Origin: Octopus vulgaris
Taxonomy: Eukaryota
DNA: 64,000 bases
Direction of reading: 5' to 3'
Assembly: GCA_951406725.2 (NCBI GenBank)
Contig: OX597815.1
Coordinates: 122,140,001-122,204,000, forward strand
Shown here: in pieces, positions 1 to 64,000 of the stretch
Layout of the letters: each line of letters opens with the position of its first letter
How positions within the stretch are numbered: position 1 is the stretch's first letter
Position numbers and translations under genes: made by a program
Notes under the pieces: generated by a model
What the model was told of the DNA's origin: nothing
What the model saw: the letters and a program-made list of their open reading frames with translations, nothing else
Database searches by the model: none

Positions 1-354
1 TATCAATAGAGAGTTAGGCTGACTGCTTGGTCTCTACATGCATCTTATGTCAATTCTTTATGAATGAAGCCAGCAATGCCATTCAGTATTTTATTATTGT
101 CATCATCATCATCAATAACAACAACAACCACCCTGGACGTTACTGTCTCAAATCCTTGTAGCACTCATAGGGTCAGTTACCCAGTTTCTATGGCATATAA
201 GTGACTGAGATCTCAGCTTACCCATCAAAGAGGATGTCAGTCCATTACAGAATTACTCACTGGTAGTTGAGTGGACTGGAGGCTCATAAAATGAAGAGTT
301 TTGCTCAAGAACACAATACACTGGCCAATTTAGGAATCAAAGCCACAATTGTAA

Positions 355-511
355 CAGGAGCAGACTGAGCTGTCAGTCGATCGAGCACTGCCTGATGGCC
401 TGGAGCTCTGAGGGCCCACATTCTACATCTTAACTCTACTAAAACACACATTCAAAGAGGCCCAGTAAACAGTTTTGCCCGAGAGCCCTTAATACTTTCA
501 GTCCACCCCTG
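355..511. mobile_element. Small MITE with imperfect CAGG.. terminal inverted repeats (hAT-like), abutting a SINE remnant
   Basis: Termini caggagcagactga ... tcagtccacccctg; no clear TSD. Confidence 0.45.
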
Positions 512-1118
512 TTATCCAATGTTTCTCTTAAAGATGGTGTAGTAGGGATTGAAAAACAAGGTAGACAAATTGAATAAAATTAATATTGTTTCAAACTTTA
601 AATAGTTGTTGACCACCCTAACCCTTTCTATTATAGGAACAAGGCCTAAAAACTATAATATGGATGCAAACACTATTTTGCTTTCTCATTAGTATAAGGG
701 GGAAGGGAAAAAACTCCTGACTGTTTTGAAGGTGGTGTTGGTAGTGGTGGCAGTGTTTGGTAATTATGATAGTGAGTTGATATTCATCAGTTTGAGAACT
801 ACTGATATACGGAAAATCAACTTAGTGGTACCCAAGCATGGAAAGTGATGAATTCAGTTATAAAATTACATAACGTCTTGCTTGCTAAGTGAAATGGACA
901 ATCAAGAGTTAAGTGCCCTGACTATAGCAAACACAGCACAGATGACAAGATATACACACTGTCAACCACTTGAATACTACTTCAACACCTTATTAACTCA
1001 GCCATCAATAATTCTTATACTCTAGTAAAACCTTTTAAGACAAAAGATCTAACTGCAAAACAACACCAGTTGGTTTCCTTTTAAGTTTCAGACAGAGGAG
1101 CTAATATTTGTTCATCTT

Positions 1119-1330
1119 AAGGTGGCGAGCTGGCAGAAACATTAGCACACCGGCCAAAATGCTTTGCAGTATTTTGTCTGTCTTTATGTTCTGAGTTCAA
1201 ATTCCGCCTAGGTTGACTTTGCCTTATTCTTTCAGGGTTGATAAATCAAGTATCAGTTGTGTACTGGCATCAATCTAATCGACTGGCCCCCTCTCCAAAA
1301 TAGGCCTTGTGCCTAGAGTAGGAAAGAATA
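1119..1330 (+). mobile_element. tRNA-derived SINE with Deu/Nin-like central domain (further copies near 1540, 7640, 17268, 17453, 19088, 19790, 32820)
   Basis: Head ggtggcgagctggcagaa, B-box-like gagttcaaattcc, and core gactttgcctt..tcagggttgataaa..aagta(c)cag, recurring many times in the window. Confidence 0.75.
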
Positions 1331-1725
1331 TTTGTCTTTAATTTTCTGTTCCATCTCACCTGAGTGATCATGATAGGAGTTCAAATTAGGTTAGTATAGA
1401 TTTCTGGACTGTAAATAGGCAGGAAAGCTGCGTACTTATGATTTGATGAAGTTTCAAACTGCTACATTATTAAAATATATATTAGTGCTGAAGTTTGATA
1501 GAATCATTACAACATAAGAGAAAAATTTACTTGTATTATTTGTTCTGGCTCCTTAATGTTTTGAGTTCAAAGTTCTCTGAGGTCAACTTTGCCTGTTGAG
1601 AAAATAGACTATCAAGTGAAGCACTGGAGTTGATCGAATTAACTAACTTCTTTCCAAATTTCTGTCCTTATGCCTAAGTTAGAAATTAGTATCAAAGTAT
1701 GCATACACATGCACACACATAATAC

Positions 1726-1773
<48 letters not shown>

Positions 1774-1910
1774 TTCACTAAGGCATAGTGATACTAATAA
1801 TCAGTTGTTAGAACTCCGTATACTTATACTTTAGAGTAAAGTGTTAAGCAAGTATAGAGTGTAATATCAATTAATAAATGACAAAAGAACAGGAGTTATG
1901 CAACAGCTGT

Positions 1911-1999
1911 CATTGGCTTACAGCTATTTCTGCTATAAGAAGCAGTGCACTCAAAGATGAGAGCTTGTGCAGCATCCTGTAGTTTCCTCAGAGCCATTG
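1911..1999 (-). ncRNA. Type I hammerhead ribozyme motif with extended stem II
   Basis: Minus strand: ggct-CTGAGGA-(long imperfect stem II)-GAAA-tagctg-TA-agcc. Stem I ggct/agcc; near-palindromic short stem III; intact core. Confidence 0.55.
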
Positions 2000-2142
2000 A
2001 AATGAAGTTTCTGCTTATTTCAGAAAGCATGGGTGTGTGTGTGCATGTGTGTGTGTTTGTGTGTGTATACATTTATATATATACACACAGATATGTTTGG
2101 GTGTATGTATATATAGATATATAGATATATTTACAAACTTAC

Positions 2143-2284
2143 CATTTAAATGAAGGGCTTGGATGACCAGTGGCAACACAATTGAACATAGCATCTTCAC
2201 CACAAGCAGCAGTACAACATAATGGGGTATCAAGGAAGACTGGAGTCTCATAGTCTGATATTTTAGACAGGCTTCTATTCGATC
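2143..2284 (-). CDS. Multi-Ig gene exon: N-half of Ig domain 5 (gene continues beyond window start)
   Basis: ttttttag|GA ... TG|gtaagt; encodes SNRSLSKISDYETPVFLDTPLCCTAACGEDAMFNCVATGHPSPSFK(W); phase 1 to phase 2. Confidence 0.9.
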
Positions 2285-3487
2285 CTAAAAAAGAGAAACA
2301 GCAATTTAAAATAGGATGTTCTTAATGCTAAGTTCAATATTTATCTTACAATTTATTTTGGGCAAAAATCTAATTGAGTATTTTGTCTAACTTTTGAAAT
2401 TCTTTTGAGTTGACTTTTGAATTCTTTGTTGAGATCACCAAAAGAACCAAGTTACTAAAAAATATGACCTTAAAAATCTAAACTAGGAAACACTGAGGAC
2501 TGAAGCACAAGTTTATGCCTGGTTGTCTTTTCTAAAATCAAAAATTCTATAGTATGCACAAAAATTATGAAAAGTGAGCTAGAAGGAAAAATGAATTAGT
2601 ATTTCAGAAAGAACTCTATATGAGAGAAGAATGAGAAATGGTTATGAAGGAAGTCTTTAAATAGAAAGTGAAGGTAGTAGCATAGCTGGAGGATGAAGTG
2701 CCTGCTCCACCCTAGGCAAGCTTTTATAGGTACAGCACTTTTGAGTACGATGTATAAGCTTGTAAAGACTTGGGTGTTTGGGGATAGAAAGGGAGGGGGA
2801 AAACTCAAGGGCTGTCCCAAGTGGCACACACTCTATCTATGCTACAAAGTGAAGAGACAAAAAGGAGAAGAATATCAGATTGTAGAAGAAAGAGCTGATG
2901 TGTGTACAGGCTGATATACAGTAGGGTTTACTAGTATAAAAATTGAAATAAAAAGGTTATATATAATTGAGTAAAATTAGATGGTCTCCTCTCATTGAAA
3001 CTTTTAATATATCTAAAGTGTGGAGTATGAGTTTAAAGTTTTTAGGCAGAAGCCAGATCATTTACATAGGCCTTCAGTACTTGAAAAAGCATTGTTTAAT
3101 ATATGAACCAGACCAGGTGTTCCGAAATGAATTGTTACATAACAAGCACATAACTGCATCAAGTGAAATTGTGCTTGATTCTTAGAGTAAATCCTCTGCA
3201 ATTGCAAATATTCATCAAGATTTTGCTAATTAGCTTCTGTAGTCAGTTAGGTGAGACATTAACAGTTCTTTTGATCAAGTGATCAATAACCACTTCATTA
3301 TATAGGTTAATACCCAAGATGAAGAATACACTTCTCCTTTGAGAAGTGTGTAAACATGTAGCATGCAAAATTCTTAGTAAATATTACTGTAAAGCACTTT
3401 GTAAAAATAAGAACACCTCTTCCGTCTTTTGATATCAGACTCACAAAGTGAAAAGACAAAAAGAGATTTACATTTCTAAACACTTAC

Positions 3488-3611
3488 CTTGTAGACTAAT
3501 TGTAGAACTGCAACTAACAGTACCATGGCTGTTTGATGCTTCACACACATATTGCCCTTCATCTTTAGATGATACACAAGGAATATCAAGGGTTAACAAC
3601 CCTGAGCTGTT
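3488..3611 (-). CDS. Multi-Ig gene exon: C-part of Ig domain 4
   Basis: ctttgcag|AAC ... G|gtaagt; encodes NSSGLLTLDIPCVSSKDEGQYVCEASNSHGTVSCSSTISLQ; phase 0 to phase 1. Confidence 0.92.
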
Positions 3612-3942
3612 CTGCAAAGGCAATAAAGGAAAATAATTAAGCAGATATAAATGATTTACATGATTTAAAACATATCATTTAGACTTCAGCCCCATAAATC
3701 CAAAGCATACTGCATATTTATATATACATATATACATATATACATACATACATGCATACATACATACATACATACATACATACATACATACATACATACA
3801 TACGTACATACGTGTGTGTGTGTGTGTGTGTAAAAATTATAATATAAATTAACCATTATGGTATTTTTAGTATGCTGTCCACTGATAAATTCATTAAATA
3901 ATGATTTTTTCCTAATTATGTATAAATATATATATATATATG

Positions 3943-3988
<46 letters not shown>

Positions 3989-4054
3989 TATATACATACA
4001 TATATGTACATACATATATATGTATATATATATATATGCATATATGGCTGCAGT

Positions 4055-4135
4055 ACGTCACAAAGTGTAAACAACAGGAAATACAAAGATACCCAAGTTT
4101 GCCTCGTATTTCATGTTGTCTACATTTTGTGACGT
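4055..4135. repeat. Short fold-back (MITE-like) within (TA)n
   Basis: acgtcacaaagtgtaaacaacaggaaatac ... gtatttcatgttgtctacattttgtgacgt; the flanking gtcctgtacc terminus recurs at about 13731. Confidence 0.55.
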
Positions 4136-4203
4136 CCTGTACCTATATATATATAATTTATATTATCATATGATTGAATGCCACACATCCATTTCGAAGT
4201 AAG

Positions 4204-4357
<154 letters not shown>

Positions 4358-4425
4358 CAATAACAGACAACAAGAAGACGTGCACAAGGAATGTATTAGT
4401 TTGATGTTTAACTAAAGGAGAGAGT

Positions 4426-4459
4426 TTTTGACATTTCGAGCATAGCTCTTTGTCAGAAA
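4426..4459 (-). ncRNA. Degenerate minimal hammerhead motif (Penelope-type)
   Basis: Minus strand: ttt-CTGACAA-agagc tat gctc-GAAA-tg-TC-aaa; two CpG-type transitions away from CTGACGA...GAAACGTC. Confidence 0.45.
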
Positions 4460-4868
4460 GGAGAAAGGGAGAAGTCCAAAGAAAGAAAAGGAATTGCCAA
4501 TAGCTTATGTGTAGTTACACTCCTGAAGAGTGTCTGTATGTGTGTGTGTGTGTGTATACACTCATACAATTGTAGATTCATATATGCATATTTATGCATA
4601 TATATGTCTGTATGTGTCTGTATGCATGTATGTATGCAGATATGTATGTATGTATGTATGTAGGTATGTATGTATGCATGTATGTATAGATGTATGTATA
4701 GATGTATGTATGCATATATGCATGTATGTATATATATGCATGTGCATATATATGCTAAACTGTAAAAAGATAGCTGCTACTTATGCATTACCTTAGCCAT
4801 ATTTCTCAAAATTAAATGTGTGATAATTAAATTTTACAGAATTTTATCTATATTTAAAATAAAGTTAC

Positions 4869-5122
4869 CTTGATGACATAAGTCAGTCCATTGTGGATTT
4901 TCTCCCCATTTTTATACCATTGTATAGTGGGGTCAGGAACCCCTGACACTGAGCATGAAAGCCGAATTGGATTATCAACCTGAGCAAGTTTGTTCTTCAG
5001 CTTGGTTGTGAATTCTGGCATGCAGGTGTATTTAGGTTGCTCTTCTTCATCATCTTCAGGAGGTTGGCTGTGTTCTTTAGACAATGGATTTCTCTCCAAT
5101 AGAGATAGTGGTTTCTCTTGTG
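4869..5122 (-). CDS. Multi-Ig gene exon: acidic linker plus N-part of Ig domain 4
   Basis: cattgtag|CA ... AAG|gtaact; encodes QEKPLSLLERNPLSKEHSQPPEDDEEEQPKYTCMPEFTTKLKNKLAQVDNPIRLSCSVSGVPDPTIQWYKNGEKIHNGLTYVIK; phase 1 to phase 0. Confidence 0.92.
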
Positions 5123-5789
5123 CTACAATGAGGTAAATTACACATTTAATTTTTTTTAAAATTAGGATAATGAAATGGACTTGAAAAAGTGGCTGGTGTA
5201 AAAGGAAAAGCTGGTGGTAGTGGTGGTAATGGTGAAAAAATTATTGGTGAAGGTATATAAGAAGAGAGAGTGGCAGAAAGAATGAGTAGAAAAGGCAGAG
5301 GTAGAAAAGGAAGGTAGAAGTAAATAGAAGAAAAAGATAAGTTTCATTTTCTGAATTTCTAATTAATATTCGAAAGAAGAAATATTTAATTTGCATAACT
5401 CACTGTATTTGATGGTATGTAGGATGCTTTCAAAAATGTATCTTGAAAAATCCCCCATTGTCCTGTATGGGAATTCCATTAGGTTTATATATTAAAAACT
5501 TAATTTTTCGGAATATGCACTGCTGAAGTTGGGGAATACAGAGTGTTCATAAATTATCTTTATAACTTCCACAAGCGTTGTCTTGATGTGTTGCATGCAA
5601 GTGTTCTAATGTTTCTAATAAAACTTTATTTGTTTGCTTATGTTCTTCAATAAACTCAGCTAAATTATCCTTATTTTTTATTATTTATTTTTAATTTTTC
5701 AAATTGTAAAGGTAATTTATAGACAACCGGTATATGAAAGTAAAGATGTGAGTTCACTGTTTCAATTGATATAAAAGCATAAAACTTAC

Positions 5790-5965
5790 TTTCAACAGAA
5801 AGTTTTGCTTCTGAAGATGATGACCCAGCTTGGTTGATAGCTTGGCACATATAGAAGCCAATATCCTCTCGAATAACTTCATTGATGAACAAGGAAAAGA
5901 TCTCACTTGATTCTTCAGATATTTTGTAGACATTATCATCTTTAATTGGTTGTCTGTTTTTGAAC
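5790..5965 (-). CDS. Multi-Ig gene exon: C-half of Ig domain 3
   Basis: atttag|G ... A|gtaagt; encodes (W)FKNRQPIKDDNVYKISEESSEIFSLFINEVIREDIGFYMCQAINQAGSSSSEAKLSVE; phase 2 to phase 1. Confidence 0.92.
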
Positions 5966-7886
5966 CTAAATTAAACAGAAAAATCAGATTGTTACAGATG
6001 ATTAAATAAGAATCATTTATGCTAGTATAACCTGTGTTAAAGCAAGAATACACTGGGCAGGTGCCCAGGGGCCTCCAGAGGCCCAAGGGCCAATGCTAAT
6101 CTATGTTTGCTATGGTTTTCCCAGTGTGCCTCAGATATTTCAAACAAACCATTTTGGTTTGTTCAGGATTCATTATGTTGCTGAGAAGGCCTTTAACATA
6201 CATGTACACTTGTATATTATAAGGGGATAAAATGAAATTGTGAAGCTCATGCTTTTTCTTTCTTCTATCTTTTACTTCTTTCAGTCATTGGATTATGGCC
6301 ATGCTAAGGAACTGTGTTGAGGGGTTCAGTCAAATAAATTAGACCCAGTACTTATTTTTTAAGTCTGGTAGTTTTTCTATTGATCCCTTTTCCCAAACCA
6401 CTAAGTTATGAGTACATAAACAAATCAACACCCATTGTCAAACAGCGGTGGTGGACAAACACAATACAAAACACAAAGACAAATACATACAATAGGTATA
6501 TATGGGCCTCACGGAGGCAATGACTAGTGACCAAGACCTTCAGCAATGTGCCATGCTTGAGAAGACCCATCAAGCCAAGTGAAATTGTACTCATAGCTGA
6601 TGCTGGTGTCACATAGCTGGCACCCATGCCTGTGGCATGTAGAAAGCACCATTCAAGCATTGAGCCTCATGGAGGCAAAATGGCCAATACCAGTGTCAGG
6701 TAATAGGTACCCGTGCTGGTGGCATGTAAAAACCACCATTCAAGCGCTGGGCCTGACAGAGGCAATGTGACCAATGCCAGTGTCACATAACTGGCACATA
6801 AAAGCACCCATTACACTCTTGCAGTGATTGGCATTAGGGAGGGCATCCAGCCATAGAAATTATGCCTAATCAAACTGGATTCTGGTGTAGCCCCTCAGCT
6901 TACTGGCCCTGGTCAAATTGTCCAACTCATGCCAGCATGGACAATAGACGTTAAATGACGATGATGATATATATATATATATATACTGTTGTATCTGGGG
7001 AGAGTCATTTTCTTTTTGTGCCATATAATTTAACACACTCACTGGTAAAATTTCCACTTATTTCTTTTTGTGTCTTGCAACCTTTTCAATAGTCTTGACT
7101 CTGTCCGTTATTTACACTGCATTCCTTTTTGTTTGTGTGCATGTGTGTGGGTCAGTGTGTGTGTGCCTATGCTTGCATGTACGTATGTATGTATGTGTGT
7201 GCATCTGTGTGTATGTATTCTGCATATTCATGTGCTTGCATGTCCATGTTTGTGTACTTTCTATGTATGTGTGTGTGTGTGTGTGTTTGTATATGTATGC
7301 ACCTCTTTCTTCTTGTGTGTGTGTGTTTTGCACACAAGCTTCTTTACAGTTTCTGTTAACTAAATTCACTCACAAAGTATTGATCCGCCTGGGGCTATAG
7401 TAGAAAACACTTCGCTATGGTGATACGCAGTGGGACTGAACCCAAAATCATGTGGTTACAAAGTAAACTTCTTAATCACATAGTTATGCTTGTGCCCAAC
7501 CATGCCTTTCTCCAGGCATTAATAATGTAAGTGACTGCTAATTCAAGTTTCCAAGAACCTTACTATACATTAAGCTACAGTCATAGGCAAATAAACAATG
7601 TAGAATATTTGTTTCCTTTTGGTTTCACTCCTTCAGAATTTCAAATTTTGGCACAAGGCCAGCAACTTTGGGTGTGAGGGGAGGGGTAAGTTGATTATAT
7701 CAACCCCCTTGCTCAACTGGCACTTATTTTATCAAAAAATGAAATGCAAAGTCAACCCAGGCAGAATTTGAAATCATAATGTAGTGACAGATGAAATACT
7801 GCTAAGTATTTTGCCCAGCATGCTAGTCTTTCAGATAATATTAACACAATTGACAATTTAACTATAAGAATATATCCATTACTTAC

Positions 7887-8013
7887 CATATAATCTTGCC
7901 TTCAGGGTGAGCACTTATTTTGCATCTAAATTTCACACTTGCTCCTTCAGAAACAACAATATTATGAAGTCCTTGAAGAAATTTCGGTGCTCGGTACCTC
8001 TCGAGTGTATAGT
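7887..8013 (-). CDS. Multi-Ig gene exon: N-half of Ig domain 3
   Basis: ttattcag|AC ... TG|gtaagt; encodes YTLERYRAPKFLQGLHNIVVSEGASVKFRCKISAHPEGKII(W); phase 1 to phase 2. Confidence 0.9.
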
Positions 8014-8522
8014 CTGAATAAGAACAAAAGGAAACATTTGTATTACTCTAGATTGTATTTAATGTTAATTATCCTGATTTCTAAGTTCATAATATTTACA
8101 GCTTTTTTTTTTTACCATGAACATGATAATTATCATTGATTTGTGAAATAGATATTACATACAAAGTCAATATTGTTTTGTGAAGCAGTTATCGCATAGA
8201 AAGATAATGTTGGTTTGTCAAATAGTTATCTCATAGAAAGACAATGTTGTTTTGTGAAACACTTATAATGTACAAAGATAATATTGTTTGGTGAAATAGT
8301 TATTGCATTCACATTTCCATGCTTGCATGGGTTGGATGGAGTTTATTGAGACAGATTTTGTATGGCCAGATGCCTGTCCCATCACCAACCCTCACATGTT
8401 TCCAGACATGCTAATGTTTTCCAGAATATTGGAAATGAACGATATACATTTACAACAATCATGTGATGTCAGGACAAGGAGAGTCAAACATACACCCACT
8501 CACACACACACACACATATATA

Positions 8523-8582
<60 letters not shown>

Positions 8583-8768
8583 GCTTCTTTTAGTTTCCAT
8601 CTACCAAATCCACTCACAAGGATTTAATTACCCTGTGATTACAGTAGAAACATTTACCCAAAGAACCATGCAATGGCACTGAATTTAAAACCATGCAGTT
8701 GAGAAGCAAAAGCTTTACTAAATTACTAAAAATATCAGAAACAAAACATATTGAAACACTAGACTTAC

Positions 8769-8972
8769 TGTAGACAGTCAGTTCACAAGCAGTTTGGGCC
8801 TGGCCATAGTAATTAATGGCTAAACACCGCCAACATCCAGCATCATTAGGATTTAGATCAGAAATACTCAGATAGTATACATCATGTTCTTTACTTATTG
8901 AATACTTAGACGAAGGCTGGATGATATCCTCATTGTGACTCCAGGTAACTTCAACATCTGATTGACTGCGAA
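8769..8972 (-). CDS. Multi-Ig gene exon: C-part of Ig domain 2
   Basis: atttccag|TT ... A|gtaagt; encodes RSQSDVEVTWSHNEDIIQPSSKYSISKEHDVYYLSISDLNPNDAGCWRCLAINYYGQAQTACELTVY; phase 1 to phase 1. Confidence 0.9.
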
Positions 8973-9695
8973 CTGGAAATAGAAAACATATTGTGTTATT
9001 AAGGATTTAACAATACACTTTATGAAATAGATCATATATACATGCATGCATGCATGCATACATACATACATACATACATACATACATACATACATACATA
9101 CATACATACATACATACAAAAATACCCTGTTGTTGATGTTGAAATTCCAATGAAGGAACCTTGGATCTTGGTTAGAAACTGGTTCTTTCTCTATTGCAAG
9201 AAATCTTGAAATAAACTGAATAATGACATACATGCATACATACATACATACATACATACATACATACATACATACATACATACATACATACATACATACA
9301 TACATACATACATACATACATACATACATACATACATACATACATACATACATACATACATACATACATACATACATACATACACACTCATATATAATAT
9401 AAATATGTACACAAATTGTTTTATATCTATACCTATGAAGTACAGAAATTAATACATGAATGTATATACAAATAGCTGATAATAGTCTGTGTATTATCTG
9501 GTAAAAGTAAAAGTGAAATTGCCATGGAGACATTCCACTCACTATGGCAATTTCATTGAAGTCTTTTTGTCCCTTTTATCCTCATATTTACATGTGTGTG
9601 TATGTGTGTGCATGTACATGTGTGTGTGTGTGTGTGTAAATGGTTTTAATTATTTGTTTGCAAGTAGTAAATAATTAACAAGTAATAAATAATTA

Positions 9696-9992
9696 ATAAC
9701 ACAGGTCGATGGATTATACTTTAACCTGATATTTCAATATTTCATGGTTAGGATCCATTCTTCAGGATATCTACGAAGGAAAGGTGTTGTTGACTAACTT
9801 TCCTGCTCTGTAGAGTGTGCATGTGTATAAGGAGGGTTATTTTGCACGGCTATAGCAATGCAAAACATCTTTTTATACACAGTACAGAGTAGAGAAGTCA
9901 GCCAACAACACTTTTTCTCTATAGACATCACGAAGAATGGATCCTAACTCTGAAAACTTAAAACACTAGATAAAACCATCGACCTGTATTAT
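9696..9992. repeat. Imperfect fold-back of about 300 bp with a hammerhead-like motif in each arm
   Basis: acaggtcgatgg...ccatcgacctgt and ttaggatccattcttc...gaagaatggatcctaa. Minus strand 9765-9728 reads CTGAAGA-atgg atcctaa ccat-GAAA-tatt ga aata-TC. Confidence 0.7.
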
Positions 9993-10863
9993 CTTTATAA
10001 CTAACATTGTTTTGACTGTAAGTAAAAAAAAATTTATATTTTTGAGACAACTTTGTCATGGAAACTATACTACTCTAATATACATGTGTGTAAGTGTTGA
10101 ATGTGTGTGTGTTAGTTTCTGTGCTTCATAGGTCATCGTATAGGTATAAAATAATCTATGTTTGAAATTTGATATTCATATTTGTAATAATAAGCAGGTG
10201 TAGGCATAAAGAACTAATGGAACTAATGTTTCACACAAAAAACAAATGTGCTAATACAATACTTCTTGTCAATTAATTCACAGACAGTATTTGTTTTTTA
10301 CTCTTTTGATACTGCTTGATTAAATAGTACTGCTCAGGTGTTGAAACAATAATGATATCTATCAGGCAGCTGAAGATGAACGATCTTGTAGACTGTGAAC
10401 TTTTTGTATCTTGTGCTCCTATTGTTTTAAGTTGTCCGTTTTTGAAATTCTAGTTCTCATAAGGAGTTCTTGGTTTGTATTAGTTTTGTTGTATATATTA
10501 TATCAAACATTTATATTGCATAATTGTGATTCATAGAGATTCTGATTCTTTATGTAATATTTGTTTAAGGCTTTATGAGGGGTTTTTTTTTGCATATATA
10601 TATACATAAAGAATATGAGGTGCTTAGTTCACTGGTGATCTAAACGAATAGGCACACTGTGTAAGTGTTATAATTGGTCATCCATTAGGTTCTAAGTTTG
10701 CAGCTGAAGCTGGAGCTAGGGATCTGTATTAGGCTTTTGAGTTCTAAATGACTTGAGGTACTCATCCTGCCTTGGTTTTTGCTGTCCTTTTCCCTCAAAT
10801 ATATATATATATATATCATCGTCATCATCATCGTTTAACATCTGCTTTCCATGCTAGCATGGG

Positions 10864-10904
<41 letters not shown>

Positions 10905-11023
10905 AGGGAAGAAATGGAGCTGAACGAAGATTCTACAGAATTCCTTTTATTATTTTCTACACATGTTTCAAAGGCCGCAAATTTTGAATAATCCGTAACA
11001 AGAAAATTCATTTATCCATTTCA

Positions 11024-11500
<477 letters not shown>

Positions 11501-11988
11501 CTCCTATATATAATAATTTGAGGGAATATTATTCCTAACTTACAGGGAAAAATTCAATTTAGAAATAAAAAAAATCAAATTTCACAAAATATAATATATA
11601 TATAAATTAGAAAAAAAACACCTTTTATCAATTCAAAATGAAAAATTAAATTACACCATCTAGAAAATTACATATAATAGAAATATTAAATTGTGCTTCA
11701 CACAACAAATGATGAATGATGGCATGTGCATTGATTACCAAGTGGAAATCAGATAACTTCATACCTATGGCTTGCCAGGAAGCTTTGAGTATTGTATGCG
11801 ACTATTCCATATTTGTATAATATCAAATATAATGAGGTATCCTGTTTTAGTTGTTATATCCAGGTGAATCCATATAGCCGTGTGTGTGTGTGCATGCATG
11901 CACACATGTGTGTCTGTGCACACACATGCGCATGTGTGTGTAGGTATGTATGCATAGATATATATGTGCAGGTATGTATGTCTATATA

Positions 11989-12034
<46 letters not shown>

Positions 12035-12224
12035 CAGATTGATAGATACATACATACAGACAGAAAGTAAAACAAAAGACAACATGAGAGAATGTTTATA
12101 AAATAGTCACTCACACAATCTTACGTATGTTTCATTAACTAAGAAAGATTATTAGTAATGTAAAGTAAATTATACAATCAGAAAGCATTGTCAAATCTTC
12201 AGAGATTTTATATGTAACATTATA

Positions 12225-12258
<34 letters not shown>

Positions 12259-12269
12259 CTTAGATAAAC

Positions 12270-13300
12270 TTAGATATGTTTCGACCAAAGATTGGTCCAG
12301 GCCATGTCTAACTTGATAGCACCACCCGATAGGATTATCTAAATCCTTTTTAAGTCAAGTTTTATGGTATTATGGTCCATTCAAATAGTGAGTACTTCTT
12401 GAGTGAGTTGTATCTAGGTATAGGTGGCTTATCTGGTATTCCTTGAAGAAATTTGTCCAGACTCCATTTAAAGGTGATGGGATCCTTTCCCTCTTTGATC
12501 AGTTTTGGGACAATGTTAAACAGAGCAGAGCCTGTTGAGGAAAAGAAATTGTATCACAGTGTACCTATATGCTGTGATCCTGAATTAGCAGTGGATGTAT
12601 GGCCCATGGTCCCAGCCTTGGATGAATCCTGAAGCTAATGTTTAGGTCATTTGGGCAATGCTGGCAGTATATTCTCCACAATGTGCGACTGATGTACTGT
12701 CACAGCAGCACTGGAGAGAGTAGAGTTTCAAGGCTTTAAGGCGGTCCCAGCAATCGAGATCAGTCATGTCCTTAATTAGTTTAGTGAATGCCCTCTGGGG
12801 TGATTCAATTTTCAAAATGTTTTGTTCTGTATGGGGAGACCACAGGGGACAGCAGTATTTGAGGTGTTGCCATACAAAGGAGGAGAAAAGTGGAATGATA
12901 ACAGCTCTTTCTCTGGACCAGAAGTTTCTTAATATCCAGGAGCGCATCCTACAAGCTATATCGACCTTATTGTTGATGTGAGCACTCCAACTGAGATTGT
13001 TGTCAACAATTACTCCTGGATCTCTGATATTATTCGATGTTGTTAGTGGTTCCCCTGAAGAAAGAGAGTATGGCTGTTTTAGTATAGTCTTTCTTCCAAA
13101 ATGCATCAGCTCAAATTTTCCCTCATTTAGTTGCATTTTGGTTTTGTCTGCCCATTGACTCACCACATGTAGATCAGATTGGAGTTGAGTTTGGTCTTCT
13201 TCTTCATTGATGATTTATTGGGAGCTTAGTGTCATCAGAAAATATTTTCACTTTGCAGTGTTTTACGACGCTGGAAAGGTCTTTTATGTAGATTATAAAG
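12270..13300 (-). mobile_element. CR1/L2-clade LINE 3' fragment (RT C-terminus), degraded
   Basis: ORF 12642-13166: QLNEGKFELMHFG..RDPGVIVDNNLSWSAHI..LKYCCPLWSP..ESPQRAFTK..WDRLKALKLYSLQ. Confidence 0.85.
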
Positions 13301-13849
13301 AGCAGGCCCAAGGCAGTCCTCTTTTATTCTTTTATTTGTTTCATTTGACTGTGGCCATGCTGGAGTATATATGTATGTATGTATGTATGTATGCATGTAT
13401 ATATATATATATATATATATACATATTAGGTGAGTAGATTTAATAGATTAAATATTGAGTTAGTTACTTCTCACTAACTTCATTGATTCCATTACTGTCA
13501 AACAGTGGATAAAACAATTTACTTTGACAAAGCTTCTATGTGGTCACCTACTCTATTAGAAATAGCAGCCTAATCTTCATCACATCACACTCAACCATTT
13601 TAAAAACATGATGGAAACATTAGATTGTGTTGTGTCTTGTACTCTGTTTTTTCGTTGTTTGAAAAAAGTTTGTTTCCATGTTTTTGTTTTTATGTTTTCG
13701 TTTCCCATTGTGTTCAACGTTTTTTTTTATGTCCTGTACCCATATATCCATGTAGATATACATATAGATGTAGGTATGTACATATATGTATGTATATATG
13801 CATATATTTATATTATTATATGATCGAATGCCACGCATCCTTTTCCAAG

Positions 13850-13954
<105 letters not shown>

Positions 13955-14741
13955 TATATATATATGAATATATATATATATATAGTGATTAGGGTATTTA
14001 ACTCATGATTGTAAAATCGTGAGTTTTACTCCTAGTACATTGTGTCTTTGAGCAAGATACTTTATTTCATGTTGCTCCAGTCCACTTAGCTGGCAAAAAT
14101 GAGTTGTACTTGTAACTCAAGTACAAAATGTAACTCAAAGCAAAAGTGAGCTGTACTTGTCACATTCTGCATCATGTTGAATCTCCCTGAGAATTATGTT
14201 AAGGGTATGTGTGTCTGTGGAGTTGTCAGCCACTAGAATGTCAATTTTCAAGCAGATTGTTCTGTTGATTGGATCAACTTGAACCCTTATCATCGTCACA
14301 AATAGGGTGCCAGCGTTTTATGGGTGTTGCACTAATGATAATAAGAAAGTAGTTTCAAATCTTGGACTGGGTAGTAGTGCATTGAATTATTCAGCAAAAT
14401 ACTTCATTTGACATTGCTCAGTGCAATCAGTTGCAAATGAGTTTCAGCAACAGCTGGGGAGTTAATCCTGCAACAGACTGATGTCCCATTCAGGGGAAGT
14501 ATTGTAATCTTAGTAACACACCACAGAAACCAAATTAAACATCAGCTTTAAGAACTCATAAATAGGTTAAACACCATCTCAGGACAGACTTAAGTCTCGG
14601 TCATTGTTCAAAGTCTTTATATTCTGTAATCTGTAATTCTAATAAGTTGCATATAACAATTATATTCAAAGTATCGGTTCACTTTTATATTTTTTGTTAT
14701 AAGACAAATATAATTTGGTTTCATTAACATACAATACTTAC

Positions 14742-14857
14742 CAGTGATAGAGAAGGTCACAGATTCACCAATATTTCTATATTCATCAACCAATGGAAGA
14801 AGAATAACAGGTGGAGAGAGTGGATCAACTTGGGTGCCATCATATGTAATGAAGCGC
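14742..14857 (-). CDS. Multi-Ig gene exon: N-part of Ig domain 2
   Basis: ttcttccacag|G ... G|gtaagt; encodes RFITYDGTQVDPLSPPVILLPLVDEYRNIGESVTFSIT(V); phase 2 to phase 1. Confidence 0.85.
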
Positions 14858-15154
14858 CTGTGGAAGAAGAAATGTTGGAAATTATTATGAATCAGCTATT
14901 AGAAATGTTAAGAATACATATATTCTTAATTAAACTATTTGGTATTATTGTTGCTGTTGTTATTGTTACTATCATTATCATTTTGGTTTGGCTCGTAACC
15001 ACAAGTTAGGTATCCACAAGTTTGCAGTCCTTCAAGTGCTTAGAACCCTCCTGATAATCCTTGCTGTCCCTATGGGACAAACTTCCAGTTCTACCAGACA
15101 TTCTATTCCAATCTCATTCAGCCATTTGTCTATATCTTTGCTTATTGTTATTAC

Positions 15155-16312
15155 TAAGTGAGAGAGCTGTGCAAGCCATCAAAGTGACACTGGGGTACAA
15201 TTATATGAAACCCAATATAACCATCATGACTACCCATCTGATAAAGGTACATCAGGCACATGCATCACAACCATACGTGCGTGACATAGTGATTGCATAT
15301 CAAGTTAAACAGCACATGACCTTGCAGATGGGACCCAGTTAGAATTTTCTTCAGGTTGAGTAGCCCATCCTGCTCAAAAGGCCCCTGGATAAGGTTTTTT
15401 TTAAGGACGATGAACAAAACACCCATGTTTCCAGAGGTGAATTATTCAAATTCCAAAGGATTCCTCTCAGCACATGGCTATGATGCTCCCCCACTTCTGC
15501 TCATGATCAGAGATGCACATATCATCAGCCACTAAGGGGCATGCTCAACTGGTTATGGTCAAACACCTGACAAGCAAATCTATGGTATTGAGCAGAATAT
15601 TTGCTGTAGCCCATCTTTTATACCAAGACAAAACATGTACATGATAACACTTCCAATCACTTTAGATCAGAAGCCATGAGAATCACTGCCTGGTATTGCT
15701 TTGGGGCAGTACTTATTATTATTATAATTATTATTATTATTATCATTATTATTATTGAGTGAGAGAGCAGTGCATGCCATCAAAGTGACACTGGGGTAAA
15801 ATATACGAAGCCCAGTATACCCATCATGACTACCCGTCTGATAAGAGTACACCAGGCACATGCATCACAACCATATGTGCACGACATGGTGATCTCATAA
15901 CAAGATAAACAGCGCATGACCTTGCGGGTGGGGCCCGGTTAGAATTTTCTTCTGGTTAGGTAACCTAACCCACTCAAAAGGTCCCTGATTAAGGGTTGTT
16001 TAAGAATGTTGAACGAAACACCTATGTTTCCACAGATGAATCATTCAAACCCCAAAGAATCCCTCTCAACACATGGCTATGATGCTCCCCCACTACTTCT
16101 GCTCGTGATCAGAGATGCACATATCGTCAGCCACTAAGGGACATGCTCAACTGGTTAAGGTCAAACAACTGACAAGCAAATCTGTGGTATTGAGCAGAAT
16201 ATTTGCTGTAGCCCATCTTTTATACCAAGACAAAACAATGTACATGATAACACTTCCAGTCAGTTAAGATCAGAAGCCATGAGAGCCACTGCCTGGTACT
16301 GCATCAGGGCAT

Positions 16313-16315
<3 letters not shown>
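15155..16315. mobile_element. Two tandem copies (15155-15705, 15757-16315) of a dispersed repeat of about 550 bp, flanked by (ATT)n
   Basis: Both run gtgagagagc.gtgca.gccatcaaagtgacactgggg ... gatcagaagccatgaga..cactgcctggta. Confidence 0.75.
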
Positions 16316-16376
<61 letters not shown>

Positions 16377-16404
16377 CATCATTATTATTATTATCATCAT
16401 CATC

Positions 16405-16710
16405 GTTTAACATCCGCTTTCCATGCTAGCATGGGTTGAACGATTTTGACTTAGGGCTGGTGAACCAGATGGCTGCACCAGGCTCCAATCTTGATCTGGC
16501 AGAGTTTCTACAGCTTGATGCCCTTCCTAACGCCAACCACTCTGAGAGTGTAATGGGTGCTTTTTACGTGCCACTGGCACAGGGGCCAGTCAGGCGGTAC
16601 TGGCAATGACCTCGCTCAAATCTTTTTACATGTGCCACCGGCACAGGTGCCAGTGAAGCGACGTTGGTAACGATCACGTTCGAATGGTGCCCTTTTACTG
16701 CCACAGGTAT
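16405..16710 (-). mobile_element. SINE with (GAT)n tail and ccatgctagcatgg 3' hairpin (copies at about 6500-6965, 23694, 35318, 49056, 56345)
   Basis: Recurring catcgtttaacatccgctttccatgctagcatgggttg...gatgcccttcctaacgccaaccact...ggtgctttttacgtgccac. Confidence 0.75.
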
Positions 16711-16729
16711 GGAAATATTATTATTATCA

Positions 16730-16760
<31 letters not shown>

Positions 16761-16765
16761 TATTA

Positions 16766-16820
<55 letters not shown>

Positions 16821-17175
16821 CATTATCATTATTATCATTATTATTATTATTATTTTTATTATTATTATTATCATTATTGTTATTATTATTATTATTTTCT
16901 TTCAATTTTGTTTCCTTTTCTTGCCAAGTGTCTTCCCAACACCTAGGGCAAAGAAACTCACTGATGGTAGGCCATCAAAATAAACACACCAGATTGTTCA
17001 TTTACAAAGTCATGTGATGGGAAAAAAAGGGGAAAAAGACAGAGGAAAGAAAGAAAAAAGAAAAAAATTAAAAAAACAAAGAAAATAAGGGGTAAAAACA
17101 AAAAGATTCACAGCGACAGTGCTCTTTTCAATATGTATGAGTATTCTTCTTCTTATTCTTATCATTATTATTATT

Positions 17176-17223
<48 letters not shown>

Positions 17224-17879
17224 GTCGTCATCATCATCATCATGATAAAGGTAGTGAGCTTGCAGAATCTGAACAAAATGCTTAGCAGCATTTTCTTTAG
17301 ATTTCATATTCAAGGTTGACTTTGCCTTTCATACTTTAAGGAGCAATAAAATGATATCAGCTAACCAATGGGGTCAATGCAATCAACAGTCTACCCCACC
17401 CAATTCAGGCCTTGTGCCTATAGCAGAAAGGATTATTCTTATTATTATTGTTAAGGCTTCGAGCTGGCAGAATCGTTAGCACACTGGATGAAATGCTTGG
17501 CAGTATTTTGTCTGCCATTACATTCTGACTTTAAATTCTGTCAAGTTCGACTTTGCCTTTCATCCTTTTAGGATCAGTAAATTAAGTACCAGTGAAACTC
17601 TGGGGTTGATGTAATCGACTAGTCTCCTCCCATCAAATTTCAGGCCTTGTGCTTTTAGTAGAAAGGATTATTACTACTCATTAAGCTTATTTTGATTGGT
17701 ATCACTGCACAACCAAGCACAACTCAGTGTGCACTGGGTATGTGCTGTGGCTTGTTTATGTGTGGTTATTTTCACTGTATTGTGCCAGCACAGCTTCCAG
17801 CTTATATATATATATGTTGTCCCATTTTTTTATCACCTAACTGTCCAGATGCTTTGTGTTCTTGTCTCATTTTGTATTT

Positions 17880-17976
<97 letters not shown>

Positions 17977-18289
17977 TTATATTTATATATATAATTATAT
18001 ATATATATCCTAACTCTGTCATGTCTACGGATATATTCTTTCTTAGCTAAGACTGCAACCAGAAATAATATGATGTATTGTTTCTTCCTCCATCACTACA
18101 TATCCTGCAGTTACTTATTATATACTGCTTCATTATATGACTTTGGTGGTTTCAGGTGGAAGGCTTTGATCTTGTTCTATAGTTAAAAACCCTTCGGTCA
18201 CTGTTTTGAGTCCTGTACTTCTCAACCAGTGTTGAGATTTTACTCTGTCTATTTCTTTTCTGTTCAGTTTATTCCAATATTTGCCATTT

Positions 18290-18715
18290 AAGGGCTTGTC
18301 TTGCAATCATTTTATCATGGCATTCTGTAGTTTTATTATTATTATCTCTTTATCATAGGTTTTGTTGGAGCTCCTGTAGTCTTGCATGCATAGCGGGCTT
18401 ACTGTCTGCAGACTACAGTACCATGTTATCCTTTCCTTTCAGCTATCTAATACTTTCCTGATTATTCTGGTCATGCCAAGAAGGCAAATCTTTTGTAACA
18501 GTTCTACTGGGCACTCAATTCCAATTTCCTTTATATTCCTCTTGAAGCCTTCTGATACTGTTCTCAAGAACCCAACAATAATTGGCACTATCTTCACCTT
18601 TTCCATTTTCCATAGCCAGGCTGTTTCATACTTAAGAGGGTTGTATCTATCTATCTTTTTGCTTTCCTTCTTGACTATTCGTGGGTCAAAGGGGCATGCA
18701 ACATCAACTATATAA
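18290..18715 (-). mobile_element. R4/Dong-like (RLE-type) non-LTR retrotransposon 3' fragment; related stub at about 14990-15140
   Basis: IVDVACPFDPRIVKKESKKIDRYNPLKYETAWLWKMEKVKIVPIIVG...LLQKICLLGMTRIIRKVL, typical of the restriction-like endonuclease C-terminus. Confidence 0.75.
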
Positions 18716-19295
18716 CATATTATCATCATCATCATCATTATCATCATCATTATTATCATTATTATTATAAACCCCACAAGATCTTGAACAGTGGGGTTCC
18801 TTGATTATCCCTAGAGGTCATCCTGTATCAGGAGGACTACATCTCTATCATACCCCCCTACACACACACACACTTTATTTTTAACCTTTATATACTATGT
18901 ATATTTCCCTTCCTTTTCATTGTATACTGAGTATACTCACACCTTTTTTTTGCTTATTTATATATTTTATCATTTCATTATAGGTAAACCCATCACTTTA
19001 TATCTGATTTGTATTGTCCCCCTCATCCTTCACCCTAGTAGCAAATTAATCATCATTATCATTATTATTATTATCATCATTATTATTAAGATGGTGAGCT
19101 GGCAGAATCATTAGCACACTGGATGAAATGCTTAACAGTATTTCACCAAGGTCGACTTTGCCTTTCATCCTTTCAGGGTCGATAAATTAAGTACCAGTGA
19201 AACACTGGGGTAATGTAATCAATTCATCCCTCCCCCAAAATTGCTGCCCTTGTAGCAAAATTTGAAACCATTATTATTATCATTATCATTATTAC

Positions 19296-19338
<43 letters not shown>

Positions 19339-20079
19339 GAAACCTGAATCAAATAGTTAATTTGAACAAGAGATCAGTATTCCATAATTAAATTAATTAA
19401 GAAATTTTGCAAAATTTTTTTCCCTAAATCTAAATTTGTTAAAACTGAATCTTCTCATTAAACGATTTTAGATTGGGATAAGGAAATTAAAATTTAAATT
19501 TATCTTCGGCTCTATAAATTCCTCTTCAACTACATTCTAATATGTTATAAATATAATTTAATTTTTATATCATAATTCTGATTTCTTAGAAATACACGAA
19601 ACTTTAAAAATCAAATGCAGTTTGACTTTGTCACATTTTATTGACCCCTAAATGGATAAGATAATAAAGATGATCCCCATAAGATTTGAACTTAGTACAT
19701 AAAAGAAGGGAGAACTGAATTCTGAGGTGTTAGTCTAGTGTTGTATCATTCTGCCACAACAGAATTGTAAGAGTGTCAGCTTTGTGATATTTCGTCTAGA
19801 GCTTTACAGTCTCAGTTCAAATCCCACTATAGTCAACTTTGCTTTTTATCCTTCCAAGGTCAATCAAATAAAGTACTAATCAAATACGGGAATTGATAGT
19901 GTTGAGTAACTGCCTCCCCTCATAACTGCTGGCTTTGTGCATAAACCCAAAACCTTGTTAAGTTGACTTAGCTTTTCTTCATTATCAAGGGCAATGAATA
20001 AGTACCAGTCAAATACTAGGGTTGATGTGATCCACTAACAGCCTCTCCTTACAATTGCTGGCCTTATGCCAAAATTTTA

Positions 20080-20172
20080 AGCAATTATCATCATCATCAT
20101 CATCATCATCATCATTATTATCAACATCATAATTAAAATTACAACTACTACCACCACCACCACCATCACCAT

Positions 20173-20229
<57 letters not shown>

Positions 20230-20784
20230 CACCGCCACCACCACCACCACCACCACTGCCACCACCACTACCACCACTACTACCACTGTCACCACTAATA
20301 TTAATAATAATGATATTATTATTTTTGAAAAAGAATTACTATTTATTATCATTATTATTACTATTATTATTATTATTATTATTTTCATAATTAAAATTAC
20401 AACTACTGCTACCACCACCACCACCACCACCATTACTACTACCACAACTACTACTACTGCTGCCGCCACCATCACCACCTCCACCACCACTGTCACCACT
20501 AATATTGATAATAATATTGTTATTTTTGAAAAAGAATTATTATTTATTAGTTATTATTATGATTACTGTTATTATTATTATTCCTATTATCATTATTATA
20601 ATTAAAATTACTACTACTACTACAACAACCACCACCACCATTACTACTACTACTACTGCCAACACCACCACCACCACTATCACCACTAATATTGTTATTT
20701 TTTTTAAATAATTATTATTTATTACTCCTATTATCATTATTGTTGTTGTTATTATTATTATTATTAATATTATTATTATTATTA

Positions 20785-20831
<47 letters not shown>

Positions 20832-20850
20832 GTTATTATTATTATTAAAT
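20080..20850. repeat. Compound trinucleotide microsatellite mosaic, triplicated
   Basis: Anchors attaaaattac.actact (about 20132, 20389, 20601) and caccactaatatt...ttatttttgaaaaagaatta recur three times between (ACC)n/(ACT)n/(ATT)n tracts. Confidence 0.8.
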
Positions 20851-21698
20851 AATTTTATAAGAATTGTCATTTATATTTTATGCCATAATAACATTAAGTC
20901 AACAAGTTAAATGAGTTAACATCCTTCAACCTAACTGCAAACAATTAGTAAAACAAGTTTACCTATATCTGAGTTAAACATGTGTTCAACAGAAACATAT
21001 GCAGAATGCTAAAAGAGTATGACTACGATGATTAATGTGAGAAGACCATATTGTAAAGTTAAGTAATATACAAATTAGATACACTAAAAATAGTTTCAGA
21101 TCTTCTAAACAAACCTATGCCAAGACTTCAAATTGTTTAAATATACAAATAAATTTTCTATTTTATTGGGAAGTCTTTATACAAACAGTGTACAATGGGG
21201 GTATAACAGTGAACAGCATAATTCTGGAAACATGCCAGAATTACTTCAAAATCACAAAGGTAAAAATGAGGATGTTTCTCTCTGTACAGCTGCTCACTTA
21301 CACTAGAACAGAGTCAAGCCAGCCCTGTATGGATGGTTCCTTAACGCGTTCCTGTTTGTATTTATAAGTAGCAAACAGAGAGGAGATATTCATCCATTAT
21401 ATAATGTAGAGGTGAAAGAAACCTAATATATAATACTGAACTGCTAAATTCTGTTACCAAGCCTCTTGTTCAAATAACATCATGCAGCAGATTCTTTACT
21501 AGCAACTAGCAAGTCGGTAATATTATACACCGTGTGTAGGTAGCAAGAAAAATGCGGTATTAGGTGATAGGTATAGGTTTTCTCTATTATACACACATAT
21601 ACACACACACACAAACATTATATATATATATACCATCTGTAAAAAACATAAGTCCGAAAGAAGAAGCACACTCTAAGATATAAAGTATATAAAGTATA

Positions 21699-21730
<32 letters not shown>

Positions 21731-21785
21731 CGTCCAACCCATGCTAGCATGGAAAACGAACGTTAAACGATGATGATGATGATGA

Positions 21786-21816
<31 letters not shown>

Positions 21817-21974
21817 CTTTATTTAAAGCAGCAGAAAATTCAACAAAACCTGTTACTCTGAGTTTCCCGTTGCCATTCATCGGACAGTTTTTGCTAGAAA
21901 AAACTGTCCGATGAACGGCAACGGGAAACTCAGAGTAACAGGTTTTGTTGAATTTTCTGCTGCTTTAAATAAAG
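21817..21974. repeat. Near-perfect 76-bp inverted repeat (6-nt loop) in a Penelope-like terminal fragment
   Basis: Arms 21817-21892 and 21899-21974 with one mismatch; flanked by (TA)n. Confidence 0.95.
21900..21946 (+). ncRNA. Minimal type I hammerhead motif (CCGATGA core variant); mirror copy on the minus strand in the left arm
   Basis: aaaactgt-CCGATGA-acg gcaa cgg-GAAA-ctc a gag-TA-acaggtttt. Confidence 0.55.
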
Positions 21975-22047
21975 CATATTACTCTACCACTGGTATTTGA
22001 GTACTCTTTTTTTCCACCTTGTTTCACATTTATGTGTTTACTCCGGT

Positions 22048-22083
<36 letters not shown>

Positions 22084-22777
22084 GCATGCATGCATGTATA
22101 AGTTTATGTATACACACATAAACATACATATATATGTATACATATATATACATATATATATATGTATATGATATATACGTATATATATATATATATATGT
22201 ATGTATATATATCATATATATATATATATCATATACATATATATATATATATCATATACATATATATATATATGTCATATACATATATATATATATATAT
22301 ATATATCATATACATATATATATATATATATACATATATATGTGTGTGTGTACATATATATGTGCATTATATAATATGTATGCTTGCATATATGTATGTA
22401 TACAAACATGAATGTGTGTGTGTGTGTGTAGGTATATGCAAGCAAATATGCAAACATACTTATCATATACATATGTATATGTGTGTGTGTGTGTGCATCT
22501 ATGGACATATGTATGTAAGCAAGCACACACACACGCACACACACATACACACACACACCATCACAGACTATCCTCATCCCTTAACTGAACGAGAGTATCT
22601 TTTGAAAATAAGTAAATAAATAAACAGTTTCCAGAACCACCTTATGAGAGGTAGGTTTAATACGTTTGCGACAACAAAGAAAGCTTGTTTTCTAAATAAA
22701 AGTAATGTTAAGAGAATTAGTAAACTATTTTTACACAACTTGCTATGATAGAGATAAGAACATTGAAGAAATATTAC

Positions 22778-22823
22778 GTTTCAGTCTCTAAGTCTTCTTT
22801 CTTCTTTCGTCGATGACGCACTC
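22778..22823 (-). CDS. Multi-Ig gene, 46-nt linker micro-exon
   Basis: tttttcag|GA ... AC|gtaata; phase 1 to phase 2, exactly bridging exon B and the exon at 14857. Encodes (G)VRHRRKKKEDLETE(T). Confidence 0.8.
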
Positions 22824-23999
22824 CTGAAAAATTAACATATAAAAGTAAAAAGAATTAGAAAATAATAAATAGAAAATAAAATATAAAACTAGAAGAAAGA
22901 AAATATCTAATATTATCTATAATTAACACAGCTGAATTTATATGCATTACGACATAAGCTATAGTTTATAATTAAACAATAGTTAAGATGTGAAGGTATT
23001 TCTCTTTATTTCACTAAATATTAATAACCAATCTGTAAAATATAAGCAAATTTTCCAATTTAGCAAATTACCAAATTCAGTGCATACCATTTAAATATTC
23101 AAATCCTTCAGAGTATAAAATTATAGTTTCAAGTTTTTTTGTTTTTTTTTGTACTCCACCTGTACAAATATTCTTATCAGTACAGGTGTAATAAAAAGAG
23201 AATTGTACCTTTAGAATAGACTTTTCTTAGCACCTTTATAAGTTACTTGTTATTTAAGGTGGGAATTAATTAAACTGGGTAACAAGTTCCCCTTCATACA
23301 AATTGATAATTTCTTATTGTTTATAATTGTATGTAATTAGAATGAATAATTAATTTTCAATTTTTGGTTTCTAATTTGAACCAAAATTGTCTACTTCTTT
23401 TTGGACACTATTACAAGTGTGTGTGTGTGGGGGGGGTTGCCTGTGTGTGTGTGTGTATGTTTATATGCATGTGTGTATATATATATATAACTGATAATTA
23501 CTGGTATCTATGAAAGCTATTAAATCAAGTGACAGGACATATTTAAAATAATCAAATAAGAAGAGATATGCAAAATAATACAATAATGAGAAATCAGTTA
23601 ATATTATATATACATATACACACACACACATACATATATACATTTGTATACACATCGTCATCATCATCATCATCATCATCATCGTTGTTGTCGTTTAACA
23701 TCTGCTTTCCATGCTGGTATGGGTTGGACGGTTTGACTGAGGACTGATAAGCCAGAAAGCTGCACCTGGCTCCAATCTGATCTGGCAAGGTTTCTACAGC
23801 TTGATGCCCTTCCTAATGCCAACCACTTTGAGAGTGTAGTGGGTGCTTTTTACGTGCCACAGGCATGAGGGCCAGTCAGGCAGCACTGGCAACGCATATA
23901 CATATATATTTATATTGGTGTGTATGGTATGTGTGTGTATATGGTATGTGTGTGTGTGTAAGTATATATATGATGATGATGATAATTTAATTATATATA

Positions 24000-24055
<56 letters not shown>

Positions 24056-24064
24056 TATATATAT

Positions 24065-24115
<51 letters not shown>

Positions 24116-24628
24116 CCCTCTTATAATTCTGGCTTTGTCCATGGATTGAGGAGACTATAGCTCAAAATGTAGTCAATACTTCAAACATGCAGAGTCAATA
24201 TTTCTTTTATTAACCAGATGATACCTTACAATTGTACAGTTGTTTGTGTTAAACAATTGTACTATTGTTCATATATCAAATGGGTGATAAAAAAGAAACA
24301 ATATATATTAAGCATATATACATACATATAGATAAATAGATAAATAGATAAGTAGCATAGATAGATATATACATGCACGCATGCACACACACACATATAG
24401 ACACATACATATATGTGTATGTGTGTGTATTATTAATGCTTGTTTTATGCCAGATTATAATAAAACAATTTAACATTAAACCTTTGAGTTACTCAATACT
24501 TTTTTGTACAGTACATATGTATTATTCTTTAACAAGAATACAGTGACATTGGACTGACTGTCTGATGAATACTAAGCAGACCAGAACTTCAAAGTCACTC
24601 TCAACACTATTCTTATTAAAGAATAATT

Positions 24629-24689
<61 letters not shown>

Positions 24690-24703
24690 GAGTTTCAGAG
24701 AGT

Positions 24704-24734
<31 letters not shown>

Positions 24735-24839
24735 GGATAGACACACATGTATACACAAATACATAAATACACGCATGTATTAATCTCAGAAGAAATTAAG
24801 CAATGTATAGAAATATTTCCCATTTTTAACAGTACTTAC

Positions 24840-25702
24840 CTTGAATGTCAAAACTTGAAGAGGTGTGTGTAGTCCCATATTTATTTGTGGCCTTACTTGA
24901 ATATGAACCAGCATCAGTTAAATCCAGATCAGTGAGATACATTGACGAAACATTATCGCTGTAAGAAACCTTTGACCGTCGGCTTGATGCGATTTCATTG
25001 CTACTTTTGTACCTGCTAATATCTTCATGGCTACTTTTGTACCTGGTAGTATCTTCAACGCTACTTTTGTACCTGGTAGTGTCTTCGAGGCTACTTTTGT
25101 ATCTGTTGGTGTCATCCAGGCTACTTAGGTACCTGCTAGTATCATCCAGGCTACTTTTATACCTGCTGGTGTCGTCCAGGCTACTTAGGTACCTGCTAGT
25201 ATCATCTAGGCTACTTTTATACCTGCTGGTGTCGTCCAGGCTACTTAGGTACCGGCTTGTGTCATCCAGGCTACTTTTATACCTGCTGGTGTCTTCAAGG
25301 CTACTTTTGTACCTGCTAGTATCATTCAGGCTACTTTTGTACCTGCTGGTGTCTTCGAGGCTACTTTTGTACCTGCTGGTGTCATCCAGGCTACTTTTGT
25401 ACCTGCTGGTGTCTTCGAGACTACTTTTGTACCTGTTAGTATCATCCAAGCTACTTTTGTACTTGTTGGTATCTTCCAGACCACTTTTGTACCTGTTAGT
25501 ATCATCCAGGCTACTTTTGTACCTGTTACTGTCTTCAAGACTACTTTTATATCTGTTTACATCTTCATGGCTACTTTTGTACCTCTTACTGTCATCGTGG
25601 CTACTTCTGTACCTGGTTATATCTTCATGGCTGCTTTTGTACCTGTTAATGTCTTCGTGGCCACTTCTGTACCTGGTAATATCTTCGTGGCTACTTTTGT
25701 AC
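24840..25702 (-). CDS. Multi-Ig gene, exon B: decapeptide repeat array followed by the C-half of Ig domain 1 (minimal repeat-free form 25012-24840)
   Basis: Acceptor aattctttctgatgttaacag|G at 25702 is phase 2 and completes TG|G Trp with exon A; donor CAAG|gtaagt at 24840. Ends YKSSNEIASSRRSKVSYSDNVSSMYLTDLDLTDAGSYSSKATNKYGTTHTSSSFDIQ (DxGxY..A.N..G). The 5' boundary is ambiguous (see findings). Confidence 0.8.
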
Positions 25703-25713
25703 CTGTTAACATC
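24994..25713 (-). repeat. Coding minisatellite, 24 x 30 bp; minus-strand consensus about GAY ACY ARC AG|G TAC AAA AGT AGC CTN GAW
   Basis: Exact 30-bp register with no indels over 720 bp; peptide consensus RYKSS[LH][ED]D[TI][SNT]. Confidence 0.97.
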
Positions 25714-28445
25714 AGAAAGAATTTGGCTTGTATAAGGACGAGATCTTTTCAAGTAATCCATGTCTGTCGTGTCTGAAATGAATTGGATTATATGAGAGAA
25801 GGAGGGCTGTTGAGTGAAGTTCTAACTCAACAGGTAGGTCTTAGCAGTGGTTCCAATATAAATGTGGCTTCTAGGTTTTTTCTTCTTTTGCATCTAAAGC
25901 CCTCCGCCCTGAGTATGAACATTTATTTCTGATATCCTGAAGTTTATTCTGTTGGCAGCAAGTTATTAAAAATAAACTTTCAATTTACATTTATTTGTAC
26001 AGATAGAGCTCCACTATTGGCTTTTGTTTTTGTTGTTTGTTTTTATTTGAAGAAAGTTTTTCCTAAGTTCAGAATGGTTGTCGAAGCTGCTCATGCCACT
26101 GCTGCTGCTGCTGCTGCTGGTCCATCTCTACTAGCTGTGATGCTTTCTCTTGTGCTACCCACTGCTTCTAAGATATGAAAGATTGTATTCATGAAGGTGG
26201 GAGTTACCTCAGCAAGCACAAGTGGCATATACTATTTTTTCCAAGAATCATTGGTAATGTTCTGTAAACACCCACACATACACATACTAAGTTACTATTA
26301 CATAGCTACTCATATCATTAGTTAGTATATAAGCAGCAGCAGCAATGGTAGCATCTACAAGACCAGACCCAGGAATATTTATTTATAAACAGCTGATAGG
26401 TAGCTTGATTTTAAACTATATATTTTCTCAGTTCATCTTACCCTGTGTTGTCATAGCAACTGAGATAAAATTATCCTAGAAAGGCAGCACAATTTTGGCA
26501 GAAGTGCAAAAATAAAAGATAATACAGGTATTACATGAAATTTGACACTGAGTAAGTTATATACCACCTACCGTCTGGGGCTGCTACAGATAGTCCGTTT
26601 CTTTTCTTTCTTTTTCTTTTTCTTTCTTTCTAGAAAGAAGCAGCTATTTCCAAAGAAAGCTTTTTTACTTGGATACTATTTTTGTAGTTTTTAATGATAT
26701 TAGCAATCAATACCCTTCAAGCTAAATCAGTAGTCACTAACACCACACAAAGTAGTTAGTTTTAGAAAAAATATTTTTTAGCTGCTTCTTTGAAAATCTG
26801 TTATCAAATTATGATTCGTGTTTATTAGCAGTTGTAAATATTTTTCATTTTAATTTCTGACATGCTACCATCATTCTTGACATGATACTTAATATTTTGA
26901 ATTATCTAAACTTAGTTTAGTTCCACAAACGTCTTCATAAGTGATATATTATACATTCTCAAACTTTTGCACTGGAAATAAATAAGGTGGCTTGTTAAAA
27001 CTTAAAAGTTGCTGCCTGTGCTTCCATGTAAGTTGTAACTTAGTCTTTTTCACAAAAGAAGTTAACATATTTGAAAGGGATAAATAGTTACCATATTTTC
27101 TTCTACCATTTCTTCACTGCTTTAATATGCAAAAGATTATGATAGATAAGTTTTCGTATAAAGAGCCTGCAGGTGGCCCATTAACCAAAAGTTAAACAGT
27201 TTATAGCCATCCTATTTGCCATATTGCATTGTAGCCCTATCAAAGATATCTGATTCTCAATAGCCCGTTTTCCTTACCTGTACACAGGTACCATGCTAAG
27301 GTTTTGTTACTTACACAACATAATCAGAGTTAGTGGAATTGTTATAAAGTACATCATACAGATTTCAATGATAGGTAAAATATTACAAAAATATTACACA
27401 CCTGACTTTAATGAATATAGAAAGATTAAATACAGTGCAAAAATAGTAAGTTATACATTTGAGAAGTGTAATACTTAAGTGTGCAGTAAATGAAGATTAT
27501 CAGAATCTTGCTAGGGCTCTTAAAATCTGATGTGATTATTGAATAAAAAGAAAGCAAAAATGCCACTGGAATTTAAATGTTGTGAATCAGGCTTGTCTTA
27601 AGTGCAGTCAATGTGAAATAACATTTACAAATGTCACAGTTGATGGGAAAAGTGATCTGGAGACCTCCCCAGATCTGGCAATGTCAAAGAAAATGGTAAG
27701 ATAATATGTTAAAAAAACCCATTTTACTCTCTCTCTCTTATGTTCTATCTTTTATCATCAGACTGTGGCCATCTTGGAGTACTGCCTTGATGGTTTACCA
27801 CCCCCACTACTTGTATTTTTAAGTGGTACTTATTCTATCAGTCTCCTTTGCCAAACGACTTAGTTACAAGGATGTAAACAAACTAACATGGATTGCTAGT
27901 CAAGGAGTGGGGGCTCAAACACAAATATAAAGGTACACACATACATATGCATACATATATATGCATAGATATGGCAGGCTTCCACACAGTTTCCATCTAC
28001 CAAATTCCCTTACAAGGCATTGGTTGATCCAGGGTTATATTGGAAGACGTTAACCTGAAGTGCTCTGCAGTGAAACTGAATTCAAGACCATGTGGTTGCA
28101 AAGCAAGCTTCTCAATTGCACAGCCATGCCACCACTACATCATAGTATCACTGTATGGACCTACTTTCAGATGGTGTTATACACTGCTGGTCATAATATG
28201 CTTCACATCCTTTTAGCTTTCGAATGATGACACTCTGCTGGCTAAGCAGGCAGGCCAACATTTCCATCAGTCCATCACAAGAGCATCCATTTACAGCTGA
28301 GTGGACTGGAGCAATGTGAAATAAAATGTTTTGCTCAAAAACACAATGCACAGCCATTCTGGAAATTGAAACCCCAATCTTCCAATCGTAAGTGCAACAC
28401 CCTAACCACTATGTCATGTGCCTTCATCTGTACTACATAATGTAA

Positions 28446-28480
<35 letters not shown>

Positions 28481-29839
28481 CTTTATTTTAAAAGCATATT
28501 ACTCTACCACTGGTATTTGAGTACTCTTTTTTCCATCTTGTTTCACATTTATGTGTTTACTCCGGTATATATATATATATATATAAAAGAAAGATAATAT
28601 GATTGTGCATTCTATGCATTCACTTTGCATCTGTATTCCTGAAGACCATGATACCAATGATACCATGAATAGGACCAGGACTTGGAATAATGAAACTTCT
28701 TCAGACCATAACACAACCCTACTTTCTTACACAGTGCTTTGAAACCTGCTGAGATTTAGTTCCTCACCAGAGCAATTTCTCACATACATCTGGGCCACCA
28801 GTTCTGTGTTGGTTGAACTTAATTTAGTCTGTCCACTCCACTGGCAATTGAAATGACTGCTCTGTCAGTGATAGATCCATGAACATGTCCCAAAAAAAAG
28901 ACAAATGCCAAAGACAACAACTTATATAAAACAGAGTCTGAACATGTACAACAGATTTGAAGCTATCAGTGAATCTGCTTGTAGAGGATTTGACTAATTT
29001 GATTAAATCAGGGCATGGTTTCCATGGCTGGATGCCTTTTCTAATGCCAACCACTTTATAGAGTGTACTAGGTGCTTTTCTCATGGCAACAGCACAAGTG
29101 AATATTGCCTTGTAACTTGCAAGGCTAAGGGCCTAAATGGTCCCTATAACAGAGGAAGAACAAAAGAGAGAGTGAGTAATGATTCTAGGTTAAGTAAGAT
29201 GAGAGGAACAGATTTATTTAAGGTGTATAATGTAAAAAAGAACACGAGAAAAGGAAAAGGAAAGGTATCAGTGACAGGGGTCAAGAGTGGACAGAGAGGT
29301 TGTGTAGAAGGTGTCTAGGGAAAGGGAACAAATTTTAAAAACTTGCCCTGGGACTCTAAAATTATGTTACTGAATATTCTTCAGAATTGCTACAAGCACT
29401 AAATATCACTTTCCTTTACAAGATTCTTCTTCATCAAGAGAAATATAGCTAGTTGTTGATTTTTTGGGTGTATCATAAAAAAAAAAAAAAATTAAAAAGA
29501 ATATTGGGATCTATGGGGGAGGAAGGTGTTTATCTCATCTTACTCTTAAGAATTTTCATTCTGATCATTTTCTCATTTGAAATCCATTCTCTAACTAAAC
29601 AGAAGATTCTGTCATAACTGAACTAACTGTATGAAGATAAAGTTACATTGTTCTAAACAAATGCAGCTGTAAATAAAATGAAGACGTCACACATGAATAA
29701 CTTTTACCAGGCCACCAAATTATATGAAGTTGAAACGTCACACACACAAACACACACACACACAAAGACACAAACATGCACAATTGTTTATTCATGGCTA
29801 CAGTTGTAAAGTGAACTTCTAACCCCCATGCTTTGGGGT

Positions 29840-31560
29840 TCCATCATACTGTAGAATATCTTGAGCAAATGTCTTCTACTGTAACCTCAGTGTGATAAAT
29901 GCCTTGAGAGCGAAATTCTTTAGAGGGGTTGGGATGCGATAATGTTTCTTGATGTGTGCACTGATGGGTTTTTTTGTTGTTGAAGAAGACAAGGTTGGCA
30001 TGATGCCACTGGAGGATGTTTTCAAGGTCTATGTTCAAGGAGTTAGTGCAGGTGTAGCATGAGGTATATTGGTTGTATGTGTATGAAGCTTAACTATGGA
30101 AGGTTAGAGAGGAATAAAGGGTGGTGTCATCTGTGTAGGAGTGAACCCTGTTGGAGGTGATAGCAAGTAATTGTTTATGTATAGAAGAAAAAGTGTGACG
30201 GCCAAAATAAAACCCCAGTGCACACCATAATTGGCAGAGGGAAGGTTGCAGAATGTGCTATCAGCACACACTGTAAGTATGTGACCTGAGAAGAATACAT
30301 TGAACCAAGAGATGAGGCATGAATAAAGCTGATAGGCAGGCAGTTATTTCAAATATTCATGTACCAGATATTGATGAAAGCATTGCTGATATCACGAGCA
30401 ACAATACCAGACATAGATGAAAGCTTTGCTGATATTGAGAGCAATAACACTACTTTTATCAAAAAGTGCAGCAGCCTCCGGTGAGTAATATAGGGCAATA
30501 AGTTTCAAGTAATTATGAAAAACATTAATTGTAGTTATTTAGGAGGAGAGAAATTCAAGCTGTTACAGGGTTTTTGCTAATGGCTGCCTCCATCTTTGAG
30601 ATGTTTTCAATGAGTGTAATAAGACAGTAGTTGGCAGAGTCAGAGAAATTTTACTTCCAGGGAATGGAACAAGTGGTAGATTGTTACTAAAGATCACAGA
30701 GAATAACTGAAGAAGCATCATCAGGGCTAGTAGCCTTTTTGATTTGAAGTGACCAGAGTTACTTTTGTACTTGGCATGTATGTGTGTTTGGTGGTGAGCT
30801 TAGTGGAATGGAATAGAAAGGGAAAGCTTTGAAGGATAATTATTTCACATGTACAGTGTTGTTTTGGATGCAAAGTTAAGATTGAAGCTGGAGATTTTCT
30901 CCACAAGAGTGCTGCTCACAAAACCATCATCATTAAGAAGTGGGAGGAAAAAAATTCCACAAAGTTGATAGTGATGTTCTTGACAAGTGACCAGAAGGTT
31001 GCAGTTTAATAAGTGTGAGAGCTTATGATTGTTCAATATATGGAAGCATTCAGTAGAGCACCTCATCTACACATCAGAATAGGCGGGCGTCAGTGTTAAG
31101 GAGTGTTGTGAGTGCTGAAGTCATTGATAATGGTGACTTTGGAGTGGAGCAGGGTGAGATAGATATCACCAATGCAAGAAGGGATAAGAGATGATTTTGG
31201 TTTGAGGAGTTTGGAGAGTGGTAGAGAGAGCAAAATTATTTGAAGGCGTAGAAAAGGGAGACTTTGAAACAAAGTAACTGGAAGTTTATAGCTAACATCA
31301 GAGGAAGGAGAGAGTAAAATTTACAAATGTGCTGACACCAACTTTTGACATGAAGTTTGAGTAAAGCGTTCAATGTAGAGAGCAGAGATGGACTACAGAT
31401 AGGAGTTGACTATAGATAGAGATTTGTATCATAGGCAGGAATAGGATGTGTGGTTTGTGTGTTTGTAAGAGGTGATGATGTATGAGATGTAAGCTGGATC
31501 AGAGTCCCAGTGGAAGAAAAATATTCTGCTGGGTTTAGTTTTACCTTCTGAGATTTAGGG
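29840..31560 (-). mobile_element. Heavily degraded LINE (RT and endonuclease remnants)
   Basis: Minus-strand remnants resembling HSY(A)DDT (about 30125-30143) and GVPQGS(V)L (about 30205-30226); many stops. Confidence 0.55.
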
Positions 31561-33222
31561 AAGTATAGGAGCTGTTGCTATGTCATGATGCCATAGTAAC
31601 CATTTGTCTAGTTTAAATGCTTGCAACAGTGTAAATTCTAGTGAAAGAACTTCATATAACCATCTGGCGATTTTAAAGTGGGTGGTGTGATGAGTCTAAT
31701 CACCCCCATCCACACAAACGGTTGGGTAGGATTCTATGCCATATACAACAGGACTACATATTTATGCACAAACAGATGTAGGACCATAATGTAAGTAAAC
31801 CCTCAGATACACACAGCTAGTCAAATCTACACACACATGCCAGAATGGAAAACAATGATGATGAGGTGGATGGTGAGTGCATGCTGACATGGGGTTACAC
31901 TCAATTGGTTCTTGATGAATTACCAAAGTTAAACAGACAGAATCAGCATTAAAAAAATCTGTTTATCTTTTAATAAATTATAATATTGATAAACAAAAGA
32001 AATGATAATGTTGCCAGATTTATTTACTCTTTACATCTGTTTACTTTGTAGAAGTTTTGCCAGGGATGAGATTTTGAATACTGGTGGTATAATGTTCTTT
32101 CATTGCTCGAATAACATGCAAATGTTTGAAAATTCTGAAATTTCCTCTTAAGGCAAACAACTTCAGTGACATTTAAAAGTATATAATCTGCCTATATCTA
32201 TGCTAATTAAAGCAAGTAGAATTAAATTTCTTGTTGAGAGGTACAACACAAAAACCATAGATTCAGTTCTATCATATTCTACATGTTTATGGAAGAACAT
32301 ATAATGATTAAGCTTTGTAAAGAGATTAAACATAAAACCTCAAAGAAAATACTTTGATAGGAGCAGGCATGGCAGCGTGATTAAGCAGCTCACTTTGCAA
32401 CCATGTGATTTTAGGTTCAATCCAACCTTTGACAAGTGTCTTCTACTGTAACATCAGGCCAAACTTAGAAAGCCTATTCTTGTCAAACTCATTTATCCTT
32501 TGTCTACACATTGATTAAACACACACATACACACACACAAACACACACACACACACACATACACACTTATACATACACAAAGAGAGATTCCAAACACTGA
32601 GCAGGTGCCTAAACATCTTAACTGATCATTCCTAAACATTCTTTTTCCAACCTCTAGACCCATGCAAACAAATTTAAAGCTTTTTGAATTCCTGACGTTT
32701 TTCAATGAACAGCTGATATCTTTCACTCACATGTTTAAACGATAGGCTCGATAGGCTCGTTATTTCAGAGCTTTTAAAAAATTCCAGTCAGAATGAAATA
32801 GTACAACTAATAATTGTTTCTAATTTTGGCACAAGGCCATCAATTTTAGGGGTGGAATAAGCTGATTTCATCACCTCTGTACATGACTGGTACTTAGTTT
32901 ATCAACCCTGAAAGGGATGAAAGGCGAAGTTGAACTTGATGGAATTTGAATTCAGAACGTAAAGCAGGAAGAAATGTCATTTAACCTTTTGTCCAGAATT
33001 TTAATGATTCAGCTTGTTCACTACCTTTCAAGAGTATAAGTTGTAAAAAAAAATGGATTTCTCCTACTTCTAACTACTTTTTTCTTTTATTGATACATAC
33101 AATATACGCACAACTGCTGACATGCTATACATACATACACACATATATACATAATATATACATGCATACATAACACGTACATATACATATATAAGTACAC
33201 ACACACACACACATATAAGTAC

Positions 33223-33280
<58 letters not shown>

Positions 33281-34083
33281 AAGCACCAGTTATGTTGGAC
33301 TAGATACCTTATTAGAATGAAGGCTAGTAGGATGCCTAAGTAGATGCTATATGGGGAACTTGTGAATGGAAAGAGACCCCAGCAGAAACCAAGGCAGTGA
33401 TATGTGTTCAATATATATACACACAGACACATACTATATACATATACAAGCACACACATACATATGATGGGCTTCCATGCAGTTTCCATTTCCCAAATTC
33501 ACTCACTTAGTATTCGATGACCTGTGGCTATAGTAAGAAGACATTTGTCAAAAGTGTCGCCCAGTGGAACTGAACGTGCAACTATATGGTTGCAAAGCAA
33601 ACTTCTTAATGACACTGCCATGTCTGGAAATAAATTCTTCATATTTTATTCTAATGAATATCTCTTCAACATTTCCTTACATTTTTATGTGTAATCAAAC
33701 TTAATAAAAAATCAAGCAGTTCACATCATGTGAGGTGACTAAATGGCAAAGTCATTAAAGCATCAACACAATGCTTCACAGCATTTATTCCAACTCTCTG
33801 TGCTCTGAGTTCAAATCCTACTGAGATCAACTTTGTCTTTTATATTTTCAAGGTGAATTGAAAAAAAAAATTAGCAATTTAAAGCAGTGGATTGGTGGAA
33901 CAATATGAAGAACAGACTAATTTTTGAAGTATTTATTCAGTTCTCTCTCTTTTTTGCATTCGGAGTTCAAATCTTACCATGCTCTACATGCATTGTAGAC
34001 TTAACCCATCACCCAGTTTAACTCCATCACCTAACATCTTGGTGGCTCAATAACAAATCATAGATACTATCTTCTCCCCCAAC

Positions 34084-34311
34084 TTAAAACTTTAGCATTT
34101 AAACTGGCCATATTTGGCCAAAATATTCCACCTGTTTTATGTCCAAGCTAACCAGATTCAGACTCTCACACCTGCCCTACCATGTCAATCTAAAATATAA
34201 ACAGTTACATCAGAAATCTCAAAGCTACAAGATAATGCATGATTAATTCAAAACAATGTAAATATCTTAAGTATTACATTTGACTGAGTAATCTGAATGC
34301 TATAAGGTTAA
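34084..34311. mobile_element. TTAA-flanked (piggyBac-type) MITE
   Basis: ttaaaactttagcatt ... aatgctataaggttaa; second copy at 35593-35800 ends aatgctaaagggttaa. Confidence 0.6.
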
Positions 34312-34933
34312 AGAGAAAATAAAGTACTTATGCTAATCTTTTATCTTTTATTTGTTTCAGTCATTGGACTGCAGCCATGCTGGGGCACCAAACTGAGATT
34401 TAGAGAAACAAATCATCCCCAGTATTTATTTCTTTATCTGATACTTATTCTATTGGTCTCTGTTGCCAAACCACTAAGTTAGAAGAATGTAAACAAATCA
34501 ACACCAGCTGTCAAGCAGAGTGGGGAAGACAAATACAAACACAAACACGCACATACATGCATACATACATACATACATACATACATACATACATACATAC
34601 ATACATACATACATAATTCAAAAACTACAGATCCAATCCATCCCTGGAACAGTAAAAATTTGTAAAACTTGCCACCAATTTATCATTTAATTATATATGC
34701 GCATGTCTAGGTATGCAACTATATGCATGAGAATACAGACATAAAGCAAAACAGACAAATCTGAACATATGCATGCACACATGCGTACAAACAAAAATAT
34801 CCTGTTGTTGAGGTTGAAATTCCAATGAAAAAGCCTTGAATCTAGGTTAGAAACCGGCTCTTTCTCTATTGGCAAGAAATCTTGAAATAAAACTGAACAA
34901 TGACATACATACATACATACATACATACATACA

Positions 34934-34964
<31 letters not shown>

Positions 34965-35210
34965 GAATACAATGGGCTTCCTCACAGTTTCCATTTACCA
35001 AATTCACTCACAAGACATTGTTTGGCCCAGGGCTATAGTAGAAGATACTTGCTCCAGATGCTACACAATGGGACTGAACTGAAAACCATGTGATTGCAAA
35101 GTGTACTTCTTAACCATACCGCCATGCCCACACCTACAGAATATTCTTTTCAGAAGCAACAAGAGTATTATTGAGTCTAACAGAAGTGTTTCATGCAATC
35201 CTTCCATGGC

Positions 35211-35800
35211 TTAACCCTTTTTTTACCATATTTCTGTTGAAACACTGCCTTTCATCATCATCATCATCATCATCCTCATCATCATCATCATCCTCATCAT
35301 CATCATCATCATCATCATTTAACATCTGCTTTCCATGCTAGCATGGGCTGGACGGTTTAACTGAGAACTGGTGAGCAGAGAAGCTGCACCAGGCTCCAAT
35401 CTGATGCCTTTGTTTCAATTAATTTTTAAAATCATTAAAAATTTAGTAAAATAACTTTGGCCATAATTAAGCTAGTGTTTGGAACATAAATTAACATGAA
35501 ATTTTGATGGAAGGTTTTAATTTAGATCACTTTGACATGTTGCCTGTGTCATAGAACCAGGGGTGGTATCAGGCAAGTTGGAATCAAAGGGGTTAAACAT
35601 TAAGCATTTAAACCAGTTGTATCCAATCAAAATCTTCAACTAAATATCCTGGTATCTCACATCTATTCTACAATGTCATTATAAAAATGAACAATCGCAA
35701 CATTGAAATCTTCAAGCTATGAGATGATGCATGATTAATTCAAAACAATGTGAATAAATAAGCATTACATCTAACAGTAACTTGAATGCTAAAGGGTTAA
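35211..35800. mobile_element. Two adjacent piggyBac-type MITEs sharing the TTAA at 35593-35596; the first is interrupted by a SINE tail
   Basis: TTAA-cccttt ... aaaggg(g)-TTAA, then ...aaaggg-TTAA; SINE stub at about 35253-35405. Confidence 0.6.
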
Positions 35801-37589
35801 GATGTAGAAGACCAATAAATATCCAGGAATGATTGAATAAATAATTCTAGAACTTCAAAGCCCCAGGAAAAAAAAGTACCGCATCAAATATTATATGAAT
35901 CTTCAGCATTGGAGTTAAAGCAGGAAATAAACTGAAGATGATGGAGAGATCATGCTGTAAGATATCAACCTTTCCCGCTTTATTTTCCAATGATCTCTCC
36001 TGTTTGAGCCTCCAGGTATCTCTCCCTCTCCACTGAGCTACATTTTAGGTCTGCCATACCTCATCTATAACAGCCTCTCATACCTGCTATCATTCTCAAT
36101 GTACTCTCATATTTACTGTTGACAACTCTGCCACCACCACCACTCATTATAGCCACCATTGTATTAATTATTATCTCTGATGTTTGTGTAATGTTAATGA
36201 GCGTGACCAATGAGACAAAAATGAAGCAAGAGAAAATCTTGGTATAAGAAAAAAATGGATGTTGTGTGCAAGAGACCACTGTGGTGGTAAGGACATGTAA
36301 TGTGTATATGGATGATAGTAGTAGTTCCAAGAGATTCGAGTAGAAGAAAACTGTGGAAGAGGAAGACCAAGGAAGACATGAGCAGAAGTATTGATAAAGG
36401 CCATTGATCTGAGTGTTGTATCATACAAAAAAAAAAGATGACAAAATAGAGAGTATCTATCCAACACATGTAAGCATGGATAAACAGATGTAAAAAATGA
36501 CAATAACAATGACAACAACAATGGTGATGATGATGATGATGACTTTGGGGTGGAGATGTAGTGAAAGAAATTTGGATAGCAAACAATTAGGATATACAGT
36601 TACGTGCTTTCTCGTTTAGATTTAATACTGCAACGTTAAATATTTTAATGAAAATAGAAACTATGCCAGGAGTAAAATGTCTGAGGATATTAGATGAGTG
36701 TTCTATAAAGATTGTTTAACTTGTTATGTTTAGATGCAAGAGGATTCATGGTTGGATAGATGAAGAGATTTTCAGCAGTGTGCAGTGTTAGAGGAATTTG
36801 TTGGTTATACGAACACTAGAATTGATTTCAAAGAGAAAATCATATGTGTTTTTCTGCTGCAATGCTGTGTTGTTGAGTGGTGAGTAGGAAGATCTACTTA
36901 AGCTAATGTAGGTGCATTCAGACAGAGATCAGAATACATAGATACACTTTTTAAAGCAGATAAATTTGCTGATTGTGTTTATGCTAAAATCATTGTTGTT
37001 TTTCTTTTTTTGCTTTCTTGGTCATATTTTTGCACAGAAAATGGGATATAGATATATAACAAAAATAATAATAATAAAACCTACTTGATTTTTGTTATTT
37101 AGCTTCATATAAGAGCTTATCTTCTTATGATCAAAGTATTTCAACCATAATCTTCCTGTCATTTTACTACAAAATGTCTAAAAGTGTATCAACTACTAAA
37201 AGTGAGTGATCTGCTTTGAGCAGCATTTTTAGGTTTACATTTCAAATATGTATTTTATTCTGTATTTGATAGAGGTTGGGGATGTGGCAAACTCAAAGAC
37301 TATGCCTGGTGGCACTAGCTTGTCTAGCTACATCACTCTCACATTTTCCAATGTGTTCTTCCTTTTTCAAGATGGTAGGATGTGATTTGAGGGTTATTTG
37401 GCTGTTATTTTCTAGTATGGGAAATGACTCCTCAGTAGCTCAACATCTTGCTTTGTTTCAGAGGAATATGGTATCTCATTTTATCTATAACCTTTTTTTC
37501 TTGTCTTTTACCTGTTTCTATCATTAGATTGTGGCCATGCTGGGGCACCAACTTAGTCAAATAAATCAAACCCAGTAATTTTGTTTTTT

Positions 37590-38720
37590 CAAATGTGATT
37601 TTTTTCAAGTGTTGAAAACATTCTGTGATTTGTTCTGGATCTCAACAATTGTGCTAAAACAGCAACCCCTGAGCTGCATTTTCAGCTTGGGGAAGAGATG
37701 GAAATCCACAGGTGCTAAATCTGGTGAATAGGGCAGCTGTGGAAGCGATACCATGTTGTCTTTGGCAAGAAACTCATGAGTGAAGAGAGCTCATGACAAG
37801 GTGCAGTGTTGTCATGAAGAATCCAATTCTTCATGCTCCCCAGATCCGGTTACTTTTGCTGAATGTCTTCCATCAAATGCATCAAAACGTCACAGTAAAA
37901 TTCTTGATTGACAGTCTGGCCCTGGGGGATGAATTCTCGATGCACAATACTGCAGATTTCACAAAGAACAATAAGCATGCTCTTGATTGAGCTGTGGCTC
38001 TGTCATGCTTTCTTCAATCATGAAGATGAAAGCCTCTTCCATTGTGATGACTGCTGCTTCATCTCAGGGTTGTGCCTGTGGACCCAACTCTTCTCACTGT
38101 AGATGATCCTCAACATGAAGGAAGAGTCATCAGCAACACTCTGATGGAGATCTTGACAGACTCCATTGCAATGTTCTTTTTGCTCATTGGTCTGCAGGTG
38201 GGGGACAAACTTGGCATAGACACGCCACATTCAGACGTTAGGATTACCTCCAAGGACCCATATGGTGGACTAGCAACATTATCAATGTCGTTGATTGTCC
38301 TCCAATGATCCTTATGTACAAGCTGATGGATTTTCACCACATTTCCAGGGATGACACTCAAGACAGGTCTTCCAGATTATTCATCATCTTCCAGGGATGT
38401 TTTTCTGCTTTTGTAGAGTCCATGCCACTAAAAACATTGTGTATGGCCCATTGCCTTGTTGCCATAAGCTTACCAAAGCATGCTCAATGTCTCTGTAGCA
38501 GATTTTCCAAGTTTACTAGAAAATTTCATGTCAGCTCTTTGTTCCAACTTCCTGTCTATGATAAAAAATTGCAGACTACAGCATACATGTGATCACAAAA
38601 ACACAAATTTCACAACTTGTGAAGTAAACACAGTGAAGTCACCCAGCACACTGACTCATGAAGATCTCTACTAGCTCTCACTGCACACAACTGTGTGTTG
38701 CCATCTGTTGGCATACGATG
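37590..38720 (-). mobile_element. Mariner transposase pseudogene
   Basis: Minus-strand motifs AKFVPHLQTNEQKEH, SEKSWVHRHNPEMKQQSSQWK, WILHDN and PYSPDLAP (about 37711-37734), with frameshifts and stops. Confidence 0.88.
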
Positions 38721-38899
38721 GAACTATTCTACTCTTTTGCTCTTTTACACATTTCAGTCATTTGACTCTGGCCATGTTGGAGACTTATTCTTTGTAAGCC
38801 TAGTACTTATTCTATTGGTTTCTTTTGCTGAACTGCTAGGGACATAAACACACCAACATCAGTTGTCAAGTGATGTTAGGGAGACAAAGACATACACAC

Positions 38900-38941
<42 letters not shown>

Positions 38942-39120
38942 GTGTGTGTGTGACAGGCTTCTTTCAGTTTTCATCTACCAAATCCACTCACAAGGCATTA
39001 GTCAGCCTGAGGCTGTAACAGAAGACACTTGCCCAAGGTACCACGCAGTGGGACTGAACCCAGAACCATGTGGTTGAGAAGCAAGCTTTTTGCCACACAT
39101 CACCTCACACACACACACAC

Positions 39121-39163
<43 letters not shown>

Positions 39164-39164
39164 G

Positions 39165-41070
39165 GAGGTTGTTTGTAATGGCTAGTCAGAGAGTGGCCAT
39201 TGGATTTGCACCTCCACCATCAAATGAACTCTACATGAGGATGCTGCTAGAAAAGATCATTGACCTCATAAAGCACTTGAGATGGAAGGCGTACTTCTAT
39301 GACCAAGTCATGCCATCCTCAGAAGCCAATGCTTACAATATCAGATCCAGGCAGTTCCCACCCAGATCAAAGACCTCGAAGCCTTTCAAGCAGATCTACT
39401 GGACATCATCATCCCCAAACTGAGATTCCATAAGTCCTCTTGCTCCTTTCAGCACAAGCACTCTTCTGATTTACATCTTAAAAAATTCAGATAGGACTTT
39501 ACACTTGTCTGACAAAACAAAAAGTATATATAATGTAAACACATGCACATATTATAAGCTTTTAGAGAATAGCATCACACTGAAATATAAACATACTTCC
39601 CCACATGCATACGATAGTATTGACAACAAAGCCGAACAGTTGACCAACAGTCTAGGTACAGCTGATGGGTTTGAAGTATTAGCTAAGAGAAATGCCTTTA
39701 TCACCATCAAAGACCACAAACCAAACTTTGCCTCTTACCCTGAATGCTGCCTGATTAACCTGGCAAAATTGGAAATCAGGCTGGCAAGCAAGCATAAAAT
39801 GAGACAGATCAATAATGACATAAGGAGAGCATCTAGTCTCCTTATGGCAAAGTGCCAATGAAATTATTTTGTGGTTTAAAGTTCTCCCAATTTGATATAG
39901 TGGATGAGTGGCTGTGTGGTAAGTAGCTTGCTTACCAGCCACATGGTTCTGGGTTCAATCCCAGTGTGGCACCTTGGGCAAGTGTCTTCAACTATAGTCT
40001 CAGGCCAACCAAAGCCTTGTGAGTGGATTTGGTAGACAGAAACTGAAAGAAGCCCGTCGTATATATGTATATATATTTGTGTCTGTGTGTGTGTGTTAGA
40101 GTGTTTGTGTTTGTCCCTGCAACATCGCTTGACAACCGATGCTGGTGTGTTTAGGTCCCCGTAACTTAGTGGTTCGGCAAAAGTGACCGATAGAATAAGT
40201 ACTAGGCTTACAAAGAATAAGTCTTGGGGTCGATTTGCTCGACTAAACATGGTGCTCCAGCATGGCCGCAGTCAAATGACCGAAACAAGTAAAAGAGTAA
40301 AAGAGTAAAGAGCACATCAAAAAGGTTCTATCTGATAGGAATTTTACTTACAGTAGTGATAGGAACATAGGCATTATTATGCTTGCTAGGAAAACACTGC
40401 TGTTCAATAAAGGTTTGACTTGGATCAAACAAACTGACACAGTAGGCTCCTTCGATGTGACAATGGGAGCTTTCGACAGCACAATGTCTGCGAACTCATA
40501 GAATTGTATATACTGGACTCCTTAACAAAGAGGTTCTTGTCTGTCCTTTTTGGTTCATACAGAGATGCCATTTTAGCCATCTCTGAAGGTGCTAACAGAC
40601 ATATCCTAGATAGTCTTAGGGAGGGCCTAATTTGCACCCTTAGTTCCCTTGGACTTAAGATTACAATAGAGACCAACCTTATCATTGTCAACTTTTTAGA
40701 CGCTACATTGCACCTGGGTACTTGTTCATACAGGTCGTACTGCAAACCAAACAAAAAGCTGTTGCAGATTAAAACAGCCTCCTGCTACCCACCTATTATG
40801 TTCAAGAACCCAATGAAGGGTGTCAGTAAGAGGATTTTGAATCTGTCCACCAGTCAAGAAATTTTTGATGCTACAGACCCCTCTTATAATGAGGCTATGG
40901 CTCCAGCAGGTTTAAGCACCACATGTCTTATACACTGGGCCCTAACACCCACAAAAGGAGGTGCCACCATAAATTCATTGTTTGCTCTACCCTTATCACT
41001 CCACATGAAGACTTGTGTGGAAAGGATATTCCTTAGATTAGTGGGCAAACACTTCATACAGTCACATTAA
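39165..41070 (+). mobile_element. Penelope-like retroelement RT pseudogene, interrupted by a SINE
   Basis: IKHLRWKAYFY; SDKTKSIY; AFITIKDHKPNF..CCLINLAK; QFDIVD; IIMLARKTLLFN; FDVTMG(A)FD; YRDA; LGLKITIETNLIIVNFLDATL; YCKPN. Confidence 0.8.
39901..40310 (+). mobile_element. Full-length tRNA-derived SINE with CORE-like segment (reverse copies 42273-42668 and about 38730-39105; forward copy near 47445; many fragments)
   Basis: gtggctgtgtggtaag (A box), gggttcaatccc (B box), accttgggcaagtgtctt core, internal (TG)n, and (GAGTAAAA)n tail. Confidence 0.85.
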
Positions 41071-44000
41071 TGTGGTGGGACTGAACCTGAAACTACATAT
41101 TTGCAGGCAAGCTTCTTAGCCACACAGCCATGCCTGCATTTATTCTTTTTTATTTTTATCTTTTTTTTACAAACTTAAATAAATATTGATAAACCACTTG
41201 AAAGAAGAAAGACTATGGATGCTTGGGAAATGTATAAGATATGAAGGAACAGTTTAAGAACACGCTGGATTAAGGAACTGAATTCTATACACAAAAATTC
41301 TACTAAGATTAATATTAAGAGCTTGCTGTAAAAGTAGAAAGTTGAGATGTCTGGCCAACATCTTAGCTTTGTAAAATCGAACAAGTCAACACAGAAACAT
41401 GAGAAAAGCATTAATGCTATTATTATCTGTAGTTATTCATGCCAAAATCAGTTTTGCATTTTATCTTTTTGGAGTTAATAAATATAGTACCCCCAGTCTT
41501 GGGTTGTGGATTGGCAGAATTGTTAGAGCACTGGACCAGATGCCTTGTAGCCATTTGCATTCTGAGTTTGAATCTTGCTCTGGCCTATTTGTTTAATAGA
41601 CTAAATCTGTCACCAAGTTTAACACTTTCACCTGGGTCTATTAGCAGAGTCTGCTCTGTTACAAGTAGTTGGATCAGGTCTCTAGTTTGAGAAAACACTT
41701 TTCCCACTCTCCTTTTCATCAGTTTTAGAGACTTAGATACTGTACGTCCTCCTTGATTAAGAAATTTTAAAAAAAAGTTGATACAAGTCAATGATTTTCT
41801 GTGTGATTTTTCAGGACATTTTCTTCTGTTTCTGTTGCATCTTTGCTGTCTGGGGCCAACTTTAATTTTTTATTGTTTTTTTTTATAGCATGGTCAGAAG
41901 GAAAAGGTAGCTTCCATAAGTAGGGAGAAGGAAAATTATCCACATGATTAGAGACACAGCCTAAGTACTTGCAACAGATTGAGTTCCACTAAATCCACTT
42001 AAGAACTAAATAGTGTCATTAAACTGAGACAATTGATTATGGCTAATGTGAAAAAATGCAAAAGGATATGTCCAAGCAGATGGTTCAGTTACCTGCTGAA
42101 CTGTTTAAAATGGATTAGAAGTGAAACATTTGCTACCAAGGGTACTTAGCATAGAACTGGTGGAGCTCAGAACAGTAAACTGACTTAAAGTATTGGATAG
42201 TGTAAGGATACACTACAAGGATCATTGGACAAATCAATGGGTGTTACAAGTAAATGAAAGACAACAACACCTCTTTTACTTGTTTCAGTCATTTGACTGC
42301 AGCCATGCTGGAGCACCACCTTAGTCGAGCAAATCGACCCCAAGACTTATTCTTTGTAAGCCTAGTACTTATTCTATCGGTCTTTTGCTGAACCACTAAG
42401 TTACGGGGGCGTAAACACACTAGCATCAGTTGTCAAGCGATATTGGGGGACAAACAGACACACAAACATATACACACACACAAATATATGCACATACATA
42501 TATATGATGGGCTTCTTTCAGTTTCCGTCAACCATATCCACTCACAAGGCTTTGGTTGGCCCGAGGCTATAGTAGAAGACACTTGCCCAAGGTGCCACGC
42601 AGTGGGACTGAACCCAGAACCATATGTTTGGTAAGCAAGCTACTTACCACACAGCCACTCCTACGCCTGAACACAATGAAAAAAACAAAAGCTCATCTAT
42701 TATGGCCATATTCAAAGAAGGAGATGTGCAGTAAACATTATCATGGAAGGAAGAGTGGAGGGTAGTAGATCAAAAGGCAGGAAAAGAATACAAGGGATGG
42801 ACAATATCACAAGCTGGCTGGACAAAAATGGCAAGAGAGCTGGAGAACTTGTATTTAATCAGGAAGTGTAATGTGTTGCAGGTGTAAGATATATGATGAG
42901 GACAAGTGTATGGATGAATAGTAGGTGTCCATGATTAAACAGTGGTTGAACAATCCTGTAGGTGTCACAGACGATGATACTTTGACAAAGTTTAGGTTTG
43001 GAGGTGAGAAAGCAGTGGAGGATGCTTTGATGTGTCTGTGTTGATGTGATGATCACATATACAAGTAAGTGATGATATAAATTGTTGTAGATAGATTAAA
43101 TTGGGAAAAAATTTGGTTTCTATGGCAGTAACAATGGCTTGAGAGGAGTGAGAGAGAGGACCAAGAAGGGCTATGGTTAAAATCACTGAGAAAATGGACT
43201 TATGAGTAATAGTGCAAGATGACTATTCTTGATGAAAGAGAGGAGATAAGCCAAGAGTTGCTGGTAGTTGGAGGTGTTCAGAAAGTAACAGAGACAGTAG
43301 AGGACTGTAGGAGAATGAGGAATGAGTCAGAAGACCTGAAGGTCTTTGCAGTTGATATTCTGCTGAAGGAGGTGAGTAGTGGAGAGAGTTGATTAACTCA
43401 GACATCACCTTTCAGACATCACCTTTTTATTGATTTGGTCTCAAGGATGGAATTGTGGCTATGGTCTTCAGAGACTCATGGAAACTGATGATTCCAGTTT
43501 CTTTGCACAGTGTACCAGTAAGTTAACAGCTGCAGAAAAAATATATGCTTGGAGGGTATTTCAGCGAGATGACATTCTTGGGAGGAAGGGCTGGACACAG
43601 AGGTAAGTGTGGGCGTCTGGAGGATGAACACAATATAAGTGATAAGTAGAGGAGAGATGAGTGAGTTAAGAGTGCTTAAGTGGAGAAGTGCTTAAATGGA
43701 GGAGACACAGCCAGTTGCAAGGAGCAGATGTCATTGAAAAAGCTTCAAAGAAAGATTGTCATTAGCCCTCACAAGGATCCTTGTTCTCCTCTCATCCTTG
43801 CAAGTCTTGAACAATACTGAATTGAAACTCTAAAACTCTGTAAAAATGCTAGGCCTCACAATCAGTGATGAACACTCCTGAGTAGCCCCCTTATTCATGA
43901 CAGCAAAACCTCCATCCCCAAAGCAGCATTCTTCATCAGAGCCAAAAATTCTTCAGTATTAATCCATTACTGACTCTCTTCAAAGCTCATGTAAAACTCA

Positions 44001-45042
44001 CAATGGAATACTGCCTTCCCCACCAGAGATAGTATTGCTGATGGTGATATACACAAACATCCTAGCCTCCATCCAAAACAAAGCCATCCAGATGATTAGC
44101 TAAAAACTCAATCACCACTTTAACTACAACCAGTAGCATAGCTTGGGGTGATTTGCTCCAGGCAGCACCTTTATGAGGGCAGCACTTTTGGGTCTGTGGT
44201 GAAGGCTTGGGGGCCCAGAGGTTGGCAAACTCATGAACTACTACAGGTAACACACTATTTAACTATGCCACTGCTACAACTTTTAACCAAGAGATGCATT
44301 GTCTCTTCATTCTGCTTTTTACACTACTCCAATGATTTCTGTTCTTTGGAATTAGCTGTAGAGAAGCTAAACACAGAGAGGAACAATATGTTTGTAGGCT
44401 AGAGGCTAGTGTATAATGGAGAGCAATTTGGAGTGCATTGGTGATCGTTGACTAAACACCTAAGATGGGCTATTGACAAGTTATGAGAAATTTGTGCTTC
44501 AGAGAGGAACAAGATTTGTGTTTTATAATATAATAATATAGAATGTGATGGTGAGGTCCCTCATGTTCTTAAAGTACATACAGAGAGTAATTGGTTTGAG
44601 ACTTTTATAGATATTTGACTAAATAATCTGGACGTCAGCAAAATAAGTTAGATCAGTATTTGAAGAATGTGCAGACAAAAAGCTCATTCTATATTCAAAA
44701 CATGACAAAGGTTGTATATTCAGTGCCTCATCCCAATCACCAATAAGATAAAAAGAAAGAAAGCAAAAGAAATTGCAAAAGTATTGATTGAGTAGAATAT
44801 CATCATTGTTTTGCTACAATCTCAACATGAAAGATCATAGGTTTATACAGTTCTATATTCTACACCAAAGTCACAATTTCTAGCTTTTATATCAAGCTGC
44901 TAATCAGCAACAACATATTGACAAAAACTGAGAGATAAGACTTGGAACAGAGTGGAAAACTAATGAGAATGTTTAATGACTCCACCTTATCTGTCATGCA
45001 ATACTTTGGGTGTTGGTAATAACTACTATATTTTCTAGAACA

Positions 45043-45096
<54 letters not shown>

Positions 45097-45553
45097 TATG
45101 TTTACAAACACATGCATATATATATATATATATATACACATACATACATGCATATATATATATACACACACACACACATAATGCATACATGCATATATAT
45201 ATATATATATATGTATGTACGTACGTACGTACGTATGTATGTATGTATGTATGTATGTATGTATGTATGTATGTATGTATGTATGTATTGGTAGTAATTA
45301 GTCAAAAGAAATTAAGGAATTGTGCCAAAGTTTATTTATGTACAGGTATAAAGTTTTCAAATTTTCCAAAGAAATGAAATGAAATAAAATAGAATAAAAT
45401 AAAGTAAAATAAAGTAGAATATTTATAGTATTACATTTAAGAAATTTTCGTCTAATGTTTGAGAAAGTTAGTAGTGTCCCCCACCCCGCCCCAATATATT
45501 TGTACATATTGCCATATTTCCAACTGCTATGCATATATATATGTGTATGTATG

Positions 45554-45587
<34 letters not shown>

Positions 45588-46050
45588 CACAAGTTTGTGT
45601 GTGCACATAGCTGTTGGAAATATGGCAATGAATTACATTATATATGCATCAACAAGGACAGCAGAGAAAGATATAACTTTACATTGGAAGATAATAATAT
45701 AACAGAGACATTGGATCAGATCTCTAACTTGTGAAAATGGTGCTTGAAACTAAGGTGAAGGAGACGAGAAGAACATAAATGAACCAAATTACTGACATCT
45801 TTCTATAAAAGACAAGATTAGATTTCAACAGACACAACAAGTTACACATCATTAAAGAAGCAGAGAACACTATCCAGACAAGTGATAACTGTTACAATGT
45901 GAAGGTAATGACTGGGTGAAGATTAGAGACTCAAAGATAAAGTTCGTAGTAGGAAGAAAATATTATAAAATATGAAGTCGGTTGTTGAGGAAATGAGTGA
46001 ATTGTATAAAGTGAGTTTAAGCAAGAAATGAAGGTGGATGGAGGTTAGCT

Positions 46051-46652
46051 ATGGTAAGACCTCACCTGGAATTTGCATCACCGGTCTGGAACCCCTATCT
46101 TGCCCAGGATATTAATCATCTGGAAGCCGTTCAGCGACGTGCAACCAAAAGAATACCCTCCATCAGGCATTTGCCATATTCTGAATGCCTTACTTCCCTG
46201 GGCATGGACACATTGAAACTCCGACGTCTGGCAGCTGACTTGGCAGACACCCATAAAATTATTAACCATCTTACAAACAATAACTCTGAGCGCCTTTTCA
46301 AACTCCACCTGTCTAACCTGTGGACATATTTACAAAGTCAGAAAACAGCACAGCTCCCATGACTTTAGGAAACATTTTTTCACACTGAAAGTTGCTGAAG
46401 CATGGAACAAACTGCCGGCATCAGTTGTTAGTTGTCGGAGCATTGCATCCTTCAAAACTTCCATGCTTTCTGAGATTTGCCAACACTACACCTGATTTTC
46501 CCCCCTCCATACACACACAAGCATTTATCTGACTCATACATTGTTCACTTTCCAGACATTTGTACATTACTGCATATGCTTTATACGCACTTTCTGACAA
46601 GTTGTGATGCACCTGAGCGCTGTATACAATAATTTCATTATTATTATTATTA
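46051..46652 (+). mobile_element. 5'-truncated, little-degraded CR1/L2-clade LINE 3' end with (ATT)n tail
   Basis: MVRPHLEFASPVWNPYLAQDINHLEAVQRRATKRIPSIRHLPYSECLTSLGMDTLKLRRL, then a 3'UTR ending (att)n. Confidence 0.88.
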
Positions 46653-47603
46653 TACATCTACAGATAGGCATCATGTGGTGAATTGTTGAGCAAAGTACAA
46701 ACTCTAGTGAAATAAGTGTCCGTGAGTGAAACTAGGAAGTTTAACTAGCACTCCATCGATTATAATGATGAGGACTCCAGTTGAACCAATCGATGGAACA
46801 GCCTGCTCATTAAATTAACATGCAAGTGGCTGAGTATCCACAAACAAGCATACCCCTAATGTATTTTTCAGGGAGATTCTGAGTGACACAGAATGTGACA
46901 AGGCTGGCTCTCTGAAATACAGGTATTATTCATTTTTGCTAGCTGAGTAGACTGGAACATGAATTAAAGTGTTTTGCTCAAGGACAGTAGGAATTGAACT
47001 CATGACCTTATGATCATGAGCAGAATATTGTAACCACTAAACAACATGCCTTTATCAATTATGAAGTTAAGGTCTGTCTCAAAGATACAAGCTCATTAGG
47101 CTGGGATTCATCCTGGTTTCTCAGACATGTAAGGCATTCTGTGAGTGGGATGCTTGTGTATTGCAAGGTTATATTCCAACAGCTGCTGGGACACATTTTC
47201 AGCTGAGTAGACTAAGGTAGTGAAATGAAGCACCATTGCTTAAGGATACAATGAGCTGTCCAATCTAGGAACTGAATCCATGACCATATGATTATGATTT
47301 CAGCATCCTAACCAATAGATCATGTACTTTGACACAAGTCGGTGTCTTTAAGTGGAACTGAGGATTAGATACTAATAACACACAACACTAGACACGCTTG
47401 TGGATTATACCAGACTGCCATGAAGTAAATAAATACAAAAAAGGCACTGGTATGGCAGTGTGGTAAGAAGTTTGCTTTCCAACCACATAGTTCCTGGTTC
47501 AGTCCCACTGCATGGCACCTTGGGCAAGTATCTTCCACTTCATCCCTGGTCCTTGTGAGTGGATGTGGTAGATGGAAACTGAAAGAAGCCCATTGTATGT
47601 ATC

Positions 47604-47663
<60 letters not shown>

Positions 47664-49331
47664 TGTGTGTGCATGTGTGTATGTTTGTAACTATCTCCAT
47701 GTCTTCATGTGATAGTTGTAAACTTGTGTCACTGTCATATGAGCTATGTCATTCATTTCCTGGCAAAAATATCTGACTATGCAGAAATATTAGCTTACAC
47801 GGGAACAGGTAAGAATTGGTGGCAGGAAGGGCATCTAGCCATAGAAAACCCACCTCAATATATTCCATTCAATCCTTGCAAGCACGGAAAAATCAATGTT
47901 AAAATGATGATGTATATGTATGTGTGTTTGCATGTACCCTTGTCCAGACATCACATAATGGTTGTAAATGAGCATCATCATCATCATCATACAAGAGAAG
48001 TTGTTTGTTTCCAGTCTTCTGTGGAAAACATGACTAGCCATGGGGAAATTTTGATGATAGGAAGGGCACCTGACTTTAGAAAATGTGCCTCAGCAAATTC
48101 CATCTGACTCATACAAGCATAAGAAAGTGGGCATTAAATGATTATAATGATGACTATTAATGATAATGAAGATAAAAAAAAACAAAAACAGTATTCCCAT
48201 CAAAGATGAAATATAAAGACAATGTTGACATCAGAAAAATAGAACAAACATTGGTTGAAATACAAGCTTTGGTTCTTGTGCTGTATCTAGCCTGGGTAAC
48301 CTGAATTTAAAGATAGATGCAATTGTGGAATATGAGACATTCATCTGAAATGAGGCATTTACAAATAAACTGAAATGCAGAAGCACAAGTGCAAAAACAC
48401 TAACAAGATTACTGAATGACTGCTGGTAAGAAGTGTTCAATATGAGATGACATAAAACTAGGAATTATTGACAAGTTACCAAAAACACAGGAAACTAAAA
48501 TAACTGATGCAACATAACACTCATGTTTATCCTCAGTAAAATCTTCTTCTGAGTTATTCTGCTTATTCTATGGTAGGTAGTAAAAACAATGGTATGAGGA
48601 GCAGAGTAGATTTCATTACATGACACTGGGGATGAACAGATCTTTGTAATGGATGACATTAACAAGTTATGCTTCAAATTTCAGCAGCTACAGTCAACCA
48701 ATGCTATTGATTTCAAGAAAAGGTTTGAAAACATACGGTGGTATTCACAGTGGCGAATATCAACACTTTTATTCCTGTTTCTTTCTTTTCCATTCTTTTA
48801 TCTGTTCCAGTCATTAAGAATATGTTCCAGTCATTAGGACTGTATCCATGCTAGGATACAGTCTTCAAAACTTTCAGTCGATTATATTAGACTCCCATAC
48901 TTTGTTAGGTTGTTATTTTCTTAGTAGGGGAAAAGATGAAGTGGGGGTTGGAGGAAATAAAGGGAGATAACCAGAAAGTAAAGAATGTCATCAAACACCA
49001 GTTTGCATTTGATGGTACAATGTTTCCTTCACTCATCATCATCATCATCATCATCGTTTAGCGTCTGCTTTCCATGCTGGCATGGGTTGGACGGTTCAAC
49101 TGGGGTCTGGGAAGCCAGAAGGCTGCACCAGGCCCAGTCTGATCTGGCAATGTTTTTATGGCTGGATGCCCTTCCTAACGCCAACCACTCCATGAGTGTA
49201 GTGGGTGCTTTTTACATGCCATCGGCACAAGTGCCAGATGAGGCTGGCAACGGCCACGGACGGATGGTGCTTTTTACGTATATATATATATATATATTAT
49301 CATCATCCTCATCTTTCAACGTTCGTATATA

Positions 49332-49562
49332 CAGGGTTGGCCAAAAGTCACTCGACACTAAATCAAGATTCCATAAATACTATCTGTAATTCTGTATAGA
49401 CTCAAATGGAAAAATGTGTCGCTCAAGAAGGACTTCAGTTTGAACAATTTTCATGATGTTTCCTATTTAGATGCTTTTATTAAATTCACTCAGTTGTCAG
49501 ACAAATAAATCTTAAAATTAAATGATTTTGATTTACTGTCAGGTGACTTTCAGTCAACCCTG
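49332..49562. mobile_element. Tc1/mariner-type MITE
   Basis: TA|cagggttggccaaaagtcac ... gtgactttcagtcaaccctg|TA: terminal inverted repeats with TA TSD. Confidence 0.8.
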
Positions 49563-52500
49563 TATAATTTTATATTATTTTATATTATATTATTTATGAA
49601 GGTGCATGGCCTAATAGCTGGAGTGTTGGACTCACAAATATACGGTGACCTTGTGGAGTTCGCAATCTTAAGGTTGTGGATTAATTGCTCTAGTCTACTC
49701 AGATACTAAAATAAATACTAGGTAAGTAATGTTGCACCTCCTCCCACCCTACCTCACTCTATCACTCTAGCTATCACATCATGGACATTCCACTGGGCCA
49801 AGAGTGAGAAGATCAAGCTAGTGTACATGTCTGCTTGCAACAACATGACTCATGCTACTAGTTCATCCTTAATTTATGGTAATAGTTATCGTAATAGGAA
49901 TGTGTGTGTGAGAGAGAGTGTGTATGTGTATATAGGTTGTTAAATGATGATGATATATGAATATATATATTATGAGTTGGCATTTAGGAAGGGCATCCAG
50001 CTGTAAAAACACTGGAGCTCAATATAGTCCTAGGACAAATTGGGTACTGTCAAATCATCTAACTATGCCAGCATAGAACATAGACGTTAAATGATGTTGT
50101 TGATGATGGTCGTGGTGGTAGTGGTGGTGGTGGTCGTCGTCATGGTGATAGTGACTATTTCATATTGACAAGTGAGAGCAGTCTCATTAGAGAGAGACAT
50201 CTGCCACTTCATTAGATTACAGTGACATTTACTTGTATGACACATGTTGATCTCTAAGACTTCATAATTATGTATCCAGTAAGAAGCAAGATGACCAGAA
50301 ACTAGTTCAACTACCTGTTTTATATCAAAGGACCTTCTCCTATATTTTTGCAGATAAAGGATATCCACACATCAGTATGGATTTGACTTTGAAGTTTCTC
50401 TTTGCCAACAGATTTTGATACATGTTTGGACATGTCTGGACACAACAAAATTTTAATTAGAAATGCAATATAAACAGAATCACAAAATAGTAACATAAAT
50501 GAGTATGACAAAGAGCCCTGCCTGAATCATATCTTTCCTCCCTCTCACAGCAAAGAAATATCTAAAAAGGCCTGTAAGTCCACTTCATGATCCCAGCCAA
50601 ACCAAATGGATAAGGCATTGCCCTGAAAGATGGCAAGGGAGATGCACTGGAATAGCTATTCTGACTACAGGGATCACACTTGTGGATAGTCACCTCTGCC
50701 CTGATAGTGGTGAGCAGGGATATGATCCAGGAGCTGAGGACACTGGGGGTCTCCACTGCCACAGGCTCAACTATAGCCCTGTCAGAGAGCAGCTGATACT
50801 TTGGCAGTTTGCCCTTTTCGGCCTGACAAGCAGTGGAGCCTGGGCTGATAGCTGAACACACCAAGTTGCCACTAGAGAAGGTGTCATGTCACCACTACCC
50901 TTCACACACAAATTTACCTCTAGGGATAGCATATATAAACAGCAGAGTTCTGGCCAGTCAGCTTACTTGAAGTGCCAGAAGGTCAGGTATGTTGTGTAGG
51001 TGCAGAGATAATGATGGTTCAGCAGATTTATGATTTAAGAAAGACATCAAGGGTGCTTCAAGTATTTGTTGTTGGAGATGACAAAAAATGATTTACAGAC
51101 TCAAGGGTTGCAAAAAATTCAGTTTGTACACCAGTAACAACAGTGTGGGATGAGAACAAAAACCAAGAAAAATTGTAAACACTGAAATCATAGAAAATGA
51201 TGACTTCAGCATGGGGTGATGCAATATTGATGCAGGAGAAGATATGATTGCAAAGCTGATGACAGTTGAAAGAATTTAGATGTATCAAAGGAATCTGTGT
51301 ACACTTGCACAGATAGCCCCTTTTTGATTGAAGTCGGAGTAGAAAGTCTAGGCTCAGCAATAAAAAGGAGTTAATGATATGAGCTATGAAAATTTGTGAT
51401 GGGAAAAGGAAAAAGATGTGTAATTTGTTTGTTAGTAAGAGGTGATATGTGAAGTCAAAGCTGGAGAGGATTCCACAAATATCCAGGAAAAAGAGGCAAA
51501 ATTGTCCACTAAGTACAGCATAACACTTCTCTCATGCACACTACATCTGATGCCTTGTAAACCCAGTTTTTCTCGCAAATCATTTACACTCTGTCATATA
51601 TGTGCATGGACATTACCCATCCAGTGGAGTCACAGCCCATGTCTTACTGCCATGTAGCATAGCTGTTCATACAGTCTTTTACTCTGAGGGAGAGGCCCTT
51701 TGATACTAACAGAGATAGTAACTCTCTGAACTTTGTCCAGAATATTCTTATTCTAGCAGCTATATTTTCAACTACTAACTTGTTCACCTAAACTACTAAC
51801 TTGTTCACCTAAATAACAGAAACTGTCTACTATTTCTAAGAATCCCCACTGACATTTGAGGGACTTTACTTTTTATTCATTCCTAGTGTTTAATGTACCT
51901 GCACATCTGCTACATGTAAAGACTACTTTCTCTGTTAGTCTTCTAGTGATACCGCTGCATCTGTTATGTGTCCATAGCTTGCACTGAGTACACAATATGG
52001 AGTTTCTCCCAACACCTTTTCTACACACTGAGTAGGGCCATCTCCCTGAAGGGATATATAATTTGTCTGGTCAATTCTGTAATTCTAGAAGCCTTTTTTG
52101 GATGCTTGCAACAGAATGAACATCACTATGGACCACAATGTGGTATTAAACTTGGTGGTGTATGGGACCTGTCCTCACCAAAAACAAAATGAGAGAGGGG
52201 GTGGGAGAGAGAGAGGGGAAGAGAGAGAGAGCAGAGTAGGGGAGATGGTGGTGTTTTATTGTCACCAGTGCTTGAGAGGTTGTCTTCCTACATTCAGTGT
52301 ACCTTCTGAATGACCTGGATCCAAGATGATAGTAGAACTGAAGTCATTCCCAAGAAGTCATTTATAAGCAATGTTGTCTGTAAGTTTGCAAACTTAAATA
52401 AGAAGGGAAGTAAGTAATCATTCAGAGAGGGAGAAAAAGATAAAGGGAAGTCTAATGAATGGATTAGAAGACAAGATGGAGATTTGTGGAAGAGCTGAAT

Positions 52501-53862
52501 CAAATCAAATAGTGAGTAGAGTAAATTAAATGGAAGCAGAGGGGTTGGATAGGAATTGCGCCTTTGTAGTTGGTATGTTGTGAGGGAAAAGGCATATGAT
52601 AGGTAGGATTCTGTTCTGAGTAAGCAGTGAGCAGAAGACGGTCTGAACGTTTTATTAATAAAATATCAATGTCTGTTAATCCATGGAAATATTCCTTGAA
52701 TTGTTTGTCAAGACATCTGGAAGACTAGTTCCTTGCTTGATGGGAGAGGGTAACCAATAGTTTAGTGGGTTGTGATGGGTCAGTTAAGATATTTCGACTT
52801 GGAATTCACCCATCATTTTTTTTTTTTGTTACTCATATAAAAAATCTTGAGGTTATAACTGAAGGTTCTTGTTTGCTTTAGCTGTTGTGCCATCAAAAAA
52901 ATCAAACTTACAACTGCTTGCTTGTAAAACAAACCTCTTTAACATATGGCCAGTCTAGCACCCTAAACATATTTTGCAAACAGTAATGAAAATATTAACT
53001 TAAGTTTTAAATAAACAGTAATGCTCTCATGAGTTCACAGAAATGATTGTTCCACAAACTGAGGAATTCTTTTCAAAATCATTACCCAGGATGAGGTGAA
53101 AAAAAATGGGTGCTATTTTGGCATGTCATCTACAATTTAAAAGACAATTACTTTAGGTGAAATTTTGACAACTTTACGTTCCAAAACTTGCAGCTGCCAA
53201 ACTTGTCAGTCTATCTGCACCAGAAATGCTTTTTTCTATTATACTGATATAAATAACAAAATCCATTGCAATCTTTCACTGTGTCAAAGTTTAGAACTAA
53301 ATTTTTATTTTATTCAAGATGTCTCTTATGGAAAAGTGCATCAGTTAACTGGTAGAGGTACCAAGTTAATATGTGATTGGCTCAATATGTGTCATGAAAA
53401 ATGTTAGGAATTGGAGACGAGCCTGTGTAAATCAATGAAGCTTGGTTTGCAGGATACCAAAAATACAACAGAAGCAGAATGCTGCAAGGAGACTATGTAC
53501 CTGATTCAACTGATAGCAAAGCTGAAGCAGAAAATAACAGAAACCAAGGAAGACACATTGATGGACCTTGGGTCTTTGGATTGAAGGAAGGTGCAGATTG
53601 CTGCTATTTTTATGTAGAAAAAAGAAACCATGAAACATTTGAACCTATAATTTAAAGAGTGGTTGCAGAAAATTCAGTTATTCATTCTGACAAATGGCCT
53701 ACACACACTAATCTAAATCATCTAAATTTCTGCCTTTCCACTATCAACCACCAAAGACATTATGCTGATCCAAACACAAACCAATACTCAAGTAATTGAA
53801 AGAACCTGGTTGGATTTGAAAATTTGTATTTTGAAAAGGATAAGAGGAGTGAACCAAAGAAC

Positions 53863-54968
53863 TGTAGCGTAGACTCAGGTGAAATTCCTGTCTCCCATTT
53901 ATTATATATACATGCCTTTGAATGTAGCAGGGAACAGCTAGCCTTTCACTGCTATTTGGATCCCATCATGTCCACTACTCTGATTGGTTGGTATTGGCAA
54001 TTTGTCTCTTACTTGATTGCGCCAACTGCCATGTAAAACCAGTCAGAGGCCCTAAATAGGATCACAGGGGACAGTCTGTTTAGCACCCTAGTTTTGAACC
54101 TATTGCTCCTTATAAAAACTCAGCTTTTCCTCATTCTGAGGTTTTTGGTTCCAGACCTTTTAAGATCTAGTCACTAACCACAAAGACACAACCAGTTCCA
54201 GTGACAACACCACAGCAGCTACATTGAGGCTTACCAATTTCGTCCAACAGCAACCTCCATCTTTGTCACCACCATCATATCCTTAATGTTGCCAACATCA
54301 TTTCTCTTTGTACACAGCTCAGCAAGCAACTCGCCCTGGTTCCAACATTTCTTTGTTCGTGAATTACTTCACCATGGACCAACAGTGAACAGACAACCTG
54401 CATGAACTCCTGTACTAAGTGACACAGGCAGCAGCATCATAGCCATGACTTCACATACAACATGTTCCCATAACCAGTTCAGCATCATGGCTGCAACTTC
54501 TTGATACAATATTTCAACTACCGTTTGTTATTGACTATGAACGGGTATTCAACTTTCTTGTGTCTATGAACTTCTCACTTCAATGGCTATAGACTTTCTC
54601 ACTGTCATCATTTTCCTTGCTATCCTTAAATGTTCTTAACACACGCATACATCAATGCTTACACACACATATTCAGTTTGTTCTCATAATGGCCTGTCTG
54701 TTATTCTGTACACATGATGCACACACAGACACACACGTTAACATATTAACGCACACAGAGACACACATGTTAACATATCAATAAATCTTCTCTTAATCAT
54801 TCTATGCAGTTGTATCTCCTTTTCCTTCTGGCATTTATATCCTCCATTCAATTTCTCTTTTTCCATCTGGCAATTAAATAGTTCTATCTATTTTTCTTTT
54901 AATGTAACAGCCATGTGATGTGGTACTAAAGAGCCATTCTCTTCACCTCATATTCATGGTCTCTTACA
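53863..54968 (+). mobile_element. Probable solo LTR (Gypsy-like)
   Basis: TGTA...TACA termini flanked by the 4-bp direct repeat GAAC (53859-53862 and 54969-54972); internal TATAAAA (about 54111) and AATAAA (about 54780). Confidence 0.55.
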
Positions 54969-55199
54969 GAACCTTCCAATCACACCTTGATTATTTCTGT
55001 TGGTTACAGACGAGGAAGATTGCTGAAGACCTTTTTCTTGCATTTCTTGCAGATGTTCACTCAGTTCATCAATAAAATTATTCAAATTTGTATTTCATCT
55101 TTATTATCGAACTGTTATTCAAATTTTTTATAAATTCTTTCGTACATACTTAGCATTGTAAATGTATTTTTTTCAAAATTCTTACTATTTTAATAATAA

Positions 55200-55380
55200 T
55201 AAAGCCATGCAAAGTTGGCAAAATTCCCACGTTTTCCCCTTTTCTTTGAGCTTCTTTCATTTCTCCAGATGACATGGTGCTACCTTTTCTTCATCATCTA
55301 AAAGGCCATTTCTTCGTAAAAAGGCAAATGCCTTCATTTCATAGCTGATCACATGGAAAAAATCTTTAGCCAACATCTTA
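55200..55380 (-). mobile_element. Possible DNA-transposon (Merlin/ISXO2-like) N-terminal remnant
   Basis: Minus strand MLAKDFFHVISYEMKAFAFLRRNGLLDDEEKVAPCH* resembles the 'FL...GLL.....C' transposase N-terminus; weak support. Confidence 0.3.
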
Positions 55381-56575
55381 AAGGTTTTTAGCAATTGAAA
55401 AATAAACTAAAAAGTAACCTAAAGTAATCGCCCTTTAAATTGAAGATCATACGCCAAAGTAACACCTAAAATTGCTTGTTCTTCAGACCACGAAAGTAAT
55501 ATTAGTGATTTGAAAAAAATTGAGATTAACAGAGCAACTGGTGGATAGAAACTTTACGAATGTTTAACTGTGTAAAACAAGAAGCAGGGGAGATAACTTC
55601 CTTTCTCTTTTTTTTTTTTAGATGAAACTATATTTATCGAAAAGAACGCAGCGTAAAATGGTAAAAAAATAGCGTAAAAATAAAATGAACTCAATAAATG
55701 AAGACACATGCATGCTCCAGTTATAAACCACCCCAGGAGACTCTGGTATTCCTTTCTAAAAATGTTTAAGGAACTCTAAAAACACTCATGACGTTAGCAA
55801 TGGTAATGGCGACGTTCAGGCGCCAACTGTTGGGTACCCTTACACGTATTATCCACTACTAGTGATATCAGATATTTTGAGGAGCTGCACCGCTGACAAG
55901 GAAGTTTTTTTTTTTTTTTTTACTTCATTAGCCTCCCGTCTCAGCCTTGTAACAGTTGATGTACGTGAAAGTATCTACTTCAGGTTGTCCCCATTTTTTT
56001 TTTTAGAAAAGAAACCATACCCCTTCACGCAATATAGAGCTGAGGGAGTATGCATACTTCTTTATGTCATTTGTCTATACCTTACTTTTCTGTTTAATTT
56101 TTCAATTTGGGTTGTGTTCCTTTTTCGATAACATTTACTTCAATAACATAGGCACAAGCATGGTTGTGTGCAACAAAGCAGTTTCAGATTTATTTCCAGG
56201 TTCCACTGCGCAGCTTCATTTGGTAAATGTCTTCCGCCATAGCCCCAGGCTGATCAATGCCCAAGGAGTGAAGTTGGTGGCCGGAAACCGTGTGGAAGCT
56301 CGCCGTGTACATACACATATCATCATCATCATCATCATCATCATTTAGCGTCCGTTTTCCATGCTAGCATGGGTTGGACGGTTTAACTGGGGTCTGTGAA
56401 GCCGGAAGGCTTAGACCCAGTCAGATTTGCCCTTCCTAACGCCAACCACTTAAATATATTCTTTAACCTTATAAAACAAGCCTTCTGTAGTTTTTTCACT
56501 CTTTTCTATTTTCTATATATCCAACCACGTATTTTCACACACCAACTTTCTCGCCTATATATATATATATATAAA

Positions 56576-57203
56576 AATTAGTTGTTATCGCCATATTAAT
56601 ATGGCAGTCTTATAGATATAAGACTAAAGCTGTCGTTGATTAGCTCCATTGTTCGAAGGTTATAATGGACACAGTTTGTGTGTCAAATAGCTATCTTAAG
56701 GCGATGGCCTCATGGAGCTAATCAACGACAGCTTTAGTCTTATATCTATAAGACTGCCATATTAATATGGCGATAACAATTAATTTCCAGTAACGCTGCC
56801 GTAATCTCTTTTAGAGAGACTTAGTAATTTTAATATTTCTATTATTGAAAACAAGTGGATGTATTCCACCGAAACTAGGTAAATAAAACCTTCGAACAGA
56901 GACGGTCAGTGGCGACACATGCTGGGTCTGACTACGCTACATTGACAAAGGGCAAATACCCTGAAACGCGTCTGTAGCTGTCTGACTGGCAGTGTGAAGC
57001 AGCTGACCTCCCTTGTTCGAAGGTTATAATGGACACAGTTTGTGTGTCATATAGCTATCAGAAGGCGATGGTCTCATGGAGCTAACCAACGACAGCTTTA
57101 GTCTTATATCTATAAGACTGCCACATTAATATGGCGATAACAATTAATTTCCAGTAACGCTGCCGTAATCTCTTTTAGAGAGACTTAGTAATTTTAATAT
57201 TTC

Positions 57204-57209
<6 letters not shown>
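56576..57209 (+). mobile_element. Penelope-like pseudo-LTR structure (inverted plus tandem partial repeats) within (TA)n
   Basis: 74-bp inverted arms at 56576-56649 and 56712-56785; direct repeats of about 195 bp at 56650-56844 and 57014-57209; hammerhead motif between them. Confidence 0.7.
56936..56978 (+). ncRNA. Minimal type I hammerhead ribozyme motif, core mutated
   Basis: gctaca-TTGACAA-aggg caaata ccct-GAAA-cgcg-TC-tgtagc: perfect 6-bp stem I, 4-bp stem II, palindromic ACGCGT stem III, GUC cleavage triplet. Confidence 0.65.
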
Positions 57210-57236
<27 letters not shown>

Positions 57237-58796
57237 AACATACACACACAACGACGGGCTCTCTCGTGTGTATGTGTGTGTGTGGAGGATGCATGGCTTT
57301 GTGGTTAGGGTGTTGCACTCACGATCGAGAGATAGAGGTTTCACTTTCTGGACTAGTCGGTACGTAGCGTTCTTGAGCAAAACACTTCATCTCACGTTAC
57401 TCTGCAATTACTTCAGCGCCTGTTCAGGCAATATCGATTTGATGGAATGACTGAACTTAATGTACAGCACATTGATCACAATAACAACCAAATCATCTCT
57501 ACAGATTGTTCAACAAGAAATCACGGAACCGTATTTCGCAGAATGAGACTATGTGCGTGCGTGTGTTGTTTCTGCTCTACCAACCGGTGCTGGTTTGTTT
57601 ATGCTATTGTAACTAAACTGTTTGGCAATGAGTCTGACGGAATGAGTAAAGGGTAAAGATTCCCTTCGGTCATGATTGACCATAGGATTGCCCCTAGAAA
57701 GTTCCCCTCCGAGGCACGCGTCCGGGCAAGATTGTTTATAGAAGACCAGCAGTCGCCCATTCATACCAGACTCCCTCTCCACGCCACCGATGTTAACGAA
57801 GGGAAACGCAAAGGCAGATACAGATACAGATGTTGTAACTCATTTCTACAGCTGAGTGAATTGGAGCAACGTGAAATAAAGTGTCTTGTTCAAGAACAGA
57901 ACACAACATGCAGCCCGGTCTGGGAATTGTGCTCACTACCTCATGATTATGAGCCCGACGCTCTAACCAGTGAGTCATGTAGAATGAGTACTCGACTAAT
58001 AATAAAAATAATTATAAATAAAGCAAAGGGGTCGTTTTGTGTCACTAAACCCTTCAAGGCGGTGCGTCAGCATAGTCACAGCCTGAATGACTGACGTATT
58101 TAAAGATGAAAGATAAATTGACCAAATGCAGATCGACATTTTGGGGCAACACAGTCGATGTAGTTTGGGATAGATCAATTAATGAAAGCATATTGTAACA
58201 AGAACAGCCATTTTATCCTTAAACAACAGTTGTAAAAATTAGAAACCCTGAAAGATTTTTTTAATGGTACAGCCTAACGTTCTAAGGACATTTTCGATTT
58301 TATTTGACACAAGTCTAAAAATATTGCAGTCAGCCATTTTACTGGAGTTCACGAAGATCGTTCCAAAGAGTTACCTCCCTTAGACCGTTACTTTCTGACA
58401 AATGCGAGGTTGTCTTTAGAAATAATATTCGCACCTTCTCGATTTACGACCTGTGCAACTTAAGATCATCCGTACTTAGAACCACAAAAAATATGTTTCG
58501 GACGTTGGGCAGCTGTGCGTAAGATAACTACGGCTGCATCTGGCAACTCAAATCTCTCTCAGACACAGGAGGCATCCACTGCCTGCCACTGTCTCTCACT
58601 CATTCGCTTTGAAGCATCATTTGCGTTTGAATGAAAAATATAAATCTGACATACGACCGGATCGAATTACGACCACTCAGTTGGAACAGAACTAGGTCGT
58701 AGGTCGAGGTGTATTTCGTGTTCTCTGTGAAACAACATCGTGTTCGCTTTAGTGATCTATTCCAAAAATAAGTCCCTGAATCTAATTTATCATATA

Positions 58797-59284
58797 CTAG
58801 CAGTATCGTCCGGCGTTGCTCGGGTTTGTAAGGGAAATAACTATATAAGCATTTTTAGAGAGTTATAACCAAAAAATAGCAAAAATGGGAGAAAAATGAT
58901 GGTAAATTTTTTTTTAAATCGTTGACTCATCGTAGACATTTTTAGAGAGTTACTTCCCTTATATAATAGCGAAAAAAATGCATTAAAATGGAGAAAAATG
59001 ATGGTAAATTTTTTTTTAAATCGTTGACTCATCGTAGACATTTTTAGAGAGTTACTTCCCTTATATAATAGCGAAAAAAATGCATTAAAATGGAAAAAAA
59101 ATGATGGTAAATTTTTTTTAAATCGTAGACTCATCGTAGACGCGCTCTAATACCCAGAAGGGCTCGATATGAATCACGACTATAAGATACCCGGTTTTGG
59201 TTAAACTGCACCACAAAATGTGGGAGTAGTTAGGAATCTAAATCGTAGGAGACAGACACATAACCTCTCTTTTATATATAAAGA
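58797..59284 (-). mobile_element. Non-autonomous Helitron with an internal tandem repeat of about 102 bp
   Basis: Minus strand A|TCTTTATATATAAAAG ... hairpin ccgagcaacgccgg ... CTAG|T: 5'-TC, 3'-CTAG, A|T insertion site; about 2.7 internal repeat copies. Confidence 0.8.
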
Positions 59285-60559
59285 TTTATTCATTCCTAAA
59301 TATAAGTTGACGTGTGTGTTTTGTGTCCGCTCTGTGCATGTACATGTACAATATAGATCACTATTTTTTAAAATTAGCTTTAAACTGCCTAATTAATCTA
59401 ATACATGAACTTTTTTTTTTTTTTACCCTTTTTTAAACCTAATAAATATCCTGCCTCATTTTCCCAATATTTCCTTGCAGTCGTAAGCTATATGCTTTGC
59501 AAAACATGTTAGTGTATAGAGCAAGGGAGAGCACTCTATAGAGAAGGTTATGATAATTAGATGTAAGGGAGGTAATACGATAGTGCAAACGAATGTCAAA
59601 AAAGTTACGAGATGATACGTGTCGTAGGGGTATGTTTAAATCTGACGAATAATTAACAAAATAATATTAGAAAATTATTTCCCGATCGATAAAGGATTAA
59701 ATATTTCTGTGGTGTGTGCGAGGTGACGTCATCCCACAATTTCAAACATGGAATTCGTATTAGTTTGTTAAAATTAACAAACTAGATTGATTGATCGAAC
59801 AATTAATCAAACAATCGTTTAGTTTACTTGGCTAAATGTTAAAGAATTGATTAATAATAATCATACTAGTAAATAGAAACATAGCGTGTGTTTATTATTG
59901 TCAAATGCCCCTCCCGAGATACAACAAAATGTGATTCAACACACGAGTTTACATCAAGAATCGTGCAAACCAAATATAACAACAACGTATTTTATATCGT
60001 TACATTTAAGCAGTGCTGTTGTTTCAAATATACAAATGAGGTTGTGCGTTCAAGGAAAACCTGATATATTTATGATTTGAAAATCATACGGATTGTAGAG
60101 CACCAATGAAATAACAATAAAAACTTCCCAGTGCATGGGTGTTTATTATACAATGTAGAAGTAATATCAAGCTGAAAAAGATTTGTTGAACATTATAATA
60201 CGGTCATTTTAAAATATAAATGGCATTTTATAGAATTTTTTTTAAATGGCTTATAAGGTAAAAAAAAAAGTAATAACAAAAAAAATAGAACAACATCCAT
60301 GACTTCAGGGAACATTTTATCACATTAGAAATATTGAGGCATAGAATAAACTACAAGCATCTGTTGTTAACTGTCAGGACACTGCATCCCTAAAAACTTA
60401 CATGCTTCACAAACTTTACCAAAACTACTCCTGACATGCCTAAGCACCTTTTTTTTTACTCTTTTAACGCTTGCTTTTCTATCTTTTTGTGTTTTATTCT
60501 GTGTACAGTGTATGTATTACTGAATAATTGTAATGAGACACAGCATGTGACCAGTGCTG

Positions 60560-62300
60560 TTTGACCTACCTTCACAAAACTGTTAACTTCATCATGGCAG
60601 GTATCATTGTAGAGAGACAAACTTCAGTAAGAGTGAAAACAAAAAATACAAAGTGAAGAAGGATGAAATCAAGGGATGCTTCCGCATGAAGCTAAGTAAC
60701 CAGCACGAAACTCTGGAAGTGGGAGAACTGAGGCAATAGGAAAAGAAGAGAGGCATCTGTGAATACCTATATGGAGAAAGCATGCCATGACACAGCAAAA
60801 GAAGTAGAAGGGTATAAGGAAAGGAAAACAAAGCCCTAGATTATTCAGGAAGCTTGTCTAATTATTGATTAGAAGAAGAATGTACATCTTAAGGTCAACG
60901 GGACTAGATCAGAGAGATTGAACCAGGTATACTTGAAGGTATTTAGAAAGAAGAATAGAAAAGTTAAGAGTCAGATTCAAAAGGACAAGAAAATGTGGCT
61001 AGAGAACATTGCACAAGAGGTTTGAGAAGCAGTATATGAGGACCCTGTATAGATTTACTTGGGTCCTAAGAAATGAAAGGCCAAGACACAGTGCCACTGT
61101 GAAAACTGCAAGAAGTGGCTGGGCATCATTCTGCTTGTGAGTAAGGTTCTGAACCAGATACTCATTGTTAGGGTCAAGACAGATTTTAACAGCTGATTTA
61201 AGAAGGAATAGGCTGGATAAAGGACAAGAAGTGGCACCACAAAACAAATCTCCATAATATGCAATATCATCAAGCAACCATATGAAAGGTGAGCTTCTTT
61301 ATACATCAACTTCATTGACTTCAAAAATACCTTTGACTCAGTGCACAAAGAAAGTCTTTGGATTATAATGAAGTCACACAACATCACAGATACCACTGGA
61401 GTGGTGAAAGCTTTGTATAGCTTTTAATGTGTGGTCAATGATAAGGGTGAAACCAGAGACTGGCCTAAGATAAAGCAGGTGCAATATATATGGTTTCTAT
61501 TCCTGTTCATCATCAACTGGATCATGAGGTGAATGGTAGGAAATGGAGAGAATTGTAGCAGGTTGAAATTCACCTCAAAGCTGACCTTGCTGATGATATC
61601 ACATTGTTGTCATCTTCAAGCAATAAACTCAGCCAAAGATGGAGGACAGACAAGGCACAGGCCTGAAGTGGAACATTGGAAAGATTCTGGAAATGAATAT
61701 CAACAATGCAGACAGCATCACAATGAATGTAGAGACAATGGATGATGTCAAGTCTGAATACATAATACCTAGGAGCTTCTGTCTCTAATGTTGGATGTCA
61801 TACCATGAACCTGGAAAACAGACTGGTTAAAGCCCAAGTCATGTCTGAAGAGCATCTGGAGCTTCAATAGCATCACTTATAACGGAAAAATGAAACTACA
61901 AATCTTTGGTAACGACATTTCTGATGAATTGCTTTGAAGCTGACAAAGGGAGACAATAGGAAGCTAGACATCTTTCAGAAGAGATATTTAAGTTACAGTG
62001 GAAAGATCACACAAAGAATTAGGCCAAGCTCAAAAGAATTGAACAGCAAACTACAAAGAAGATAGAAGTACATTAACCACTCTTTGAGGAAAGATCCTTA
62101 CAACAATTGTATGATAGCCATGGAATGGGCCTCTGATAGAAGAAAGAAGCACAGAAGACCCAAGAACACCTGCAGAAGAAGTGCTGAAAAAAAGAGAGGA
62201 AGACTACTGGATGGGGAATGTGGGATCAGCTGTGAACCAGGCAGCTTGAAGGGAGAGAGTAAAAACCATATGTGCCACCTGGGCAAGAAATGGAAAGAAC
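60560..62300 (+). mobile_element. Degraded RTE-clade LINE
   Basis: Remnants resembling LYINFIDFKNTFDSVHKESLWIIM, FLFLFIINWIM, and C-terminal MEWASDRRKKHRRPKNTCRR. Confidence 0.7.
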
Positions 62301-62933
62301 AGTAGAAGTCACTTACCAAAAGAGCTGAAAGGTTGAGATTCAACATAGAACCATGTGGATGTCATATAGACTTGTTTACTATTCACAAAAACACACACAG
62401 TGAAGCAAGTAAAAAGTCAGAGATAAAAACAAAGTTGATACAGATATGTTCCGCCAATTCTGTTCAGATTTTGACAGCACAATAAAACTGGTAAGAATAA
62501 ACTTTCAATGATGCCTCAATAGGCCATCAAATGATTGAATGCATGTGTGAAAGCCTATCACACTATATTAATTAATACAATTTGGTATTGTCTCAGCTAG
62601 TATCAATTCTCTTGTTCTTAAGTAACAAAATTAGAGACTTCATGTTTACATCCTCTGAGCAACCAAATCTGTGCATATATTTACACTAGGATTTATAGTT
62701 ATCTCAGGTATGAATCAGCTTCAAATGTATTCATACTATTCAATTATAAAATAATTCATGAAACAATTTTATTTAGGTGTAATTCTTTTTTTTATCAATT
62801 CAACAGAATAAAAATCCAACATTAAACCTGGCTTCAGTCATTACTAAGCTAGTTTCCAAAGTAACATAGTGATCATACACATAAAATACATTGATTGAAA
62901 TTAATTTATTTAGAGGAAAATAAAATTGCTTAC

Positions 62934-63051
62934 CAAGTGGTTGATGGCTCTGGTTTACCAGTAATAATACACTTTAGATGAACAGAAGAATCTTCATAGC
63001 TGCACATATTCACCAATGGTTCTACAATCTCTGGAGCACATTCTGGCATTT
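62934..63051 (-). CDS. Multi-Ig (titin/obscurin/MLCK-like) gene, exon A: N-half of I-set Ig domain 1
   Basis: Acceptor ttatag| and donor TG|gtaagc; phase 1 to phase 2. Translates MPECAPEIVEPLVNMCSYEDSSVHLKCIITGKPEPSTT(W), matching the I-set A-B-C strand pattern (P.I..PL......V.L.C.I.G.P.P...W). Confidence 0.85.
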
Positions 63052-63159
63052 CTATAAACATATAAAATTTAATTGATGTTGTTTTGATCCACACAATGAT
63101 TATTTCTAATTTAGATACAAGGTCAACAGTTTTGAGGGAAGGGATTAGTCAATTGGTCA

Positions 63160-64000
63160 CTTTAAAATATTCTGGTGGACATGAGTTGCATCTTGGGGTG
63201 AAGATTAAAATCATAGCTGCTGAAGTCACAGTGTTGATTAAAGCGCTCAAATGTGGCAAGGCCATTGGAGAGGATGGAATTTGGCTTGAGACGTTAAAGG
63301 CCTTAAAGAAGGTATTCACTGACTGATTCCAGTATGCCAGGTGGCTTGGAACTCTGGAGAGACACCACAGCAATGGCAATATAGAATATCTGGAAAAGCG
63401 ATATAAAAAAATTGATGAAGAACATCCTGGATGCAGCACAACTACCTGAATATTCACTCTTTGACAGGTCTTCAAGAAATTGTGTGAAAATTGCCAAGAG
63501 GCATATGCTTGCTTTGTAAACTTCAAAAAAACATATGACCATATACCATGAGACATTTTGTGGAAGGTTTTACAGGAGTTTGGGATTAATGGGCAACTTC
63601 TAGTTGCCCAGATGTTTGTGTTTGGGTAAATGGGGCTATATTGATACCATTCAATGTGGGTGTTGGACATTAGTAGGGGTGTATAGTGTCACTTCCTCTT
63701 TCCATAATTTTTATGAATTGGATTGACATGCACAGCTATTGCAGAAGTGGTATCACAATTAGTAGATGAAGGAATGGTTGCCTGATATTTGCAGATGACA
63801 TCATGCTACATGGTTCATTAGAAGGTGATCTCCAACACGCACTGAATCGGTTCATTGGTGAGTGCTGCAAAATATGGATGAGAATTAGTGTTGCAAAGAC
63901 TGAGACATTGGTCCTCTTAAGTAACTCATCCTATTATACTTTGCACATTAACGGAACATCACTCAGAGCCATATTCACGAATGCTGGAAGACAAGATGCT
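63160..64000 (+). mobile_element. Degraded RTE-like LINE RT fragment
   Basis: EVTVLIKALKCGKAIGEDGIWLETLKAL; CFVNFKKTYDHIP; IFADDIML near 63785. Confidence 0.8.

Follow-up and report, generated by a model that had tools for sequence, protein, structure and literature searches.

A predicted muscle kinase gene of Octopus vulgaris contains a 24 x 30-bp repeat array that is retained whole in RNA contigs and, at contig sensitivity, is entered by splicing only at unit 1, its most upstream copy. The array lies within a 64,000-nucleotide stretch of DNA (contig OX597815.1, positions 122,140,001 to 122,204,000), referred to here as the window. It is very probably a protein-coding minisatellite kept in its entirety, in an exon that is entered internally at unit 1 and is also the likely first exon of a shorter transcript. 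The preliminary description of this DNA had read the repeat as a possible graded splice ladder. That idea is not supported by the RNA, at contig sensitivity: the array is retained, the sole junction seen is that from the upstream exon A to unit 1, and no internal splicing appears.

The array (24994..25713, minus strand) consists of 24 in-frame units running from 25702 to 25012 at 30-bp spacing. Each unit corresponds to the last 11 intron nucleotides and the first 19 exon nucleotides around the acceptor that splits the Ig domain following the kinase, and the consensus decapeptide is D-T-S-R-Y-K-S-S-L-E, whose Arg-Tyr codons spell AG|GT. The core reads CAG|GT in 19 units, GAG|GT in 1 and CAG|AT in 2; AG is missing from the other 2 (CAA|GT and CCG|GT), and in-frame AG|GT is kept by 20 of the 24. 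TRF reports a period of 30, 23.5 copies, 81% matches and a score of 719, and a genome-wide search places the array at a single locus. Only unit 1 has a pyrimidine tract, and only unit 1 is a used acceptor. A recount on the sequence reproduced the array coordinates, unit counts and AG|GT variant counts given earlier, and a splice-site scan did the same for the restriction of the pyrimidine tract to the most upstream copy. An A>G difference at 25540 was rejected as a case of A-to-I editing, because the transcript strand shows it as T>C.

The reading frame is open from 25821, with an ATG at 25761, upstream of unit 1. Since the frame is open to this ATG and the stretch is exonic in RNA contigs, the 11 "intronic" bases of the unit are also coding. 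Thus the earlier assignment of these 11 nucleotides to the intron holds for the long isoform; in the likely short isoform, they are coding.

Judged by its chain of Ig and Fn3 domains with an Fn3-kinase-regulatory tail-Ig core, the gene is a sarcomeric kinase of the titin/twitchin/MLCK family, an assignment made by domain order rather than by a tree and to no subfamily. When snail and cuttlefish proteins are mapped on the window and the adjacent genome, the exons of an Ig-Ig-Fn3-kinase-tail core immediately precede exon A. Among solved structures, twitchin and titin (PDB 3uto, 1kob, 6ygn) are the best matches to the cuttlefish Fn3-kinase region. No description of the gene or array was found in the literature searched, in which subscription journals are thinly covered; the Octopus entries of PMC12198301, as far as its available text goes, may include this gene. 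Many Ig domains follow the kinase in octopus. Upstream of the kinase, on the minus strand (G000:C2:122229492-122403340), at least 109 consecutive Fn3 matches are interrupted by hardly any Ig domains; near-identical multi-domain blocks are repeated within this run, which reaches the edge of the examined stretch. The run suggests an unusual Fn3-only giant protein of the titin family, on the presumption of a single transcript.

All exons of the gene in the window lie on the minus strand. Exon A (62934..63051) encodes the N-terminal half of the post-kinase I-set Ig domain (Pfam I-set positions 1-34). Its 3' end is the TG of the C-strand Trp, at a phase-2 donor; the exons at 7887 and 2143 end alike, and the exon at 5965 begins with a G matching the TG of its upstream exon, all in agreement with the preliminary description. 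Exon A is followed in the long, kinase-containing isoform by a 37-kb intron (25703..62933), defined by the exon A to 25702 junction in two runs. A tblastn search with two orthologous C-halves found no alternative Ig C-half exon in 25800-62900, so the earlier assumption that no overlooked exon there completes the Ig domain of exon A stands. The C-terminal half of the I-set domain (24840..25011), in which 33 of 57 residues are identical to cuttlefish, ends at a donor shared by both isoforms and is spliced to a micro-exon (22778..22823) encoding a basic linker conserved in cephalopods and gastropods. Additional Ig exons of this gene, located by tblastn with P0001, P0002 and P0234, lie at about 14742-14850, 8769-8961, 7887-8013, 5790-5965, 4869-5117, 3488-3611 and 2143-2284, with three acceptors in this span (2143..14850) approximate.

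The F-strand Cys of the post-kinase Ig domain (window 24841-25011) is Ser in the window and in P0001 and Cys in all non-array orthologues seen; from the sequence, this domain may be relaxed in octopus. An interspersed repeat at window 23788-23850 (plus strand) and 6776-6859 (minus strand) is annotated as an exon in P0001 (residues about 410-465) and apparently also in the unrelated O. bimaculoides models P0018, P0035 and P0037, a recurring annotation artefact. Broken frames at window 12642-13214, 46021-46362 and 63149-64000 resemble what we take to be LINE reverse-transcriptase fragments.

Evidence from RNA was drawn from 8 of 24 public runs, all as assembled contigs: X1, X3, X8 and X14 on the array, and X4, X6, X12 and X16 on exon A. 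That these runs are RNA was assigned by the tool as a guess, which the spliced junctions and the lack of cover on introns support. In 4 of 4 array runs, loose ends at 24839 show 24840 spliced to the micro-exon with the intron uncovered, which supports these runs being RNA. Exon A is joined to unit 1 (25702) in 2 of the 8 runs, X14 and X16, from two studies, as had been predicted for exon A and the array exon. In X14, a loose end at 25703 is identical to the end of exon A; in X16, exon A is followed by a 26-mer unique to unit 1 among the 24 units. This junction is seen only in 2 low-depth contigs, both from organism B. At contig level, no other junction is present in the 8 runs, and no joint between array units is listed. 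The repeat-free 62934>25012 junction (exon A to unit 24) that the earlier description had put forward was sought in the contigs of all 8 runs and never seen. In X12, part of exon A is joined to the upstream kinase-tail exon and cover stops short of the exon A donor; X4 and X6 are without cover on exon A. The X16 junction contig still includes the intron upstream of exon A (window 63052-63140); in that molecule, removal of the 37-kb intron therefore came first.

Because a repeat is difficult to read from its contigs directly, retention was examined with simulated 31-mer unitigs. A fully retained array predicts seven unitigs. All seven are listed for X1, with array-side ends as predicted; five of the seven are among the pieces listed for X3, and five are among those listed for X14, in which the top piece is split exactly as the exon A to unit 1 junction predicts. 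Contig breakpoints fit a fully retained array in 3 of 4 runs, in a tally covering the pieces listed (139 small pieces lie outside that list). In simulation, 191 of 195 possible internal splices would break the predicted pieces and 4 would be invisible; 20 of 21 other acceptors for exon A would also break them. The remaining run, X8, has extra contig breaks at window 25496-25525 and 25084-25113. Of its two extra breaks, one is reproduced in simulation solely by a single-base variant, and the other by a join from a later unit to unit 7 and not by a forward splice; for the forward splices 2>7 and 4>7, the simulation gives additional breaks, which X8 lacks. The unit-7 join could be an allele, a template switch or a back-splice. 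Because assembled contigs drop rare variants, the retention results bound common splicing only.

Splice matrices were built from the gene's own sites, namely 18 acceptors (5 of 23 intended could not be placed and were dropped) and 23 donors, the latter chosen by a rule that favours the consensus. The unit 1 acceptor scores 8.6, close to the median of 9.3 for real acceptors (n=18); units 2-24 score from -10.9 to -1.1, and four of them lie slightly above the weakest real acceptor. Position +4 is A in 23 of 23 real donors vs 0 of 24 units, since an A or G there would create an in-frame stop; a consensus donor (G|TAA) would thus be out of reach of the array's reading frame. Joining exon A to unit 1 regenerates a donor that scores 0.9, below all 23 real donors (2.5-13.1). 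Since dual-specific sites are reported to work despite weak scores (PMC10809524), this splice-score argument is softer than the RNA evidence.

The ladder could nevertheless persist in a milder form, in which the array is mostly retained and only a minority of transcripts, or an unsampled tissue, splices it in frame through tandem dual-specific sites like those of human UBC. The 20 units that keep in-frame AG|GT would suit such splicing, weak sites suffice for it in human UBC, with VCX3A cited as a similar case (PMC10809524), and 6-16% of mRNA was spliced at an engineered AGGT duplication (PMC3265369). Low-depth, hybrid-looking 60-nt contigs also occur in X3 and X8 (depth 3.5-12 vs 700-1800). 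However, no joint is listed, the long flank contigs are intact in 3 of 4 runs, and the X8 breaks do not match forward splices. The 30-nt unit lacks a pyrimidine tract, AG-free zones span 0-16 nt vs 15-77 in real acceptors, and synonymous changes freely destroy the AG|GT motif. In addition, removal of a single unit would fall below a minimum intron of roughly 60 nt (PMC3265369). On balance, minority splicing of this kind is unlikely. Distinctly unlikely is a variant in which a UBC-like ladder, confined to the rare kinase isoform or an unsampled tissue, sets how many phosphorylatable decapeptides break up the post-kinase Ig domain there, with all 24 kept in the abundant short isoform; if true, a single repeat would serve one isoform as protein and the other as a splice signal.

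Recursive splicing or intron birth would have exon A join unit 1 and the regenerated donor then join unit 24, restoring a canonical Ig domain in the kinase isoform. Indeed, the 37-kb intron ends in the real acceptor of unit 1, with a GT directly after it, and first-to-last joining would give a domain of the cuttlefish length. The exon A to unit 1 contigs could in principle be intermediates, and in X16 the intron preceding exon A is still present in the contig. Recursive splice sites, however, combine a strong 3' motif with an adjoining strong 5' motif at an AG/GT within a long intron (PMC6110457), and here the acceptor of unit 1 is strong and the regenerated donor, at 0.9, weaker than every real one. 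Moreover, unit 24 scores as a median decoy acceptor, and the break at 25013 in the 24840-25144 piece, expected for exon A to unit 24, is found in 0 of 4 array runs, including X14 with its exon A to unit 1 junction. The earlier proposal of recursive splicing thus receives no support from exon A to unit 24 joints or from the donor, and that of an intron being born conflicts with a duplicated segment that the contigs retain rather than excise; this whole scheme is exceedingly improbable.

Whole retention as coding sequence is also consistent with the pattern of change among the units. There are no in-frame stops in the array, vs 7 and 48 in the other two frames, and pN/pS among the units is 0.28. 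Variants of the consensus include 12 of 16 possible synonymous vs 17 of 74 non-synonymous changes (p=1.4e-4); the test on transversions alone gives p=0.009, and that on transitions alone p=0.13, which is not significant. Given the transition result and the shared history of the units, this selection test is supporting rather than decisive. AG|GT is lost in all 4 changes to the Arg codon, of which 3 still encode Arg, indicating that AG|GT is what Arg(AGG)-Tyr(TAY) spells. Among ordinary acceptors of this gene, AG|GT occurs at 5 of 18.

Unspliced cover extends upstream of unit 1 in 4 of 4 array runs to at least 26015, and in X3 to 26361; beyond 26361, none of the 4 array runs has cover in the 37-kb intron. 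These upstream-unspliced transcripts all share the donor at 24840 with the long isoform, and they make up most contigs, with the exon A form seen in fewer. Thus, the array exon is likely a hybrid first/internal exon, which also begins a kinase-less isoform from an internal promoter, as in titin Cronos. The likely 5' UTR of the short isoform (25762..26361, minus strand) is intronic in the long isoform and holds 14 upstream ATGs. It is followed by the ATG and a 20-residue leader (25703..25761), a segment that overlaps the pyrimidine tract and AG of the long-isoform acceptor. A strong acceptor-like AG at 25773 is read through by the contigs; it was rejected as the true exon start for this reason and for its phase, which does not match exon A. 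We infer an internal promoter near 26.36 kb, where a candidate core element (26379..26395, minus strand), an E-box adjoining a TATA/MEF2-like element, lies 26 nt upstream of the X3 contig end; the motif is not significant alone, being present in 24 of 100 shuffles, and the start site is placed by one run (X3).

The upstream cover might instead represent a retained intron or pre-mRNA, leaving the long isoform with its insert as the sole real product and dispensing with an internal promoter. Transcript starts and expression levels are invisible in contigs, three runs end near a CAG repeat at 26080-26120, and both the 14 ATGs and the promoter motif, not significant alone, could be taken in this sense. 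However, cover stops by 26361 within a 37-kb intron, X1, X3 and X8 have no exon A branch at all, and five orthologues without the array share the conserved Met and leader. The absence of an internal promoter is therefore very unlikely.

The hybrid exon appears to be older than the array. The cuttlefish long proteins P0002 and P0234 and Pomacea P0010 have an intact I-set domain without the array, and the orthologous cuttlefish exon has a single copy of the unit and a canonical W-Y-K I-set domain. The preliminary description had anticipated such single-copy orthologues, and they favour its reading of the unit as a duplication across the acceptor. The short protein P0245, which shares a 90% cluster with the cuttlefish long proteins P0002/P0234, has a 20-residue leader ending in D-L-Y-R and then the Y-K-D-G half-domain. 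A leader with the same Met position is found in five non-array orthologues (P0245, P0246, P0242, P0004 and P0005); aligned gap-free to the window ATG, 11-13 of the first 27 residues are identical in these five, and 27 of 27 in P0001. This conservation indicates that the D-x-x-R half of the unit is coding in the short isoform and that the ancestor had one unit. The array numbers 24 units in the window and 22 in P0001, with the ends conserved and the middle different; a homologue search found no near-length homologue of the array exon. In P0006-P0009, which are gastropod gene models only, this Ig half-domain is preceded by leaders of their own, 160-270 residues long; these are similar in pairs and begin with a Cys/His-rich stretch. 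An internal start may exist across molluscs.

These comparisons suggest a plausible history. The coleoid ancestor would already have had the hybrid first/internal exon, with its acceptor embedded in the codons ...D-x-x-R|Y-K. A 30-bp piece across this acceptor would then have been duplicated in the octopus lineage and expanded by slippage or unequal crossing-over, the ends staying conserved as the middle turned over. The duplicated unit would have carried the AG and not the pyrimidine tract, so that the first AG still wins.

In the runs examined, the main product would then be an Ig protein that lacks the kinase and carries, N-terminally, about 240 residues of charge-neutral R-Y-K-S-S repeats. 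A giant kinase isoform would be the rarer product, its post-kinase Ig domain interrupted directly behind strand C by an insert of 230 residues. The net charge of the repeats is -1, and they contain 23 R-x-x-S motifs, the motif of basophilic kinases. This net neutrality and the abundance of R-x-x-S make a phosphorylatable spacer the most likely of the putative roles; that the repeats are such a flexible spacer is still a tentative suggestion. AlphaFold, run on the 307-aa array exon without an alignment, gives a mean pLDDT of 48.6 and a pTM of 0.15. The ESM Atlas holds no usable match for the repeats, and Pfam matches (Extensin_1 and others) are far below cut-off and were set aside as compositional. 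Similar Arg/Tyr/Ser/Asp-rich tracts lie further downstream in octopus and cuttlefish. In octopus, a second such low-complexity tract lies in a 2000-codon exon of the same gene (about G000:C2:122048700 downward); in cuttlefish (P0234 residues about 1690-1770), it is expanded into its own 10-residue repeat.

For models of intron gain by tandem duplication and dual-specific sites, the array can serve as a naturally occurring negative control, with 20 in-frame AG|GT sites beside a working acceptor and yet no internal splicing detected at contig level. Two reasons for this are visible: the unit has no pyrimidine tract, and a consensus donor would be a stop. The work also points to a Cronos/telokin-like internal start that halves an Ig domain in a giant muscle kinase gene of cephalopods, perhaps also of gastropods, and to an octopus-specific repeat as a candidate phosphorylated spacer in cephalopod muscle. 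Telokin is a kinase-less C-terminal product of MYLK made from an internal promoter, to which the predicted octopus short form is similar. The order Ig-Ig-Fn3-kinase-tail-Ig is that of the twitchin, titin and MLCK kinases; unlike these, the octopus gene has its long, nearly Ig-free run of Fn3 matches upstream and many Ig domains after the kinase.

As in the Rogers model of intron gain, the duplicated segment holds AGGT or an existing acceptor (compare ATP2A1, PMC3265369; potato RdRp, PMC4974935; PMC2812944). The duplications in those cases include a pyrimidine tract and branch point and are spliced out, whereas the octopus duplication lacks these and is retained under coding constraint. Human UBC and VCX3A likewise have an in-frame tandem repeat with AGGT spelled by an Arg codon in each unit (PMC10809524). 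UBC has 228-nt units and an RT-PCR ladder; octopus has 30-nt units, no pyrimidine tract and, in the contigs, no internal junction. Since the UBC ladder is published, the splice-ladder idea would already be precedented even if true.

The closest parallel to the short isoform is vertebrate titin Cronos, also from a titin-family gene, which likewise starts in the intron directly before an internal exon and yields a C-terminal isoform. In the available text of PMC4720518, the Cronos start was mapped by RACE and an in-frame Met lies 7-12 codons before the exon, compared with 20 codons in octopus. The likely octopus start differs in lying downstream of the kinase and within an Ig domain, leaving the short form kinase-less and with half of that domain; it is known from contigs and has a repeat at the junction, a feature absent from the account of Cronos in that text. 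Finally, the array exon resembles the hybrid first-internal exons described for human (10.1101/2021.05.27.446076). Those have CpG-rich upstream sequence, whereas the octopus region is AT-rich, but in both cases one exon can be first or internal, in a long gene with a long flanking intron.
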